Source: Chthoniobacteraceae bacterium | Lineage (GTDB): Bacteria > Verrucomicrobiota > Verrucomicrobiia > Chthoniobacterales > Chthoniobacteraceae | Length of the DNA: 64,000 nucleotides | Direction: 5' to 3' | Assembly: GCA_037190965.1 (NCBI GenBank) | Contig: JBBCKI010000024.1 | Coordinates: 1-64,000 of the forward strand | Part shown: positions 1-64,000 of the stretch, in pieces | How positions within the stretch are numbered: the stretch's first letter is position 1 | Layout of the letters: each line of letters starts with the position of its first letter | Notes under the pieces: model-generated | The model's database searches: none | Told to the model about the DNA's origin: nothing | Seen by the model: only the letters and a program-made list of their open reading frames with translations | Program-made: the position numbers and the translations under genes

Positions 1-523
1 TGCCGGTTAGTGCCGTCCTCGCTTCAATACAAAGGGCTTCATCTCCCGAGGCATAGACCAGCGGAACACCAAGCGCGCCTGCATAAAGAGCAAACTGTCC
101 CAATTCACCGTATTCGATGCCATTTACGGTTAGACGGGTAATCTCCTTGGGAATCTGGGTATGGTCCAGAAAGCCACCTAGTGTCCCTGCCATTGCATGT
201 TGCCCGATCATTGCCGCGGCATGAACGTTCTCGTCGAATCCATCAAAACGAAGAGGAGGACCTTTTTCGAGCCAAACCACCTTTCCGCGAGCATCAAGTT
301 TTCCACCCAGAAAACCACGATTTAGGTTTCTGCCGTGCCCATCAAGGACTCGTACTTCAGTCGCTCCCGCATCGAAGCATCCGGCGATAGCGGCATTGGT
401 ATCAGCGGTAAGCTGCTCGAGGCCATAGAGATACTCCGGGGATCGGTCATCTGGATCATAACACTGGTTCCATCTATCCACCCCAGCTAATCCCTCCATA
501 TCTGTACAAATCCAAATAATCAT
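1..523 (-). CDS. M55-family (DppA-like D-aminopeptidase) metallopeptidase, 3' part runs off the window
   Basis: Not in the ORF track. Hand translation from the ATG at 523 gives MIIWICTDMEGLAGVD...AAIAGCFDAGATEVRVLDGHG, matching the M55 DMEG and DxH motifs. ATGA overlap with the upstream gene's stop. Confidence 0.85.
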   Translation of the reverse strand, partial: MIIWICTDMEGLAGVDRWNQCYDPDDRSPEYLYGLEQLTADTNAAIAGCFDAGATEVRVLDGHGRNLNRGFLGGKLDARGKVVWLEKGPPLRFDGFDENVHAAAMIGQHAMAGTLGGFLDHTQIPKEITRLTVNGIEYGELGQFALYAGALGVPLVYASGDEALCIEARTALTG

Positions 524-1824
524 CTTTTGCTCCGCATCAATGCTCCGTCGATTTGATTCTTCAAGGAGTCTTCCGCATCGCATGTGGTGTAACATCGAGT
601 CGGCATCAGTTCGTACCCTCCTTCTGAAAATGCCCGGGCGGTTGGCACATAAAACATCTTCCCGTCACCGTAGGCGGCCACAGCAATGAATCTGCGCGGG
701 TGCTTCTTTAGCGCATGAAGTTGATACTCAATAAATGGTTCCCCCGGCAGAAACAGGACAGTAGCTTCAGCGAAGCTCAGCGTTTGAACTGCAACGCAAT
801 TCCAATTGGAAGTATTATGAGCTGCTAAGGCCCACGCCGCTCCGACTTTTTCGGGAAGATTCGCCTTTCCCGATTCTAAAATAGTCCTAGCTTGTTTCTT
901 CGAAATTCTTATTGAGAGCGGTAGATTTATGGCTCGAGACTCCCAATATAAATTTTTTTCCCGGCTGCGTCTATTTTTGCTCTTCTCAACGGCCTCAGAG
1001 ATTCCATCGGCGATTCGCTGTCCAAACCGACGGATGTTTAACTCCGGATCAGTAGTCGAATACTTTCCAAGGGTAATATTGCCCGCACAGCCTGTAAAAT
1101 AGAGATGTTGCGCTCCTGGATACCGTTCGGTTGTAAGCCGTAAAGCCTCACCGATACAATCTGCCGAAATAGTTCCCCTGCCATGAGCTGATTGAGGATG
1201 CACCGCATAGAAATTCATCGACGCAACTAGCTGACTTTCATTCCAGAAAGTTACTGACTTCAGCATCGGATCGATCAAACCAATTGGAAGCGCCTTAATT
1301 TTCCGATCCTCACATAGCGAAAACCGTGTGGTGAAAACCTTCCCATTCTCATCCAACATCCTTCGATTCGAGGCGCACTTCTTAACCCGCGCCGATCCGA
1401 TTCCAATTTCAGTGAATTCGCGATAATGGACATTCACCGTGCCGTCCTGCAAACGCCTGAGGACATCATTCCACCACGTTTGGTCAAGCTGGCCGATGCC
1501 GTGCCTTTGGAGTTCGCTCTCTGGCTCACTGATTACATAGGGGGCATCGTGTTGGTGAACAGTGTGTAGGGCTACCCGACTTGCCGAAGTATTGGCTCCC
1601 ATCGCCAGGGCTTCACATGCCTGCCGGTGGGCGCGTCCATCAATCGCACAAAAATCGATTACACAGAGAACGACCCGCGTAACTCCATCATCAATAATCA
1701 AACCGCGAGCCCATAAAGGATCGCGACACGTCGTAGCTGGAGGAAGAAGACCGCCGCAGAGAGAATGACCTATAGGGGGCGTCACCTCTATATTAAATGG
1801 TGCCAATATCAGCCTGTCATTCAT
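520..1824 (-). CDS. Hypothetical metallohydrolase of the neutral/alkaline ceramidase-like family common in PVC bacteria
   Basis: Motifs DPLWARGL, HTVHQHDAP, YAVHPQS, YFTGCAGN, LPGEPFIEYQ, EGGYE. Start set at MNDRL. Confidence 0.65.
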   Translation of the reverse strand: MNDRLILAPFNIEVTPPIGHSLCGGLLPPATTCRDPLWARGLIIDDGVTRVVLCVIDFCAIDGRAHRQACEALAMGANTSASRVALHTVHQHDAPYVISEPESELQRHGIGQLDQTWWNDVLRRLQDGTVNVHYREFTEIGIGSARVKKCASNRRMLDENGKVFTTRFSLCEDRKIKALPIGLIDPMLKSVTFWNESQLVASMNFYAVHPQSAHGRGTISADCIGEALRLTTERYPGAQHLYFTGCAGNITLGKYSTTDPELNIRRFGQRIADGISEAVEKSKNRRSREKNLYWESRAINLPLSIRISKKQARTILESGKANLPEKVGAAWALAAHNTSNWNCVAVQTLSFAEATVLFLPGEPFIEYQLHALKKHPRRFIAVAAYGDGKMFYVPTARAFSEGGYELMPTRCYTTCDAEDSLKNQIDGALMRSKR

Positions 1825-1828
1825 CTCG

Positions 1829-2746
1829 TTAGAGTGTGATGGCTCTACCTGAATCGCGACTCTCATTCGCCGCCTCGAGGAATCGAATGACTTCTATGCT
1901 TTCTGCAATTTCAAGAGGCGATCTTTTATTTCTAAGAAAGTCCATAATTTTTTCAACGAGCGAAGCATAGAATGGCTTAGAACATTTTGCCACATCGACA
2001 AAAGATGACGCTTTCTCTCGGTGAATGATCCCTCCGAAAGTGAAATTTCCCTTGCGATTTCCACGTATCGAACCGATTCGCCCGTCTTTCCAAAGACCGA
2101 CAGCCAAATCATGATCTGTAGATGTAGAAACCTTAACTTCAGTACAACCGCTCCCTAAAGTTGCAAATAGCATTTCCGCCGAATGGATTCCATACCAAAA
2201 AAAGCCAGGCATTGACGGCTGAATCTCAAGTGGCCCAAAGAAGTCGGCACCAACTATTGCCCCATTCTCATCATCAGCTAAAGCGCTAACCAAAGCCGTG
2301 CAATATCTGAGAGCCGAACAACTCAGTAACGGAGTACCGTGCTCCTTGGAAAGGGCGGCAATCTCTCGGCAATCTTCGGTCGAAACCGCTAATGGTTTGT
2401 CTATGAATACGGGTTTTCCAAAGGAAACAAGACCTTTGAAGAGTTCCAAATGAACCCGACCATCTACTGATTCCAAAAGAATTGCATCACTCTGCTCGGC
2501 AACCATCTCAGGTGAATCCACGATTTTTACTCCGTGTTTCTCCTGCAGAATCGAAGTGTATCCGGGAACTCGACTGTAACTGAAATCCAGATCTGGCGAG
2601 CCTCCAGGGAAGGCCGCGACAATCTTTCCACCAGGCACGTGATGGGGATGTGTCGGCATATTCAAAATATCAGCAAAGGCCTCAACATGAGAAGTATCAA
2701 GGCCGACAATGCCAATTCTCAATGGCAAAACTGAATCGTCCATCAT
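1829..2746 (-). CDS. Gfo/Idh/MocA family oxidoreductase
   Basis: N-terminal RIGIVGLDTSH Rossmann motif, KPVFIDKPLA, YGIH. Confidence 0.9.
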   Translation of the reverse strand: MMDDSVLPLRIGIVGLDTSHVEAFADILNMPTHPHHVPGGKIVAAFPGGSPDLDFSYSRVPGYTSILQEKHGVKIVDSPEMVAEQSDAILLESVDGRVHLELFKGLVSFGKPVFIDKPLAVSTEDCREIAALSKEHGTPLLSCSALRYCTALVSALADDENGAIVGADFFGPLEIQPSMPGFFWYGIHSAEMLFATLGSGCTEVKVSTSTDHDLAVGLWKDGRIGSIRGNRKGNFTFGGIIHREKASSFVDVAKCSKPFYASLVEKIMDFLRNKRSPLEIAESIEVIRFLEAANESRDSGRAITL

Positions 2747-2747
2747 C

Positions 2748-4028
2748 TTATTGAGCAGCATAGAATGAGGCAACCTTTCGAATCGCTTCGGCTGCACCGT
2801 CTATCCAGGCCTCATCCATCCACTGTGAAATAGGTGTCGTTACACATGTTTCCAGAATCAGTTCAGCCGTAGGGCAACAAACAGTGCGATAATCCATGCA
2901 GGTCAAACCGAGCGCCTTGATCGGCCACTGACCGGCGAAGAAATTGTGATCTTGAAAAACAGGATATTTATACACCGGTGCGACGATATATCCTTCAGTG
3001 CACGGTAACCCCTCGGCCTGCAAAGCCTCGACGAACTTTTTCCGATCGCACTTGAGTGCTTCAAGGTCTAGCCGAAACATATAGAACCAAAAGCTACAGA
3101 GATCTTCCTTGTTAACTTGGTGAGGCAGAATACCCGAAACTCCGGAAAGCTTTGTCGTTAGAAGCCTTCCAAGCTTTGCTCGCGCCTCAGAAATAGCTTT
3201 GACACGAGTCATCTGAACTGCGGCAATAGCCGACTGCGGCTCACTGATTCGGTAGTTCGGAGCAAGGAACTCAGGCATTTTTGTCCCTGCGGCGCGATCA
3301 TATGCCTTGTCGCCATACTTTTGCAAAAGCGGTCCAATCGCATCGCTGTTTGAAGCGACTATCCCGCCGTCGCCACAGCCGATGTGCTTGAAATCATTCA
3401 GTGAAAAACACGCTATATCTCCAAAGGTTCCAACAGCCTGACCAGCGAACTCTGCTCCCCAGGCTTGCGCACAATCCTCGATAAGAGTAATTTTATACTT
3501 ATTCGCAAGATGCCTAAGCCTTGATAAGTCGCAGGGGTTTCCCGCTAGATGAACAGCGAGAATCGCCTTTGTACGCGGAGTAATCTTTTTCTCGACATCG
3601 ACCGGATCCAAATTGTAGCGGTTCGGTTCGAGATCCGCGAATACAGGAACCCCTTGTTGATAAAGAATGCCGATTACAGTTCCCATATCCGTGATTGGGG
3701 ATGTAATCACCTCGTCTCCAGGAGCTACACCGGCAGCAGCGATAGCGATGTGAATGGCAGCCGTACCCGAGGAACACGGCATAACGTAGTTGAGGGGGTA
3801 ATGCTCATTAAAACGTTGCGTGAGAAGTTGGGATTGCGGTCCATTCCAGTAAAACAACGATCGCTGGTTTACCATTGAATAGAGTTGCTCGCGCTCCGCG
3901 TTGTCCCATCGAATCCCAACGGGGATATCTCGCTTTAAGGCGCGGCTTCCTCCGAGGATCGCAAGAGAATGAGCATTATTCGCTCCAGCTTCATTTCCGA
4001 AATTCTGTTCAATTAATACATTCGTCAT
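2748..4028 (-). CDS. DegT/DnrJ/EryC1/StrS family PLP aminotransferase
   Basis: SSGTAAIH, IEDCAQAWGA, FSLNDFKHIGCGDGG, NYRISE. Confidence 0.92.
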   Translation of the reverse strand: MTNVLIEQNFGNEAGANNAHSLAILGGSRALKRDIPVGIRWDNAEREQLYSMVNQRSLFYWNGPQSQLLTQRFNEHYPLNYVMPCSSGTAAIHIAIAAAGVAPGDEVITSPITDMGTVIGILYQQGVPVFADLEPNRYNLDPVDVEKKITPRTKAILAVHLAGNPCDLSRLRHLANKYKITLIEDCAQAWGAEFAGQAVGTFGDIACFSLNDFKHIGCGDGGIVASNSDAIGPLLQKYGDKAYDRAAGTKMPEFLAPNYRISEPQSAIAAVQMTRVKAISEARAKLGRLLTTKLSGVSGILPHQVNKEDLCSFWFYMFRLDLEALKCDRKKFVEALQAEGLPCTEGYIVAPVYKYPVFQDHNFFAGQWPIKALGLTCMDYRTVCCPTAELILETCVTTPISQWMDEAWIDGAAEAIRKVASFYAAQ

Positions 4029-4135
4029 GACAAAAACTGTAGATAGATTTTAATCTTTCTTAAGATGCGCTCCATATAGTCGCGCTGCTTTCGCTTTCAC
4101 CTAATTGGAGTTCTGGGGACCCAGGTAGAACTGGG

Positions 4136-4843
4136 CTAAAATCCATTGATGCCGAAATACTCAAGGCGATTCTCCGAAAATTTTTCGAAATTCAAGGACT
4201 CGACGTGACCGTCGCAAAACAACGCATTTATGATTTCGGGAGCATGTCTAGTAGGATAAACACCACCAATATTCTGGGTTTTCCCGGCCTTGGGGTCATT
4301 CATCAAGAATGTGAGATCTACATAAAGTGTTCCTTCTTCACCAAAGAAATCGCTCGCATCACAAAGCACTATTCTTTGACTTGGCTTCGATACTGAAACC
4401 ACTTTGACGGGCGGGTAGGTGGTCCAGGGCATAATGTTGGCATTTGCGCCATAATCCGATAGTGGCCCGTGTAGTTTTACCGAGGGACAATAGAAGACCT
4501 CATTTGAGGTGGGCCTTCCATCAGGATGGCGGTATGAGCCAGGATAGGGGTCTGGAAGATACGGTTCAAGATGGTCTACCCAAAACGGTGCACCCCCCCA
4601 CTGGCCAACCCACAGATTTGGGTAGGTCCCATTATTTTCGCTTGTGTATGCTGCTATCGCACCGCCAATTACACGGAGATTACTAACGCATTTGACGCGA
4701 TTTGTAAACTCCCTAATGTGCTTGAGAGCGGGGAAAAGGAGAACCGCAAGAATCGCGATAACGGCCAAAACCACGAGTAGCTCAATAAGAGTAAATCCCC
4801 AGCGCGGAGCTTTTAAGTCAGGTTTTTGGAGAAGTAAACTCAT
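4136..4843 (-). CDS. Prepilin-type N-terminal cleavage/methylation protein with H-X9-DG-type C-terminal motif
   Basis: GFTLIELLVVLAVIAIL, CVSNLR, and C-terminal RH...NALFCDGHVE. Confidence 0.9.
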   Translation of the reverse strand: MSLLLQKPDLKAPRWGFTLIELLVVLAVIAILAVLLFPALKHIREFTNRVKCVSNLRVIGGAIAAYTSENNGTYPNLWVGQWGGAPFWVDHLEPYLPDPYPGSYRHPDGRPTSNEVFYCPSVKLHGPLSDYGANANIMPWTTYPPVKVVSVSKPSQRIVLCDASDFFGEEGTLYVDLTFLMNDPKAGKTQNIGGVYPTRHAPEIINALFCDGHVESLNFEKFSENRLEYFGINGF

Positions 4844-4880
4844 TTGGTTTTTTTGCGCTTCAATACTCAACGGGTGTAAA

Positions 4881-5903
4881 TTACCGGGCGTCCCGTCTGC
4901 GGACACGCCGTGATACTAGGATCACCCCGGCAATAATGAGAGCATAGCTGCCTGGTTCAGGGATTGCGACCCCTGCGGTAAGCTCAACAATGTTCAAATT
5001 ACTTCCCAGAGATCCGAGGAAGTTGCCATTCGCATCAAATCGGAGGAGATCTCCAGACGGGGAGCCATTGGTGAGAGCCAAAACCACGTCCCCGCTGTCG
5101 GGATCGACAACGAGGTCCACCACATTCCCCAGCGTCGTGGCATATGTTCCTAGAAATGCCCCATCTGAGCCATAGGCGGAAAGCGAACCGCCAAAACTGT
5201 CAGAAGCTAACCACATGATTCCAGTTGCTGAGCTGGCGAGGTGTGGATTAAGCCATGTTTCGCTTAATGAATCGATAAAGAGACCTGTTGTTGTATACCG
5301 CGAAATGGCTCCGCTAATGCTGTCAGCGAACCACATATCTGTAGTTGAAGTATTGAGGGTCATCCCCCGACCCGCCCCCACTGGGCTGTTTGATTGGATG
5401 ACATTGTAGCTGGAATCGAAAACAAAGGAATATGTCGTTCCATCAGCTTCATATGTGGCCCACGAATTTCCGCTGGCGGCGCCAGCCACTCTCACTGTTG
5501 ACGTGAAACCGGTTCCATATTGTCCCTGAAAAGCACCGCTCGCGCTCCAGCGCCCCAAGGTTCCGCTCGAGGTGTAGGCAACAAGGAGATCGCCATTGTC
5601 TTTGCGTGTCTCCACGTCCAGAACGGTTCCTAAATTACCACCCGTCGCCACTCCGATAAATGAGAGACTTGAGGAATACAGCGAAAGGTCCCCTTCGCTT
5701 GTGCCAACCACGACATAGCCGTTAAAGGAGTTATACGCAACGTTATTGATTCCTGAAATTGCAACGCTATTCTGTAATCCTGAGCTTGTAGAGAATTGAT
5801 ACAACGTGCCTCCATCATTTGTCCCTGCAACATAAACCGCTGCGTAGCTTGATTGTGAACTCAATAGAACGATTGATGCAATTGCCGCTGCTATGGATTT
5901 CAT
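4881..5903 (-). CDS. PEP-CTERM surface protein, beta-propeller-like repeats
   Basis: Signal peptide, then a Ser/Gly/Thr-rich body, then IPEP + TM helix + RRVRRR. Confidence 0.9.
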   Translation of the reverse strand: MKSIAAAIASIVLLSSQSSYAAVYVAGTNDGGTLYQFSTSSGLQNSVAISGINNVAYNSFNGYVVVGTSEGDLSLYSSSLSFIGVATGGNLGTVLDVETRKDNGDLLVAYTSSGTLGRWSASGAFQGQYGTGFTSTVRVAGAASGNSWATYEADGTTYSFVFDSSYNVIQSNSPVGAGRGMTLNTSTTDMWFADSISGAISRYTTTGLFIDSLSETWLNPHLASSATGIMWLASDSFGGSLSAYGSDGAFLGTYATTLGNVVDLVVDPDSGDVVLALTNGSPSGDLLRFDANGNFLGSLGSNLNIVELTAGVAIPEPGSYALIIAGVILVSRRVRRRDAR

Positions 5904-5909
5904 TGGTAT

Positions 5910-7106
5910 TTATTCTAATTTGGGGGTTTGTGGAATATGGGTGTTTCCCGGTTTCCAAATTGCGTGATTCGCAAAAGAGAGAAGTTGTTCTCCAGCAGAC
6001 TCGATGTATCGAACTAAAGTGATGGCGGCCAGACACCCTGTTGAATATGGATCGAACTCCATCCGAGATAGCTCAATGTTCCCAGGGAGAGGATTTCCGC
6101 GATTCCCGAGTGTTATAAGACCTAAATTTTCGCCTGGATGCACACCTAATTCGCTTAACGCACTCCAAGCGTTTCGAAGGACAATATCATCGGACACGAA
6201 TAACGCATCGGGTGCCACTGATGAGGAAAATATATCAACTGCCGCTTTTGCGGCATCTTTCGATTCAGAACAATAGTGGGAATTTCTGTAAGACAAGCCC
6301 GCCGTCGCCATTACGTCGTTGTAAACTTCTGTTATTTTGTAGCCGCATCTCTCAATGCAACCCCTGTCGTTGATCATGGGCAGATCAAGACCTAGAAGGG
6401 CTATCCGCTTGTAGTTTTTTGAAATAAGAAAGTCGAGTCCGCGGCGTATCGCTTCAAACACGTCGAGTTGGACAAGAGGCTGAATACCAAAGCCAGCATT
6501 TGCGCTCCAAATAAATACAGTCGGAGATACTTTTTTATCCATCTTGGCGTAAGCTGCAGCGAATTCGGCAAGCACTATTCGACCGTCACATGTACGATTA
6601 CCTAGCTTTGCAATAGCACTGTCCCGTTTCTCGTCGCCGCTAACACGTGGTAGTTGGAAGAACTTCAAATGATGTCCCAAGTCTTTGATCTGATCGGCTA
6701 TACCCTTCTGGATCCAAGCATTCGTTTCACCGAGCGATTCTTCACTCCACCAGACGTCTAAAATAAGTTTGGTCTTACTGGCAACCGGCCGCATTCGAGT
6801 AATCGGCTTCTCGTCATGAAAAAGATCGTGAAAAGATCTTTGGGCAGAATTTATCCCGTTAACAAAGGCTGGGGTTGTTTTCGGCACTTTGCGAACATAG
6901 ACGCCGCTACCCTGTTTCCTAACCAAGATACCCTCATCAACAAGTGATTGAATCACGGATTTAATATGCCACCTACTAAGGTTGAATTGCTTCGAAAGTT
7001 CACGCTCGGGCTTTAAGCGAGCCCCTACTTTTGCGGGTTTTTGCGAAAGACAGTGGTAGATGGCAGCGAGAAATTCCTCAGGTTTTAATGAGTGGTTATG
7101 AGTCAT
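5910..7106 (-). CDS. GntR-HTH / LacI-type sugar-binding-domain transcriptional regulator
   Basis: LKPERELSKQFNLSR...QGSGVYV winged HTH; C-terminal PDALFVSDD periplasmic-binding-like fold. Confidence 0.85.
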   Translation of the reverse strand: MTHNHSLKPEEFLAAIYHCLSQKPAKVGARLKPERELSKQFNLSRWHIKSVIQSLVDEGILVRKQGSGVYVRKVPKTTPAFVNGINSAQRSFHDLFHDEKPITRMRPVASKTKLILDVWWSEESLGETNAWIQKGIADQIKDLGHHLKFFQLPRVSGDEKRDSAIAKLGNRTCDGRIVLAEFAAAYAKMDKKVSPTVFIWSANAGFGIQPLVQLDVFEAIRRGLDFLISKNYKRIALLGLDLPMINDRGCIERCGYKITEVYNDVMATAGLSYRNSHYCSESKDAAKAAVDIFSSSVAPDALFVSDDIVLRNAWSALSELGVHPGENLGLITLGNRGNPLPGNIELSRMEFDPYSTGCLAAITLVRYIESAGEQLLSFANHAIWKPGNTHIPQTPKLE

Positions 7107-7411
7107 GAATCCAACCATTGCACCAAAATGGTCCGAAAGGGCAAAAAAAATATTTAGTGATGACCTCTCGGAATAAAGCCCCCCTATTGGCGGAAAAGAA
7201 TATCTCGCCCGTGCAGATACTCGCCCCCTCCGGAAATCACTTGACGTTGAGGCCGACCCAGCTTTTGGGCGGACTGCTAATCGCAAGCTTCTAGGGGATA
7301 ATTCTCTCACGCCCAACCAATCTGTCATAATGATTGGTTAAGTCAACGGAATTTTTAAAAACTGCGGCCCCGCAGAATAAAAAGCACCCGTTGAGGCCGA
7401 AACGCAGGATC

Positions 7412-7459
7412 CCGACCGTCCTATGCAAAAACCCCGTTCCGATCGTCCTATGCAAAAAC
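7412..7459 (+). repeat. Tandem 21-bp direct repeat, probable transposase-binding sites of an IS end
   Basis: ccgaccgtcctatgcaaaaac (7412-7432) and ccgatcgtcctatgcaaaaac (7439-7459), just downstream of the integrase-core gene. Confidence 0.6.
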
Positions 7460-7528
7460 TAATCCGCATCAGGTTGTTGTACATGAGCGAGATACGATGG
7501 TATTAAAGACAATGTTCCCGTTCTGTTA

Positions 7529-8085
7529 TCACGCTGCTTTGCGATAGCAATGCCGTAACAGCCCGCACAGACGGCCCTCGCATTCAACCTCACCTGGATC
7601 GAACACCCCAACATCGGGCGGCGGCATCGCTACGATCCCGATTGTCCGATTCCCAATCCCTTGGTGCGGTCGGACGGTGTTGTAGTGGTCCTCGTACTCG
7701 CGGAGGAGGAACTCCAGATGTCGTTCGCCGAAAGTCACAAAATGATTGAGGCATTCATTCTGAATGCTTTGCACGAACCGCTCGGCATAGGCGTTCAGAT
7801 TGGGCGAACGATAGGGCAACCGCTTCACCTTGATTCCTTCACTCTCGAAAATCTCGTCGAACTTCTCGGTAAACTTGGTATCCCCGTCCTTGATCAGGTG
7901 CGTGGCCATTTCGTCTCGTTTGGCTAGTTCCATAACAAAGTTACGGGCCTGTTGCTCCACCCAAGGTCCATTCAGCTGGCAGCTCATCCCGGCGATCCGT
8001 ACCTTCCGGGTGCCAACGTGGATGAAGAAAAGGACGTAGTAGGTCACCTTGCCAAACCCGGTCCAGACGTCCTTCGCCAAGCATC
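7529..8085 (-). pseudogene. 5'-truncated integrase-core (rve, DDE) transposase
   Basis: YYVLFFIHVGTRKV, LIKDGDTKF, PYRSPNLNAYAERFV, YNTVRPHQG. The N-terminal HTH and first catalytic Asp region are missing. Confidence 0.85.
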
Positions 8086-8287
8086 GGCCTGATGTTATCG
8101 CCCTCAAAATCATGCAAAAATCATAATTTTGGCCCGTAAATCGTGCGAAACCTTGCCTCTGGCCCGTTTTCCGGCATTCTCGTAAGTGCAATGAAGAAGC
8201 AGACTTGCGCAGAATCTACGATGCGAGGTCGCCATTCAAATCCCGTACGCGCTGCCAGTATTCAAGGTTCCAGCTTGTTCACGAATC

Positions 8288-10897
8288 TTAGCGAGAGTTC
8301 TGCTCGACAACTTCAGCCGGCACGAGAAGCTGCGCTCCCGATGGCGCCATGAAGGGGGGGACCGTCATCAAGCGCAGTGCGCCGTTCCTTGCTTGGAAGA
8401 ACCAGCACTTACCGGTGTCCGCCGGGTTGACCGGAACATTGATGTAACCAGGTTCCCCGGTAAGTTCGAATACCTTTGTGCCCTCGGGATCCATAACTGT
8501 CCCTCTCCCTGTGGCGAAAGCGCCGATGCTTTTGGTTCCTCTTGGCACGTAAAACACCAGCCGATCATGCAGGCCTACAATAGTTGGGGTGACATCGCTG
8601 GAAAACTCCAGAGTGAAGAATTGCTCCTTGGGCCAACGCACCAACGTCCCTGCCGCTTTATCGTCGAGCATCACGCGATACTCTCCTTTCTCCGCCACCT
8701 TTAATTGTATTGGCTCATCGGTAGTCCCCGGCGGAAGGGAGACTTCCGCGATGGGGGGCTCGAAAACAGGCGCATCCTCCCCGGCAGCCGCATCCGCTTC
8801 GTTCGGAGGGGCCACTTCTCCCGTCATGGAATGGAGCCGGAAGTTGGAATTACCCCGGTTTTTGTAGAAAAGACCAGCGCGCGCCTCAAAAGAGATCGGT
8901 TCCGCTGGTTCCCCGGCTCCGGTATAAATCGTAATGCGCCCCCGGAACTTCATCAGCACTGGCTTTCTTTCGTCGCCGCCCCCGATCTCGGGCAGGCGGC
9001 TGGCGGGAACCAAATTCCGGGAGAAATAAACAGGCTCGAAATCAAGGAGAGCAAAGTTCTCGATGCCCTCGTTGATCATTCCGTCGATAGCAAGCCGATC
9101 GAACGCTTCGGAGGATTTCCACGGGTTCTCCCCCTCCGGGCGCTTGTAGGCTGCCTCCTCCGGGATGCGGACATCCTTATGCCGGAGGATCATGTCCCGC
9201 CACAAGGCATAGGAATGCATCATTCCGGTATCCCTGATGCGATAGGCGAACTTTAGCATCTCTTCAAAGGCCGGTTGTCTTTCGCCTTTCTTGGCATGGG
9301 TGAAACGGTAGAGGTGGACAAGGTATTGAGTGTAAAGTGTCAGGCAATCCAGCCGCGCCAGTGCGCTTTCATCCTTCGTCATCTCCCGTGCCTCCTTCAA
9401 CACCCGGAACATCCGGCCGATGGTGTCAGGGTTCAGTGGAAATCGCTTTTGGCTGTCAGGGTGCAGGATATTGCGATAGAAACGCGTCATCGGCTCCTCC
9501 GCCTCCGGGAAGCAATTCTTCACGAACTCGGTGGCAATCTCCTCCTTGCGGGAAGCCTCACTGAGGTCCCAAAGCATGCGGGAGGCAAAATAGTAGCCAA
9601 GGCCGCAGGGCCCCCAATTGTCGCCCGACTCCGCGCTGTAAAACCGCGCGCCCTGGCGATGATAGTCAGGAATCGTTCTGGCCAGGGAATCCAGGCTGGC
9701 GGCTCTTGGCATGCCGGGCCGGTCCTGGCTCCATGAAAAGATGCTCAGATAGTCGCGTATCCCCAGATTTTGCGCCCCGGCCTTTTTCCACCCCTCGATG
9801 ATCTGATCCAGCCTGAGCCCTCCCGTGATGTAACTGGTCGCCACGCCCACAAACACATGGGGGTGAACGCGGAATTTTGCCGGAGGAGTCGCATGCTCAT
9901 TGTAGGCATAAATGCCGACGAACTTCCCCGGAAATTGCTCGTTCACCTTCTGCGCAACCTCGTTCGCAAGGTAGACAACCCGGTCGCTGGGTGTGCCGAT
10001 GGCCAGCTCCTCCGGGCTGTTGCCCCACCCCCCTCCGTCCGATGGGTCCATGGAAATAGAATAGGCCTTGGGATTGCGTTCAAAATAGTTAAGAGCATAG
10101 CGAACCGCGAGATTGCGCACCTCCGGGTTGCCGATGTTCAATTTACTCGTTCTCTTGCCGTTGAGTTCACTGAGGAGATGGTCATCCTCCTCGAACTCCG
10201 TTTTGAAAGCCCGCATAATGGCGCCGTACGCATGCCCCGTGTTCATGAGAAATCCCCCCTGACCACGGCTGCTGGTCCGGTTCTTGCGCACCCAACCTTC
10301 GAAATCATTTTCGCTCCAGCTCCCGTAGTTATACCAGATCCACCGGCCCGTGTAGTCAGGCTTCTCGAACGCGTCGATATCCGCGCTCAAACGTGGGTGT
10401 TGCGGTACAACCTCCCACGCCTTGGCCGGAAAATATTGGCGGTAGCCGAGGCGATGCAGAAAGTCCCAGACCGCGTGATCAGCCCCGAGGTCTGTCGCGC
10501 CGATCAACGCGACGCGCCCGGGCGAAGTTCGCAAAAGATAATCTTCCTCCCGGTAAGGGTCACTCATGACAAAAGCTTCGCCCGCGGCCACCCCAGGAAA
10601 CTCCCCCGCCGTCCCGACCACAATCCCGGACACTCCGTCGCCAACTTCGACCCGGAAAGCAGCCCCCGTCATCCTTCCCAGCGTTTGCGCCAGATCATCG
10701 GCGGCCTTGCGCGTCTTATCGGATGCCTCCGCAGAGATGACGACAGGAAGCTTGGCTACCGCGCCATCCGCCAGATCCACGGGGACACCCCAACCTGGCG
10801 CGCTGCCTGCAAGCCAGGCCGAAAGCAGGAGCGCGGCCTTGATGGGGCGGAATGAGTAACTCAATGGATTTTCAAAGGGGGCAGATGAACTCGACAT
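8288..10897 (-). CDS. Secreted DUF4838-domain (glycoside hydrolase-like) protein
   Basis: Signal peptide, GH20/GH67-like N-domain (EDYLLRT...LIGATDLGADHAVWDFL), SMDPSDGGGW, YAYNEH. Confidence 0.75.
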   Translation of the reverse strand: MSSSSAPFENPLSYSFRPIKAALLLSAWLAGSAPGWGVPVDLADGAVAKLPVVISAEASDKTRKAADDLAQTLGRMTGAAFRVEVGDGVSGIVVGTAGEFPGVAAGEAFVMSDPYREEDYLLRTSPGRVALIGATDLGADHAVWDFLHRLGYRQYFPAKAWEVVPQHPRLSADIDAFEKPDYTGRWIWYNYGSWSENDFEGWVRKNRTSSRGQGGFLMNTGHAYGAIMRAFKTEFEEDDHLLSELNGKRTSKLNIGNPEVRNLAVRYALNYFERNPKAYSISMDPSDGGGWGNSPEELAIGTPSDRVVYLANEVAQKVNEQFPGKFVGIYAYNEHATPPAKFRVHPHVFVGVATSYITGGLRLDQIIEGWKKAGAQNLGIRDYLSIFSWSQDRPGMPRAASLDSLARTIPDYHRQGARFYSAESGDNWGPCGLGYYFASRMLWDLSEASRKEEIATEFVKNCFPEAEEPMTRFYRNILHPDSQKRFPLNPDTIGRMFRVLKEAREMTKDESALARLDCLTLYTQYLVHLYRFTHAKKGERQPAFEEMLKFAYRIRDTGMMHSYALWRDMILRHKDVRIPEEAAYKRPEGENPWKSSEAFDRLAIDGMINEGIENFALLDFEPVYFSRNLVPASRLPEIGGGDERKPVLMKFRGRITIYTGAGEPAEPISFEARAGLFYKNRGNSNFRLHSMTGEVAPPNEADAAAGEDAPVFEPPIAEVSLPPGTTDEPIQLKVAEKGEYRVMLDDKAAGTLVRWPKEQFFTLEFSSDVTPTIVGLHDRLVFYVPRGTKSIGAFATGRGTVMDPEGTKVFELTGEPGYINVPVNPADTGKCWFFQARNGALRLMTVPPFMAPSGAQLLVPAEVVEQNSR

Positions 10898-10928
10898 AGA
10901 AATAAGAGGGGATGGCTGGATAGATACT

Positions 10929-13900
10929 TCAGGGAGCGAACTTTTTGGTTTCCACAATGCGGTAACGATAAAGAGGCTCCAGTGATTCCTTGTCGGGGTC
11001 CATCTCCGTAAGGCGACTGTCATTGGGATCGATGTATCGTTCGAAGGTGGCGGAGCCGCGATATTCACTGGTCACAACGTCCTTGTTCTCCACGAACTCA
11101 TCGTGAGGCGTTCCCTTGACCTTCTTCAAAGCCTGTGCCCGGATGTGAACGGTGTAAACGTTCGACTTGGTAGTGAGATGAGGATAGGTGGTCGCATAAG
11201 GCCGCTCCCGCAGGTTATCGCCCGTAAGTTGATAGCCGTCCCACCATGAGGCGATGTTCGCGACGGTGGGCGAACTGCTACCCCCCACGTTAGGGATCAG
11301 GAAAAGCGAACAGATCTCGGCGGCGCTCTTGAATAGATCGCCCTTCTCAGGTTTGCCATTTGGCGCGAAGCGATCCTTGAACTGCTTAAGCGTTTCCTCG
11401 ATATTGATCGCGAAGCGAATCCGGTCCGTTTTGCTTTGCGCGGCACTATCCTTGTAGTAAGGGGCGGCAGCGTTGGAAATCGCAGCCACTCTTTGCGAGC
11501 TGAGCACCGCATGCAGGCCGGTCTCCCTCGTGATATAAACGAAGGGAAGCAACTGGCTGTTGAGGTTGATGCGTCCCGCCGTGGAGAACGGTTCGCTAAT
11601 CGCATAGGGTTCGACTACGGGCGTATTAAAGAAGTCCAGCAAGAGATAATCGGAAGGGTTTTGAGCCCCGTAATGGGAGGCCCCCGCCGCCGGATTCGGG
11701 CAGAAAAGAAGAGTCCTCCATGGTCTGCCTTCATTCCACTTATCCGTCTCGTAGGCGGCATACGTTCTTTTGACTCCCGTGGGGAGCGAGCCGAACATTG
11801 CAGCGGAAGGCATCTGCCGAATGGGGGAGAAATAGCCGGAGGCGCGGTCCCATTCCGTGTCCTTGAAATAAGGACGGCCTGCCAGCCGGGGGTTAAGAAA
11901 GCCGTCGTCGGGCTTGTTGAGATACGCGCCGTCCGCATAGAAGGAGACGCCCGTATCCCAATCGCCCTCCCAACCTTCTGCGCGGAGATCCGTGATTCTT
12001 GGGTCAATCTTGGGCTCGTAAGATTTTGGAGTGGCTAGAGGATCTGCGAGATCTGCGTTGGAAAGGGTATCCCCTTTTCCATAGTCGACGTTGACAAATT
12101 TCCCAAAGGTCGATCCCCGGGCCGTGATATGGGTCTTTCTCCGGAGGGAATGGGCAAAGTGAAACCCTGCTTGACCAAAATCGCGATGAGGACGGAAGAA
12201 CCCCTTGGGCACTACGGGAAGATAGGCGGCGATTCGATAGTCCCCATCCCGCATCACCATGCTATGCACCACATCTTCAGGGTAAATGACATATCCGGAT
12301 GAAGGAGGGTTCTTTCTCCGCCATGCCCAGTCATAGGCATAAGCGTTGGCGGCACCTGCTGAAATCCAGGGAAGAGGCGTCGGAAGATTTGCTGCGGGCA
12401 GTTCGACATGAATCGTTTGGTACGGGGTCCCCCCGACACTCAGCTCCACGGAGACCTCCCCTTGCGAAAGGGCTACTGTGGAACTTGGAGCCGCGATGCC
12501 ATTGTTTGCCAGCCGGCAAAAGCTATAGTTGAATTTCAGTGGGTTGTCGGTGGAGACTTTAGGCAACAACCAGGAAAAGCCATCCGCCGAGCCGATCGAG
12601 CTTCCTGCCGCGCCATTGTTCATCGGTCCTCCCTCAAAGCCGGTGCCGGTGAAGGCCATCACCCCGGAAGATTGCCCGGGGAAGATATCAGCACCGTTGA
12701 TCTTCGCCGTAGAGGTGACCCTGAGGTTGAACTTCGTTGCGCTCCAAGGCATGAATCCGGCCATGGGGGTGAACGTTTCAAAGAAGAGCCCTGTTTGGAT
12801 GGTTCCGCTGACAACGGGCGTTGAGGGGGCGCTGGGCAGGGGGGGAGCGGACCGTTGAATCATGACGACGGCTACTTCCGATAGAGTTGGAATGCGGCCA
12901 GCTCCCCGGGTGCCGTAGTCGGGTATCGAAATCGGAACGACGAACCCTGCTCCGGGATATGTCTTGCTATTGAGGAAATTCGGAATTTCGGAGGCGACCG
13001 TCGGGGCGTTAATGTTTTGAGTATAGCTCTTGAAACTGGAGCCGATGTCCTTGCAGCTTTCGTTAAGATTCACACACCGGATGTAATCGAACATCTCCGT
13101 CAGGATCTGATCCCATTCTCCGCTGACTCCGCCTTCCTGAACATCGTACTTCTCCCTAAAATTACTCCCAAACCCGGGAATTGGGGAACCTGTCAAGTCG
13201 CGGAGGTAGGAGAATATTTTCTGATTTCGGGGGAACTTATCCCAGTCGTCCGTCTGGCTCAGCGGGTAGAGACGTTGAAAGAAATATTCTTTGCGTTTCA
13301 GATCATCCATCGCCCCAAGGGTCGAACAACGGGCGATCAATTGATCATAGACCGTCCGGTGGTCTTGGTCGTCCTGACCGGAGACTGGCCAAAGTGCGAC
13401 GCGCGGCTGCCCGAAAAGGTTAAGATCGGGGCTGCGGCTCTGGGCGGTAAGGAAGAACCGCCACCGATCCAACATCTCCTGGCTGGTTGCTCCCGAAGTG
13501 ACCGGCAAGGTATTCTTCTCTCGATCGCCGTCCTTGCGAAGGAGGCTGAACTGGAGTTCATCGACGGAAGCATAGAGCCGCTCGCGTTTCGCGTCGTTAC
13601 CGGCAATGGAAGTGCGCTTGTTGGATGACGACAAGGTTCCATTTTCTGAGCCGCCCCATTTGTAACGGGGGGTCAGGTCAAAAATCTGTTTCATTGTCGC
13701 ACCCTTTAGAATTTCCAGGAGATTCACGGATGCCGGATGGGCGCTGCTTCTTTGATATTCCCCTTCGGCGGGCGGGGCACCTCCATAATTATAGTCCTGC
13801 CGTACGAAGGTGGCCGGAACATCCCAGAAACTATCCTCATTTGCTGCGTAACCGGCGCTGGCTCCGGCATTGATAATCGCAGGGCTATACTTTGTCCCCG

Positions 13901-14594
13901 AAGCCGTATTGATATTCACCTTGCAACTCTCGTCATCGGTCCAAAACGCGATCCGACCGACCATCGGATTGTCGGCAGTCGCGGCGGATTGATCTCTGAT
14001 GGAGCCATCCTTGAGCACATAGAGCCAGCGCACAGGCATCGCGGCACGATCGTCCCAGTTGGTATCTGTCTGGTCGGCCAGGGTGCTGCTGAAGCCTTCA
14101 ACCTCGCCGATTGCCGCAGGATTCAGGATGGGATAGACCCACCGCCGGGCGTCGCCGGTTCCCATCCGAATGGCGACTGGTTCGTTAAGGTCGGTGAATT
14201 CACTGGGGCGGGCCGACCAATTGGCTGGGAGATCGTCTTTCTCCGATTCGGGATCGAGAAACTCCAGGCTGCCGGTCTGCATTTCTCTCGATGAATAGAG
14301 CTTGTAGAGCTTCTCCAGTTTACCCTCATTGTCCCAAACGCGGATTGCGCCGGGTTGGCTCGCCCAGGCGTTGACTCTCGGGCCATGAAGCGTCGCATCC
14401 CGGATCTGCCCCTGCACCAGGGTCACGGCCAGTTCGGAGAGCGCGGTTGATTCCACGAGGGCCGCATTCTGTCCCGACGAGACCGTCTCATTGCGTCCTC
14501 CCAGAAATAGGGAAATGGCGAGGGCCGATAGCATCACCAGGCAAAGGAGGACGATGACCAGTGCCACGCCCGAGCGTGATTGTGGGGTATTCAT
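10929..14594 (-). CDS. vccA: Verru_Chthon cassette protein A
   Basis: GVALVIVL N-terminus, WASQPGAIR, GRIAFWTDDESCKVNINTA, EPYAISEPFSTAGRIN, GDNLRERPY. Confidence 0.92.
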   Translation of the reverse strand: MNTPQSRSGVALVIVLLCLVMLSALAISLFLGGRNETVSSGQNAALVESTALSELAVTLVQGQIRDATLHGPRVNAWASQPGAIRVWDNEGKLEKLYKLYSSREMQTGSLEFLDPESEKDDLPANWSARPSEFTDLNEPVAIRMGTGDARRWVYPILNPAAIGEVEGFSSTLADQTDTNWDDRAAMPVRWLYVLKDGSIRDQSAATADNPMVGRIAFWTDDESCKVNINTASGTKYSPAIINAGASAGYAANEDSFWDVPATFVRQDYNYGGAPPAEGEYQRSSAHPASVNLLEILKGATMKQIFDLTPRYKWGGSENGTLSSSNKRTSIAGNDAKRERLYASVDELQFSLLRKDGDREKNTLPVTSGATSQEMLDRWRFFLTAQSRSPDLNLFGQPRVALWPVSGQDDQDHRTVYDQLIARCSTLGAMDDLKRKEYFFQRLYPLSQTDDWDKFPRNQKIFSYLRDLTGSPIPGFGSNFREKYDVQEGGVSGEWDQILTEMFDYIRCVNLNESCKDIGSSFKSYTQNINAPTVASEIPNFLNSKTYPGAGFVVPISIPDYGTRGAGRIPTLSEVAVVMIQRSAPPLPSAPSTPVVSGTIQTGLFFETFTPMAGFMPWSATKFNLRVTSTAKINGADIFPGQSSGVMAFTGTGFEGGPMNNGAAGSSIGSADGFSWLLPKVSTDNPLKFNYSFCRLANNGIAAPSSTVALSQGEVSVELSVGGTPYQTIHVELPAANLPTPLPWISAGAANAYAYDWAWRRKNPPSSGYVIYPEDVVHSMVMRDGDYRIAAYLPVVPKGFFRPHRDFGQAGFHFAHSLRRKTHITARGSTFGKFVNVDYGKGDTLSNADLADPLATPKSYEPKIDPRITDLRAEGWEGDWDTGVSFYADGAYLNKPDDGFLNPRLAGRPYFKDTEWDRASGYFSPIRQMPSAAMFGSLPTGVKRTYAAYETDKWNEGRPWRTLLFCPNPAAGASHYGAQNPSDYLLLDFFNTPVVEPYAISEPFSTAGRINLNSQLLPFVYITRETGLHAVLSSQRVAAISNAAAPYYKDSAAQSKTDRIRFAINIEETLKQFKDRFAPNGKPEKGDLFKSAAEICSLFLIPNVGGSSSPTVANIASWWDGYQLTGDNLRERPYATTYPHLTTKSNVYTVHIRAQALKKVKGTPHDEFVENKDVVTSEYRGSATFERYIDPNDSRLTEMDPDKESLEPLYRYRIVETKKFAP

Positions 14595-14599
14595 GGGGA

Positions 14600-15238
14600 T
14601 CAGGGGCGATAGGTGGTGACCCTTCCAGTGGAAGGATCAATCTGAATGGTGATATAGTCTTTCAGGTTCCCGGCGGGCTTTCCGAGGTCTGCCTCTTTGA
14701 CGAGCGTGACAAACCACGGCTCGCTCAACAGAAGGCTGCCGACCGGATCGAGCCCGCCCCACGGGCGGACGCTCAAAGAGACAAGCGAGTACGCCTCATC
14801 CGAGAGAGGTGCGTCATCCAACGGTGGGTGAGTCTCGAGGGGCACCTTGTCGAGAATGTTCGAGAGCCCGCCCGAGGGCTCCATGACAATGGCATCTGGC
14901 AGCCAGCTCTTCTTACTCAACCAAACGGTACTGCCATCCTTATTTCGCAAGCGGCTGCGGACCGCGCGGAAGGCAGCGGTGGCATTTTCGTTCCCGGGGC
15001 GAGCCTGTTTGATAAAGCAAATCTCCACCACCGCATTCTTCACCATGGCGGATTGACGCCAGAACTGGATCTCGCTGGTAATGAGCTCCTCGGCGTGCTT
15101 GAGGCGTCTTGCCGTGACGACATCGTTCGCCGCCGGAACCACCAGCGCCATGAGGACAACCATGACCGCGATAACGGTGAGCAGTTCCGGCAAGGTGAAT
15201 CCCCTCCTGAATCTGGAAGATTTGGATCTAGAAACCAT
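14600..15238 (-). CDS. vccD: Verru_Chthon cassette protein D (pilin-like)
   Basis: GFTLPELL prepilin motif; C-terminal YITIQIDPSTGRVTTYRP. Confidence 0.88.
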   Translation of the reverse strand: MVSRSKSSRFRRGFTLPELLTVIAVMVVLMALVVPAANDVVTARRLKHAEELITSEIQFWRQSAMVKNAVVEICFIKQARPGNENATAAFRAVRSRLRNKDGSTVWLSKKSWLPDAIVMEPSGGLSNILDKVPLETHPPLDDAPLSDEAYSLVSLSVRPWGGLDPVGSLLLSEPWFVTLVKEADLGKPAGNLKDYITIQIDPSTGRVTTYRP

Positions 15239-15662
15239 TATCCGGGAGATGAAAATGATCGCTGATGACAGCCTGGGTTACCTCGTTGGTAATCTCGATC
15301 TTCACGGTGGCGACGCTGGTCAGGCTGGCCCCGGGGAGCGCGGTGAGTTTTACAATCTTTGCGGCGACCTGATAGCGCGACGGGTAGGCGCTCTCGTCAA
15401 CGTCGACCCCCTCCTCGTCGAAGGCGTAAGCCTTCGTGGCGGGCAGGGTGGAGTAGGGGAGGTCCACCAGTCGGGCTCGCAATGTCTGGATGATGCGCGT
15501 CTTGATGCTGAGATCCATGGAGGCGCGGAACGAATCGAGCGCCACTGGCATTAACCCGAGAATGCCAATCACGCAGAAGGCGAAAATGCCAAGGGAGGCC
15601 GCCACTTCCACCAGGGTGAAAGCGCCAACGGAACGAGTTTTTTTCATGAATGAAAGTTTCAT
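15228..15662 (-). CDS. vccB: Verru_Chthon cassette protein B (pilin-like)
   Basis: AFTLVEVAASLGIFAFCVIGILGLMP, FDEEG. Confidence 0.88.
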   Translation of the reverse strand: MKLSFMKKTRSVGAFTLVEVAASLGIFAFCVIGILGLMPVALDSFRASMDLSIKTRIIQTLRARLVDLPYSTLPATKAYAFDEEGVDVDESAYPSRYQVAAKIVKLTALPGASLTSVATVKIEITNEVTQAVISDHFHLPDNGF

Positions 15663-15671
15663 GATTGGTCG

Positions 15672-16697
15672 TTAGTCACTGCTCCATTTTGCCCCCCGGA
15701 TCGGGATATCCATCGTGAAGACCCGGTAGTTGACCTTTGGGACCATGCCGTCGAGGTGATCCTTCCAGGCCTTGAGACTATCCTCGTATTCGGATTGATC
15801 ATCAAAAGGCACCGGCGGCGCTGTCTCTTGGTAGCGGCTTCCCAGCCTGTTGGCCGAATCCTCGTCGATGACGACCATCGTGACGCTGATGACCGGCGGC
15901 AATTGGTGGTGAGTGGCCGGGCTGACAGCGTTTCGCGAATCGTAGTCATAGTCCACATGATCGCCGGTGCCGGTGGTGTAGCGGGCGCGAAGGATCAGCC
16001 CGATGACGTTCTCCGCGATGGGGGCGGAGTATTTCGGAAGCTCATTGGTTGACCATGCGCTTCCACCGCCGGAGTCGTAAACCGCAAGTCGTTCGCCCGG
16101 TTGAAGAAAGCGATAGAGCCGGCTGCGGCTTTTTGTCTTCTGCTGGAGAAAGCCCGGAAGATTGGGCCGTGGGCCGTATTTGACGTAAAATCCCGTCGCG
16201 CAGAGCATGGCGGTCAGCGGCGTGTAATTCTCCACGCCCACGGCCTGCCCCCGCCTTTCGGTATACCCCATGGGAGCTTGAAAGAAGATCGCCTGGGTGG
16301 TGCATTCGGGGCTATTCAGAAGTGCCGCTGCGTCCGCCATCAAGAAGTGAAGTTCCGAGGCGCGAACGTACTTTTTGGTGGCGGTCCTGCTGTCGTAATC
16401 CCAATAGGTATTCAAAGTCGCCTGGCTGATCTGGCGAGTCAGGAATTCGAAACCGGCCCTTGCATCCTGGAATGATGTTAGCCTTGAGCGCGAGCCCATC
16501 CAGAGATTGTTGATCTGGTTGATCGCGGAAAGCGTAAACCCGACAATGACAATCAGAACCGTCATGGAGACAAGCAACTCCAGTAAGGAGAACGCGCACA
16601 CCGGCCTCGCTCTCACCTGCAAGCGCTTGACCCGCAATGAAGAGGTTTTGGTTTTCGTTGACACGCAAACGGGCGGGGTTGGCCTACACTGGCGCAT
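15672..16697 (-). CDS. vccC: Verru_Chthon cassette protein C (pilin-like)
   Basis: AFSLLELLVSM, QATLNTYWDYD, RASELHF, FFQAPMG, QLPP, KWS. Confidence 0.9.
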   Translation of the reverse strand: MRQCRPTPPVCVSTKTKTSSLRVKRLQVRARPVCAFSLLELLVSMTVLIVIVGFTLSAINQINNLWMGSRSRLTSFQDARAGFEFLTRQISQATLNTYWDYDSRTATKKYVRASELHFLMADAAALLNSPECTTQAIFFQAPMGYTERRGQAVGVENYTPLTAMLCATGFYVKYGPRPNLPGFLQQKTKSRSRLYRFLQPGERLAVYDSGGGSAWSTNELPKYSAPIAENVIGLILRARYTTGTGDHVDYDYDSRNAVSPATHHQLPPVISVTMVVIDEDSANRLGSRYQETAPPVPFDDQSEYEDSLKAWKDHLDGMVPKVNYRVFTMDIPIRGAKWSSD

Positions 16698-19029
16698 CGC
16701 CCCCGCTTCCGCAAAGGGACCGGCTTAAGTGGCAGGCATGCTGGATCACAGGTTTCGACAAACCGCGCGGGGCGATCTGGTTTTCCTGGTTAATATCGTA
16801 TAGACCGACGCTTTCGTAAAAGTTAAAGCCGTCAAATCCGGCATCGACGGCGTCGCGGACGATGCGGTCGAAGATCGCGGCGGCCTGCAGTTCGAGCCCA
16901 TTCGTCAGATTGCGGCTCACCAGATGCACCGCGACCCCATGCTTTTTCGCAAGGGGGAGGAGAAACTCCCGCACCCAGCGGCATTGCGAGGTGATGGCAC
17001 GTACGTAGAGCTCGTCGATTAACCTCTCCGAAAGCCACCCTTCATAGTCGAAGTGAATCTGCATCAGGTTGCCGATTTCGGCTGGCATCTCGCTCCCTGT
17101 CTCAACCTGGAAGATCACCTTGCAGTTGCGGGCATTGCAAAGCTCCCGGGTCTTGCGTAGCACCGCTGTGATTGCATCGCCGCGGATCTTGCGAATCTCG
17201 CGCAGGTCATCCTCGCTCCATTCCGGGGCGCGGCCATGCCTCTCCTCGAAGGCCTTGAGGACCACCGGGCTGTAGGCAAATTTGATCCAGGAAGTCGCGT
17301 TGTTGTGATGACAAAGGAGGCGGAGAGAGAGCCCGTCGATCCCCTTTTTGATCAGCGATTCGATCCGGTTAAGCCAGATTCGCTGAGAGACAGGGTGAAC
17401 CGGTTCGAGCGCCCCCGTGTGAGTTTCGGCATCATGGAAAGCAATCCCCAAAGGTAGCGAGGTCCACTTCCGCGAGGTCAGCACCCAATCCGCATGCGGT
17501 ACCCACCCCAACCAGTCAGGCGCGAACAGGAAACCGTCTCCTTCGAACCCCGGCCGCTGGGAAAGCTCGACCGGCGCGGAATCCCCGTTGGCATCAACCG
17601 CCTCAATGAAAAGATAGGGATAGTTTTCAAACTCAACGTCCTTTCGGGTCCATTCAATCTTGAGGAACGGGGATTCTACATTCAATCCGTCAATCCCCAG
17701 CATCCATTGCCTGAATGTCCCGCACTCGGGGCGTGCCCCGGCAGGGGTCCAACCGAGATTCTCGCGCTCCTGCTCCCGGACGTTGACTCGGCAGTCTTCC
17801 ATCGAGATCTGGCGATACCGGACGTTATCATCACTGACGAAGAGCGAGACCTGGCTCGCGGCAACTTCCGGAATCGGGTTCCGGGAGAACAGGCGCAATC
17901 GTTTGATCGGGAAGCAGAACTTCCTTTTCCACGCTGGATTGCTCTGCATGAAGGCCTCCTCATGCCCCACCATCTCCGGGATGCCTCCGAAATGACTACC
18001 ATCACAATTTTTCAACACCCCTGGAAGCGAAGGATCGCAAGAGAGAATGCTGCTGCCCAGATCGAACAGCTTGAAATCCGCGACAAACTCAAGGCCGTGG
18101 GCATGAGCGGCCTCTACCCCGCTTCGAGTCAGATCGGGACATGCCTTGAAGGTTTGCAGGTAATGTTCCCTCCAGCGCGGCCATGCAAAGAAAGCCGGCA
18201 TTTCTTCGTAGATGATCCAGTGCACCCGCCCCACGCCCCATGATCTCAAGGCGCGCATTTCCGCGTCCAAACCTTCCGGCGTATAGGGGTTGGGAATCAG
18301 CGTGTCAGGAACATCGTTCGTCATCGAAATGAGAAACTGATCAGGCCGCGCGAAGGCAGGAACCCGCGGCGGATCTACTGCAATTTCCTTGCGGCGGATG
18401 AGCCGCCCAAGGCTCTGGGCGTCCGGCGCGCCGTTTCCGGCGAGAAAATTCCACGCCGAGCTTTCCAAATGCGCTCCGTCGTAACGACAGAGATTGAATC
18501 CCACAACATCCCCGTGCTGAAATATCTCGTTCAGATCGAACCGCGCCCAGGCCCAATGGATCAGGTGCCCTCTTTCCAACTCCTCCCGTTGGCAGTCAAA
18601 TCCCCACTCCTTGATCTGCGGCAAACGCCACTGGGAAGATCGCGCTTCGGGATAGGGAGAAAAATCATACGTGCCCATGGTTCCACCCGGGGAGAGAATC
18701 CATTGGCAATACCCGAGGTCATCGCATCGGGGACCGAACAAGATCTCAATATGGCCATTATAGGCCTCTTGTGGCTTTCCACCCCAAGGAGCAACCTGCC
18801 GTTTGCACTCGATCAGCTTTGCGAGCACGACCAAATCGTGGCCGTCGGTCGCCACGAGAAACGAGGTTTCATTGCGCGGTGAGACCGGAGCGGCCACCAA
18901 GGTAAAGTCGGCTTCCACCGAATCGCCTCTCATCAACCGCTTGCGCAACATCGGCAGGTCGATTCTGTCGGTGATCTGCAAACGAGTGCTCCGCTGGGAC
19001 AGCGAAACCAATGAACCGTGATGAGACAT
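16684..19029 (-). CDS. Hypothetical protein, CBM9-like N-terminus plus glycoside-hydrolase-like TIM barrel
   Basis: 781-aa ORF with VGFNLCR (CBM9-like) and GIDGLSLR / GFDGFNFYE barrel-strand motifs. Confidence 0.5.
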   Translation of the reverse strand: MSHHGSLVSLSQRSTRLQITDRIDLPMLRKRLMRGDSVEADFTLVAAPVSPRNETSFLVATDGHDLVVLAKLIECKRQVAPWGGKPQEAYNGHIEILFGPRCDDLGYCQWILSPGGTMGTYDFSPYPEARSSQWRLPQIKEWGFDCQREELERGHLIHWAWARFDLNEIFQHGDVVGFNLCRYDGAHLESSAWNFLAGNGAPDAQSLGRLIRRKEIAVDPPRVPAFARPDQFLISMTNDVPDTLIPNPYTPEGLDAEMRALRSWGVGRVHWIIYEEMPAFFAWPRWREHYLQTFKACPDLTRSGVEAAHAHGLEFVADFKLFDLGSSILSCDPSLPGVLKNCDGSHFGGIPEMVGHEEAFMQSNPAWKRKFCFPIKRLRLFSRNPIPEVAASQVSLFVSDDNVRYRQISMEDCRVNVREQERENLGWTPAGARPECGTFRQWMLGIDGLNVESPFLKIEWTRKDVEFENYPYLFIEAVDANGDSAPVELSQRPGFEGDGFLFAPDWLGWVPHADWVLTSRKWTSLPLGIAFHDAETHTGALEPVHPVSQRIWLNRIESLIKKGIDGLSLRLLCHHNNATSWIKFAYSPVVLKAFEERHGRAPEWSEDDLREIRKIRGDAITAVLRKTRELCNARNCKVIFQVETGSEMPAEIGNLMQIHFDYEGWLSERLIDELYVRAITSQCRWVREFLLPLAKKHGVAVHLVSRNLTNGLELQAAAIFDRIVRDAVDAGFDGFNFYESVGLYDINQENQIAPRGLSKPVIQHACHLSRSLCGSGGDAPV

Positions 19030-19112
19030 GACGATGAGTCGAGGGCGTATAGGGCCGTTGCCTGTTCACAGGGGTGAACAGCCACGAAGATAGGACCAGA
19101 TGCCGAAAGAAT

Positions 19113-20900
19113 CTAGCGCGAGGCGCGGCGGCGGCGAAGGGCCGCACCGAGAAGAGTCAATCCCCCGAAGACCAAAGCAAAGGTTCCGGGCTCTGGAACT
19201 GCGGTGTAGACCAGGTCAAGATTGTTGCCGTTGCGCACCATGCTGAACGATCCGGCGATGGCATTCTGGAATCCAGAGGTGTCGAACAAAAAGAGGTCGG
19301 TGTTGAACGCCCCGGTAAAGCCGCTTGTTGTTGTGATGACGGAGCTCCAGGTATGATCGGCGAGAGAGTTCCATGAACCGAAAGCTCCCGCTGTAGAGCC
19401 ATTCAACGTAGTCAACTGGATTGTCACCGGGCTTAGCTCACTCAAGCCGGAAATGTTTAACGCCCCGGTGATTGCAATCTGGTCCCAGTTGACTCCCGCC
19501 GTACCGCTGCCGCCCGAATTCAGGTCGATGCTGAAGATGGATCCTCCCTGAAGAGCGGTAGCTCCTAGGCTCAGTACGCCAATGGGAGTCCCTCCATCAC
19601 GGTCACCGGCCGAGAGACGCCCGCCGGTTTGCACCGAGACCGAACCACGCACGTTTCCTTTCCCCGCCAAGGTTGCGCCAGACTGAACCGTCACCGCGCT
19701 TCCCGCGGCCAGTTCCCCGTTGACGGTTAGCTTTCCGCCGGAAACCGTGGTGGTGCCGGTGTACGTGTTGGTGCCGTTTAGAACAAGAGTGCCGGTGCCC
19801 GACTTGGCAAGGCTAAAGGCTTGGTTATTCGTGGCATGATTCTGGATGCTGCCGCTATAGCTGCTATACACCGCACTATTCACCGTCAGAGTCCTGCTCT
19901 GATTAACGTGACCGATAATCACCCCGCCTGCACCGTTTAGGGCGCTGACCGTCTGGTTATTGTAAAGCGTCAAGGTCCCGCTGCTGATCGTAAGCGGCCC
20001 CGAACCGAGATTTCCGGTTGATTGAACCAAAAGAACGCCTTTTTCCAAAGTGGTCCCCCCGGTGTAGGTGTTGTAACCGGTCAATGTATAGACACTCGTG
20101 GCGGCGGTGTCGTAGACCAAACTGCCGCTGCCGATCATAGTGCCTGCATAGGTTCCCGAACCGGTGCTATTGGTCATGACCAGATCTATTGCATTCCCGC
20201 TGACATCTTCGAGCTTCACATTTCCGCTTCCAAGCCTGCCGATATGGAAAGTTCCGATTCCCTCGCCAAAGGCCAGGCCATCGGCGACACCGACTGTTAT
20301 CTGCATGTTCGCTGCATAGGAATGATTAAGCTGAACAACGCCGTTATTGATTGCCAGTATGTTTGCGGGGGTGACAGACGCGGACGATCCGGAGAGGGTC
20401 AATCGCCCCGTGCCCGACTTTGTGAGGCCATAACTGGCGGTCGTAGCCCGGGCTGAAAGATTCCCAGCCATCGCAATATTTCCATTGGCTGCATCGACAA
20501 CAACAATGCCTCCGAGGACGATGTCGTTATTGATCGTCTGAAGATTCGTGCTGTTGTTTGCGATGGTGCCGCTTACCCGGATGCGGTTTCCGCCGAGTAC
20601 GAAGGCCCCCGCCCCCGAGTCAAAGATCAAAGAGCTGAACTCCGTGCCAGTGGCGCCGTTTTGACCGGCTGCCGTGAAATCATTGGTATTCGAGAGCCCG
20701 CTGGCTCCCGTGAAGATAAGCACATCGCCCGCGGCTGCGGCTCCCGTCCAGTTCGACGATAGGTTCCAGTTGTAAGGGGAGGTTCCCGACCCAGCAGTCC
20801 AGGTCCGCGTCGCGGCATGAGCGCTGACTTGCGACGCCGAGATGGCGGCAAGAGCGGCGAACAGAACCGAATTCGAAAGGGGGCGGGGAAGCTTTTTCAT
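19113..20900 (-). CDS. Autotransporter-associated beta-strand repeat protein with PEP-CTERM
   Basis: Repeats LTKSGTGRLTLSG and LAKSGTGTLVLNGTNTYTGTTTVSGG; C-terminal VPEP-TM-RRRR. Confidence 0.92.
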   Translation of the reverse strand: MKKLPRPLSNSVLFAALAAISASQVSAHAATRTWTAGSGTSPYNWNLSSNWTGAAAAGDVLIFTGASGLSNTNDFTAAGQNGATGTEFSSLIFDSGAGAFVLGGNRIRVSGTIANNSTNLQTINNDIVLGGIVVVDAANGNIAMAGNLSARATTASYGLTKSGTGRLTLSGSSASVTPANILAINNGVVQLNHSYAANMQITVGVADGLAFGEGIGTFHIGRLGSGNVKLEDVSGNAIDLVMTNSTGSGTYAGTMIGSGSLVYDTAATSVYTLTGYNTYTGGTTLEKGVLLVQSTGNLGSGPLTISSGTLTLYNNQTVSALNGAGGVIIGHVNQSRTLTVNSAVYSSYSGSIQNHATNNQAFSLAKSGTGTLVLNGTNTYTGTTTVSGGKLTVNGELAAGSAVTVQSGATLAGKGNVRGSVSVQTGGRLSAGDRDGGTPIGVLSLGATALQGGSIFSIDLNSGGSGTAGVNWDQIAITGALNISGLSELSPVTIQLTTLNGSTAGAFGSWNSLADHTWSSVITTTSGFTGAFNTDLFLFDTSGFQNAIAGSFSMVRNGNNLDLVYTAVPEPGTFALVFGGLTLLGAALRRRRASR

Positions 20901-21174
20901 AAGGAGAGCTGGTTTTAAGGGGAAGCGAAGAAGGTCTCGTCTCGAATTGCAAGTTACGATATTGAGTTAGAATGGGTTTGTCAAGGGTGATTTCAGTAAA
21001 TGTAACTCACAAAATACTCAAACAGGAAATCTGATCTGAGGTTCGTCCCTCACGATTGCCGGAGATTAGCCTTTTAAGGAAGGAAGAACACCTGGTAATC
21101 GGCAAGATTTCTTGATCTGGGAGTTCTGTTTTTAGTAGACAAATATCGGATAGTCATGCATTTTTAGTGGAAAT

Positions 21175-22188
21175 ATGGCGACACTCAAAGACATCGCTGA
21201 AATGGTCGGAATCTCCGTTTCAGCCGCTTCCCTTGCGATCCGAGACCACGACTCGATCAGCGAAGAGACCAAGCGCCGCGTTTGGGGGGCTCAAAAGAAA
21301 CTGGGGTACCAACCAAACCTTGCCCGCCGCTCTCGCCCTCGGAACTCCGAAGCCGCGGCGCAATCGACGACGGACATCGCCTTTGTGCTTTCAGACCGCG
21401 GCTTCAGTGACATGCTCTATGCCCGCAAATTCCAGGCCGTCACCAAGCTTTCGGTGGGGCATCAGTTCCGGCCAATCTATGTCTCCGTAAAACTGGCGGA
21501 TTTGCATGAGGGAAATTTCCCTTCGCTTTTGACGGACTCCGGCATCAAGGGGATCATCGTTTCGGGCAATTACGATGAGAAGGCGCATCAGCAATTGCGC
21601 CGCCTGAAAGTCCCCATTGTGGTGTCGGGAAATTATTCGTTGGGCAATGAATCGTGGTCCGCTTGCGAGATCGACATCGCACAGGGGATTCGCCTCATGA
21701 CGGACCGGATGATCGAGTTGGGGCACCGAAGAATCGCCCTATTGGTGCGGTCTCCCGGCTCCCACTATGCCTACGATCTTGAATGCGCTTACCGCAGGCA
21801 CGCGGAGATGACCAAAATCGAAGGAGGCGCCCTTGTTCTAAGGGAGGATAGCGCCCATATTCAGACGCAACTTGATGCACTACTGCAGCAACCAGACCGC
21901 CCGACGGCTCTGGTTCTTTCGACCGATGGCCTTGCTCTGGAGGTGTTCGACGCTGCAGACCGGCTCGGTTTGAAGATCCCCCGCGATCTCAGTATTACGG
22001 CCTTCGAAAGTGGCTACCATAGTCTGAGACCCCCTCTCTCCGTGGTCAGTGTTGACTCTAATGACATTGGGCGTGTCACCCTCCGGAAGCTGATCAGCCA
22101 GATGCAGGATCCCGAATGCTTGCTCACCCGCGAAGTCGTTGGGATGCGTTTCTCTCCGGGAGGTTCGATTGCGCCTCCGGTGCACTGA
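21175..22188 (+). CDS. LacI family transcriptional regulator
   Basis: MATLKDIAEMVGISVSAASLA HTH; GLKIPRDLSI. Confidence 0.93.
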   Translation: MATLKDIAEMVGISVSAASLAIRDHDSISEETKRRVWGAQKKLGYQPNLARRSRPRNSEAAAQSTTDIAFVLSDRGFSDMLYARKFQAVTKLSVGHQFRPIYVSVKLADLHEGNFPSLLTDSGIKGIIVSGNYDEKAHQQLRRLKVPIVVSGNYSLGNESWSACEIDIAQGIRLMTDRMIELGHRRIALLVRSPGSHYAYDLECAYRRHAEMTKIEGGALVLREDSAHIQTQLDALLQQPDRPTALVLSTDGLALEVFDAADRLGLKIPRDLSITAFESGYHSLRPPLSVVSVDSNDIGRVTLRKLISQMQDPECLLTREVVGMRFSPGGSIAPPVH

Positions 22189-22273
22189 TCATCGCTCCTC
22201 GTTTCCTGGTTTTCTGGCCCCCGGTTAATAGCCGGAAGCCTCGTCGTTTTTCACCCCCCAGTGCAGAATTATC

Positions 22274-24613
22274 ATGGAATATGATCTGAAGAATCTTACA
22301 CTTCGCCGCCTCGAAGATCAGGAAGAGGCAGGGTTATGGATCACATCCCTCCCCTGGCCGCGAAGCCCCCTGAGAAATCTTTCCCTCAACGGTCATCAAA
22401 CCGGCATTCTTCCACTCGGGCAATGGCCCGGGAGCGAGAACCCTCGCCGTCTCTTGATGATCGCTGATGGGCGCAATGCTGCTCCCGAGACGCTATCCAT
22501 TAGCGACGACGTGCTGCCCTCCTTCGGAATGCCGGAGTTACCGACGGCTACCATGGAGCTTTTCGAAAGAAGCACTCCCGATTGCTACGCCTGGGAGCGG
22601 CACCTGTTGCGGCTCCGCCAAGGGAGCCGTTCCATCGAAATGGCGCTCGGCCTGCGGACGAAGGGGAAAGTTCACTGGTGGGAAGCCTGTCGACTGGTTG
22701 TTCTGAGGGAGACCGAAGATTTCGTGGAGATTGAGATGGGCGGAGCCATTCCCCACCGCATCATGACAGCGGAGGAGATGAGGAGATATATCGGTTTTGA
22801 AAATCCCTACCTCCATAAGCACAACTGGCTCAACGGCCACCTCTATGCCCGTCTCCACCGGAATGGCGTTTGCGAGATCTATATCCATCACATTAACGCC
22901 AAGTGCTTTGATGATGGGCTCGACCTCGAAGACGTCGTGCCTGTCATCGGTTTCAGAACTGGGGAGGGCGACTCGCCTTTCTGCCCCTGGGATGGCACCC
23001 TGCCCGATCTTGTCATCAACGACGTCCGGTTCGACCTGAGTGAGGCCACCTCCCTTGCGACAACCAATCAACCGGGTGCTCTGGGGCGGCGGAGCGGCTT
23101 CGTCGTCTGGCAGCCCTATACAGGGGTGGAGCTCTATGGTGGCGCGTATCCGGAGGGAACCACGGGAGACCCCTTCATTTTTCATGCGGAAAAAAGGACA
23201 TTTCCGCGCGGGATGGCGCGTACCGTCCGCTTTTCGCTGAGCCTTTCCGACCGCTCGCCGCGCATCGTCCGCTATATCGCGCCTGCATGGTGGTTCGGGG
23301 TGTGCGAGGAGTTTCTGCCGGAGCCGCTCTTGCCAGTGGAATCGATCCATGAACCGGCCATCCAGAAATCTCGCCAATGGGCGAAGGAGATTGCTTTGAA
23401 AGGAGGCTTCGAGGACGGTGCCATCCCACGGCATGCGCTCTTCCAGAAGGAAGTGAAGGGACGCCTTCGCAATGAAGCGGGATGGGAAGGCGATCTCATC
23501 TACGCGCTCTTCCATTCCGCATGGAAGACTTCCGCTCCCGATGACTATTTGTTGGCGCTGCGGTCTGCCTATTACTTTACCGACGTTTCCGTCGATCATG
23601 CCGCCAAGCTCGTACGGATGCATGGCTACCCTCCGCACTCCTTCTCGCTTCCGAGCGGCCGGATGCAGGGAACCCTTGCGGCCTACCTCGAAACAGGTGA
23701 CCCGTATTTGTTTGAAACGGCGGAGTCGGTGACGATCAGTTCACATTGGCTCTCCCAAAACTCCTGGCCGCGAATGGCGGTGGGACGTGACTCCTGCTAT
23801 CTTCGGGGAGCCGTCCTCCTCTATCGTTATTTTGGCGATGAATTTTATCGCAAAATGGCCCTGGAAGGGGCGCGGAACGTCATCGAATCCCAACGCCCGA
23901 ACGGAAGCTTTGGGGATCAGGGCGGAGGCACCGGCATTCATCAATGGGGTGGGTACATCACTAAGCCCTGGATGGGGCTTTTGGCCTTGAACCCGGTGCT
24001 TGATTACCTGGAGTTGTTCCCCGAGGAGACCTTTCTGGAGGAAGGCGTCAGGCGTTTCGCCGATTGGCTGATGGCGGAGCGTTGGCTTCATCACGGCGTC
24101 ATGACCTGGTCCTACCAGCATGATTATAATGGGACCCGCACCTTTTACGATCCGGCCACCGGAAAAACCCTCGACTTGCCCACAGCCGATGGCTGGCACC
24201 AGGAGACCCTCGCGCGGCTTCTGGGCTACGCCAGCATTCGGTTTAATGATGCAAAGTATCTTAACGCCTGGGCAGAAAGTTTCGGCACTCAAACCATCTT
24301 TACCTTTGACCACTGCATCGCCGCCGACCTTCAGTTTCACCCCTGGCTGCAAGCCAAACTTTGGAATGCCACGCTGATCGACGGAAACCTGGTGATCGCG
24401 CCAGTTTATTTCGGCTTCAGGACCCCTGCCGAGGCGAGGATCGATACGCCCTCCGGCTGGATCTCCGTGGGCTGGGGCCAGGACGGTAAAGTGATTGCAC
24501 CCAATGCGCTCGCCGTGGCAGGCGTCACCCGGCTGGCCGGTTCCTGCGGTCAGCAACCCGAGCTTGCGAAAGAACTCGCCAGTGTTGGAGCCCCGCACCT
24601 CCTCAGCGTCTAG
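22274..24613 (+). CDS. Hypothetical protein with alpha/alpha-toroid (lyase/glycosidase-like) C-terminal half
   Basis: 779-aa ORF with helical repeats such as YLETGDPYL and LLYRYFGDEFY. Confidence 0.55.
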   Translation: MEYDLKNLTLRRLEDQEEAGLWITSLPWPRSPLRNLSLNGHQTGILPLGQWPGSENPRRLLMIADGRNAAPETLSISDDVLPSFGMPELPTATMELFERSTPDCYAWERHLLRLRQGSRSIEMALGLRTKGKVHWWEACRLVVLRETEDFVEIEMGGAIPHRIMTAEEMRRYIGFENPYLHKHNWLNGHLYARLHRNGVCEIYIHHINAKCFDDGLDLEDVVPVIGFRTGEGDSPFCPWDGTLPDLVINDVRFDLSEATSLATTNQPGALGRRSGFVVWQPYTGVELYGGAYPEGTTGDPFIFHAEKRTFPRGMARTVRFSLSLSDRSPRIVRYIAPAWWFGVCEEFLPEPLLPVESIHEPAIQKSRQWAKEIALKGGFEDGAIPRHALFQKEVKGRLRNEAGWEGDLIYALFHSAWKTSAPDDYLLALRSAYYFTDVSVDHAAKLVRMHGYPPHSFSLPSGRMQGTLAAYLETGDPYLFETAESVTISSHWLSQNSWPRMAVGRDSCYLRGAVLLYRYFGDEFYRKMALEGARNVIESQRPNGSFGDQGGGTGIHQWGGYITKPWMGLLALNPVLDYLELFPEETFLEEGVRRFADWLMAERWLHHGVMTWSYQHDYNGTRTFYDPATGKTLDLPTADGWHQETLARLLGYASIRFNDAKYLNAWAESFGTQTIFTFDHCIAADLQFHPWLQAKLWNATLIDGNLVIAPVYFGFRTPAEARIDTPSGWISVGWGQDGKVIAPNALAVAGVTRLAGSCGQQPELAKELASVGAPHLLSV

Positions 24614-24626
24614 TCCCTAGCTCCTC

Positions 24627-26960
24627 ATGAATCGTATTTCCATATTCTGCCTGCTTGCCATTCTCAATCCTGCATCCTGCTTGCTGGCCGAGCTAACGTG
24701 GGACAGGAAACACCTCGAGCAGGCATTGATCTATGTGTCTGCTGCCCCGCAGCAGGATAAGAAAAGGCCCGTCGCTAGGATGGAGCACCCCTACCTGCAT
24801 AAGGCGGCCGAAGATCTAAAAGATTATCTGCGAAAGATGACGGGCGTCGAGGTTCCCATCGTGGAGGTCGATCGTGCCGCCAGTATTCCAAACGGCAGAC
24901 CGGCTTTCATTCTCGGCCCGCTGGCCGTCGAACTGGGGGCTCAGCCGCCTGCGACCCTTTTTCACGAGGATGGCTACATTATCGTTACCAGGAACAATCA
25001 ACTCCTCTTGGCAGGCGAAGACGCGCCCGGCACGGCCTACGCCGTGGCGGATTTCCTTCATCAACAGGGCGTGCGCTGGTACATGCCGGGCCCTTACGGA
25101 GAAGAAGCGCCAAAAAGAGATCATCTCACCCTTCCTGAGACGCCGATCAAAGGCGCTCCCTCCTATGAAGACCGCGTTCTTTGGTATAATGGGGGCAAGG
25201 CCAACAAGTTCCCTCCCAATGCGGAGGGGATGTTTGGGGACTGGCTGCGGCGTAATCGCATCGCCATCTCCATGCGATTGCCCGCCGGCCATATGTGGAA
25301 CAACATTTTCCGCGCAGTGGGGCCAGGTAAGAACGCCGGAGAAAACCGCAAGGAGTTCTTCAAGAACCACCCGGAGTATTTCGGGATCGTTAACGGCGTC
25401 CCGGCGATCGGCCAGTTGAACTTGGGCAGCGATGCGGTCGTGGATCTCTTCGTGAACTATTACAAGTCGCTCTTGAAAGAGGCGCCCCGGGACATTCAGC
25501 GGGTTTTCTCCATCTCGCCCGATGACGGAGTGATCCTCAACGAAAATCCGGAAAGCAAACCGTTCATTACCCGGCGCGACCTGACGTTCTCCAACCTCCC
25601 GGATTCGACCGATCTCGTCATCCAGTTTCTCAACCGGGTCGTGACGCGGCTCAATGAAGAGTATCCCAATGTAAAGCTCGCCTTCTACATTTACTCCAAC
25701 TACCAGAACGGCCCCACGAGCGTGAAGATGAACGCGAACCTCATTCCATTCATCGCACCGCTCAACTTCAGCCGCTACCACGCGCTCAATGACGCCACCA
25801 AACCAAGCCGCACCATGCTCGCGAGTATCGTGAAGCGCTGGCATGCCAGTGGAGCGACTTTCGGTTGGCGCGATTATTCATTCCTGTGCCCCGATGCGTT
25901 GATGCCGTTCACACGCATGCATATGACGCCGCGGGAACTCCCATGGCTCTACGAACGTGGCTGCCGCTACTACAATACGGAGACGACGATAAACTGGCCC
26001 AACCTGCTGCCGGAATACTACCTCATCACCCGCATTCTATGGGATGTGAAAGTCGATCAATCTTCGATCATCCAGGAGTTCTACGCGCGCTTCTTCGGCG
26101 CGGCAGGCGATTCGATGAAGGCGTATATCGACGAGCTTTCCCAGGCTTACGATAGCCTCCCATTCGCATCCGGGAACAAAGAATTCGTCGACTCCGTCTT
26201 CACCTCGGAGCGATCCGCAAAACTGCGGGGCTTGATGGAGAAGGCGAAGGCTGCCGTGGCAGGCGACGACATTCGCATTCACCGCGTCAAGATCATGGAA
26301 ACCGCGCTGAACCAAAGCGAGCGTTTCATGCAAATGCGCGCGGCAGTTAATGCCTTTGACTATGAAAAGGCGCAGCAGATCAATCTTTCCATCCACCAGG
26401 CCTTCCTCGACGATCAAGCTTTCGATCCCCATACCAATAACCAATTCGTCAAGGATGTCTGGTATGAGCGCTTCTACGGGAAGCACGTTGGGCAGGTGGC
26501 GGAATGGCTCAACGATGCGGAAGTGGTGCACCTCTTCGCGGACGAATGGCCCGCTCATTTCGACCTGACCTCCACGGGAGAACTCGAAGGGCTTTCCAAT
26601 CCGGCCACGACAGCTTTCGCCTTTCACAAGCTGAAGACCTGGTCCCGTTCGCTCGCCGAACAGGGTTGGGAGAAATTCCGGGGAGATCTCTGGTACCGCC
26701 AGACTTTCCCTGCCATCAAAGTCCCCGAGGGGAAGAAGTTGTATCTTGTTTTTGGGGGCGTCGCCAGTGACCTGAAGGCCTGGATCGACGGCGAAGCGGT
26801 CGGGGAGGCGAAGACCCGCGACGCCGGTCCTCTTCTTTTGCCGTTGGAGGCTCTCAAGAACCAGGACACCCACACCCTGACCTTGAAGATATCCAACCGT
26901 ACTATCGCCGAACTGGGCGTCGGCGGGCTCATACGCCCTGTCGCACTCGTGATAAAATAA
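24627..26960 (+). CDS. Secreted DUF4838 protein with C-terminal galactose-binding-like (GH2-N-type) domain
   Basis: Signal peptide, GVRWYMPG, SISPDDG; C-terminal GDLWYRQTF...LVFGGV...GGLIRPVAL. Confidence 0.75.
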   Translation: MNRISIFCLLAILNPASCLLAELTWDRKHLEQALIYVSAAPQQDKKRPVARMEHPYLHKAAEDLKDYLRKMTGVEVPIVEVDRAASIPNGRPAFILGPLAVELGAQPPATLFHEDGYIIVTRNNQLLLAGEDAPGTAYAVADFLHQQGVRWYMPGPYGEEAPKRDHLTLPETPIKGAPSYEDRVLWYNGGKANKFPPNAEGMFGDWLRRNRIAISMRLPAGHMWNNIFRAVGPGKNAGENRKEFFKNHPEYFGIVNGVPAIGQLNLGSDAVVDLFVNYYKSLLKEAPRDIQRVFSISPDDGVILNENPESKPFITRRDLTFSNLPDSTDLVIQFLNRVVTRLNEEYPNVKLAFYIYSNYQNGPTSVKMNANLIPFIAPLNFSRYHALNDATKPSRTMLASIVKRWHASGATFGWRDYSFLCPDALMPFTRMHMTPRELPWLYERGCRYYNTETTINWPNLLPEYYLITRILWDVKVDQSSIIQEFYARFFGAAGDSMKAYIDELSQAYDSLPFASGNKEFVDSVFTSERSAKLRGLMEKAKAAVAGDDIRIHRVKIMETALNQSERFMQMRAAVNAFDYEKAQQINLSIHQAFLDDQAFDPHTNNQFVKDVWYERFYGKHVGQVAEWLNDAEVVHLFADEWPAHFDLTSTGELEGLSNPATTAFAFHKLKTWSRSLAEQGWEKFRGDLWYRQTFPAIKVPEGKKLYLVFGGVASDLKAWIDGEAVGEAKTRDAGPLLLPLEALKNQDTHTLTLKISNRTIAELGVGGLIRPVALVIK

Positions 26961-26981
26961 AGCTCCTCTCCGGCCTGGGGT

Positions 26982-28091
26982 TCATCCCTCCGGGTCCACG
27001 AACTTTCCGCGCCAATAGAGTTCGTGTTTGGGTTTGGTTCTCCCGGTTTGGATAATTTCCAGCAACTTCTCGCACGCCCGTCGCGCCAGATTCATTGGTT
27101 CGTAGTCGAAAAAGCAAATCTTGCTGGCATCAGGCGAATTGGGGCGGGCTTGAATGGCGACGACAAAGAGGTCTTTCGGAACCCGGATTTCCTGTTGGGA
27201 GAGGAAGCGCATCACCTCGGGGAGGTGCTCTTCTCCTTGCAGGATGATGGCGGTTGGCCGGTGTTTTTTGAGTGCCCTGCGGAGCGCGGTAACAAGACCG
27301 TAGGCCGTGTTATCATACCTCTCCACAAGGATTTCGTCGGGACGTTTCTGTAGCGCGAGGTGGCCCTCCTCGTAGCCTCCCAGCACCTCCTGCGTGAAAC
27401 GGGTATCCCCCTTCCACACAAAGCTGCAGAACCGGCGATGGCCCTTGCGGTCGAGATGCAATACGACCTCGCGGTAGATCCGCCGGAAATCAACGGCGAC
27501 GGAAGGAAGGTCTGCGTCTCCCCAGATATAGCCGCATGAGAGGGCAGGGACTCCCCGTTGTGCGAGATCCCATTGTAATTCATGGTGCGCCGAAACGCAG
27601 ATGTAGCCGCTCACGCTCCCATGTCGCAGCCATTCCGGATACACGGGATAAACTTGGTGCGCCTCATCTTTTTTAGAAACACTCAGGCTGATCGAATATT
27701 TTTCCTGCGAAAGCGCGCTGTTACAGCCGAGCAAGAGCTCCGTGAGCTTGGGGTCGGAAAGATACGTGGCGCTGCTGCAGATAAAACCGATCTGGCGACC
27801 GCCGGGAGAGTCGCTTTCGGGTTTTTCATGAGATCCGATCGGCGGATTCTGAATGCATGTTCCCTTGCCGGGGCGGGAGGCAATCCATCCTTGCTCGGAG
27901 AGGATCTTCAGCGCGTTACGGATGGTCTGCCGTGAGACGTTATGTAGAAGGCAAAGCTCTCTCTCAGACGGGAGCATCTGCCCGTTGGCGTATTCCCCGG
28001 ATCTGATTTTTTTACGGAACTCATCGACCAGCTTTCGGTAGATCGGCTGGAATGCGCCCTCGCTTTTTCGGGAGGCTGAGCGATCAACCAT
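26982..28091 (-). CDS. GntR-HTH / periplasmic-binding-like domain regulator
   Basis: LPSERELCLLHNVSRQTIRNAL...PGKGT. Confidence 0.88.
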   Translation of the reverse strand: MVDRSASRKSEGAFQPIYRKLVDEFRKKIRSGEYANGQMLPSERELCLLHNVSRQTIRNALKILSEQGWIASRPGKGTCIQNPPIGSHEKPESDSPGGRQIGFICSSATYLSDPKLTELLLGCNSALSQEKYSISLSVSKKDEAHQVYPVYPEWLRHGSVSGYICVSAHHELQWDLAQRGVPALSCGYIWGDADLPSVAVDFRRIYREVVLHLDRKGHRRFCSFVWKGDTRFTQEVLGGYEEGHLALQKRPDEILVERYDNTAYGLVTALRRALKKHRPTAIILQGEEHLPEVMRFLSQQEIRVPKDLFVVAIQARPNSPDASKICFFDYEPMNLARRACEKLLEIIQTGRTKPKHELYWRGKFVDPEG

Positions 28092-28209
28092 AAATAATTC
28101 GTAGCATGTTTTTCAGAAACTCCGGCGAATACGCTGCTCACGCAGCGATTTCCGCCAAAGATACCGAGCCTGCTGAACCATGGCAATCGAGAGATGCCGG
28201 GCTGGGAAA

Positions 28210-30552
28210 TTACGCCAATCGGGCAAAGCCCGATCGGCCACACCCACAACCCTTGCTTTCTTCAGCGAGACGTCCCGTTTCGATAGCTTTGCCAATCATT
28301 CCCAGCACTTCTCGCGTGGCCTCAAGGTAACGCTCACGATGTTCCTCTCGGTGCGCGAGCATCAGATAACATACTCCAGAGGCCAGAATGCCGCGCTCCC
28401 TCATCAGGCGAACGTAAAGAGCTTGCGCAAGGGAAGTCTCGGCGCCGAGATCAAACCGCATCGTCGGGCTGGCGGGCATTCCTCCCACTGTCCATTGGCA
28501 GACGGGAACTTCCGCCGAGATTTGAAGAAGGGCCTCCTGAAGAGCGGTGCCCCGTTTCCAGATCTCTTCTGCCGCTTGCGTCTTCTGCACTTTCCGGAGC
28601 ACGGCCAACGCCGCCGCCGGTCCGACTCCGTCCGTCCAATAACTGGAGGAGATAAAGCTCGGGTCAGCTGCCGTCATGATGTCGTCGCGCCCGACCACAA
28701 CGCCGAACGGGAATCCATTGCTCATCGCCTTGGCGTAGACCGCCAGATCGGGATCGACGCCGAAGCGCGACAAGGCGCCGGGAAAGCCGTAGCGGAGGCC
28801 GCTGGTAATCTCGTCCACGACAAACACCGCGCCTCTTTTGCGGCAGGCGGCTGCGGCCTTTTGCAGAAAGTCGTCTTGCGGCAGTTGTGAACGCATCGGC
28901 TCCATGACCACGGCCGCGAGATTGCCCTCCAGCTTATCCAGCGCGGCACGGAGAGAGGCGAGATCATTGTAGCGGAAAGGCACCGAGGTGCCCGTCAGCT
29001 CACGCGGAACACCGCGCGGTTCCAACCCGGGAAGCAAATGCCCGTCGAGCATCGTGCCGTCGCCGAGATTCGCGGCAAGATACCAATCGTGCCAGCCGTG
29101 GTAACCGCAGAATGCCACACCGCTTTTCCCTGTTGCCGCACGCGCCGTGCGGACAGCCACGGCCATGGCATCGCCGCCGCCGCGCGAATAGCGAATTTTT
29201 CCCGCCCACGGATGCAGCGCCAGAAGCTCTTCGGCAAGCTGGACTTCCTCGGGATTCAGCAGGGTGCAATAGCTGCCCAGGGAGAGCCGGCGGCGTACCG
29301 CCGCCGTCACGTTGGGATCGGCATATCCCAGCAGCACGGCCCCGATCCCTCCCGCAAAATCGAGATACCGGCTTCCATCCAGACCCCACACTTCACATCC
29401 TGAGCAGCGAGAGAAATAGGAAGGCCAATGGTGGGCTCCGAATTGCTCGGCTCGTTTCGACATCAATCCTGTCCCGCACGAGATCACCTCGCGCGCCCGC
29501 TTCCAGAGCCCGGGCCCTGATTCCACTTCAGGTACCGCTGCTTCGGGAAGATGCCCGCGAAGAAGCCGTAAGGCATTGTTCAGGAAGATGTCATTCACAT
29601 CAGCCCGGTTCAGGCCCATGTCTTCGCAAGCCTCCTGCAGACACAAGAGCGACTCGATTCCAACCAGCGTCATGGCTGTCTCCGCTGCGGGGCGGCTTAC
29701 TTCCGGCAACGAGTCCGGGTGCAACCAGAAGAAGCGTTCCCCGGTGCTGATACAACGGCCCTTCGCTGCATCCACCGCGAAGTCGGACCCGAACAGCACC
29801 CGTCGCGGCCCGAGAATTTCGAGCGCGGCACGGATCGACTCGCATTCCGTCACCGCCGAGGTGTCCACCACCACGTTATCCAGATCAACAAGAGCACCCA
29901 AGCCGCGCCTTGCATGGCGGTAGTTAAAGGAGCGGGCGACGTGGGCCAGCACCAGGCGGCAGCGCGGGTATTTCCGGCACAACCGGCGGAGGCTTGTCTG
30001 GTTGCATTCGTCCTCCATTGCATCGGCGCGGACGATGTGCAGCATCAGGATTCCGCCCCGCTCGTCCAACAGCTTCCACATCCATTCGGGAGCGAACTCT
30101 TCGATGGAAGCATTCATCGTATCGAGTCTTCCCGAATAGACGTGGTAGACCTTTAGCCCACAAAAGCTTCCGCCATTCAACAGCGAGGCGATGGCGTCCA
30201 CGCTATCCTGCGGGGAAACCAGGGCGAGCGCGCGGCTGAGAGAAGATCCGTGCGTCTTTACCTCCCGGGCCACCTCTTCGTTGATGGCATCACGATCTGC
30301 CGTTGCATGAGGCATGCCGAAGTAGAGACCATGAATGCGTCGCGACGGCATGTATCGGGATACCTCCGCCCGATGCTCCGCACAACCCAGTTGCCGCTCA
30401 ATCGGCTCGCGAAGCCACTTCCAGGCATCCGGTCCGAAATGCCTCGGATTGAACGGATGGACATGGATGTCGAAGATTTCCTCCGGCACAAAACTCTCTA
30501 GGCGACTCGCCAGACGGCAATCGGTGTCAGTCAACGTGGGGCAGTATTGCAT
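28210..30552 (-). CDS. Fusion of an amidohydrolase_2 domain and a class III (GSA-mutase-like) aminotransferase
   Basis: N-half: DIHVH, LAHVA, VLFGSDF. C-half: GYHGWHDWY, VVDEITSG, YAKAMSNGFP. Confidence 0.88.
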   Translation of the reverse strand: MQYCPTLTDTDCRLASRLESFVPEEIFDIHVHPFNPRHFGPDAWKWLREPIERQLGCAEHRAEVSRYMPSRRIHGLYFGMPHATADRDAINEEVAREVKTHGSSLSRALALVSPQDSVDAIASLLNGGSFCGLKVYHVYSGRLDTMNASIEEFAPEWMWKLLDERGGILMLHIVRADAMEDECNQTSLRRLCRKYPRCRLVLAHVARSFNYRHARRGLGALVDLDNVVVDTSAVTECESIRAALEILGPRRVLFGSDFAVDAAKGRCISTGERFFWLHPDSLPEVSRPAAETAMTLVGIESLLCLQEACEDMGLNRADVNDIFLNNALRLLRGHLPEAAVPEVESGPGLWKRAREVISCGTGLMSKRAEQFGAHHWPSYFSRCSGCEVWGLDGSRYLDFAGGIGAVLLGYADPNVTAAVRRRLSLGSYCTLLNPEEVQLAEELLALHPWAGKIRYSRGGGDAMAVAVRTARAATGKSGVAFCGYHGWHDWYLAANLGDGTMLDGHLLPGLEPRGVPRELTGTSVPFRYNDLASLRAALDKLEGNLAAVVMEPMRSQLPQDDFLQKAAAACRKRGAVFVVDEITSGLRYGFPGALSRFGVDPDLAVYAKAMSNGFPFGVVVGRDDIMTAADPSFISSSYWTDGVGPAAALAVLRKVQKTQAAEEIWKRGTALQEALLQISAEVPVCQWTVGGMPASPTMRFDLGAETSLAQALYVRLMRERGILASGVCYLMLAHREEHRERYLEATREVLGMIGKAIETGRLAEESKGCGCGRSGFARLA

Positions 30553-30850
30553 GGAGAAGAGGAATGCGGGGTTTATTGAAACGAAACTCGTTTAAAGGAA
30601 CAAAATTCCAGTAATTTGAATACTGGTATTTGATATAGGCGCCGATTTTCGGCAAGCATTTTCTGAATCGAGCCCTGCGGCTCTTTGTGGCTAACCCGCG
30701 TTCAAGCTTTGCAATGATGCGCGATCCTGCGGATTTTCAGGGACTTATGCGGAAGTGATTCTTCGATCGTCAGTGCCAAGCCCTAATTCTTAGAAGAGCT
30801 TTTTTCATACAGCTTCGGCGGCCTCACTTTTTGAAGGAGATTGCCGCATC

Positions 30851-31063
30851 GTGACCGATATCGAAGGCATTTCCCGCGTCGGCACCCTTGACGGGATCAT
30901 CGCCAATAACCACAATCCCGGCATTCCCCGCCAAGTGGACCCCTCGCAGGAAGCTTTTACCGTGCGCGAGACGATGAAGCGGCTGTGGGAGAGCGCGAAA
31001 GCGGCATTTGAACCAGAGGAGAGACTTGTCGGTATTCTTAAACAGGAGGACTTATTTCTATGA
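30851..31063 (+). pseudogene. Probable C-terminal remnant of a type I R-M methyltransferase (HsdM)
   Basis: IEGISRVGTLDGIIANNHNPGIPRQV resembles the HsdM C-terminal pattern SRVVxxxEIxxNDYNLNIxRYV followed by a coiled helix. Confidence 0.5.
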
Positions 31064-32106
31064 TGCTTAAACCAAAAAACATCTGGCTGCACCGCATCTC
31101 GCATCATGCCGAAGTAGCTTATCCGCTAATCGATCGCGGTGTGCTTACGATAGGTTTTTCGGATTTTTGCACCCCTGACTTTCTTGCCAAAACGAGGGCG
31201 AAAGATTGGGCTTACTTTGATAAAGCTTTCGCCACCGAATGGTCTGACAACCCGCGTCCGCGGACCCGCCACAATCTTGCACGCTTCATTGCCGGGATGG
31301 AAGTGGGTGATTGGGTCGTCGTCCCGTCGTGGGGTACCTTTTCGGTCTATCGCATTGAAAGTGATGCAAACTTGATAACAGGGCTGAATATTGAAGGTGT
31401 GAAGGCTTGGGGAGATCGCTCGCTAAGCAGCTCGGAAGCAGGCCTCCATATCGGTGAAAGTCATCTGGATTTGGGGTTTTATCGGCAAGTCTCTGCGGTC
31501 GAAACAAACATTTCCCGCTATGATTTCGCGGACGGCGCGCTCACGGCACGAATGAAGATTCGTACAACCAACGCGGATATCACAGACCTCGCTGGCAGCG
31601 TTGAGAAGGCGATTGGAGCATTCCATGCGAAATGTCCGATCAATCTGCATTCCCAGATTCTTGATGTCTCGCGGGAAGCGGTTTTGAGGCTGATCCAAGA
31701 GCAACTCAATCCAGACAAGTTCGAACGTCTCATCAAATGGTTTTTCGAGGGAGTCGGGGCCACCAATGTCGAGATTCCTGCCAAGAATGCCTCGGGTAAG
31801 GAAGGCGACGCAGACATCGTTGCCACGTTCGACCACATGCGGACTGTTTATTGTGTGCAGGCAAAGCTCCATTCAGGGGAGACAAACAGTTGGGCCGTAC
31901 AGCAGATCAAGGATTTCAAGGCTCAGCAGGATCGAATGGATGACGGCTACACCAAAATTGGCTGGGTTGTCACCTCGGCGCCGTGCTTTTCAACCGAATG
32001 CGTTGAGCTTGCCAAGGAACATTCGATAGGGCTCTTTACCGGCACCGATCTCGCGCGAATGATATTGGAAGCAGGGATTAAAGACCTCGACAAAGCTTTC
32101 CTGTAG
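31060..32106 (+). CDS. Mrr-like (type IV) restriction endonuclease
   Basis: C-terminal Mrr_cat motifs FERLI...DADIVA...VQAK...AVQQ; N-terminal GDWVVVP domain. Confidence 0.85.
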   Translation: MMLKPKNIWLHRISHHAEVAYPLIDRGVLTIGFSDFCTPDFLAKTRAKDWAYFDKAFATEWSDNPRPRTRHNLARFIAGMEVGDWVVVPSWGTFSVYRIESDANLITGLNIEGVKAWGDRSLSSSEAGLHIGESHLDLGFYRQVSAVETNISRYDFADGALTARMKIRTTNADITDLAGSVEKAIGAFHAKCPINLHSQILDVSREAVLRLIQEQLNPDKFERLIKWFFEGVGATNVEIPAKNASGKEGDADIVATFDHMRTVYCVQAKLHSGETNSWAVQQIKDFKAQQDRMDDGYTKIGWVVTSAPCFSTECVELAKEHSIGLFTGTDLARMILEAGIKDLDKAFL

Positions 32107-32162
32107 AGGGCCATGTGAAATGGATCGCCCGAAGAGCGATCAGTCTTCGGACCGAGAGGCAT

Positions 32163-33038
32163 TTACACCATGTCAGACCGTTGCAAACTCGCCGGGCTTT
32201 GACCAATTTGAGCCCGTAGCCAACGACAGAAATGGGCGGTATCCACGAATCCATAAGTCTCGGCCGCCTGCTTGACCATCAGGTGCTGTGTGGTGAGCGC
32301 GCGGCAGACGGCGGTGGTTAGCAACTCGTCACGGTAGGTGTGCAGGCTACGATGCAGATGTCTGCGGGCGAGGCGCTCCAGTTGGGTCCGGCCCAGCCCC
32401 GTCTGTTTCTGCCAGCGCGCGAAGGGAAGCGGCCCGGCGCGGAGATCGGAGTGAATGTCGCGGATTACCCGCTCGATCCGCGAATCCGTCGAGGGAAGAG
32501 TGTTGATGATCGCACCTTGGGTGACGGCGTAGGCAAAGAGCTTGCCGACAAACCGGTAGAGCGCTCCGGTCAGTTCCAGGGTTTGAGTCACTGACGGCGC
32601 GGGGCCGGGAGGGAAACTGGCTTCTTCTTTTGGAGTTTCGGTGATTTCCCCGGCAGTTTCAAGGAGGCCGGGGACGGTCTCCTTGGTGCCGAGGATCGGG
32701 CGGGAGTGGCGGAGGACTGGGAGGTGCTTCCGCCAATGGGCGAGGAAGTTGACGGAGATAATGCGGGTCTCATGCGAGAAGCGTTGCTCCCGCCAAAGAC
32801 CGGAGGGAATCAACACCCACTGGCCGGCGGTGACTGAAAGCGCCTCATTGCGCGTGGTAACAGTGACGCTGCCGCTTTCGATCCACCACCAGGTGTGGCA
32901 AGGCCGGGCTCCCTGTGTATGCGTTCCCGAGGCTTTGACTTGTCCACGGTAAGCGATCACCGGGAGGACGGAAATGGGTTCTACATCCGGCCATCGGAGA
33001 GGCGGCGGGCTTGCCTGGGTGTTCTGAATTGCTGCCAC
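32163..33038 (-). CDS. AraC family transcriptional regulator
   Basis: Cupin-like N-terminus; C-terminal YGFVDTAHFCRW...GQSP. Confidence 0.85.
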   Translation of the reverse strand: MAAIQNTQASPPPLRWPDVEPISVLPVIAYRGQVKASGTHTQGARPCHTWWWIESGSVTVTTRNEALSVTAGQWVLIPSGLWREQRFSHETRIISVNFLAHWRKHLPVLRHSRPILGTKETVPGLLETAGEITETPKEEASFPPGPAPSVTQTLELTGALYRFVGKLFAYAVTQGAIINTLPSTDSRIERVIRDIHSDLRAGPLPFARWQKQTGLGRTQLERLARRHLHRSLHTYRDELLTTAVCRALTTQHLMVKQAAETYGFVDTAHFCRWLRAQIGQSPASLQRSDMV

Positions 33039-33107
33039 GGCGAAAATATACCGTAACTGGTTTCTTTATACAGCAGTTTCCCGTGGGAAATAGACATTCC
33101 GGGGACG

Positions 33108-36002
33108 ATGATATACCGCATGAAATTGCAGCAGATTCCTCTTATGCGTAGGGTGGATGTGGTTATATTCGGTGCGGGGACGGCGGCGGTATCCGCAGCG
33201 CGGGCCGCCCGCCAAGCGGGGAATGCGGTGCTCGTCCTGAGCGACCGCGCCTATCTAGGGGAGGAATCGGCGGGGGCGCTGGAGGTGATGGAGGAGACCA
33301 GGCACGGAGAGTTTCCCGGCAGCGGCATTGAGCCCGGGCGGCCCGGAACGGTTAAGCATGCCCTGGAGATGGCTCTATTGGAGGCAGGCGTCGATTTCCT
33401 TTTCATGGCTAGGCCGGTCGCGCTGCTGCCGGGCCAAGAGGGAGTGATTCACGTCGTCATTGCTTCGCGCACATCGCTGTTGGCGGTAAGCACTGGGCAG
33501 GTACTCGATGCCTCCACGCATGGGTTGCTGCGATCGTTGCCGGGGGTGGAGCGTTTTACCGCGCGGCCCCGGCGTGCGTTGAAGCGGACGGCCGCTTCAG
33601 CCATTCTGTTTGGTAACCTGGCGTGTCCGCCTAAGCTGGATGGCGTGAGGCTCACCCCAGTTGGGCGCACTATTTTATTCACGGACCGCGTCAAACGGGA
33701 CCGCATGGAAGTGCAGGCCTTCCGCGCGCAGTCGGAGGTGGAGCCCTGTGCGCTCACTCCTGAAGGCGCAAAGGCCGAGGCGGAATTTCGCGCTCGTCTT
33801 CTCCATCCCGGCGTTGAACTGCTGGCTGACGCCGTTCGCTGGAAGTTGACGAATACCGCCGAGGAAAATGTCGGGCTTTACGACGATCCGCTGGTTCTGA
33901 CCGCCGCGCAGTATGCCGTTCACCCGCAACTTTGGATCTGCGGACCGGAATTGCCATTGAGCGACGCAGGTCTGGCGACGCTTCATGATTCCGCCATCCT
34001 CGCCGCGCTGGGGCGGCGGCTGGCGGAATTGATGGCAGCGGAAGCACGGCGTCCGGGCGCTGTAAACGGAACCGAGCGGGACAAGGTCATGCCCGGGTTC
34101 GGCAAGATCCGCTTTGTGCCCTCCTTTCTCCGCGAAACAGTAGAGATGCTGGAGCTGGAACTGCCGGAGTTTCCTTTGCTGGATCAGTTCGATGTCGTCG
34201 TGGCAGGCGGTGGAACCGGCGGGGCTCCCGCAGGAATTGCCGCTGCTCGAAGCGGGAAAAGGACGCTGGTGCTGGAGCAGCAGCGGATGCTGGGCGGCGT
34301 CGGAACGGCGGGGACAATCGGGAGCTATTGGTTTGGTAACAAGGTCGGCTTTACGGCGGAGGTGGATAGCTTCCTGCACTCCACGGATCCCACCTATGTT
34401 GACCCGGAGCGCAAGCGCCCGCTCGCGACTTGGAATACGGAATTGAAAGCGGCCTGGTACCTGAGCCAGCTTCAGGCAGCGGGGGGAGAAGTTTGGTTAG
34501 GCAGTTTTGCCTTCGGCGTCGAGATGGACGGGGATTTCGTGGTGGGCGTTCTGGTTTCGACGCCTTTCGGCGCGGGGCTGGTGCGGTGCCGGAGTGTTGT
34601 GGATGCCTCGGGAAATGCTGACATCGCAGCAGCGGCCGGTGCGCCACTCCGCGTGATGGACGCCTTGCACAGCGCGGTGCAGGGGGCGGGGCTTTCGCCC
34701 CGGCGAGTGGGGGCGCATTATGTGAATACGGACTTCACCTTCATCGACGACAATGATCCGTACGGGATTACCTATGCTTACGTTCAGGCCCGGGCCAAAT
34801 TTCCCGAAGAGTTTGATTCCACAACGATCCTGAACACCCGGGAAAGGAGGCAGATCATCGGGCGTATCGAGCTTTCGCCGCTCGATTTTCTAGCCGGGCG
34901 GACGTTCCCCGATGTCATCAATACGGCCAGCAGCAATTTCGATACGCATGGGTTCACGACTCACCCCGTTTTTGCGGTAGTGGCTCCGGATCATGCGCCC
35001 CTCTCCGCGAATGTTCCCTTGCGTTGCCTGATGCCGCAACGGGTAAGGGGGGTGATCGTGACGGGTCTTGGCATGAGTGCTCACCGCGACAGCCTGCCGG
35101 TAATTCGTATGCAGGCGGATGTGCAGAACCAAGGCTACGCCGCCGGGCTGGCCGCGGCGATGGCGACGGATTGTGGCGGGGATTTTGATGCGGTCAACGT
35201 CCGGGTGCTCCAGAGGGAATTGGTCGCGCGGCAGGCGCTCGCCCCGGAGGCATTGGAGTGGGAAGACAGTTTCCCTTTGCCCCGGGAGGAGGTGGTCCGT
35301 TCCGCTGCCATTACGCCAGTCACGCTTTTTTCGGCCGCCATTCTTTTTGCGCACCCGGAGGAGAGCGTCCCTCTCCTGCGAGCCGCCATGCAGCAGCCCG
35401 CTTCAGACCTTCAATACGAGGAAGCCGCGCTGATGCTCGGACTGATGGCCGACGCCAGCGCTGCCTTTGGCCTTGCGGAGCTGATTGCGGCCCGGCCCTG
35501 GGACGAGGGATGGAATTACCGGGGCATGGGGCAATTCGGCATGAGCGCGAGCCGCACTGATGCGCTTATCGTGGCCTTGGGACGGACGCGCTCGGTGGAG
35601 GCCATCCCGGTGCTATTGGAAAAAATGGCGGCGCTTGGGAGTGATGCCGCTTTCTCTCACTGCCGAGCCGTGGCGCTGGCAGCGGGAAGCCTCGGAGCCT
35701 CGGAATACGTTCCCGCTCTGCAGCGGCTCCTTTCTCTGCCGGGAATGCAGGGGCATGCCATCGTCTCCTTCGGCGATGGGGTGCAGGCGGCAAACGGTGA
35801 CCCCGTGGAAACCGCCTCGCGCAACAATTCCCTGAGGGAGCTTTATCTAGCCAAGGGGCTTTACCTCTGCGGCGATTGCGACGGCACGGGCCGCCGTATC
35901 CTGGAAGGGTATAGCCGCGATCTGCGCGGTCCCTTCGCCCGCCATGCCCGGGCGGTTCTGAGTGCCTCAGATTTTGAGCTGCTGCGCCGTAAGAGCATTT
36001 AA
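33108..36002 (+). CDS. FAD-dependent oxidoreductase with two FAD_oxidored-like modules and a HEAT-like C-terminus
   Basis: DVVIFGAG (degenerate) and DVVVAGGGTGG...LGGVGT, VDASGNAD, QGYAAG. Confidence 0.85.
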   Translation: MIYRMKLQQIPLMRRVDVVIFGAGTAAVSAARAARQAGNAVLVLSDRAYLGEESAGALEVMEETRHGEFPGSGIEPGRPGTVKHALEMALLEAGVDFLFMARPVALLPGQEGVIHVVIASRTSLLAVSTGQVLDASTHGLLRSLPGVERFTARPRRALKRTAASAILFGNLACPPKLDGVRLTPVGRTILFTDRVKRDRMEVQAFRAQSEVEPCALTPEGAKAEAEFRARLLHPGVELLADAVRWKLTNTAEENVGLYDDPLVLTAAQYAVHPQLWICGPELPLSDAGLATLHDSAILAALGRRLAELMAAEARRPGAVNGTERDKVMPGFGKIRFVPSFLRETVEMLELELPEFPLLDQFDVVVAGGGTGGAPAGIAAARSGKRTLVLEQQRMLGGVGTAGTIGSYWFGNKVGFTAEVDSFLHSTDPTYVDPERKRPLATWNTELKAAWYLSQLQAAGGEVWLGSFAFGVEMDGDFVVGVLVSTPFGAGLVRCRSVVDASGNADIAAAAGAPLRVMDALHSAVQGAGLSPRRVGAHYVNTDFTFIDDNDPYGITYAYVQARAKFPEEFDSTTILNTRERRQIIGRIELSPLDFLAGRTFPDVINTASSNFDTHGFTTHPVFAVVAPDHAPLSANVPLRCLMPQRVRGVIVTGLGMSAHRDSLPVIRMQADVQNQGYAAGLAAAMATDCGGDFDAVNVRVLQRELVARQALAPEALEWEDSFPLPREEVVRSAAITPVTLFSAAILFAHPEESVPLLRAAMQQPASDLQYEEAALMLGLMADASAAFGLAELIAARPWDEGWNYRGMGQFGMSASRTDALIVALGRTRSVEAIPVLLEKMAALGSDAAFSHCRAVALAAGSLGASEYVPALQRLLSLPGMQGHAIVSFGDGVQAANGDPVETASRNNSLRELYLAKGLYLCGDCDGTGRRILEGYSRDLRGPFARHARAVLSASDFELLRRKSI

Positions 36003-36056
36003 TGCCGGGGAGGGGACTCGAACCCCTACTCCTTGCGGAACCAGATCCTAAGTCTG
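36003..36056 (-). repeat. att site: displaced 3' half of tRNA-Leu(TAG)
   Basis: Reverse complement CAGACTTAGGATCTGGTTCCGCAAGGAGTAGGGGTTCGAGTCCCCTCCCCGGCA. It has no D-arm and no 5' acceptor strand. Confidence 0.93.
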
Positions 36057-36277
36057 ATATGTATCAGCTGATTTTCAGTAGTTTACAGAAAATTCGAGAC
36101 ACGCTGACGTGTCTTGGCTTGTGCGCAAAACTTGAATTTTTGAGGGAGAGGGGGAAACGTAAGTCTTCTTAAGGTGAGGTGAACAGCTTTCGCCACTTCG
36201 AAAGGTTTTAGTCACTCAAGAATTTAGCTCAGAGGTCTGATGGAGATTGGCGAAGCAACTCTCAGTCGCGGGTGCGC

Positions 36278-36306
36278 TTGACATTGTATAAACACTCCTT
36301 CACGAT
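36278..36306 (+). promoter_or_regulatory. Sigma70-like promoter
   Basis: TTGACA-17 bp-CACGAT, 20 nt upstream of the ATG at 36326. Confidence 0.55.
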
Positions 36307-36325
36307 CAAACGACTTTTTACAAAT

Positions 36326-37150
36326 ATGTCGAAGAAACTTTGTTTTATCATATCCCCCATTGGCGAAGAAGGGTCAGAAGTTCGGAAGCGTGCCGACCAA
36401 GTTCTGAGGCATGTGTTAGCGCCAGCGGTTAATGGCTGTGGCTACGAACCAGTTCGTGCTGATACGATTGCGGAGCCCGGCTTGATTACAAGTCAGATTA
36501 TCCAGCACATTGTTGACGATCCCCTCGTCATTGCAGATTTAACCGGGATGAATCCTAACGTCTTCTATGAACTTGCTATCCGGCATGCTATTCGCAGACC
36601 GCTGGTTCAGGTAATTCAGAAAGGCGAAAAAATTCCCTTTGACGTTGCAGGAATGAGGACGATCCCGGTTGATCATCGGGATCTGGACAGCGTCGAAGAA
36701 GCAAAAGGTGAAATTCAAAAACAGATTAAGGCTGTCGAGAGTAAAAAGCCCGCCGATATCGATTCTCCTATCTCAGTATCCGTTGAGATCCAAAGCTTAC
36801 GGCAAAGCGAAAACCCGGAGAAGAGATCATTAGCGGAATTCGTTTCGGCAGTTGCCGATTTACGGTCAGATATTGCCGCAATTGAGAAGCGCATCTCCAG
36901 CCCTGAACGGATACTCCCGGTCGAATATCTTCGCGAGGTGATGCCGATGCTTCGACGAAGGTCAAGGGATAGTGAGATGATTTATAGAGAGCTTACGTCC
37001 TACGCTCGGGAGATGATTGAAGCAATACCAGAAAAGCAACGAGAGGCAGTCAAACCGGCTTTTCTGAGATTCGACAAATTGCTTTGTATGTTGCGCGATG
37101 AATCTTCAGGCTATGAGACAGGAGGGGGGGGGCGAAGCATTTTCGGGTAA
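36326..37150 (+). CDS. Nucleoside 2-deoxyribosyltransferase/TIR-like domain protein with helical C-terminus
   Basis: CFIISPIG, VRAD, VIADLTGMNPNVFYELAIRHA, IPFDV. Confidence 0.75.
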   Translation: MSKKLCFIISPIGEEGSEVRKRADQVLRHVLAPAVNGCGYEPVRADTIAEPGLITSQIIQHIVDDPLVIADLTGMNPNVFYELAIRHAIRRPLVQVIQKGEKIPFDVAGMRTIPVDHRDLDSVEEAKGEIQKQIKAVESKKPADIDSPISVSVEIQSLRQSENPEKRSLAEFVSAVADLRSDIAAIEKRISSPERILPVEYLREVMPMLRRRSRDSEMIYRELTSYAREMIEAIPEKQREAVKPAFLRFDKLLCMLRDESSGYETGGGGRSIFG

Positions 37151-37214
37151 TTCTGTCTTCGGACCTTCCTCGGATGGATATTCAGAGTTGGAGCGAATCA
37201 GTTCATTTAGGCTC

Positions 37215-37859
37215 TCATGCAGCCAATGCTTTCTTGACTCTCTGCACGGTGGATATACCAGTTCCCGTAATCTTAGCCGTATGCCGGATTGATTGCCCTG
37301 CTTTCAATTGGCGCACAATGTCTTTGTGATTTTGCAGGAAGGTATTTCGCTCAAGTTTTGAACCTTTGGGGCGACCAAGTTTCACACCCTTGCGTCGCGC
37401 CTCTGCTAACCCGGAGTTTATCCTTTCCCGGAGAATTTCCACCTCGCTTCGAGCCATTTCAGCGAGGAGGGCAAGCATTACTCCGGCTGCTGGGTTTCTC
37501 CTTCCGTTAGGCAGAAGGGTTTCAATGCCTTGGGCGTGCCAGTAAAGGGACACGCCGCATTCCTCAAGAATCTCGACGAATCGGTGAGTGGTGCTGTTCT
37601 TGCGTGAAAGACGCGAAACTTCGTGGACGAGAATCTTTTTGATCTTTCCAGAAGAAGCAAGCTCTTCAGCGCGCCTCAGCCCGTGGCGGTCTGATTCATC
37701 CGCTCGACCAGAAATAACCTCGCGGCAAATCTCAACAACCTCGTATCCCTTTCGAGTAGCATATTCCCGCAGTTCGGAAATTTGACGGTCGGTTTCCTGT
37801 TTAACGGTCGAAACCCTGACCAAGATTGCAACGGGAACGCTGGGGTGGCTCTTTTCCAT
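37215..37859 (-). CDS. Serine recombinase (resolvase/invertase) with C-terminal HTH
   Basis: ILVRVSTVKQ catalytic Ser motif, EVSRLSR, ERINSGL...GVKLGRP. Confidence 0.93.
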   Translation of the reverse strand: MEKSHPSVPVAILVRVSTVKQETDRQISELREYATRKGYEVVEICREVISGRADESDRHGLRRAEELASSGKIKKILVHEVSRLSRKNSTTHRFVEILEECGVSLYWHAQGIETLLPNGRRNPAAGVMLALLAEMARSEVEILRERINSGLAEARRKGVKLGRPKGSKLERNTFLQNHKDIVRQLKAGQSIRHTAKITGTGISTVQRVKKALAA

Positions 37860-38063
37860 GCCTTCAGAAATGGAGGGATGTATTCGAAAAATCAACTGTT
37901 TTCGTGAATACACTTATTCAGCCATTTCCTGCCAACCGGCTCTCTGTCCGTTCTGAGAAAAATCGGTGAATGTTTTTTTGAACACACTTATCGTTCTTTC
38001 ATTGCAAGTTAGTCCGTGAATGACGATCCCCCCAGAATCAGATTGATCCCATTGCTGAGGAGT

Positions 38064-38706
38064 CTACCTCGCCGGAGTAGTCTTTGCTCGACGCTGGCAA
38101 TCGGCACAAAACCCGGCTGATTCTGAATCGAGCAGTTCAAGGGAATCCTTCGTTTCGTCTGCCGTCATACAGCACCGGGACGCGATCCTCATAGGCGTGA
38201 TGATTCAAGTTGAGCGTATGCCCGATTTCATCGCGATTTTCACCGCTCGTTCAATCAACAATTCCGAATCTGGCGTATCCTGAGAAAGGGGATGTAGGCT
38301 TATGGTCGCCGCTGGTAGTCCGAGGTAGGCGTAACCAAACAAGAAATTGTAGCGCCGACTCGGGACGATGTTTTGCGCCGTCATGCCCAAGTTGACGAAG
38401 GTTCCTTTACGGTGTCGCCTGTAGACTTGAGCAAGGAAGACGCCAGCGGAAAGCCCCTTCCATTCTGAACGTGAAGAGGCGCGTTCGTCCAAATAGGTCG
38501 GTTGAATAACGACAGCCCCACCCAAAGGCTTCTCTGAGTCCAACGCATATCGGACCCAAGATCCCATCTTCAATGTCTCCCAGCCGCCAAATTGCAATTC
38601 CTTCGCGTGCCTCGTGAACAAGCGGTTGGTGGCACTGTGGACAGGTTAACTCGTGGATTCCCACGTAGAGACTACAGAACTGGCAGATGTTAGAGTCTCG
38701 TCGCAT
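38064..38706 (-). pseudogene. Frameshifted zinc-ribbon + archaemetzincin (M54-like) metalloprotease
   Basis: Pieces lie in different frames: CQFC...CPQC and IAIWRLG...; YNFLFGYAYLG...ERAVKIA; EIGHTLNLNH; CCM...FCADC. Confidence 0.75.
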
Positions 38707-38707
38707 C

Positions 38708-39319
38708 CTACCGACGTGCTTGCGCCTCTTGCTGCACTCTGGTTTTACTCGTGCCGGTTGGAAGCTCGTACTTCAACCGGATAAGCCGTTTGTCCGTCTC
38801 GGTAGGCTGCTCAGGAAAAGGTATGACCCAAAATGAATCGTGGTCTAGTCGCGTCCGTTCCTCCCGGTCCTCTGGAAAGCCGAGACTCCAAAGCAAAAGG
38901 TAGGGAGCAATAGCCGGGTTGGTAAATCCTTCTTCACTGTAAATGGGATACCAGACCTCAGCACGGGTGATCGCTTTATTCTGGATTTTCAGTTTCGCTC
39001 CTACCGTCACGCCGTTCCCATCGCCGTTTGCCCGGCTACCCCTTACAACGATGTCTGCTTTCTCATTCCCGTCTTCGATCAGTTTGATCTGAACAGGGAG
39101 TCCTTTCAGGGTCTCGTTAATTCCCTCCACTGCTTCTGCAATTATCGCCCGGTTGGCTCCAAATTCTCCGATGATAGAAAGAGTGGGGGATTTCTCAAAC
39201 CGAATGGATTCGCCCCGCTTTCCACACAAGACATATGTCGCAAGCTTAGGATCGATTGCTTGTACGTCCAAGGAGGACCAAACGAGGGTCGCGGCGAGAA
39301 TCAAAAATGTCTTTTTCAT
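38708..39319 (-). CDS. Secreted hypothetical protein (DUF2927-like), paralog 1
   Basis: Signal peptide. Shares RFEKSPT, GLPVQI, KADIV, PTE.DK..IR.KYE.P.GT with the adjacent gene. Confidence 0.65.
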   Translation of the reverse strand: MKKTFLILAATLVWSSLDVQAIDPKLATYVLCGKRGESIRFEKSPTLSIIGEFGANRAIIAEAVEGINETLKGLPVQIKLIEDGNEKADIVVRGSRANGDGNGVTVGAKLKIQNKAITRAEVWYPIYSEEGFTNPAIAPYLLLWSLGFPEDREERTRLDHDSFWVIPFPEQPTETDKRLIRLKYELPTGTSKTRVQQEAQARR

Positions 39320-39948
39320 TTGAGCGTCTTTTTTGCGAGTTCCCGAACTTTCCATTTGTCGGTTCCAGACGGGATCTCGTACTTGAAGCGGATCGCCTGT
39401 TTGTCGATTTCGGTCGGTGTCATGGGAAGGCGTTCGCCGATATAAGACGAAACACTCCACATGGAATCTTTGCGGATCTTTTCGCCCACATTCGCAAACC
39501 CCATCGCATTCATGATTTTATGATATGCACCTCGTTTATCGGGTTCTCCAAGAGTCCATTCTGGTAGCCAGTTCGAAATGATCGTTGCCTTAAAAATGTA
39601 CCCGTTCTTATACTCTCGATCCACGTCAAAAGCTTTGCTTAACTCAGCCTGCGTGATTGGTTTCGTGTTGTAGACGATATCAGCCTTCTTGTCGTTATCG
39701 GCGACAACAATGATCTGAACGGGAAGCCCTTCCCAGACGGCATTGAGTTCAGAGACGACCTCCAGAATCATTTTTCGATAAACACCGGGGTCTCCGACGA
39801 TTGAGAAGGTTGGGGATTTCTCAAATCGAAAGGACTTTTGTCCTTGGCAGATGATCTCCGCTATAAACTTATCGTCGAGCTTTTCTTGCGCACAGGCGAG
39901 TGTTGACGCGCAGATTGAGAGAACGGCTGCCAGTAGCTTGATTTTCAT
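39316..39948 (-). CDS. Secreted hypothetical protein (DUF2927-like), paralog 2
   Basis: Signal peptide; tandem paralog with ATGA overlap. Confidence 0.65.
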   Translation of the reverse strand: MKIKLLAAVLSICASTLACAQEKLDDKFIAEIICQGQKSFRFEKSPTFSIVGDPGVYRKMILEVVSELNAVWEGLPVQIIVVADNDKKADIVYNTKPITQAELSKAFDVDREYKNGYIFKATIISNWLPEWTLGEPDKRGAYHKIMNAMGFANVGEKIRKDSMWSVSSYIGERLPMTPTEIDKQAIRFKYEIPSGTDKWKVRELAKKTLK

Positions 39949-39974
39949 TGTTCTGTAAAAGTTATCCTTCAAAA

Positions 39975-40715
39975 TCAATTTGTTCTCCGCCGGACTCGGT
40001 AAGCAGAGAGCAATAATCCGCCTGTCATTCCGAGGAGCGCAATGCCTGATGGTTCAGGGACCACGGCAAAGTTGTTGAACGACTGCTGATTTGAAGTGGT
40101 GGACGGGGCATTTCCGTTGAAGAAGAGGTGAAACTGCGAGATTTCAGTCCCTCCAGCGGCGGCTATCAGGTTTCCGCTTCTGCTTATGACCGTTGTCGAG
40201 CCGATTTGATTTACGGCAATCGTGTACGAGGAAGCGCCCGTAAGAGTGAATTCGATGTGGATTCCTTGAGTCGTCTTATTCGCTGACTTCCACCCCGGTC
40301 CATCGTCATCCGTCATCGTGTAACTGGGAGTGAACCCTCCGTAACAGTCGAACTCAAAAAGTAGACTGCCCGAGGCGTTCTCCAGCTTGAACCCGGCAAC
40401 GCTCCCCATTTCGAGCGTACCACTGTAGTAGTCCATGCTGAATGTTTGCCCTATCCCTAAAGCCCCGCCAAATGAACGGACCGCTTGGGCGTTTGTGCCT
40501 GTGCTTGCTTGCAAGGTCAAGGCGGTCCCTGCCGAAAACGTGCCACTGGGACCGCTAGAATTGAGGGTCCAAGAAGAGCCCCAGCCGTACCCGCCATTGC
40601 TGCCGTTGCTCCAGCCCGTCGAGTATGCGGCATTTGCAGCCCTATCGGAAGCAATGGTCGCAGAGTTGCCGTGAACAGGTAGGAGGCAGACCACCGAAAA
40701 CAAGAGGGGTTTCAT
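39975..40715 (-). CDS. PEP-CTERM surface protein
   Basis: ASDRAANAAYSTGWSNGSNGGYGWGSSW N-terminus; VPEP-TM-RVRRR. Confidence 0.9.
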   Translation of the reverse strand: MKPLLFSVVCLLPVHGNSATIASDRAANAAYSTGWSNGSNGGYGWGSSWTLNSSGPSGTFSAGTALTLQASTGTNAQAVRSFGGALGIGQTFSMDYYSGTLEMGSVAGFKLENASGSLLFEFDCYGGFTPSYTMTDDDGPGWKSANKTTQGIHIEFTLTGASSYTIAVNQIGSTTVISRSGNLIAAAGGTEISQFHLFFNGNAPSTTSNQQSFNNFAVVPEPSGIALLGMTGGLLLSAYRVRRRTN

Positions 40716-40784
40716 TTTCCCGGCAAAGCCGGAAGGGCTCAGAAAAGGCGATGCCTTCAATTGTAAATCGCTGTCCATATAAAC

Positions 40785-40876
40785 GCTCCTTTATCGGAGT
40801 AAACAACGGGCGAGGTCAAGGAAATGTGCTCCTTTATACGAGCACTTCCATGAAATGTACCCTTTATCTTGAGTAC
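40785..40876. promoter_or_regulatory. Three repeated operator-like palindromes between the divergent PEP-CTERM and XRE genes
   Basis: gctcCTTTATcggagt (40785-40800), gtgctcCTTTATacgagcac (40826-40845), gtaccCTTTATcttgagtac (40857-40876). Confidence 0.65.
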
Positions 40877-40892
40877 CCCGTCCTACGGGGGC

Positions 40893-41168
40893 ATGAAATC
40901 CGCGCTCAACATTATCGGCTCAAACATTCGCAAGATTCGGGCTTACAAAGGTCTTACTCAGGAGCAGGTTGCCGTAAAGTGTCAGGTTTTGGGCTTCGAT
41001 TTGACTCGAGGCACCCTTGCCAAGATTGAAAGTGGCGTTAGATCGGTCTCCGACCATGAAATTCCATACCTTGCACGCGCCCTCGAAGCCAACATCGAAG
41101 ATCTTTTTCCCACGGAGCTGATTCCTGTGCATCGAGAGCCAAGATTTAAGGGGAGCAGGGATCAGTGA
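40893..41168 (+). CDS. XRE-family HTH regulator
   Basis: IGSNIRKIRAYKGLTQEQVA...TLAKIESG...LARAL. Confidence 0.9.
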   Translation: MKSALNIIGSNIRKIRAYKGLTQEQVAVKCQVLGFDLTRGTLAKIESGVRSVSDHEIPYLARALEANIEDLFPTELIPVHREPRFKGSRDQ

Positions 41169-41377
41169 CTGAGCGCTATAAAGCCGCTGGTCGCTTCTCC
41201 CGCAAGGAATATCTCGAAGAGCAGGGGGAACCCTATGAGTTTGGAGCCGATTTAGCAGTGGATACATTCAATCGGTCCGAGAACTCATGATCGAAGAAGC
41301 GAGCCCCCGGTCCTATCTTCCTCATGATAAAACGAAACAGGGATTTGGACGCGTAGCGGACAACATCCCATCCAGTG

Positions 41378-41434
41378 AAAAAAGCTCGAATTGAGAGCGA
41401 CAGCGAACAATTCCCGACCTCGGTCGAGCTTTTT
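41378..41434 (-). terminator. Terminator-like branched hairpin, possibly bidirectional
   Basis: aaaaagctcga ... tcgagcttttt 11-bp inverted repeat with A/T runs on both sides. Confidence 0.55.
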
Positions 41435-42164
41435 GAAAGCTCATGAAAATAACTTAGAATTTCCGGGCTAAGGAAGTTTTAAAGAAATTCTGGATTATTC
41501 TGATCGAGTTTCTCTGTGGGTCGCTTGATTCACCGACTTCGCGTCGCGTCAAGACGCGCCGCTTAGTCGGTTCATCCGCTCCTAAGTGGCTAACTGCTCA
41601 TTCTTCACAGTTAGCCCAACCTGATTTTTTTGACTAAATCATCGCGTAAGCGAAACGTAGCGGTGGCGTCAAGACATGGTTAGCCCTAGACGCCGATCAA
41701 AGCGTTTTTGGGCTATAAGGAGATAGGTCTCCCGCAACAACCGCTTGCCACTCGCTTGAGTAGCTTGCTGCGTTGTGAAAACGGCAATCGTAGGTCCGAC
41801 TTTCCCCTTGGTAGGGCGAATGCATCCTAGCTCTTAAGGCGAGCGTCCGTTTCCGCTATCGACTCGACCGGCTCGGGAGTCACTCCGATTAAACCAGCTA
41901 GCCAATTTTCGACTCTTTCGAGTCTTACCGTCTCCGGGTTTTTGAGAACTTTCGTTCCGCATTTTCCACAAGATCTAGCCCGGCGCATTGAGCCTCGCTA
42001 AAAGCGCAGTTTTCGCTCCCTCAAGAGACTACTGGCATGCGCACGGCGTCGTTTCCTTATGTTTCGGGGGCGTCTGTCCGTCTATTCCAGACTACGTTGA
42101 CCCTTACTCATCGTCCACCTCGAATTCCAAACAGGGGCTATGACCCATCGAGGCGGCGGGCTAG
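41378..42164 (-). ncRNA. Candidate large (~790 nt) highly structured non-coding RNA (possibly MISL-like or new)
   Basis: No ORF of 60 aa or more. More than 12 helices, with minus-strand GAAA/GAGA/CUUG tetraloops and G-U pairs. The 5' end is closed by CUAGCCCG/CGGGCUAG and the 3' end by a stem followed by U6. Confidence 0.72.
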
Positions 42165-42246
42165 TTATATTTACACATTAATTAATGCTTTTTAACCGAG
42201 AATTAAAATTTTTTATTCCCACGGCATTTTCTGTGTAAAGACATGG

Positions 42247-42813
42247 GTGAATACCCAAGGGATCGTAATTTATGCCGTAGTATGCCTTGCCGACCGACAT
42301 CGCTACATCGGCAGCACCTCAAGAATCGAGAAAAGAGCGTTAGAGCACTGGCGTGATCTTGCCAAAGGAACTCATTTCAGCAAAAGCCTTCAGGTTGCAT
42401 ACAATAGGCATGGGCGTGAAATGTTTGCCTTTTTTATTCTTGAGCGGATCAAAGATGAAGATCAAGTGCGCGAGCGGGAGGAATTCTATATTGCCGATGC
42501 CATCCGAGGAGGAGAAGCATACAACGTTTCACCCGTGGGTGGCAGTAGACGAGGCTATAAACTCAGCGAAGAGACTCGTAGAAAGCAGTCGCTTGCAAAA
42601 ACCGGAAAAAGGCGTCCGGGATTCGGAGCTAAGATTGCGGCGAAGATTTCCAAAGTTTACCGTTTTCTATCTCCAGAAGGTGTATTGGTCGAAACATTCG
42701 GTCTGCGTGACTTCTGCCTGCGGCATGGCTTGAGCATGGGGAATATGAGCCGTCTTGCCAGAGGTTACTTAAAGCAATGTAAGGGCTGGACGGCTGCACC
42801 AACCCTTTCGTGA
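42247..42813 (+). CDS. Free-standing GIY-YIG homing-type endonuclease with NUMOD3 and a C-terminal HTH-like DNA-binding module
   Basis: VIYA...YIGST, catalytic R (IEKR), EH, REE, YN; LSEETRRKQS (NUMOD3); FCLRHGL...KGW. Confidence 0.9.
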   Translation: MNTQGIVIYAVVCLADRHRYIGSTSRIEKRALEHWRDLAKGTHFSKSLQVAYNRHGREMFAFFILERIKDEDQVREREEFYIADAIRGGEAYNVSPVGGSRRGYKLSEETRRKQSLAKTGKRRPGFGAKIAAKISKVYRFLSPEGVLVETFGLRDFCLRHGLSMGNMSRLARGYLKQCKGWTAAPTLS

Positions 42814-43070
42814 AGCAAAAGCGGCGGCTACAGGCATTTAAAAGCGATTGAGGGGCATTTCTGGGGGAGAAATAGTTCACCGCCCCCCGGTTCTCGCAGA
42901 TTTTCCAGTGATTCCGTTTTTTTCAAAAACGGCGGCGGGGCTGTCAGGTGCTAGAAAAAGACAATCTAATGTATATCTCGCAATCAGTTCAACCTATCTG
43001 CGAAAGAGAGCAATGACTTGCGACGGGCTATTGGCTACGCCGTTTTTAACAAAAAATCAAGAAATAAAAG

Positions 43071-43325
43071 TTGCATTTCTGCGGATTTATGATCTTGAGT
43101 TTTTTTAAATTTGTTGATAATGGTTGTGTGTCGATTGAGAACAACGAATCCGAAGACAGTATCCTAGCGTTTCGCTTTAACGCTGAGGGGGAGGCTGTTT
43201 TCCTTCAGCAGTTCAAGTCAGAGCGAGATCGTCTGGCATTGATCTCCTTTGCAAGGATCGTTGTTGACCAACTGAGCGTCGATTTCACCAAATCTTTAAG
43301 CCAACGACAGCTTCATCTTAATTGA
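43071..43325 (+). CDS. Small hypothetical protein (start uncertain)
   Basis: ORF convergent with, and slightly overlapping, the integrase; no recognisable motif. Confidence 0.3.
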   Translation: MHFCGFMILSFFKFVDNGCVSIENNESEDSILAFRFNAEGEAVFLQQFKSERDRLALISFARIVVDQLSVDFTKSLSQRQLHLN

Positions 43326-44489
43326 ATCGACTAAATGCTGATTTTTTTCCATGACTCCCTTCGGTAGTATGTTCCAAAACTTTAGCGCATCCTTGTGGTG
43401 AACGACATCACGATAGGTATTGTACAGGAGAACTGCATTGGGATGTCCTAGGAGCACAGCCGTTGCGCTTGCATTTTTGAAAGCTGCGACGTGATAGCTG
43501 GCGAATGAATGGCGCATCGCATTCTGATGGTATTCGATTTTAGCGCCTTCGCGGACTTTGCGCAGTCGATTTGAGTAATTCTTTGGCGACACCCTGCCTG
43601 TAGAGGCGCAGCATTCCAGCCAAGCTAACGCATTTTTTGGAATTTCATTGGACCGCCTTCTCCCCTTTTTCGCAATCGCCGCAGTGACCTCCACTCGTCT
43701 TTGCTCTAGGTTTATATGCTGCCAGTCGAGCTTCTGTGCTTCCTCGACCCGAATTCCACAGAAGAGTACAAGGACCATGCACGCGCACTCCGCCTTGGCG
43801 TTCGAATCCAGAGCGTGCTGAAGGAGTGTCTTAACATCCGCTGTGGTCAGGCAGGTAACCTTGCTTTCGATTTGTTTTGGTTTTGGAACCTTGGCAAAGG
43901 GATTGAGTTCTCGGGAGATGTAGCCGCGCTCGGCTAGAAAATTGAACAGCAGGACGCCATGTCGTAGATGGTTTCTCCGTGTGGTTTGGTTCCACTTGTG
44001 ATTCTTGTTGTAAATGTACCCCTCCGCTTGCTTGAAATCCACGTTAGTAACGAGGCAGTCTTTGAAGAACTTTTGGAGTGCGCCGAAATACTCTTCGGCA
44101 GATTCGAGGTATCGCTGACTTAGACCGGCTTTGGTTTTAATTTTAAGAAACTCTCTGATTGCCTCTTTGAAGGAAATTGCGGGCTTCGATGGCTTCGCGT
44201 GTTTTAAGAAGAACTCAACGGCATCGTTGAGGGATGCGCCGTAGGGGCGCAGTTTTTCGAGTGCTCCCAAGACCTCATAGCGGGTTGATTGCGCCAAATC
44301 GGACAGCGCCAGCGGGCTTTTCCGTCGAATTTCTTCGTCTGCCTTGCGTTTGAATTCTTGAGCTGCCGCCAAAGTGGGAAAGGTCGGCTGCTTTCTCTTC
44401 CCCTGCACCATGCCCAAATCGACCCGGTAGCTGACGCTCCCACTGCGATTTCGCTTTGGGTGGATCTTTGTTTCCGTCTTCACCTGCAT
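43296..44489 (-). CDS. Tyrosine recombinase/integrase
   Basis: FCGIRVEE (R), AKKG (K), AMRHSFASY, LLGH, YR; adjacent to the tRNA att site. Confidence 0.95.
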   Translation of the reverse strand: MQVKTETKIHPKRNRSGSVSYRVDLGMVQGKRKQPTFPTLAAAQEFKRKADEEIRRKSPLALSDLAQSTRYEVLGALEKLRPYGASLNDAVEFFLKHAKPSKPAISFKEAIREFLKIKTKAGLSQRYLESAEEYFGALQKFFKDCLVTNVDFKQAEGYIYNKNHKWNQTTRRNHLRHGVLLFNFLAERGYISRELNPFAKVPKPKQIESKVTCLTTADVKTLLQHALDSNAKAECACMVLVLFCGIRVEEAQKLDWQHINLEQRRVEVTAAIAKKGRRRSNEIPKNALAWLECCASTGRVSPKNYSNRLRKVREGAKIEYHQNAMRHSFASYHVAAFKNASATAVLLGHPNAVLLYNTYRDVVHHKDALKFWNILPKGVMEKNQHLVDSIKMKLSLA

Positions 44490-44587
44490 CGTGAAAACGT
44501 GCCTCAAAGCGTGTCTCGGTCAAGCAAAAACTTCCCGAAATTCCTTTCGAGGTGTTTTTGTAAGTCTCTGGAAATCAGAGATTTAAG

Positions 44588-44669
44588 TGCCGGGGACAGG
44601 ACTTGAACCTGCACTCCTTTCGGAACCAGATCCTAAGTCTGGCGCGTCTGCCAATTTCGCCACCCCGGC
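44588..44669 (-). tRNA. tRNA-Leu(TAG), CCA not encoded
   Basis: GCCGGGGTGGCGAAATTGGCAGACGCGCCAGACTTAGGATCTGGTTCCGAAAGGAGTGCAGGTTCAAGTCCTGTCCCCGGCA folds as a cloverleaf with a variable arm. Confidence 0.96.
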
Positions 44670-44795
44670 GGGTGATAGGCGAGAGAAGGAAAGCGTTTCA
44701 TGGCGGTAATCGCAAGCGATTTAATGAGCTGTGAGGATTGGAGCCCCGTCCGCCCTGGACCCGGTTTAGGAACGGCTCTCCCTATCACCCGCTGG

Positions 44796-46415
44796 CTAAA
44801 AGGAGACCAAAGAAACATTCTCTCCGTCGTTCTTTTGCAACGAGAGGCTGATCTGGCGCATGATCCAAACGCCGCGCTCAAAAAGTGAGGTGATGTAGAA
44901 TAACGTGGCGCGATCCTGATGCGCCAGTTCCCGTTCGGCGTTGATATAGGCACGGCGCAGCCGCTCCATCATATCGCCCCGGTCTTCGGTCATGCGTTGC
45001 AAAAGATCAATGTCCATGGCGTCTCCTGTTTCCACGGCATCGATGGTGCTCAAAAGGAGGGTCGCAAGGGCCTCGACCATGTTATGGAGCAGCGGGGCCA
45101 GCTTTGGAGAGACTTGGTTGCACTCTATCGTTTGGACTAGCCCGGAAACATTCTCACTCAGCGCCATGGTCAAGGCCAACCGCCGTTCAAGCCTCAGGAG
45201 TTGGCCGGAGGCTTCTCGCGTCAGGGGCTTGTTCACCAGATCAGCAAGAAAGTTCTGGATCTCCCGAGCCACCGAACCGCTTGCAAGGTGGAGGCTCTTG
45301 CTTTCGGCGGCTCCCCCGGTCCCTTCGTCCCTGACGCTATCGAGGGATTGCGGCGCATACTTGAGCAGGCGCAGAATCTCCTTGTCCACCAGTTCCAAAG
45401 CAGAGACGGGATCCTCCAGAGCCTGGTCGTGAATAAAGTGCAGTTTGGATAAATCCTGTTCCAGGGTGGGGGGAGAGAGGCGAGCCAGCCAACGGGATGC
45501 GCCGGGCTGAAGAATCAACGCCGAGCAGACGCAAACGCTTTGCAGCGCCACAAAGGAATAGGCAAGCCGGTCTTCGAGGCCAAAGGAAAGGCTCTGCAGA
45601 AGAGAACTGATGAGTGGAAGCCCTGTCCATACTTCGAGATAGAATGAGAAGAGAAGGAGAAGGCTCGCACAGAGATTGATTCCTCCTTGAAAAAGAGCGA
45701 TCTGACGGGGGATCCCGGCGATGTTTACCCCGAGCAGGAGCACGGTAGCAGCCACCCCTGCGCCAGTGCCAAACATCATCAGCATCGCCTGGTCTTCCTT
45801 CAACAATCCCCCGTGCGCGAGCGCGATGGCGATGATGGCGATTGCTGAAGAGGATTGGATCACCACACGTAAGAGGCCGCCCAAAAGGAAGCAGGCAAAA
45901 ATCGACCCATGAAGAAATTCGGTCAGTGAGGTGAACCACGGAAAGGAGGGAAGCGGCGCGAAAGCGTCCTTCATCAGCTTGAGGCCGAGAAAGAGGATGC
46001 CGATGCCAAAAAACGTCCCCGCCAGAATGCGAACCTTCCCCCGAGCTTTGACAATATTCATCAACCCGGCAAGCCCAATGAGATAGAGCACCGCCACGTG
46101 GATATTGACGGCGGCCAGGAGAACAAGAAGAGCGGTCCCCAGGTTTGCCCAGGCCACCACGGGCAACGCTTTGGAGACCGTCATCAACCCGCTCGAGATG
46201 ACGCTGACGAGAATGAAGGTGACGGCCGTAGAGCTTTGGGTGATCGCTCCAAGAGCAAACCCCCAGAGTGAGGCAACCAGAGGCCGATTCGTCCACCGCG
46301 CCAGTACCCGGCGAAAGCGACGGCTGGTAATCTGCTGAAGATGAACCTTGATGTCATTGATTCCAGCGAGGAAGAGACTCAACCCCGCCAGAAAAGTCGC
46401 TAGAATCTCGGTCAT
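44796..46415 (-). CDS. Na/Pi cotransporter family protein with PhoU-like C-terminus
   Basis: Two QSSS/QSST repeats, WANLGT, many TM helices, helical tail. Confidence 0.88.
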   Translation of the reverse strand: MTEILATFLAGLSLFLAGINDIKVHLQQITSRRFRRVLARWTNRPLVASLWGFALGAITQSSTAVTFILVSVISSGLMTVSKALPVVAWANLGTALLVLLAAVNIHVAVLYLIGLAGLMNIVKARGKVRILAGTFFGIGILFLGLKLMKDAFAPLPSFPWFTSLTEFLHGSIFACFLLGGLLRVVIQSSSAIAIIAIALAHGGLLKEDQAMLMMFGTGAGVAATVLLLGVNIAGIPRQIALFQGGINLCASLLLLFSFYLEVWTGLPLISSLLQSLSFGLEDRLAYSFVALQSVCVCSALILQPGASRWLARLSPPTLEQDLSKLHFIHDQALEDPVSALELVDKEILRLLKYAPQSLDSVRDEGTGGAAESKSLHLASGSVAREIQNFLADLVNKPLTREASGQLLRLERRLALTMALSENVSGLVQTIECNQVSPKLAPLLHNMVEALATLLLSTIDAVETGDAMDIDLLQRMTEDRGDMMERLRRAYINAERELAHQDRATLFYITSLFERGVWIMRQISLSLQKNDGENVSLVSF

Positions 46416-46442
46416 GACGGGAGCCCGCGAACACCGCGCTTT

Positions 46443-46778
46443 TTAAGAGAGAGATCGCACCGCGGCGGCCCTGTCCGTGTGAAACTCGATAATCGCCGGA
46501 AAACCGGAGATTTCAAAAATTTCCCTAACCCCGTTCGAGGCCGAACAAATGGCCATCCTGGTTTTGGAAATCGTGATCTTTTTCTGCGCTGCCAAAAAGA
46601 CGCGGAGCCCGGCGCTGCTCACATATTCCAAACCGGAACAATCAATCACCAGCGGGGTTTGGCCCGCAGAGATCATCGCATCGAGCCTCTGTTCCAAAAT
46701 AGGGCTGCTTAGACTATCAAGCCGCCCGGCGACGTCGCAAATATGAATCTCTTCGCTTTGGTGGCACTCGATTAACAT
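46443..46778 (-). CDS. STAS-domain anti-sigma factor antagonist
   Basis: GRLD...IDCSGLEYVSSAGLR...IFEISGF. Confidence 0.92.
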   Translation of the reverse strand: MLIECHQSEEIHICDVAGRLDSLSSPILEQRLDAMISAGQTPLVIDCSGLEYVSSAGLRVFLAAQKKITISKTRMAICSASNGVREIFEISGFPAIIEFHTDRAAAVRSLS

Positions 46779-46951
46779 GGATCGTCGAGTCTAAACCGAT
46801 CCATCAGCAAGGCACACGTTCCGATTTGTTACAATTCCATGACAACGCGAAAGGAGCACGGAAACGCCCATGCTCGCGTCTTGAAGGATCAGAAAAACCG
46901 TCTCGGGCTAATTCCCGGACACCGACCTAACCTTGATAATCTCGGGGAGGA

Positions 46952-47659
46952 CTACTGCTTTTTTTCCTCCGCGCCGTGGTCGCTGGAGCGGCTGCCCGCC
47001 AGTTCCTTGATCGGCTCGATCAACTTCGAGGGACGGACGCGATGCTGCTCCAGACGGGCCAGCTTGCGCCGAAGTTCGCCTTCCAGCGCCTCTTTCAGCG
47101 AGGGATCGGCCTTAACGATTTTCGCATTCAAAAGCGTGTAATAATTGCGCAGGGCGACCCGTCTTCCCTCAAAGGTGGCGGCACTCTGGGCCCGGGCGAG
47201 TTCGGCAATAACGGCGGTATCCTGATGTGCCAGAGTTTTCAACTCCCGGATGCGGATTGCCTGCCGCAACTGTTCGGCGGTTCCCTTTTTCAGCGGACCG
47301 GTTTTTTCGACGCCGGCTTCTCCGGGGTTGTTGGAAAGAAAAGAGGCATCCGTTTCGTAGGTTGGGGAGCCTGACTCGGGGATCAACGGAAGCGGCTCGT
47401 CGATGCTCTGCTGAAACGCCGAAGGATCGATTTTCGTCGGCACGGGTGAGCTTTCCGCCTCGGAATTGACGGGCTCGGGCGAGGCCGGTGTTGCTGGCGC
47501 TTCCCCTTCGGGAGCCAGGACCGGAGCCGTCGTCGCCTCCTCGCTGGCTGGAGCGGACGCGGCGCTTGGAACGGCCGCGCTTTGAATGGCCTCTTGGGCG
47601 GAAGCTACGGAGACAAGGCCTGCCATCAAGGCTGCGGCGAGAAATGGGCGTGTTTTCAT
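46952..47659 (-). CDS. Secreted hypothetical protein, Ala/Pro-rich N-terminus
   Basis: Signal peptide, low-complexity linker, helical C-domain. Confidence 0.7.
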   Translation of the reverse strand: MKTRPFLAAALMAGLVSVASAQEAIQSAAVPSAASAPASEEATTAPVLAPEGEAPATPASPEPVNSEAESSPVPTKIDPSAFQQSIDEPLPLIPESGSPTYETDASFLSNNPGEAGVEKTGPLKKGTAEQLRQAIRIRELKTLAHQDTAVIAELARAQSAATFEGRRVALRNYYTLLNAKIVKADPSLKEALEGELRRKLARLEQHRVRPSKLIEPIKELAGSRSSDHGAEEKKQ

Positions 47660-47715
47660 TCGAGCGTCGGATACTTAACCAGAAATCGTTTGATTTGAAA
47701 AGAAGTCTCGCCACG

Positions 47716-49032
47716 ATGCATGAAGTGTTCAAGTCGACTGATATATTACCCCTCCAACTTGGGCTTTCGCCTGCCGAAGTGGCGGCTCGTTGCACGGGGC
47801 TTCCGGGTCTGGTTTTCTTCGATACGGCATTGAAGCCCTCCTCCGGGATTTTAGAAGGGAGGGCACAAGAATCTCTTTCGCTCATCGCCGCACGGCCATC
47901 GGAAATTTTTACGGGACGGACGGAGCAGGATTGGGCCGATCTTCGCACAAAGCTTCGTGCGAAGATCGACGCGCGGCAGGTTTCGGGAAACTGCGACGGC
48001 TCCATTCCGACGGGCTTCGCGGCGGGCTGGGTGGAGTACGACGGGAGCTTCTCCTTCGGGTTTTACGATGGGCTGCTGGCCTACCGGCACCAAACCGGCG
48101 AATGGTTTTCAGTGGGCGATCCCGGGCTGCCCGTTTATTGGCCGAAACCGTCCCGGGCGAAGGAACCAAGGCCAGGCGGGGTAGCGCTTTGTTTTTCCCC
48201 CGCTCTGCGGCGCGAGGAGTTCATCGCCAAGGTGCTCCGGGCGCAAGAGTACATTGCCGGCGGCGACATCTATCAGGTGAATCTGACGCACCGGTTTTCA
48301 TCCCCTTGGGAACCGGGCGGCGATCTCTTTGGGTTCTACACCGCGCTTCGGCAATCCTCCCCCGCGCCGTATGCCGCGCTGCTTTCCCTTAACGGAAGAG
48401 ACGTGCTCTCCTCTTCACCGGAGCTTTTCCTGAAGATCAGCGGACGCCGGATCCGCACCCGCCCCATCAAGGGAACGCGGCCCCGCCGTCACGACCCTCT
48501 GGCGGATGAAAAGAGCGCTCGCGAGTTGGTGACATCGGCGAAGGAAGCCGCCGAACTGGTGATGATCACCGACCTGGAAAGGAACGACCTCGGGCAGGTG
48601 TGCAAGTTCGGCTCCGTCCGAGTAAGCGAGATGCTGCATCTGGAGCGGTACGAGCAGGTGTTTCATCTCGTTTCGACGGTGGAAGGGGAACTTCGCCCGG
48701 AGGTGGACGCCGTGAGCGCCTTGCAGGCTTGCTTCCCGGGGGGCTCCATCACCGGGGCTCCCAAAAAGCGGGCCAGGGAGATTATCGCGGAGTTGGAAAC
48801 GGTGCCGCGCGGCCTTTACACCGGAGCCATCGGTTATTTCGGGTTCAACGGGGAGAGCCAGTTTAACATCGCCATCCGGACGGTGGTGATCGAAGAGGGG
48901 GAAGCCCACTTCCATGTGGGGGCGGGCATCGTGGCCGATTCGCAACCCGCCCAGGAATGGCAGGAGACGCTCGACAAGGCGGCGGGCATTTTGCTGGCGG
49001 CGGAACGATTTCGCGCCGCCAAAGATATTTAA
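47716..49032 (+). CDS. pabB: Aminodeoxychorismate synthase component I / anthranilate synthase I family
   Basis: GDIYQVNL, SSSPELF, PIKGTRPR, DLERND, FPGGSITGAPK, NIAIRT. Confidence 0.85.
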   Translation: MHEVFKSTDILPLQLGLSPAEVAARCTGLPGLVFFDTALKPSSGILEGRAQESLSLIAARPSEIFTGRTEQDWADLRTKLRAKIDARQVSGNCDGSIPTGFAAGWVEYDGSFSFGFYDGLLAYRHQTGEWFSVGDPGLPVYWPKPSRAKEPRPGGVALCFSPALRREEFIAKVLRAQEYIAGGDIYQVNLTHRFSSPWEPGGDLFGFYTALRQSSPAPYAALLSLNGRDVLSSSPELFLKISGRRIRTRPIKGTRPRRHDPLADEKSARELVTSAKEAAELVMITDLERNDLGQVCKFGSVRVSEMLHLERYEQVFHLVSTVEGELRPEVDAVSALQACFPGGSITGAPKKRAREIIAELETVPRGLYTGAIGYFGFNGESQFNIAIRTVVIEEGEAHFHVGAGIVADSQPAQEWQETLDKAAGILLAAERFRAAKDI

Positions 49033-49143
49033 CCTGAAAGCCGAAGTTGCTCGCGGCGGCCTTGCGCGCTCCAACATCGGAATTCAGGTTTGGTGGATTC
49101 CCTGCTTGCGCCGAGGTAAAGACCCGGCTTGATTGCCCGGGTC

Positions 49144-49917
49144 ATGCGTTTTCTCTCCTTTATTTCCATTCTCCTGCCTTTGGTGGCGGCGGTGGCTGCG
49201 GCCAATGCGGGCCAAGGCGCGATTGGCACCGAAGTCCAGCAGCTCCTTGTGAGTATCGCTCCGGGGTGGGACTCCTCCACGGGCAAGATGATCGCCCTGG
49301 AGCGCAGCGCCAAGGGCGAGTGGAAGCCCGCGCTGAAGCCCGTGCCGGTGCTGTTCGGAAAGAACGGCCTCGCCTGGGGGCGGGGCGTTCTGGGGACCAA
49401 CGAACCGGGCCGAAAGAAAGTGGAGCGCGATTCGCGGGCCCCCGCCGGGGTGTTCCGCATCGGGAAGATTTACACCCACGATAAAACGCTTCCTTCCGGG
49501 GCGGATTACCCATACCGCACGATCACCGAGGCCGATGCCTGGATCGACGACCCGACGCTCCCCAATTATAATCGTCATGTGGTGGTGGACCCCAAGAATC
49601 CGCCGGTCTGGTTTGAAAAGGAAAAGATGCGGCACAACGATTTCGCTTACCGCTGGCTTGTGGAGATCCGCCATAACGCCGATCCCGCCCCTGTAGCCGG
49701 CATGGGAAGCGCCATCTTCTTCCACATCCGGCGTGGGGAAACCCGGCCGACGGCTGGCTGCACGACGATGGCAGAGAAGGATATCGTCTCCATGATCCGT
49801 TGGCTCGATGCCGGGAAGAACCCGCACTACGCGCTTCTGCCATGGGGCGAGTATCAGAAAAAGTGGGAGACTTGGGGGTTGCCAACCCCGGCCATTATTT
49901 CGAAACTGATCCCGTAA
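49144..49917 (+). CDS. L,D-transpeptidase (YkuD-like) family protein
   Basis: Signal peptide, KVERDSRAPAG, GSAIFFH...TAGC. Confidence 0.85.
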   Translation: MRFLSFISILLPLVAAVAAANAGQGAIGTEVQQLLVSIAPGWDSSTGKMIALERSAKGEWKPALKPVPVLFGKNGLAWGRGVLGTNEPGRKKVERDSRAPAGVFRIGKIYTHDKTLPSGADYPYRTITEADAWIDDPTLPNYNRHVVVDPKNPPVWFEKEKMRHNDFAYRWLVEIRHNADPAPVAGMGSAIFFHIRRGETRPTAGCTTMAEKDIVSMIRWLDAGKNPHYALLPWGEYQKKWETWGLPTPAIISKLIP

Positions 49918-50057
49918 TGTTAGAATCAGCCGACTTTTGGGGGCGGGTGGCCCAGATTATCTTCGCCACCATTTTCAGCGTGGCCCTCGTGTGGGTCGTC
50001 ATCCGGATCTGGAACGCGGACGACAATCCCGATAACAAGCCCGACGAGAAAAAATAA
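49917..50057 (+). CDS. 46-aa single-TM small protein
   Basis: TAATG-coupled start; hydrophobic helix followed by a charged tail. Confidence 0.55.
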   Translation: MLESADFWGRVAQIIFATIFSVALVWVVIRIWNADDNPDNKPDEKK

Positions 50058-50129
50058 TCGCACAGGCGCAGGACCCCCCCGCGAACCTTTCCTTTGCAAT
50101 CGCCGTGGGGAGGTGTATCAGGTTAGGTT

Positions 50130-50426
50130 ATGAATATCGTCTCGAGTATCTTCAATCTGGGCGGGCCCGATATGATCATCATTCTGTTGATCGTGTTGCT
50201 GCTTTTCGGTGCAAAGCGCCTTCCCGAGCTCGCTCGCGGTCTTGGGCAGGCCATGAATGAATTCACCAAAGCCAAGGACGATATGCACCGTCAGATTTCC
50301 CGCGCGGATGAACCGCCCGTGCTGCAACCCCGGGATCTGCAGGAGCACAGGCCGCAGGTCCAGGCAGCGCCAGCCGAAAACGTGGCTTCCGCGACGCCGC
50401 CGCCCCAGGATAAGCCTCAGGTTTAA
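50130..50426 (+). CDS. tatA: Twin-arginine translocase TatA/E subunit
   Basis: LLLFGAKRLPELARGLG..M.EF.KA. Confidence 0.92.
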   Translation: MNIVSSIFNLGGPDMIIILLIVLLLFGAKRLPELARGLGQAMNEFTKAKDDMHRQISRADEPPVLQPRDLQEHRPQVQAAPAENVASATPPPQDKPQV

Positions 50427-50508
50427 GCCTTGGGTTAACCCCTTTCCCGCCCGCGTTTTTGTTTTCTTCGGCTCGCGTTTTTCTAAAAGCGCGGGCCGTT
50501 TTATTTCG

Positions 50509-51387
50509 ATGAAATCCCTCCTCCTCGTTGGCCTGCTGGCCCTTTGGACGCCGGGCGCGTTTGGCAGGGACGTCGTTTTTGCAGGGTATAATGTCCAGAA
50601 TTATGCGCCGCTGCTGGAGGTCGGGCGCAAAAAGCCGGGGAAATCCGCCCAGGCGGCGGATGCCGTCATCCAGGTCGTCCGGGAGATCGGTCCCGATATT
50701 CTGGGGATCGTCGAAATGGGCCCTCCTCGCCAGTTTGAGGAATTTCGCAGCCGTCTGACTGCGGCGGGGCTCGGGTACACCGACTTTGAGTTCCTGGAAG
50801 CCGCCGATGCCGACCGGCATCTTGCGCTTGTAAGCCGTTTCCCGATTGTGGCCCGCCAATCGATCGCCGATCTCTCCTTCGACGCCAACGGTTCGCGAGA
50901 GAAAGTGAAGCGGGGCATTCTCGACGTCACGGTCGCGATTACGGATCGATACCATTTGCGCGTTCTCGGGGTGCATCTGAAATCCAAGCTCGAGGTGCGC
51001 GAGGGTGAGGAGGTGCTGCGTCGCAATGAGGCGTATTTGTTGCGCAAACACATCGACCGCATTCTGGAGACCGACCCGCAAATCCATCTGCTGGTGTTCG
51101 GCGACTTCAACGACACCAAAGACGAAGCCACCGTGCGCGAAGTGGCGGGAATCCGGGGTGGACCGGGCGCCCTGACCGCCCTGCCCCTGGAAGACAGCCA
51201 CGGGGACCGCTGGACGCACTATTGGAAAGTCAAGGATGTCTACGCCCGTATCGACTACCTCTTCGTCAACAAAGCGCTCTCGCCGGCCGTCGATCGCTCC
51301 CGCTGCTATCTTTACCGCCAACCGATCTGGAAGGACGCCAGCGACCATCGCCCTCTCGTGGCGACTTTGAAAACCGTCGACCCATGA
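50509..51387 (+). CDS. Endonuclease/exonuclease/phosphatase family protein
   Basis: YNVQNY, VHLKS, GDFND, IDY, SDHRP. Confidence 0.92.
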   Translation: MKSLLLVGLLALWTPGAFGRDVVFAGYNVQNYAPLLEVGRKKPGKSAQAADAVIQVVREIGPDILGIVEMGPPRQFEEFRSRLTAAGLGYTDFEFLEAADADRHLALVSRFPIVARQSIADLSFDANGSREKVKRGILDVTVAITDRYHLRVLGVHLKSKLEVREGEEVLRRNEAYLLRKHIDRILETDPQIHLLVFGDFNDTKDEATVREVAGIRGGPGALTALPLEDSHGDRWTHYWKVKDVYARIDYLFVNKALSPAVDRSRCYLYRQPIWKDASDHRPLVATLKTVDP

Positions 51388-52445
51388 CTCTCTCCGCCTA
51401 TCGCGGTCTCCTCGCCGCCATCACCTCCTGTTTTATTCCGCTGGGGCTTGCGCTTTCGCCCCTGAAAGCGGCCGAATCCCCCGCCGATGCCGACTGGAAA
51501 GCGTTGATGTCGCTCGATTCCGGGCCGAAGGAACCTACCACCACCCGTGAACAGGCCCGTACGGCGGCTCTTGCATTCTTGGCCAAACAGGAAAGCGCGC
51601 TTCGCAAGTTTCTGCGTGATCACCCGGCCGATTCCCGCGCCGTGGACGCCCGGTTGCGGCTCGCGCACCTGCTGGCAGTGAAGGGCGATTTTTCCGAAAC
51701 GCCCGCCCTCTACGACGCAGCCCTGCGGTTGCTCGACAGCATGGAGGAAGCCGTCCCGGAGAATCGCCGTGCCGATGTCGCCTTTGCCAAGATCTCCCTC
51801 ACCATGCGGGGGGTGACCCTGCCCACGGACGCCGACCGGGAAGCGATTACCAGCCGGATGCAATCGTTTCGCAAGCAGTTCCCCAACGACCGGCGCATTG
51901 CAGGGTTGATGGCCGAGGTCGCCACCCTCTACGACAGCCAGCCAAGGCGCAAACAGACGATGCTTGAGGAGGCTTTGAAAGCCGCGCGAACCGACGAGAT
52001 CCGGGCGAGGATTCACGACGATCTTAAACGCCTGGCCCTGCTTGGGACGCCGGTCGCCATCCAGGGGACAACTGCGGAAGGGAGCGCTGTCGACAGCGAG
52101 CAGCATCGCGGCAAAGTGGTGCTCGTCTACTTCTTCGCCAGTTGGTCGGCTCCCAGCATCGCGGCCTTGGAGGAAATCCATTATCTGCGGAAGACCTTTT
52201 CCGAACGGGAGGTCGCCGTCATCGGCGTCAGCCTCGACCCGACCCCAGAGGCGCTTCCAATGCTGAAGACCGGTTCCTGGCCCGTAATCTGGGACGGCAA
52301 GGGCTGGAGCGGCCTGCTGGTAAGAAGTCTGGGCATCAACGCGCTCCCTACTCTATGGATTCTCGATAGGAAAGGGAAACTGCGGACCCTTAATGCAAAG
52401 ACCGAGAGCGAAGGGCTGATCCGCAGTTTGCTGAAGGAAATTTAG
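51384..52445 (+). CDS. TlpA/redoxin-like thioredoxin-fold protein with helical N-domain
   Basis: GKVVLVYFFASWSAPS, GVSLD, GINALPTLWILDRKG. Confidence 0.82.
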   Translation: MTLSAYRGLLAAITSCFIPLGLALSPLKAAESPADADWKALMSLDSGPKEPTTTREQARTAALAFLAKQESALRKFLRDHPADSRAVDARLRLAHLLAVKGDFSETPALYDAALRLLDSMEEAVPENRRADVAFAKISLTMRGVTLPTDADREAITSRMQSFRKQFPNDRRIAGLMAEVATLYDSQPRRKQTMLEEALKAARTDEIRARIHDDLKRLALLGTPVAIQGTTAEGSAVDSEQHRGKVVLVYFFASWSAPSIAALEEIHYLRKTFSEREVAVIGVSLDPTPEALPMLKTGSWPVIWDGKGWSGLLVRSLGINALPTLWILDRKGKLRTLNAKTESEGLIRSLLKEI

Positions 52446-52693
52446 GCTCGCAAATATCGGGTGCGTGACGAAAAGCCCGGTAGACCGCTCTCGCCGAGAG
52501 CGCGGGATGGGGGAAGAGTGCCGTTTGGCGCCCATCCCCGCAGGACGGGCTGCTGGTGTTGGGATGCGACTCTTGTGAGTCCACGGGAGCCGAACCCCGC
52601 GCTCGACGGCGCGAGCGGTCTACCGGTGCTGCCGCACCATTCTCGTTTGGTAACTTTTCATTACAGCGAAGAACCTTCCGTTCGCTCCAACAT

Positions 52694-54250
52694 CTAAAAC
52701 GCCGGACCGCGAACGGCTCTTCCCGGTCGAATGCCCGTTGGTCGGCCATTCGCCAGCACCGGCCTGCCGTTGACGAACACCCAGTCCATTCCTTCCGCAA
52801 AGCGAGGCTCTTCGCCGTAGGCTCCGTGGGCCTTGATCCGGGAGAGATCGAACAAGGCGAGATCCGCGAAAAATCCTTCCCCGATCTGGCCGCGATGTTT
52901 GAGGTGGAAGCGACGGGCCGGATGCCACGCCAAATGGCGCACCATCTCTTCCAGTGGCATCACGCCACGATCGCGGACGTATTCGAGAAACCGGGCAAAG
53001 GTGCTGAACCCCCGCGGGTGCGGCCGCGAGCCGGTGTAAATCCCGTCGCTTCCGCCAACGTGCGCTGGGTGGCGCATCAAGGCGAGCATATCCTCTTCGG
53101 TACGATTGGAGTGGTGGGCGACGCATGCCACTTTTAGCCGGGAACGAACCAGTAGATCACAAATAAATTCCGGGAGCGGCTGGCTCCGTTTCGCGGCGGC
53201 GTCGGGCAGGCGTAGTCCTTCCAGCTCGCGGTCTTCCTCACAATCGACATAAGCCAATTGCAGGGATGCCAAAGGATAAGCGGGGTTGGCGAACCAGGAG
53301 GTCAACTTTTCGCGGACCCTCGAATCGCCCAGACGCCGTAAGGTCTCTTCAGTCCCGCCCTCTTCCATCCACCGGGGCAGGGCCACCATGCTCAGGATCG
53401 TGCATCCCGCCAGGAACGGGTAGGTATCGAAGGTCATATCGGACCCTCCCGCGCGCGCTTCGTCAATAAGCCTCGCCAGCAATGGCGCGGGCCCGTTGTA
53501 GTGGGAGATATGCACCGGCATACCGGCGGCTTGCCCGATGTCAGCCGTTTCCGCGACAGCTTCAGCGAGCGCCGCCCCGTATGACCGGATGTGCGAGACA
53601 TAGATGCCGCCAAGTTCGCCCACCGGCTTGCAGAGTTGGCACAACTCCTCCGTGCCCGAATAATGGCAGGGGATATAGTCGAGACCGGTTGAAATCCCGA
53701 TGGCGCCCTCTCTCATTCCCTGCGTGGCGATGGCCTGCATCCGGGCCATCTCATCCCGGGTCGGAGGGCGGGTTTCGAACCCCATCACTTCAAGGCGGAT
53801 CGTCCCTTGCGGCAGGAGATAAGCCACATTGAGGGCGACTTGCTCCTCAAAACAGCGCAGATACTCCGCCACCGATTCCCAGGAGCAATTCAGGGCGGGG
53901 TCTCCATTGACTCCCGCGAAGTATTGTCGCAGGTGTTTCTGCCAGGCCGGGGAAGAGGGGGCATACGAGATGCCGTCCTGCCCGATGACGTGCGAAGTCA
54001 CGCCTTGAAAAATGCCGGCCGGAAAATCGGGATCGGCAAGCAACGCGAGGTCGCTATGCACATGGGCATCGACAAAGCCGGGAGTAAGAAAGCGACCCTC
54101 CGCCTCCACAACCTGCGCGGCAGACGCCGGGGCAATCGTGCCGATTTCCGCAATCCGCTCCCCGGCAATCGCTACATCCGCAAAATACCACGGAGCGCCC
54201 GTCCCATCGACCACGCGGGCGTTTTTGACCAGAATGTCATATTTTTTCAT
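52694..54250 (-). CDS. N-acyl-D-amino-acid deacylase (D-aminoacylase)
   Basis: PGFVDAHVHSD, GISTGLDY, SHIRS, PHPRGF. Confidence 0.9.
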   Translation of the reverse strand: MKKYDILVKNARVVDGTGAPWYFADVAIAGERIAEIGTIAPASAAQVVEAEGRFLTPGFVDAHVHSDLALLADPDFPAGIFQGVTSHVIGQDGISYAPSSPAWQKHLRQYFAGVNGDPALNCSWESVAEYLRCFEEQVALNVAYLLPQGTIRLEVMGFETRPPTRDEMARMQAIATQGMREGAIGISTGLDYIPCHYSGTEELCQLCKPVGELGGIYVSHIRSYGAALAEAVAETADIGQAAGMPVHISHYNGPAPLLARLIDEARAGGSDMTFDTYPFLAGCTILSMVALPRWMEEGGTEETLRRLGDSRVREKLTSWFANPAYPLASLQLAYVDCEEDRELEGLRLPDAAAKRSQPLPEFICDLLVRSRLKVACVAHHSNRTEEDMLALMRHPAHVGGSDGIYTGSRPHPRGFSTFARFLEYVRDRGVMPLEEMVRHLAWHPARRFHLKHRGQIGEGFFADLALFDLSRIKAHGAYGEEPRFAEGMDWVFVNGRPVLANGRPTGIRPGRAVRGPAF

Positions 54251-54908
54251 TACGGGAGGAAGAGCGGCGGGTAACCGGTGCTTCGCCTCCGATCACTTCA
54301 GATTCGCCTCGTTTGAGGTGATCTTCCAACAAGCGGGCTGCGAGGTCGATATCTCCTTTTCCAAGCGCCGCGGAAATAGCGTTGTGCTCCTTGGCTGCAA
54401 GGTCGAAGTCGTCGAGCGGCATGGCGTTGCGCCCCACGGTCACATGCAAGAGCGGGAGGTTTGAAGATTCGTAAAGGCGGATCAGACGCGAATTTTGCGA
54501 AACAGCCACAATGGCGCGGTGGAACCGCAGGTCCGCTTCCCGCGCGCCGTCGTAATACCCTTTCTTGACCAGACTTGCGTAATCGGCGGCCGCCGTTTTG
54601 ATGGCGTGGAGGGCCTTGCGCGGGATATCTTTCCTCATGAACCGGAGCGCACCGATTTCGAGAACGGCCCTCAAATGGCTGATCTCCCGAACCTCTTCGG
54701 GAGTCATCTTCGTGACGCGGTATTTCCCACGATTCCGGGTCACAAGCCCCTCACCGTGAAGTCGTTTAAGGCCTTCGCGAATGGCAAAGCGGCCAAGCTC
54801 CAGGCGGGTGGACCACTCCACCTCGGCCAGATGATCCCCGGGCATCATGCCGGCGCTCAAAATCAACTCGCGTAATCTCTGGTAAGCCGTCTCGGATTGG
54901 GATGCCAT
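54237..54908 (-). CDS. GntR/FCD family regulator
   Basis: AYQRLRELIL...IREGLKRL; DLRFH, EH...HL FCD motifs. Confidence 0.9.
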   Translation of the reverse strand: MASQSETAYQRLRELILSAGMMPGDHLAEVEWSTRLELGRFAIREGLKRLHGEGLVTRNRGKYRVTKMTPEEVREISHLRAVLEIGALRFMRKDIPRKALHAIKTAAADYASLVKKGYYDGAREADLRFHRAIVAVSQNSRLIRLYESSNLPLLHVTVGRNAMPLDDFDLAAKEHNAISAALGKGDIDLAARLLEDHLKRGESEVIGGEAPVTRRSSSRNEKI

Positions 54909-54917
54909 GTCTTTAAA

Positions 54918-54950
54918 ATGTTGACATTTTGAGGCATGAATCGTCAACAT
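54918..54950. promoter_or_regulatory. Inverted repeat (divergent -35 boxes or GntR operator)
   Basis: atgttgac-N17-gtcaacat between the divergent genes. Confidence 0.45.
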
Positions 54951-55012
54951 CTTTCAAAGCTACAGCCACGGACATCCCCGCGTGCCCATTCGTGCCTATC
55001 CATGACTTTTCT

Positions 55013-56338
55013 ATGATTTCTTACTCCGACTCCCAATCCATCATCACACAAAGCGAACGCTTCATTGCCGGAGGCGTGGTTTCGCTCAATCGCAAGACAT
55101 CGCCACATCTCGTTTTTGTCCGGGCCGAAGGCTCCCGCCTTGTCGATGCCGATGGTCGCACTTATGTGGACTACCACGCGGCGTTTGCCCCTCATCTGCT
55201 CGGTCATCATCATCCCGAAGTCACGGAAGCCGTGCATGCCGCCATTGATTGCGGTTGGTCGCTGATGGGCAGCGGGGCCACCCCGTGGGAAGGCAGGCTG
55301 GCGGAAATGCTTTGCCGTAGCGTCCCCAGTCTCGAGCGGGTCCAGATCCTCAACACCGGCAGCGAAGCCTCCAACCTGGCCATCCGGCTCTCCCGCGCCC
55401 ATACCGGGCGCGAGGATATCGTCACCACGCTCGGAGGCTACAACGGCTGGCATGATGAAGTGGGCCGCGCCGTGATGCCGCCGCTTTCCGAGATCGGCCC
55501 ACGGATCTCGCCGGGCGAATATCCGTTTTTGCCCATCTCGGCGGGGATTCCCGCCAGCACGCAACGGCGGATTCATACGGTGAATTTCAATGATCTCGAG
55601 TCGGTCGAATACGTCTTTCGCAATCATTCCATCGCCTGCCTGATCACGGAGCCGGTCCTGCAAAATATCGGCGTTGTGCTGCCGAAGCCCGGCTATCTCG
55701 AAGGGCTGCGAGCCTTGTGCGATCGCTATGGCGTCGTGCTCATCTTCGACGAAGTCAAAACGGGCTTCCGTTCGGCGCTGGGCGGCTACCAGTCGGTGGC
55801 GGGTGTGAGCCCCGACCTGTCGCTCTTTGGAAAGGCCGTGGCCAATGGCTACCCGCTCGGCGTGCTGGGCGGCCGGGCCGAGATCATGGATCTCTTTGGC
55901 GATCCCGACCCGAAGAAACGGGTCCTCGTGGCGGGCACTTACAACGGGCACCCGGTCAACGTCGCCGCGGCGATCGCCACGCTCGAAATCCTGAGCCGCG
56001 ATGGCGGCGCGATCTACACCCGGATCGAGGCAAAATCCGCACGCCTTCACAATGGACTCGAACAGCTCTTCCGGAATGCCGGTCGTGTAGCAACCATCGG
56101 GCGCAACGCTTCCGCCTTATGCCCTTATTTCATGGATCATGCCCCATCGGACTGGCATGACGCCCTGACGCATCACGATTTCGAGTTCGACCGGCGCTTT
56201 CGCCTGGGCCTCATTGAGGAAGGCATCTACTGCTTCCCGCTCCCCTGCAAACAGCTCTCCGTCAGCGCCGTGCATACCGACGCGGAGATTGAAAGCACGC
56301 TCGAAGTCGCGCAGAAGGTCTTGAATCGACTTTCGTGA
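55013..56338 (+). CDS. Class III aminotransferase, glutamate-1-semialdehyde aminomutase-like
   Basis: GYNGWHD, FDEVKTGFR, FGKAVANGYP, GTYNGHP. Confidence 0.88.
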   Translation: MISYSDSQSIITQSERFIAGGVVSLNRKTSPHLVFVRAEGSRLVDADGRTYVDYHAAFAPHLLGHHHPEVTEAVHAAIDCGWSLMGSGATPWEGRLAEMLCRSVPSLERVQILNTGSEASNLAIRLSRAHTGREDIVTTLGGYNGWHDEVGRAVMPPLSEIGPRISPGEYPFLPISAGIPASTQRRIHTVNFNDLESVEYVFRNHSIACLITEPVLQNIGVVLPKPGYLEGLRALCDRYGVVLIFDEVKTGFRSALGGYQSVAGVSPDLSLFGKAVANGYPLGVLGGRAEIMDLFGDPDPKKRVLVAGTYNGHPVNVAAAIATLEILSRDGGAIYTRIEAKSARLHNGLEQLFRNAGRVATIGRNASALCPYFMDHAPSDWHDALTHHDFEFDRRFRLGLIEEGIYCFPLPCKQLSVSAVHTDAEIESTLEVAQKVLNRLS

Positions 56339-56361
56339 CGTTTTCAAGGAGGCCTTGAATC

Positions 56362-57201
56362 ATGATCATCGACATCCATGCCCACTATTGGCCCGATGCG
56401 TCGGCCTTTACCGCCGATACGATGCTTCAGGCGGAAAGAGCGAGAGGCGGTCCCGTGAATCTGGTCACCGATTACGCCCACTACTGGGCCAACGCGCCCG
56501 GAGATACGAAGGTTATTTTGTTCGGAGGGAAGGCGAGATTGAGCGGATTCTGGCAGGAGGATGATTGCATCGCACGGATGGTGGCGTCAGACCCGGATCG
56601 CTATATTGGATTTCTTACCGTCGATCTCACCCAGCCGGGATGGCGGGAAGACCTGGAGCGCGGCCACCGGGAGCTGAAGCTTCGCGGCGTGAAGCTCCTC
56701 CCGATGTATGCCGGCTTCTACCCGAACGACCGGCGATTTGATGATTTCTGGAGTTACATCAGCCGTCACGGCCTGCCGGTACTCCTGCACACCGGCACCA
56801 CCTTCATTTCGCAAGCCCCGCTCGATTGTACGCTCCCCAGGCATCTCGATGAGGTTGCGATCCGCTTTCCGGAAGCGCGGATCATCATGGCTCACGCGGG
56901 CCATCCTTACGAAGGCGAAGCCATCGTCGTCGCGCGCAAGCACCCCAATGTCTATATCGACATCAGCGCCTTGCATTATCGGCCCTGGCAGTTTTTCCAC
57001 ACGTTGATGCTGGTGACAGACTACAAGGTCTGGCCCAAAGTCCTGTTCGGAACGGACTATCCATTCACCACCGTCAACGAAACGCTTGGCGGATTGGAAC
57101 GTCTTTGCAAAACGGAAATAGGGGGGTTCCAAATTCCCCGGGATGAGGTGGAGGCGATGATCCACCGCGATTCAATAAAGCTGCTGTTTCCGCCTTGCTG
57201 A
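56362..57201 (+). CDS. Amidohydrolase_2 family protein
   Basis: IDIHAH, LHTG, MAHAGHP, VLFGTDYP. Confidence 0.9.
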   Translation: MIIDIHAHYWPDASAFTADTMLQAERARGGPVNLVTDYAHYWANAPGDTKVILFGGKARLSGFWQEDDCIARMVASDPDRYIGFLTVDLTQPGWREDLERGHRELKLRGVKLLPMYAGFYPNDRRFDDFWSYISRHGLPVLLHTGTTFISQAPLDCTLPRHLDEVAIRFPEARIIMAHAGHPYEGEAIVVARKHPNVYIDISALHYRPWQFFHTLMLVTDYKVWPKVLFGTDYPFTTVNETLGGLERLCKTEIGGFQIPRDEVEAMIHRDSIKLLFPPC

Positions 57202-57276
57202 GATTGTCGGCATAAAGAGGCGGATCGGCGACCTTGCGCAATTCCACTTGCTCCAGCAAAATAGCCGCTCCACTCC

Positions 57277-58653
57277 ATGCCTGATCTGTTTCCCGAGAAT
57301 TCTCCTTCACCCTACGCAAAGCCGCGCATCCTTTCCGTCACGGAGATCACCCGCGCGCTCCGTGATCTGATCGAAGGGACGGTGGGGGAAGTCTGGGTTG
57401 AGGGCGAGGTGTGCAATCACCGCAAGCAGGCGTCGGGGCACCAATATTTTACGATCAAGGACGACCGATGCCAGCTCCCGTGTGTCCTCTTTTTTCGCCC
57501 GGGGTTGCGGCATGCGACGATCCCTCTTTCCGACGGGATGCTGGTGCACGTGCGCGGGATGATGACCGTCTACGAGGCGCGCGGGCAATACCAGATGAAC
57601 GTTTCGCTCGTCCAGGCTGCCGGGGAAGGGTTGCTTGCGGCGAAATTCGAGGCGCTCAAGCGCAAGCTTGAGGCGGAAGGGCTTTTCGATCCGGAGCGCA
57701 AGCGCCCACTCCCGCGCTTTCCCAAGGCCATCGGCATCGTGACCTCGCCCACCGGCGCGGCGGTGCGCGACATGATCAACATCCTGCATCGGCGGGCTCC
57801 GTGGATCCAGATTGTCATCAACCCCGTGCGCGTGCAGGGGAGCGGCGCGGCGGTGGAGATCGCGGCGGCCGTGGCAGAGTTCAACAGCGGCGCGTTGCCG
57901 CCGGTGGAAGTCATCGTGGTCGCGCGCGGCGGCGGCAGCGCGGAGGATCTCTGGGAGTTCAACGAGGAAGCGGTCGCACGCGCGGTTTATGCTTCCGAAA
58001 TTCCGGTGGTGTCTGCCGTGGGGCACGAGATCGATTTTTCCATCTCCGATTTTGTGGCCGACCTCCGCGCTCCCACCCCGAGCGCCGCCGCCGAGTTGAT
58101 CGCGCCCGATTCGGCAGAACTGGAACGCCGGTTCTTGCAGATCGCGGGAGCGCTGGAGCGGAATGTTCGGGATGCCGTGGCGCAGGAGCGCGCGCGCCTG
58201 GGATTTCTTTCGCGTAGCGTCCTTTTTCGCGAGCCCAAGGCGCAGCTTGAGGAGCTCATGCAGCAGCTCGATTTCGCCACCGCCTCGCTGAGCCGCGCGC
58301 TGGCGGACCGCCTGATTGCCGACCGGCAGCGCCTGGACGCGCTGGCTGGGCAGGTGCGGGAGCATCGCCCTGATCAGCTTTTGGCCATCCGCCGTCATCA
58401 ACTGGAGGCCGCCGCCGAGCGATTGCGGCGAGGGTTCGAGCAAAGACTGGAAGCCTCGCGCCAAAGACTGGATCAAGCGGGAAATTTGCTCCGCGTCCTC
58501 GGGCCGCAGGCCACGCTGGGGCGCGGATACAGTATTACGCGCACGGCGGAAGGGGAGATTGTGCGCTCGGTGGAGCAAGCACCGCCGGGGAGCGTATTGG
58601 TGACGCAATTAGCGGACGGCGAAGTAAAGTCGCGGGTGGGCGCAACGGAGTAG
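57277..58653 (+). CDS. xseA: Exodeoxyribonuclease VII large subunit
   Basis: VWVEGEV, SGHQYFT, TSPTGAAVRD, RGGGS.EDLW.FNEE, SAVGHE.D, PTPSAAAE. Confidence 0.97.
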   Translation: MPDLFPENSPSPYAKPRILSVTEITRALRDLIEGTVGEVWVEGEVCNHRKQASGHQYFTIKDDRCQLPCVLFFRPGLRHATIPLSDGMLVHVRGMMTVYEARGQYQMNVSLVQAAGEGLLAAKFEALKRKLEAEGLFDPERKRPLPRFPKAIGIVTSPTGAAVRDMINILHRRAPWIQIVINPVRVQGSGAAVEIAAAVAEFNSGALPPVEVIVVARGGGSAEDLWEFNEEAVARAVYASEIPVVSAVGHEIDFSISDFVADLRAPTPSAAAELIAPDSAELERRFLQIAGALERNVRDAVAQERARLGFLSRSVLFREPKAQLEELMQQLDFATASLSRALADRLIADRQRLDALAGQVREHRPDQLLAIRRHQLEAAAERLRRGFEQRLEASRQRLDQAGNLLRVLGPQATLGRGYSITRTAEGEIVRSVEQAPPGSVLVTQLADGEVKSRVGATE

Positions 58654-58951
58654 AACGAACCGCCAGCGTGCGGCAACACCGGTAGACCGCCCGCACTGCG
58701 AGCGGATATTGGCTCCGTCTATTGGCGGCATCGTAATATAACCAGCCCGTCCTGCGGGGGATCGAAGCCAAACGTGGCCCCCTCATTATCTCCCGTGCTC
58801 GGCGGCGCGAGCGGGCTATCTTGCCGGTCCTTCAAGCAACTCGTGGGGCAAGTCGGTGACTTTTCCGTCATACACTCCTCGTGGATTTGGAATGCGTTCC
58901 GGTGAAGATGCAATCCTTGCTGCCTGCGAGGAGCGATATGGAATGGAGGAT

Positions 58952-58987
58952 AAAAAAACCGCGCTTCTCGCAAAAGAAGCGCGGTTT
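58952..58987 (-). terminator. Rho-independent terminator
   Basis: aaaccgcgcttct/agaagcgcggttt stem with a U-run on the minus strand, downstream of the pilin-like gene. Confidence 0.8.
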
Positions 58988-59012
58988 AGAATGAATGTTC
59001 TAGATGCCCGAA

Positions 59013-59732
59013 TTAGGGAGCAAGAGGATCAAGAGGATTCAACACCAGGAAGTTGGTGGGAGTCAGCCAGTTGTTGCCAGCATTCTGAAGGAAAATATTG
59101 GCTTTGGTGGCACCACCGGCAGGGCCAAATACCTGAAATGTGGGATTGAGGCGCTCCACTTGTCCGCTGCCATCGACGCGGACGACGATCGCTGCTTTAC
59201 CTTTCCAAATGCCGCCCTTGACGCCTTCCGTCGCCGTGTAGCTTCCAGATGCCGGGGTTGCGAACCCGTCAGCAATCAAAGGCCAGCTTGGATTGGAGGT
59301 GTCGGTGAGGCCGCGAACGTAGGCGTAGCAATTTTCGCCACCCGTCAACCGACTGGCGAACGCGGTGTTTTCGTCGGGCGGGGCCGCATTGTTGAAGGCA
59401 GACTTGTTAACGTAGAAAATCTTTTCCTGGGTGATGTAATCGGGCACAAGGTTCTTGAAGGCAGCGTTGGAGTCTGCAACCAGTGCGCCGTAGTTGGCCC
59501 CGTTTGTCGCATCAGCTTCCTTCGACGGAAAGCTGCCATCCCAGTCCCCTGCAAACATCTTGAGGCCGAGATAGATCTGCTTAGCATTACTCAGATCTTT
59601 GGTCTGGTTGCCTTTCTCGATGACCTGGGTAAATGCCGGGAGCGCGATACCCGCCAGAATGGCGATGATCGAGATAACGACGAGGAGTTCGATAAGGGTA
59701 AAACCCTCACGAGGGGAAACACGTATTTTCAT
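59013..59732 (-). CDS. Prepilin-type (type II secretion/type IV pilin-like) protein
   Basis: GFTLIELLVVISIIAILAGIALP; C-terminal VVRVDGS. Confidence 0.88.
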   Translation of the reverse strand: MKIRVSPREGFTLIELLVVISIIAILAGIALPAFTQVIEKGNQTKDLSNAKQIYLGLKMFAGDWDGSFPSKEADATNGANYGALVADSNAAFKNLVPDYITQEKIFYVNKSAFNNAAPPDENTAFASRLTGGENCYAYVRGLTDTSNPSWPLIADGFATPASGSYTATEGVKGGIWKGKAAIVVRVDGSGQVERLNPTFQVFGPAGGATKANIFLQNAGNNWLTPTNFLVLNPLDPLAP

Positions 59733-59804
59733 AGGGGTTGGGTGAACAATCTGCTGAGGTTCAAGGTATCCAAGGAAAAGCAATTCGCAACTGAATTTTT
59801 TGGG

Positions 59805-62084
59805 TCAAAAGTTTTCTTTCTCGTACTCATCGTTCGTCGCAAGGCCAGCGGTTTCAACGATTTCGGGTGACGGAAGGGGATTTGGGCGACGCTTCAGCCC
59901 GACGAGCGCCAGCGGGGGGAGTCTGAGGGTGAGCGAGTGGCTTTTGCCCTGCCAGCCGATCGCTTCGGCGGCCTGGCCTCCGTAGTTGCCGATGTTCCCG
60001 CCTCCGTAGGTTTCCGCGTCGGTGTTGATGATTTCCTCATACCATCCCTCGCCGGGGACGCCGACGCGATACCAGTCGCGCACCACCGGGGTGGCGTTGA
60101 TGACGAAGACTAGCGTGGAGCCGTCGCTCCCCTTGCGGGCAAACGCGATCACGGAGTTATCGGAATCATGGAAATCGATCCACTCGAAGCCTTCATAGGA
60201 ATCATCGAGGCTCCAGAGTGCCGGTTCGGTTTTGTAGATCCAGTTGAGGTGTTGCACGAGGCGGCGAAGCCCGTCGTGCATGGGGCTGTCGAGCAAATGC
60301 CAGTCGAGGCTCTTCCCATGGTTCCATTCCTCCCATTGGCCGAACTCGCCTCCCTGGAAGAGCAGCTTCTTGCCGGGGTGTGCGTACATCCAGGCGTAGA
60401 ACATCCGCAGATTCGCAAATTTTTGCCACACATCGCCCGGCATCTTGTCGAGCAGCGACCGCTTGCCGTGGACCACCTCGTCATGGCTCAGGACGAGGAT
60501 AAAATGCTCATGGAAGGCGTAGAGGAGCGAAAACGTGATATCCCCCTGGTGGAACCGGCGGTGTACCGGGTCTTTCGCCATGTAGACGAGGAAGTCGTGC
60601 ATCCACCCCATGTTCCATTTGAACCCAAACCCGAGACCGCCCAGATAAGTCGGCCGCGAGACACCCGGCCACGCGGTCGATTCCTCCGCGATGGTCATGA
60701 TGCCGGGGAAGCGGTCATAGCAGACCTCGTTGAACTGCTTGAGAAACGCGATTGCCTCCAGATTCTCGCGCCCGCCGAAGCAATTGGGCACCCACTCGCC
60801 CGGCTGTCGGGAATAATCGAGGTACAGCATGGAGGCCACGGCATCCACGCGAAGCCCGTCGATGTGGTACTGCTCCATCCAGAAGAGCGCGTTGGCGATC
60901 AGGAAGTTGCGCACTTCATTGCGCCCGTAGTTGAAGATCAGCGTGCCCCAGTCGGCATGTTCGCCCTGGCGCGGGTCCGCGTGTTCGTAGAGATCGGTTC
61001 CGTCGAACTCCGCAAGCCCGTGAGCGTCCTTGGGGAAGTGCCCCGGCACCCAGTCGAGCAGCACGCCGATGCCGCGCTGGTGGCATTTGTCCACAAAATG
61101 GCGGAACTCATCGGGATTGCCGAAGCGGCTGGTGGGGGCGAAATACCCCGTGACCTGATAACCCCATGAGCCGTCGAACGGGTGCTCCGCCACCGGCATC
61201 AATTCGATGTGCGTGTAGCCCATTTCGCACACGTAATCGAGCAGCCGGTCCGCAAGCTCCAAATAGGAGAGAAACCGGTTGCCTTCCTCCGGCACGCGCG
61301 CCCAGGAGCCGAGGTGCACCTCATAGATGCTGACCGGGCGCTGGTGCTGATTGGACGCCAGCGCGGCGCGGGTTTCCATCCAATCTTCGTCGGCCCAATG
61401 GTAGCGATGAAGATCAAAAACGATCGAAGCCGTCTGGACCCCGTGCTGGGAATAAAAGGCATACGGGTCGCTCTTGAGGAAGAGATTGCCGTGGGCTCCC
61501 TTGATCTCGAACTTGTAGTGCGCCCCTTCGCCCACGCCGGGGATGAAGAGCTCCCAGACGCCATTGCCGGGATGCTTGCGCATCGGGTGGACCCGGCCGT
61601 CCCAATGGTTCCAGTCACCCACCACGCTCACGCGCTGGGCGTTTGGCGCCCAGACCGCGAAGGTGCACCCCTTCACGCCGCCGATCTCGCACAGGTGGGC
61701 GCCGAGTTTTTCGTAAATCTGCCAGTGATTTCCCTCGCCGAAGAGGTGGAGATCGAGCGGCCCAAGCAGTGCCTGAAACGAATACGGATCATGCGCCGTC
61801 CATTCCCCGCCGTTATGGCCCGTGATGCGGAGCTGGTATTGAAACCGCGCGTTTTCCCCGGGGATCGCCGCTTCGAAGACCCCGTCTGAGTGAATCCGCA
61901 CGGCGGGAAAACGCCGCGTTGGCTGGCAAACGTCCTCCACCGTCACCGCGCATGCGTCGGGTCGGAAGACCCGCACCACAAGTTGATCGCCTGCCTGATG
62001 CATCCCCAGCACCGAAAACGGATCGCCATGGTAAGCGCCGAGCAGGCTGTGGAGATTCCCTTCATCAATGGTCGGATGGTTCAT
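59805..62084 (-). CDS. glgB: 1,4-alpha-glucan branching enzyme
   Basis: [44 protein letters not shown]. Confidence 0.97.
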
Positions 62085-62144
62085 AATTGGAAGCGGGGGG
62101 GACGGAGGGGGGGCAAAACGGGTTTAGGAAATGGGGTGGTTTCT

Positions 62145-63263
62145 TCAGGGGTTCAGGAGCGCCAGGATCTTTGGCCAGATGATTTCCCACGAAAATCGCC
62201 GGGCAACGGCTCGGCGCGTTTGCAGAAAAGAAGAATGTTTCTCCAAAAACAGGAGAAAATGCCCCGAGAGCGTCGCCGGGTTCCCTGCGGGATCAAAAAA
62301 CTCCACATCAGGCAGCCGAAACGTGTTCATCGGCGGGAGATCGGCGCAAAAGACCGGCAGACGGTGCAGCACGCCTTCGAGCACAGGAAGCCCGAAGCCC
62401 TCTTGTTTGCTGGGAAACCAGAGTACATCACACAGAGTGTATAAAGCAGCGAGGTCAGCCTTTGCGACTGGAAAAAACTCGGAGAGAAAGAGAACGCTCC
62501 CGGAAAGGCCCAGGCGCTCCCGGAGTTGCAGCAATTCCCGATGATACGCGGCGGAATCCGGGTGGTGGCCCGTCGGGCGCCCCGGTGACGAGGAGTTTTG
62601 CCCGGCACCCGCGCGAGGCAAGCTCCGTGACAAGGCGCACCCCAAGCCCGATGTTCTTGCGTCGAACGATCCGCGCGGGCTGAAGCAGAAGCACGTCGGT
62701 ATCCAGCAACCGATGTTCGGCGGCAAAGGCCGTCACGCGGGGCGTCAGGTTCAAAAACCCGAGAGGATCGAGCCCGTTGGAAACCACCGCGTCCACCGGG
62801 CTGCCCGTGAGCTTCGAAAACTGGGCCGCCCGCCATTCAGAGATCGCCACCGTCCGTATCGCCGGGTTTCGCCGGGCAAGAAGCGTCCATGGCCAAAGGA
62901 GAGGAGGAGAGGGGACAGCTTCAACATCATCCTTGATATCGCTGCAGCCACTTTCCGCCTCGCGGAGAAGGTCATAATCGGGATTCGCGGCTGCCAGATC
63001 ATGCACCCAGTTCACCAGCCGTCCGGCAGGCAGTGTCTCCGCCAGCCACCGCCAATTCCCGCTCCGCCGCCGCCCTCAGCGGGCAGGAGAATGTCATCGT
63101 GGGAACAATCTCTCCGCGAACGCGGAGGTCCCTGCTCTCTCCTCCCGGTAAGCACCGTTACCTCATGCCCAGCATCGGCAAAAAGGCGGGCGTGTTGTTC
63201 GAGGATCAGTTCCACCCCTGCGATAGCGGGAACATGACGGGTATGGAGCAGGAGGATCTTCAT
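62145..63263 (-). pseudogene. GT4-family glycosyltransferase split over three frames
   Basis: N-terminal AGVELILEQHA; middle WVHDL...PARIVRRKNI; C-terminal PSKQEGFGLPVLE, each in a different frame. Confidence 0.7.
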
Positions 63264-63400
63264 GAGCGCGCACCTTCGAAGGGATTAAACCCGAAGCATC
63301 AGCCGCAGCAACCTCGAAACAAGAAGCCCTGATGCTCGGGTCGCTGTCGGGCGCCCGGTTTTCAGCTTGGCCCGGTGCAAGGCGAGCGATAAAAGAAGGC

Positions 63401-63613
63401 ATGAAACTGCTCGCCATTCTTGTGCTGGGAGGAGGCTTGGTCTGGTGGTTCCTTCTGCGTCCCGCTCCCGAATCGTCGACTGCCCCGTCCCCCCAGGCAC
63501 ATTCCTCGTCTCAGGCAGCCGGTTCCGAAACCAGCAATCCGCTCAAACGTCCCCTCGACAAAGCCCGCGAGGCGATGGAGGCCAAAAAAAAGCAGAGCGA
63601 AGGCGAATTTTAG
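63401..63613 (+). CDS. Small hypothetical membrane-anchored protein
   Basis: N-terminal hydrophobic helix preceded by an AAGAAGG RBS-like element. Confidence 0.55.
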   Translation: MKLLAILVLGGGLVWWFLLRPAPESSTAPSPQAHSSSQAAGSETSNPLKRPLDKAREAMEAKKKQSEGEF

Positions 63614-63745
63614 AACCAGAGGCAACCGAGGAGTAACGATTGCGAAGGCTTCGGTTAAGGTTGTCGGATTCAAAAAAAGCCCTGCGAAACCTTGTGAAAA
63701 AGCGCTTGAACCGGCGTCGCGCTTCGCCTACTTTCGTCGGCCTTC

Positions 63746-63817
63746 GCCAGGGTAGCTCAGGGGTAGAGCAGGGGACTCATAAGCCCTTGGTCGGGAGTTC
63801 AACTCTCCCCCCTGGCA
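63746..63817 (+). tRNA. tRNA with CAT anticodon (probably elongator Met; Ile2 not excluded)
   Basis: GCCAGGGTAGCTCAGGGGTAGAGCAGGGGACTCATAAGCCCTTGGTCGGGAGTTCAACTCTCCCCCCTGGCA cloverleaf. The paired G1-C72 argues against initiator tRNA. Confidence 0.92.
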
Positions 63818-63922
63818 CTTTTTTCTCTGGAAAAAGCAAAACCCACGCTTTTCCGGAGCCGAAAAAGGAAAAGGTTCTTGCCTGATCGAATAAACCGGAT
63901 GAAATAGGCCGCGCAAACTAGA

Positions 63923-64000
63923 GGAGAGGTGGCTGAGTGGTCGAAAGCAGCGCTTTGCTAAAGCGCCGTACCCCAAAAGGGTACCGGGGGTTCGAAGCCC
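63923..64000 (+). tRNA. tRNA-Ser(GCT), truncated by the window edge
   Basis: GGAGAGGTGGCTGAGTGG...GCGCT TTGCTAA AGCGC, long variable arm, GGTTCGAA. Confidence 0.92.

Follow-up and report, generated by a model that had tools for sequence, protein, structure and literature searches.

A conserved structured RNA core encoded beside a homing-type endonuclease gene in integrative islands of Verrucomicrobia, a candidate new class of non-coding RNA

Introduction

What does the longest gene-free stretch of a verrucomicrobial genome encode? In the 4.2-Mb genome of a Chthoniobacteraceae bacterium, the longest run without an open reading frame (ORF) of at least 60 aa in any frame measures 979 bp (41268-42246; runner-up, 520 bp), and it lies on a mobile island within the 64,000-nt stretch of DNA analysed here (hereafter the window, to which coordinates refer unless stated otherwise). 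An earlier note, made from the sequence alone, had described about 1 kb free of such ORFs, which holds and proves to be the genome-wide maximum, and had proposed that the minus strand encodes a giant structured non-coding RNA (ncRNA) of ~790 nt. Here we assess this proposal through coding tests, folding statistics, homology searches and comparison with a homologous locus.

Results

The ORF-free stretch lies in a tRNA-integrated island

The stretch is part of an ~8.6-kb tRNA-integrated genomic island, as established by an integrase gene beside the tRNA gene, a direct repeat at the far end and a deviant base composition (GC 0.43-0.53 inside vs 0.58-0.65 outside). The island comprises the following features:

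35992..36056, no strand: left-end direct repeat of the 3' part of tRNA-Leu (83% over 65 nt)
36272-37150, plus strand: TIR-like protein
37215-37913, minus strand: serine recombinase
38708-39460 and 39316-39978, minus strand: two paralogous secreted proteins
39975-40778, minus strand: 267-aa protein with, on our reading of its sequence, a PEP-CTERM-like tail
40869-41168, plus strand: Cro/CI-type HTH regulator (HTH_31, HTH_3), convergent with the RNA and with no detectable counterpart in the second island described below
41169-42246: ORF-free stretch between the HTH and endonuclease genes
42247-42813, plus strand: GIY-YIG + NUMOD3 homing-type endonuclease, 188 aa, divergent from the RNA (Pfam PF01541, 6.5e-9; PF07460, 1.5e-4; PHROG homing endonuclease, 4e-21; PADLOC homing-endonuclease model)
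42814-43295: second gene-poor gap, 480 bp
43296-44507, minus strand: tyrosine integrase of the island (PF00589, 7.7e-13)
44587..44669, minus strand: tRNA-Leu(tag), integration target and right island end, its 3' part repeated at the left end

The predicted endonuclease has the build of a free-standing GIY-YIG homing endonuclease, with a catalytic domain and a NUMOD module in a stand-alone ORF and neither intron nor intein. Relatives of the island proteins are scarce: none of viral origin was found for the 267-aa and HTH proteins, no integrase relative was found in a 185,579-species genome-contig collection, and one secreted paralogue had a single weak relative in 150 family genomes. A word-indexed search of 5.8 billion proteins with the GIY-YIG protein returned only the query itself, missing the 53% identical relative described below. 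An invertible segment for the serine recombinase was considered and rejected, as contigs of three soil DNA runs contained no joints and the repeats are imperfect.

Codon periodicity is absent from the stretch (signal/noise 0.6 vs 1.3-7.7 for the island genes), and its six read-through frames yielded no Pfam matches. The search for a decayed protein gene that the earlier note had called for, performed with tblastn in six frames against 50,697 phage records, likewise returned no match, and the sole match of the longest internal ORF (53 aa) was a low-complexity repeat in one protein among 1.84 billion.

The folding signal is uneven along the stretch

The minus-strand minimum-free-energy fold contains 12 of the 14 helices named in the earlier note, mostly with pair probabilities of at least 0.9, whereas CUAGCU/AGCUAG is complementary but absent from the fold. 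The proposed terminal stem with six U residues was recovered as a perfect 11-nt inverted repeat (41379-41389/41424-41434). Relative to 20 shuffles, the whole region folds with z-scores of -4.88 on the minus and -2.99 on the plus strand. Analysis by parts with 200 shuffles gave -1.9 minus and -1.6 plus for the 5' domain (41975-42164; equalled by 9/200 and 14/200 shuffles), -2.2 minus and +1.3 plus for the middle (41697-41974) and -4.7 minus and -4.3 plus for the 3' part (41400-41696), a strong signal on both strands. Folding thus exceeds chance overall, as had been anticipated, but unevenly, with a weak 5' domain and a strand-indifferent 3' part.

Neither the 5' domain nor the long-range helices rise above chance level. 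A 24-bp long-range helix of the global fold was rejected because 33 of 186 shuffles matched or beat it, and RNAalifold found no consensus fold for the 5' domain (consensus -4.6 kcal/mol). The multibranch domain that the earlier note had placed there, closed by CUAGCCCG/CGGGCUAG, has no counterpart in the homologue, where the 3' partner strand falls in a 44-column gap. At the other end, the 3' hairpins (41400-41660) have the strongest z-scores of the locus, fold equally on both strands, cannot be aligned with the homologue and may be lineage-specific; the strongest thermodynamic signal of the locus is therefore not its conserved part.

A minus-strand bias of GNRA/CUUG loops and G-U wobbles had also been claimed, and it is present though modest. 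Tetraloop hairpins with stems of at least 5 bp number three on the minus and one on the plus strand (genome background, 0.45 per 787 nt), but with stems of at least 4 bp there are three on each strand, which makes the loop asymmetry only modest; G-U pairs make up 31 of 246 pairs in the minus-strand domain folds and 14 of 227 in those of the plus strand.

A homologue in a second genus delimits a conserved core

Homology searches identified a single true homologue, in another genus of the same family (genome G499, locus L078), with an nhmmer E-value of 1.4e-14 over window positions 41960-41664. Among 150 family genomes, it first emerged as a weak full-length match (23 bits) to R2, a covariance model built on the single sequence 41786-41960; the R2 alignment with G499 contains a long near-identical run, and blastn of the region against this locus gave 91% identity over 56 nt. 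Further R2 matches in two other genomes (G019 and G013) were attributed to chance.

Folded independently, the two cores agree: the predicted helices occupy equivalent positions between anchors of conserved sequence. The window helix GGAAACGG/CCGUUUUC, directly after a conserved GAUAGC, corresponds to AGUUUGGUU/GACCAAACU in G499, GCUACUC/GAGUGGC corresponds to GGCGUUAC/GUAGCGCC, and GGAGA/UCUCC to GGACGGU/ACCGUCU. A 64-pair structure was written from the helices common to both folds, and a covariance model built on the window sequence (R3) matched G499 over its full length (L078 9447-9673; 82.7 bits, E 1e-24). Past about 41665 alignment of the two regions breaks down, with identities of 0.23-0.40 in 40-column windows. 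The parts of the locus are as follows:

41379..41434, no strand: inverted repeat resembling a bidirectional terminator, flanked on each side by U/A runs, found by repeat search
41435..41680, minus strand: hairpin-rich 3' extension (z -4.7 minus, -4.3 plus), which could not be aligned to the homologue
41681..41906, minus strand: structured core conserved in both genomes, with 10 helices, 64 base pairs and the R3 match to G499
41860..41904, minus strand: near-invariant hairpin, inside the 56-nt block that is 91% identical between both genomes, with five conserved G-U pairs and one compensatory change from G-C to A-U
41907..41974, minus strand: three small GNRA hairpins (GAAA, GAGA, GAAA), conserved in part, the third being absent from G499
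41975..42164, minus strand: putative 5' domain, with some conserved sequence blocks and a structure without support
42165..42246, no strand: AT-rich spacer from the RNA 5' end to the GIY-YIG start, with conserved blocks including TTAAAA/TGAAAA-N16-TAAATA/TAAAGA on the minus strand

On our reading of the alignment, this last motif is promoter-like; a scan of the spacer (42165..42246) for a sigma-70-type consensus found no site. The inverted repeat at 41379..41434, which receives no terminator-scan score because of its 34-nt loop, is likely to be the 3' end of both the RNA and the HTH transcript.

Base pairs of the core covary on the minus strand

When the two cores (41681-41906 in the window, minus strand) are aligned with guidance from the structure, standard pairs account for 127 of 128 cells; because the window row pairs by construction, the evidence rests on the G499 row, in which 63 of 64 pairs are standard. 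The covariation check against a homologue proposed in the earlier note yielded 20 of 64 pairs with compensatory, two-sided changes between the window and G499, together with six one-sided changes and 37 invariant pairs. A shuffle control gave a mean of 10 two-sided changes, with none of 500 shuffles reaching 20, and six slid registers gave 0-4, with 27-49% of cells paired as against 99% in the unslid register. These counts come from two independent sequences only; as the alignment behind them had been fitted to a structure derived from one of the two, they lean towards that structure.

Compensatory change affects six of the eight pairs in helix 41854-41847/41784-41777, which lies between conserved anchors. 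Helix 10, formed by one complementary GGGCTA/TAGCCC pair, is invariant and therefore uninformative on covariation. G499 does not preserve CGCAGCAA/UUGUUGCG, a helix named in the earlier note; preserved instead, through two compensatory changes, is the shifted helix ACAACGC/GCGGUUGU, in which one G is bulged. The base pairs of the core thus appear to be kept through compensatory substitutions, the generic hallmark of a structured ncRNA, and the comparison argues firmly that 41681-41906 (minus strand) encodes the conserved core of such an RNA, with at least 10 helices kept between the two genera.

Both cores beat shuffles on the minus strand only (window middle, -2.2 minus and +1.3 plus; G499 core, -2.5 minus and -0.4 plus). 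Within the near-invariant hairpin (41904-41860), five G-U pairs are present in both genomes and the sole paired substitution is compensatory, and it is these five conserved G-U pairs that assign the RNA to the minus strand. Across the 64 core pairs, eight to nine are G-U and would give A-C mismatches on the plus strand. Core identity between the carriers is 68% (76% in unpaired and 64% in paired columns); the adjoining GIY-YIG gene is 57% identical, and its third codon positions, at 34%, are saturated. The claim that selection acts on a minus-strand RNA structure rather than on DNA palindromes is accordingly sustained by covariation with the homologue and by the conserved G-U pairs. Conservation does not extend to the giant size proposed: the central ~230-300 nt are conserved, but the 5' domain and 3' hairpins are not, and the size of the RNA is uncertain for that reason.

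The RNA is rare and matches no known family

Searches of the region with blastn and nhmmer revealed nothing beyond itself in its own genome, where it is single copy, and nothing in 60 relatives, in phage and plasmid collections, at 21 viral loci with GIY-YIG relatives or at 29 integrase loci; in 400 phylum genomes there was again nothing, 10 of them giving only chance matches of 23-45 nt. An exact 20-mer of the conserved block occurred at seven loci in the 185,579-species collection. Six were dismissed as chance, lying inside high-GC genomes without flanking similarity, and the seventh (L082) is on the same contig as the G499 homologue. The single match of this 20-mer in viral contigs was also due to chance; a 19-mer from a non-conserved part of the region had no match in viral contigs and three chance matches in a metagenome scan.

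Covariance models gave a similar picture. R1, which describes the 3' hairpins, found no match in 150 family genomes, 150 class genomes and 54 loci. Under strict filters, R3 matched one of 150 sampled family genomes besides the window's own, none of 150 order genomes and none of 150 phylum genomes. Nor was the RNA found beside 62 viral loci encoding GIY-YIG relatives of 25-49% identity. A variant of ~98% identity is present in a soil metagenome of another study (contigs from three soil DNA runs): all five of its differences within the core fall at unpaired positions, and two more in the 5' domain break, on our reading, pairs predicted there. Among the collections searched the RNA is therefore very rare, its known carriers being two genomes and one metagenome variant. 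As side observations, 13-mers common to the region and the genome occur at roughly chance level, and no antisense match stood out in a duplex comparison, itself uninformative, with the leaders of island genes.

No Rfam 15 family matches the stretch when the window is scanned at gathering score, and scans at E up to 10 of 41000-42600, 42100-43400 and the homologue region returned nothing relevant, their low-level matches being due to chance (sR44, E 3.7; leu/phe leader, 9.6; HOTAIR/HOXB13-AS fragments, E >4). The Rfam covariance models for GOLLD, ROOL, OLE, HEARO and raiA matched neither the stretch nor the homologue. MISL, which the earlier note had named as the first family to test, is listed as an Rfam family in the available part of PMC10925082 and is therefore covered by these scans, which do not bear out that identity, whether at gathering score in the window or at E up to 10 in 41000-42600 and the homologue. 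A group I or group II intron was also rejected, since scans at E up to 10 yielded no match to an intron model and the two carriers have unrelated flanking genes (opposite the endonuclease, the HTH gene here and a 217-aa ORF in G499). No description of this RNA was found in the literature searched, and by these comparisons its core appears to be a genuine new class, outside all Rfam families.

The RNA and the endonuclease gene form a unit shared by different islands

The second carrier locus (L078) is organised as follows:

4053-4125, plus strand: tRNA-Cys
4206-5468, plus strand: integrase
7505-7738, plus strand: HTH_3 gene
8216-8869, plus strand: 217-aa ORF
8870 to about 9958: region poor in ORFs (about 950-1090 bp), whose minus strand carries the RNA homologue
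ORF from 9818, ATG at 9959, to 10513, plus strand: GIY-YIG + NUMOD3 gene, whose product shares 53% identity over 182 aa with that of the window gene
10734-11729, plus strand: NotI-like restriction endonuclease
11704-12543, plus strand: D12 methyltransferase

The arrangement of RNA and GIY-YIG gene is divergent in both carriers, which otherwise differ: tRNA-Leu with PEP-CTERM and TIR-like cargo in the window, as against tRNA-Cys with NotI-like restriction-modification cargo in G499. Only three parts proved common to both islands in tblastx: the GIY-YIG gene, the RNA block and, weakly, 53 aa of the integrase. Because these islands have little else in common, the RNA and the endonuclease gene can be regarded as a unit of their own, and the comparison indicates that the RNA gene and the divergent GIY-YIG/NUMOD3 gene are inherited together. 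The description of the RNA as core cargo of a mobile element needs adjusting in this light: it does sit in a tRNA-integrated element, but it is linked to the GIY-YIG gene, while the island backbone differs.

The commonest hexamer in both non-coding regions is GGGCTA/TAGCCC, with seven copies in the window and five in G499. Its enrichment has a Poisson probability of 7e-9, but as a post-hoc maximum statistic it was set aside as a weak signal: counts of seven or more were reached by 40 of 1000 shuffles and 18 of 123 other windows.

Discussion

We consider it probable that this locus represents a new class of structured ncRNA and that the RNA gene and a free-standing homing endonuclease gene together make up a mobile cassette. 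The RNA would be transcribed leftwards from the AT-rich spacer, starting at about 42160. Its 3' end would lie either shortly past the core or at about 41380, the position of the bidirectional terminator, so that the product would measure 500-790 nt and include lineage-specific 5' and 3' elaborations. The proposed ends and the length of ~790 nt are based on the conserved promoter-like motif of the spacer and on the terminator-like repeat at 41379-41434. It could be a folded trans-acting RNA of the mobile element, akin to the large RNAs of phages and prophages, beside whose conserved gene a free-standing homing enzyme may have settled. SegB of phage T4 is a free-standing homing endonuclease in a tRNA cluster that spreads by cutting endonuclease-free alleles; in like manner, the endonuclease here would cut endonuclease-free alleles in or near the RNA gene, and the two-gene cassette would spread. 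The endonuclease gene is present in both known carriers, and R3 found no endonuclease-free copy of the RNA in 150 family, 150 order and 150 phylum genomes, so that homing is inferred from the endonuclease family; co-inheritance could equally reflect functional dependence between the RNA and the endonuclease.

Such dependence, with the RNA serving as an antitoxin-like or antisense regulator of the GIY-YIG protein or as a scaffold or guide for the nuclease, possibly within a defence module, would account for the strict co-occurrence in both carriers and the conserved spacer between the divergent genes, and would suit carriers that look like defence islands (a TIR-like protein; a NotI-like restriction-modification system) and share their top hexamer. 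We nevertheless regard it as unlikely: the protein has the ordinary modular build of a homing endonuclease with DNA-binding motifs of its own, no repeats of the type III antitoxin kind were found in the region, the hexamer enrichment is weak post hoc and the carriers number only two. A more far-reaching version, in which the RNA and the GIY-YIG protein would be one machine, an RNA-dependent (scaffolded, guided or licensed) nuclease cassette moving between defence islands, analogous to omega-RNA systems on a different nuclease fold and with UAGCCC/GGGCUA mediating RNA-RNA or RNA-DNA contacts, we put forward as speculation with little chance of being correct.

It also seems rather improbable that the hairpins act as DNA, in single-stranded or cruciform form, whether as a stretch that the endonuclease recognises or cleaves, as an origin or as a hairpin target of the Ssn/SRM kind. 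The 3' part does fold equally on both strands, a protein might recognise the most conserved block and, in the available part of PMC11893778, GIY-YIG Ssn nucleases are described as adjoining their own hairpin targets. However, the core combines compensatory change with free sequence turnover, whereas Ssn recognition, as that part describes it, needs both sequence and structure (PMC11893778); the eight to nine G-U pairs and the six one-sided G-C/G-U changes suit RNA better, folding is strand-asymmetric in both genomes, and the region is single copy rather than a repeat, beside a protein of 188 aa with several domains rather than a single one of ~94 aa. Strand asymmetry also counts against reading the stretch as the long, structured 5' leader of a plus-strand GIY-YIG mRNA that would control endonuclease expression, a reading we hold to be very unlikely. 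Conservation reaches the GIY-YIG start, a small hairpin covers the GTG start and a promoter-like TTGAAA-16-TAGAAT lies at 41433-41460 (plus strand), directly past the HTH terminator, but such sites are at chance level (one found, 1.5 expected) and this one is in the non-conserved part, the plus-strand core is unfolded (z +1.3 in the window and -0.4 in G499), and the conserved G-U pairs become A-C mismatches on that strand. That the stretch is a non-functional spacer or decayed gene with chance hairpins would fit its orphan status in most searches and the chance-level 5' domain and long-range helices, yet core conservation is well above that of the saturated synonymous sites of the neighbouring gene, covariation is present, and neither a coding signal nor protein similarity was detected. 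For the core this explanation is largely refuted, for the 3' extension it is possible, and for the locus as a whole we give it hardly any credence.

If the probable reading, an ncRNA and homing-endonuclease cassette, is confirmed, uncultured soil Verrucomicrobia would be the source of a new class of structured RNA in bacteria, its ten helices forming a well-defined core to which probing or cryo-EM could be applied at once, and the locus would offer a clear case of an ncRNA gene and a homing endonuclease moving jointly between unrelated integrative islands. It would bear on the roles of large mobile-element RNAs and on the frequent placement of homing endonucleases beside RNA genes.

As in systems of the T4 SegB type, a homing-type gene (GIY-YIG + NUMOD3) directly adjoins a conserved ncRNA gene on a mobile element and the pair appears to move together; unlike them, no endonuclease-free allele was found here, and the carrier is a bacterial island rather than a lytic phage. 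In HEARO/IscB systems, the omega-RNA lies upstream of the nuclease gene on the same strand. The likeness is that of a structured RNA adjoining a nuclease gene on a mobile element, whereas the present locus has no Rfam match, a divergent orientation and what appears to be a protein-guided homing-type nuclease without the RuvC/HNH-bridge architecture. Ssn nucleases, in the available part of PMC11893778, are ~94-aa single-domain GIY-YIG proteins flanked by NTS/SRM hairpin repeats of 20-50 nt, multi-copy and recognised by sequence. The locus resembles them in having a GIY-YIG gene adjoining a conserved hairpin-forming sequence, but assignment to an Ssn/SRM system was rejected on the defining features given there, the protein having 188 aa with NUMOD3 and the locus being single copy and multi-helix with covarying stems.

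GOLLD and ROOL are, in the available part of PMC12286853, large ornate phage and prophage RNAs, often near tRNA genes, whose function is unknown. With them the present RNA shares, as far as that part describes them, a multi-helix build of several hundred nt, a mobile element at a tRNA site and an abundance of GNRA loops, and with GOLLD one conserved part with variable elaborations (PMC12286853). It differs in having no Rfam match at E up to 10, a conserved core of ~230-300 nt, a carrier that is a small integrative island rather than a phage, and a tight link to an endonuclease gene. Similar gaps are known from the ~800-nt ncRNA of the ICP1 vibriophage, the inter-inverted-repeat transcript of PLE and the P4 CI RNA (PMC7567579), which the available part of that source describes as abundant transcripts from ORF-less gaps of ~1 kb in a phage or an integrated satellite, with a proposed regulatory role. 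By context, GOLLD/ROOL and these RNAs of ORF-less gaps in ICP1, PLE and P4 are its closest known kinds.

Cargo genes and gene-poor segments of the island

The annotation of the tRNA-Leu island identified the following features in the window:

36272-37150, gene for a 292-aa protein (PADLOC 'TIR effector', 3.8e-10; phrog_3634, 1.6e-53)
38205-38706, minus strand, overlapping ORFs of 138 aa and 99 aa, each read in a frame of its own
38708-40778, operon of cargo genes oriented divergently to the HTH gene, encoding a 267-aa protein and two paralogous secreted proteins
42814-43295, second gene-poor gap, about 480 bp long, which separates the integrase gene from the GIY-YIG gene

Relatives of the cargo operon proteins are almost absent among 150 family genomes. 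The 267-aa protein has a PEP-CTERM-like C-terminus, as read from its sequence, and the secreted paralogs, which share 36% identity, are also apparent as DNA repeat D2. The overlapping ORF pair, of which the 99-aa member contains two CxxC motifs, yielded no Pfam or PHROG match for either ORF and could represent a frameshifted or miscalled gene. The 292-aa protein gene adjoins a serine recombinase and may constitute a defence gene among the island's cargo. The gap downstream of the GIY-YIG gene contains no convincing ORF, and its folding z is about -1 on both strands. Its elements that combine a hairpin with a U-run, at about 42900-42930 and 43040-43100, look like bidirectional terminators.

Sequence words and palindromes in the non-coding region

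Assembly contigs of soil DNA run X1 end exactly at the near-perfect palindrome 41527-41576 (breaks at 41543-41577), most likely reflecting an effect of the palindrome on the assembler rather than a rearrangement. Matches to a GC-rich 20-mer from the conserved block of the RNA (L079-L081, L083-L086) lay in a viral contig and in six unrelated genomes of high GC content and were rejected as chance; exact-word matches of such composition require a flank check before use.

In L078, the second locus carrying the RNA/endonuclease module, genes for a NotI-like restriction endonuclease and then a D12 adenine methyltransferase directly follow the module (10734-12543). The hexamer GGGCTA/TAGCCC recurs in the homologous non-coding regions of both carriers, with seven copies in the window (41465-42163) and five in L078 (8904-9452). 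Some copies fall in non-alignable parts of the two regions and several lie in predicted loops; a role in kissing contacts or as a protein site is possible.

Follow-up and report, generated by a model that had tools for sequence, protein, structure and literature searches.

A conserved, covarying structured element adjoins a GIY-YIG homing endonuclease gene in two tRNA-integrating islands of soil Verrucomicrobia

Gene content of a tRNA-Leu island

The window, the whole stretch of 64,000 nucleotides that was analysed, carries in this Chthoniobacteraceae bacterium an island of 8,585 bp bounded by direct repeats of the 3' part of a tRNA-Leu gene. An integrase beside the tRNA gene and a tRNA 3' repeat at the far end identify it as a tRNA-integrating genomic island, and the GC content is 0.46-0.55 within the island as compared with about 0.6 in the flanks. 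Apart from the structured element described in the next section, the island has the following features.

35992..36056, no strand: left island border, displaced tRNA-Leu 3' part (att repeat), a 65-nt direct repeat
36272..37150, plus strand: TIR-like protein, island cargo (PADLOC PDLC00733 'TIR effector' 3.8e-10; phrog_3634 1.6e-53; no Pfam match)
37215..37913, minus strand: serine recombinase of the resolvase/invertase type (Pfam Resolvase 1.3e-28 with HTH_7; phrog_125 DNA invertase)
38708..40778, minus strand: three genes, from ORFs and translations, without a Pfam, PHROGs or PADLOC match
40869..41168, plus strand: XRE-family HTH regulator, convergent with the RNA (Pfam HTH_31 6.5e-8, HTH_3 1.1e-6)
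42247..42813, plus strand: predicted free-standing GIY-YIG + NUMOD3 homing endonuclease, 188 aa, with a C-terminal DNA-binding module (Pfam, PADLOC, PHROGs, 1LN0/1MK0 alignment)
43071..43325, plus strand: small ORF adjoining the integrase (tblastx 41% to positions 6271-6408 of L069, a related island; no Pfam or PHROGs match)
43296..44507, minus strand: tyrosine integrase (Pfam Phage_integrase 7.7e-13; phrog_1 5.4e-34)
44577-44641, inside tRNA-Leu(tag): right att repeat, 83% identical to the left copy at a spacing of 8585 bp
44587..44669, minus strand: tRNA-Leu(tag), the integration target (ARAGORN; Rfam 58.3 bits)

The initial annotation described an element without replication, conjugation or capsid genes, which was borne out: none was found among the 11 island ORFs compared with Pfam or the 12 compared with PHROGs. 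Nor did any island ORF match a satellite-type primase/helicase replication module (Pfam, PHROGs, PADLOC) or, among helper-packaging and capsid-size genes, a structural or packaging family (Pfam, PHROGs), four ORFs being without any family. The lack of replication, packaging and capsid-related genes in Pfam and PHROGs is evidence against the phage satellite that had been offered as one interpretation.

A structured element read on the minus strand

The ORF-free gap at 41290-42246, in which the longest stop-free frame spans 81 codons, folds at -286.4 kcal/mol on the minus strand (z -5.46) and at -265.7 kcal/mol on the plus strand (z -3.38). A single homolog of the putative RNA was found, at locus L064 of G485, a genome from another genus of the same family, where the RNA strand likewise folds better than its complement (-395 vs -345 kcal/mol). 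The gap was divided as follows.

41378..42165, minus strand: predicted full RNA, 788 nt, both ends assumed (no long ORF; fold z -5.46; no Rfam match at E<=10)
41379..41434, no strand: symmetric hairpin flanked on either side by A/T runs (11-nt arms, 100% complementary; absent from the terminator scan output)
41665..42165, minus strand: RNA segment of about 500 nt with conservation in G485 (nhmmer E 1.2e-14; collinear blocks; identity profile)
41711..41903, minus strand: central nine-helix domain, 193 nt, closed by GGCUA/UAGCC (covariance model R1; covariation with G485)
41855..41904, minus strand: core with the highest conservation, 50 nt with 92% identity to G485 and one 1-nt indel (blastn)
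42166..42246, no strand: divergent intergenic region containing conserved blocks shared with G485 (alignment A6)

The covariance model R1 recovers L064 8468-8670 on the minus strand at full length (82 bits, E 5e-22). In the resulting alignment of the central domain, all 94 of 94 scoreable base-pair positions of the two copies are paired. Both partners changed in 16 of 49 pairs, against 0-2 for the six slid controls and 0 of 500 for the shuffles. These pair counts are somewhat inflated, as the structure comes from the window copy and its fit to G485 was made by hand and by the model. The double changes span nine helices, long-range ones with about 70 and 190 nt between their strands among them; six pairs of the 8-bp helix P3, anchored between invariant flanks, are fully compensated, and nine G-U cells would turn into A-C mismatches on the opposite strand. 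Pairing of UAGCC with the upstream GGCUA competes with pairing to the downstream one. A 1-nt indel and a TAA in the L064 core break every reading frame, so that coding is ruled out for the core. The gap is thus a structured element, conserved, covarying and read on the minus strand. To this extent the 'giant RNA' of the initial annotation stands; the conserved part is about 500 nt, and neither the identity profile nor the blocks extend into the 3' 290 nt. An RNAalifold result on the 5' domain was discarded as evidence since it was built on a poor MAFFT alignment.

Three DNA runs from two soil studies contain island sequence, and no RNA run was listed. Seven substitutions occurred in run X3, from the second soil study; all three of those within the central domain sit in hairpin loops, and mapping the seven on whole-length MFE folds favours neither outcome. 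Island parts without cover in runs X2 and X3 carry no interpretation.

The hairpin at 41379-41434 is a possible two-way terminator and would then provide the assumed 3' end of the RNA. Putative promoters are placed in the intergenic region 42166-42246, a role assigned by inference because the sigma-70 scan was empty there; the scan listed no sigma-70-like promoter on the minus strand. The spacing of about 80 bp between the RNA and the nuclease gene, as first annotated, depends on an assumed RNA start near 42165; their head-to-head arrangement recurs in both copies.

In Rfam 15, a search of 36000-46000 at E<=1 matched tRNA alone, and one of 41250-42260 at E<=10 gave three snoRNA/U4 matches (12-15 bits), which lie on the other strand and are put down to chance. 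The RNA matched none of the Rfam 15 covariance models for GOLLD, ROOL, OLE, HEARO and group I/II introns. Two motifs, which we took to resemble group I intron core elements, were dropped given their wrong order and the lack of an Rfam intron model match. There are no tandem repeats in 41100-43300.

The adjoining GIY-YIG nuclease

The nuclease was described at the outset as an intact I-TevI/Seg-like GIY-YIG protein, and the domain analysis agrees. Pfam places a GIY-YIG domain (PF01541, 6.5e-9) ahead of NUMOD3 at residues 103-127 (1.5e-4), and residues 135-183 match the C-terminal part of phrog_2081 (1.4e-6). The protein accordingly has the composition of I-TevI/Seg-type enzymes, a GIY-YIG catalytic domain and a modular DNA-binding region made of the NUMOD3 linker and a C-terminal module. 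Its alignment with the I-TevI catalytic domain 1LN0/1MK0 (E 2.9e-10) keeps IY, Y-GS, EKR, ERE and YN, that is, positions Y, Y, R and N together with the glutamate of 'ERE', and the same positions are conserved in alignment A8. We take these Tyr, Tyr, Arg, Glu and Asn positions to be the I-TevI catalytic residues. Both PADLOC and PHROGs label the protein a homing endonuclease, and by these matches it is intact and I-TevI-like. Whereas I-TevI is intron-encoded, the present gene lies outside an intron: no group I/II model matched, and the RNA is read from the opposite strand. A further difference lies in the C-terminal module, which matches phrog_2081 and not a solved I-TevI DNA-binding domain.

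Standard homing-endonuclease modules cover all 188 residues. At E<=1e-3 the family comprises 34,021 representative clusters, the best other member being 46% identical; relatives occur in 365 phage records, of which the best is 36% identical. Judged by family size, the nuclease is a member of a huge and ordinary homing-endonuclease family. A nuclease scan of genome contigs gave one irrelevant match, to NUMOD3 only.

The same pair in a second, otherwise unrelated island

Each of the two known RNA copies adjoins a GIY-YIG gene, and both times RNA and gene are divergent. In G485 the nuclease homolog lies at L064 8956-9513, and its protein is 53% identical to that of 42247-42813, whereas the RNA cores are 92% identical. 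Such a core, far more conserved than the nuclease, would fit a function of the RNA and equally a joint function. The island that houses the G485 copy is a tRNA-Cys one whose integrase is distant and whose cargo differs, in contrast to the tRNA-Leu island here; a link of the RNA to tRNA-Leu integrases, for which the initial annotation proposed a survey, is not general. Comparison of island with island by tblastx returned the RNA core, the nuclease gene, a weak integrase match and nothing else, and the identity profile climbs solely over about 41660-42830; by both measures homology is absent past the nuclease stop codon. Because the same pair recurs in a second, otherwise unrelated island, the sequence comparison indicates that the RNA and the nuclease gene travel together (n = 2). 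The co-occurrence anticipated for RNA homologs and GIY-YIG genes was therefore found in two of two copies and in the same orientation, albeit with very few cases, and no RNA allele without the nuclease was found among the two.

A third nuclease homolog, 39% identical and apparently intact, occurs at L069, a tRNA-Leu island whose integrase is about 50% identical. No nhmmer or covariance-model match to the RNA was obtained in its gap, which folds at z -2.6 and -3.0 without strand bias; an 11-mer common to this gap and the RNA, noticed by eye, was treated as chance. The RNA was likewise absent beside viral relatives of the nuclease, at 0 of 21 and 0 of 65 loci (86 in total).

The cargo of the three related islands includes a TIR-like protein, a NotI restriction-modification system and a NACHT NTPase, which would fit defence islands and has no bearing on the RNA itself.

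Searches for further copies

DNA searches of 40 relatives, 300 genomes of the class and 400 of the phylum gave no homolog of the RNA, the last returning seven short chance matches (E 0.002-0.007). The RNA was absent from 50,697 phage and 72,556 plasmid records, nhmmer found none in 59 fetched loci, and the covariance model R2 retrieved from 151 family genomes the two known copies alone. Neither the RNA nor the nuclease gene was found in five genomes of the same genus. An IMG/VR match to a 20-nt core lay inside a 646-aa ORF without wider similarity and was rejected as chance; the gapped core pattern had 0 matches. As for the integrase, a scan of metagenome contigs gave one locus at 35% identity, and homologs from the phylum search were at most 35% identical. 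A homologous-protein search returned the query alone.

Possible roles of the RNA and the nuclease

The analysis establishes the island, the intact nuclease, the conservation and covariation of the RNA and the co-occurrence in both copies. We tentatively favour a new, large structured RNA gene, uncatalogued in Rfam 15, that moves together with a selfish free-standing homing endonuclease, as tRNA genes do with T4 SegB. From here on we infer transcription, cleavage, homing and the independence of the two functions, each as a conditional step. The RNA and the nuclease gene would form a cassette, some 1.15 kb long (about 41665-42813), that has moved between tRNA-integrating islands of soil Verrucomicrobia; the minus-strand transcript may extend here to about 790 nt. 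The nuclease would use modules of its own, NUMOD3 and the C-terminal one, to locate DNA and would cut related cassette-free DNA, probably in or near the highly conserved core of the RNA gene, and repair would then copy the nuclease gene along with the adjoining RNA gene. The RNA would act in trans, independent of the nuclease, perhaps, as a guess, as cargo for phage-host conflict; given the defence-type cargo of the related islands, it may belong to that repertoire. Several points count against this course. Homing needs an RNA allele free of the nuclease, and both known copies carry the gene. The absence of homology past the nuclease stop codon makes classical two-sided homing impossible between these islands as they stand, and the hosts are chromosomal islands and not phages, which makes it less certain that co-resident alleles would meet. 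A core so much more conserved than the nuclease would, moreover, suit a joint function equally well.

The gene of T4/T6 SegB is reported to lie in the tRNA gene cluster, and the enzyme to recognise, in DNA, a motif conserved in tRNAs and to cause the region to be inherited jointly (PMC2330249); segB is described as enriched near tRNA genes across 296 phage genomes (PMC13096335). A free-standing GIY-YIG gene adjoining structured-RNA genes and inherited jointly with them is common to both cases (PMC2330249; PMC13096335), and the target, a conserved RNA-gene motif read as DNA, is counted as a likeness to that proposed for the cassette. According to these descriptions the neighbour differs, being here one large uncatalogued RNA and not tRNAs, as does the setting, a chromosomal tRNA-integrating island and not a phage, for which cassette homing is a proposal. 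The likeness is one of description, the best phage relative of the nuclease being 36% identical. If the favoured explanation is true, homing endonucleases spread structured-RNA genes among chromosomal islands, and the SegB-tRNA principle would hold outside phages as well.

Unlikely, though it survives best among the alternatives, is a functional pair in which the RNA binds or controls the nuclease, as guide or scaffold in a ribonucleoprotein or as inhibitor or antitoxin against self-cutting. The two head-to-head copies with similar spacing and conserved intergenic blocks, the sole shared piece of two unrelated islands, speak for it. More doubtful still is its specific form, a working unit whose RNA has a 3' part templated by cassette-flanking DNA: since the RNA runs past the conserved cassette into a non-homologous flank, its 3' part differs between loci and formally resembles guide segments drawn from flanking DNA. 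The RNA-nuclease ribonucleoprotein of the initial annotation meets contrary evidence as an obligate complex, however: the 188-aa protein is fully explained by the catalytic, NUMOD3 and C-terminal modules of phage homing endonucleases, its family of 34,021 clusters is ordinary, and the L069 homolog and the 86 viral relatives lack the RNA. Compared with the att regions, the RNA has a longest match of 9 nt for the window and 8 nt for L064, as against 8-12 in shuffles; the idea of a bridge or guide thus gains no att complementarity above shuffles.

Omega-RNAs are co-directional with their nuclease gene or overlap it, and the HEARO RNA turned out to form a ribonucleoprotein with IscB. Here, the RNA lies on the opposite strand, divergent from the nuclease gene and without overlap. 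As far as the available text on IscB and TnpB (OMEGA) goes, the likeness consists in a mobile-element nuclease gene beside a conserved structured RNA, part of which is templated by flanking DNA (PMC13565253); the present nuclease is GIY-YIG and not RuvC/HNH, no Rfam HEARO model matched, and att complementarity is not above shuffles. Type III toxin-antitoxin systems, with a tandem-repeat RNA upstream of and co-directional with the toxin, differ in both respects, as the present RNA is without repeats and divergent from the nuclease. A GIY-YIG enzyme using or obeying an RNA would be new for the superfamily; a working unit, if true, would be the first case in which a large dedicated structured RNA sets the activity, target choice or toxicity of a GIY-YIG nuclease, and it would parallel HEARO/IscB in another nuclease superfamily.

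It is improbable that the RNA serves the island, as a Rep-independent origin or primer RNA in the style of ColE1 RNA II or as a satellite packaging or hitch-hiking signal, with the nuclease incidental. In favour of this, the island lacks any recognisable replicase, primase, relaxase or capsid gene, and of its conserved parts just the large structured RNA is left unexplained; yet the RNA is shared with an island of different integrase and cargo, has no detectable copy in the related tRNA-Leu island L069 or in the phage and plasmid records, and is not conserved in the 3' part, at which primer and origin would come together. Least probable is that the gap is no RNA gene but a conserved DNA or ssDNA element (a nuclease recognition region or recombination site) or a chance-conserved spacer, as the two known copies, the empty minus-strand promoter scan and the absence from RNA runs might suggest, for 16 double changes over nine helices are unexpected in a double-stranded DNA site and the folding asymmetry between strands is strong at both loci.

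Large bacterial non-coding RNAs of complex fold are few, and each opened new biology. The present RNA has strong covariation support from just two copies, with nothing alike in Rfam 15. It resembles GOLLD and ROOL, as these are described in the available text, in being a several-hundred-nt, many-helix non-coding RNA on a mobile element (PMC12286853; PMC5737381), and differs in having no Rfam 15 match at E<=10 on the 1-kb gap and in being much rarer, in two of the genomes searched. The available text of both sources does not mention a nuclease partner of GOLLD or ROOL.

Minor features of the island

The small ORF at 43071-43325 has similar counterparts in all three islands by tblastx, as L064 4459-4590 in G485 also matches L069 6271-6408, and possibly encodes an excision or regulatory factor. 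Two of the three genes in 38708-40778 are paralogous, and the trio contains an internal 44-nt repeat with 82% identity. Read by eye, the two paralogs show N-terminal signal-like stretches, and the third gene (39975-40778) ends in an apparent C-terminal PEP-CTERM-type tail.

The island and its genes

The island lies between two direct copies of a tRNA-Leu segment: positions 44577-44641 (65 nt, covering the 3′ part of the tRNA gene) have an 83% identical counterpart at 35992-36056, at a distance of 8585 bp, and the GC content is 0.46-0.55 between the repeats against about 0.6 outside. The genes with an assigned identity are as follows.

Features of the window island and its integration target
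44587-44669, minus strand: tRNA-Leu(tag), integration target of the island
43296-44507, minus strand: tyrosine integrase (Pfam)
42247-42813, plus strand: GIY-YIG and NUMOD3 protein (Pfam)
40869-41168, plus strand: XRE HTH regulator (Pfam)
37215-37913, minus strand: serine resolvase/invertase (Pfam)
36272-37150, plus strand: TIR-like protein, outermost island gene (PADLOC 3.8e-10; phrog_3634 1.6e-53)

Several other island genes have no family match. The initial annotation described an element free of replication, conjugation and capsid genes, correctly, since the island ORFs (11 searched in Pfam, 12 in PHROGs) gave no hit to a family of replicases, primases, relaxases, packaging or capsid proteins; its description lacked the serine recombinase and the TIR-like gene.

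A new structured RNA in the ORF-free gap

The longest stop-free frame in the gap at 41290-42246 does not exceed 81 codons. The predicted folding energy is -286.4 kcal/mol for its minus strand (z -5.46 against 20 shuffles) and -265.7 kcal/mol for its plus strand (z -3.38). Rfam 15 gave three matches in the whole window at the gathering score, all tRNA and none in the gap; at E<=1 tRNA-Leu was the only match in 36000-46000, and at E<=10 the gap alone returned three snoRNA/U4 matches of 12-15 bits on the other strand, attributable to chance. No Rfam intron model matches the gap, and tandem repeats like those of type III antitoxins are absent. The only sigma-70-like site in 40800-43400, TTGAAA-16-TAGAAT at 41433-41460 (plus strand, 10/12), points into the gap, towards the nuclease gene, and is probably a chance occurrence, as shuffles give 2.2 such sites.

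By blastn, the gap matched nothing in 40 relatives, 300 genomes of the class, phages and plasmids, and gave seven short chance matches without a homolog in 400 genomes of the phylum. The 150 further genomes searched within the family yielded one match, 91% over 55 nt (E 1.2e-12), in a genome of another genus (G485; locus L064). It was lengthened by nhmmer to about 300 nt (E 1.2e-14). With collinear blocks added, it spans about 500 nt of window sequence (~42165-41665) and about 440 nt of L064 (~8868-8430), and conservation also takes in the spacer that runs to the start codon of the nuclease. In 151 family genomes, the covariance model R2 found only the two known copies. The "giant RNA" of the initial annotation is a structured element conserved over about 500 nt; the 3′ 290 nt assigned to it are not conserved. 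A small protein gene was rejected, because a 1-nt indel in the core and a TAA in L064 disrupt every frame.

The stretches from GGCUA to UAGCC (window 41903-41711, L064 8670-8468), folded separately, adopt the same architecture, and both copies fit one common nine-helix scheme. R1, a covariance model that combines this scheme with the window sequence only, recovered the G485 copy at full length (82 bits, E 5e-22). In the R1 alignment of the two copies, standard pairs occupy 94/94 cells and 16 of the 49 pairs are changed on both sides, counts that lean towards the structure because a single copy supplied it and the alignment was then fitted to it. Six slid controls gave 0-2 such pairs and 31-51% pairing, and none of 500 shuffles equalled the observed values. 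P3, an 8-bp long-range helix with invariant flanks directly on either side, has six fully compensated pairs. The functional strand is the window minus strand, because nine cells are G-U, a pair that turns into an A-C mismatch when the opposite strand is read, and because this strand folds better at both loci (-395 vs -345 kcal/mol in L064). Contigs of a run from a second soil study (X3) are about 98% identical over 41581-41885 and 41951-42079, and their three substitutions in the central domain (41836, 41727, 41726) all fall in hairpin loops. We regard the element as a genuine structured RNA and as a new one.

By eye, UAGCC, the 3′ strand of the closing helix, can in either copy also pair with a conserved GGGCUA that lies shortly downstream (window 41683-41716, L064 8450-8473, minus strand), in competition with the upstream GGCUA; this could be a switch or a pseudoknot-like alternative.

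A cassette common to two different islands

The head-to-head arrangement recurs in G485, where the RNA faces a GIY-YIG and NUMOD3 gene (L064 8956-9513) whose product is identical to the window nuclease at 96/182 residues (E 5e-71). In a tblastx comparison of the whole window island with 11.6 kb of G485, similarity was confined to the RNA core and the nuclease gene, apart from a weak, generic match between integrases. The site of the G485 island is tRNA-Cys, and its cargo includes a NotI restriction enzyme and a methyltransferase. Because of the head-to-head arrangement and the lack of other specific similarity between islands of different site and cargo, the RNA and the nuclease gene constitute a common cassette of about 1.15 kb, which extends from the point where RNA conservation ends to the stop codon of the nuclease. 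Of the co-occurrence of RNA homologs with a GIY-YIG gene and a tRNA-Leu integrase, raised in the initial annotation, the nuclease part holds for both known copies and the tRNA-Leu part does not.

The 188-residue nuclease aligns with the I-TevI catalytic domain (1LN0, 1MK0; E 2.9e-10) and retains the Tyr, Tyr, Arg, Glu and Asn positions, presumably the catalytic residues of I-TevI. The NUMOD3 motif lies C-terminal of the catalytic domain, and the module at the C terminus is one that phage HNH endonucleases have as well (phrog_2081). Its relatives fill 34,021 representative clusters with E<=1e-3, against 13 with E<=1e-30, and the best cluster besides its own is 46% identical. There are also matches to 365 phage records, none of which reaches 60% identity, and most among the 25 phage matches listed are annotated as homing endonucleases. 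Judged by sequence, nothing sets the nuclease apart within its very large family, and the fixed neighbour of the RNA is a standard free-standing homing endonuclease.

The nuclease without the RNA

The nuclease protein had no match in 400 other genomes of the phylum at E<=1e-8, and two in 150 other family genomes, G485 and G479 (39% identical). The G479 island (L069), at tRNA-Leu(tag), is related to the window island, with an integrase about 50% identical; it also has a serine recombinase, a small conserved ORF and, as cargo, a NACHT NTPase. Its GIY-YIG gene, apparently intact with a 26-residue insertion, faces a gap of about 1 kb that yielded no nhmmer match, no covariance-model match with filters off and no strand bias in folding. 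R2 likewise gave no match in a set of 54 loci, made up of L069, integrase neighbours and 21 viral relatives of the nuclease, or in 65 further viral loci found with a subfamily alignment.

The G479 island is on the 5′ side of tRNA-Leu(tag) (L069 4832-4914), opposite to the window arrangement, and its far repeat (14098-14140) is a 43-nt copy of the tRNA 5′ half, 98% identical to window 44627-44669. Two motif copies of about 26 nt (9929-9955 and 10025-10050) were seen by eye in its gap, upstream of the NACHT NTPase gene.

Possible relationships between the RNA and the nuclease

By analogy, we tentatively favor a selfish nuclease that co-mobilizes the adjoining RNA gene. The nearest documented likeness, T4 SegB, is described as a GIY-YIG endonuclease encoded among tRNA genes, whose recognition site includes the conserved T-arm motif and which promotes the inheritance of itself and the surrounding tRNA genes (PMC2330249); segB is reported to be enriched near tRNA genes in 296 phage genomes and able to amplify adjacent loci (PMC13096335). 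The nuclease would similarly drive the spread of the RNA gene beside it, whose ultra-conserved core is a plausible DNA target. This reading has weak points: only two copies are known, neither of them a nuclease-free allele, homology stops where the nuclease gene ends, and the context is chromosomal islands.

A working unit, with the RNA as guide, scaffold or inhibitor of the nuclease, would be the more important result but appears unlikely. In a limited literature search, the passages of PMC13565253 on GIY-YIG and SegB described no GIY-YIG enzyme with an RNA partner. That the RNA helps the island to replicate or to be packaged is more doubtful still, and its absence from the related G479 island weakens this reading. 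Complementarity of the RNA to the att regions was not above shuffles, which gives no support to the idea that it acts as a bridge or guide for the integrase.

Other features of the related islands

With their TIR-like (window), NotI restriction-modification (G485) and NACHT NTPase (G479) genes, the islands look like small defence islands. Inside the G485 island, a SAM-I/IV riboswitch (L064 6837-6952, plus strand; 42.2 bits, gathering 41.1, E 8.5e-4) precedes two ORFs of no family (6974-7213, 7216-7869), convergent on the RNA 3′ side; a SAM riboswitch beside a restriction-modification system on a mobile island is unusual. A small ORF adjoining the integrase is similar among all three islands (window 43071-43325, plus strand; L069 6271-6408; L064 4459-4590; about 41% in tblastx); it has no family match and could encode a factor for excision or directionality. 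In the window, an 18-nt inverted repeat, 89% complementary (42917-42934/43038-43055) and enclosing 103 nt, occupies part of the spacer that separates this ORF from the nuclease gene.
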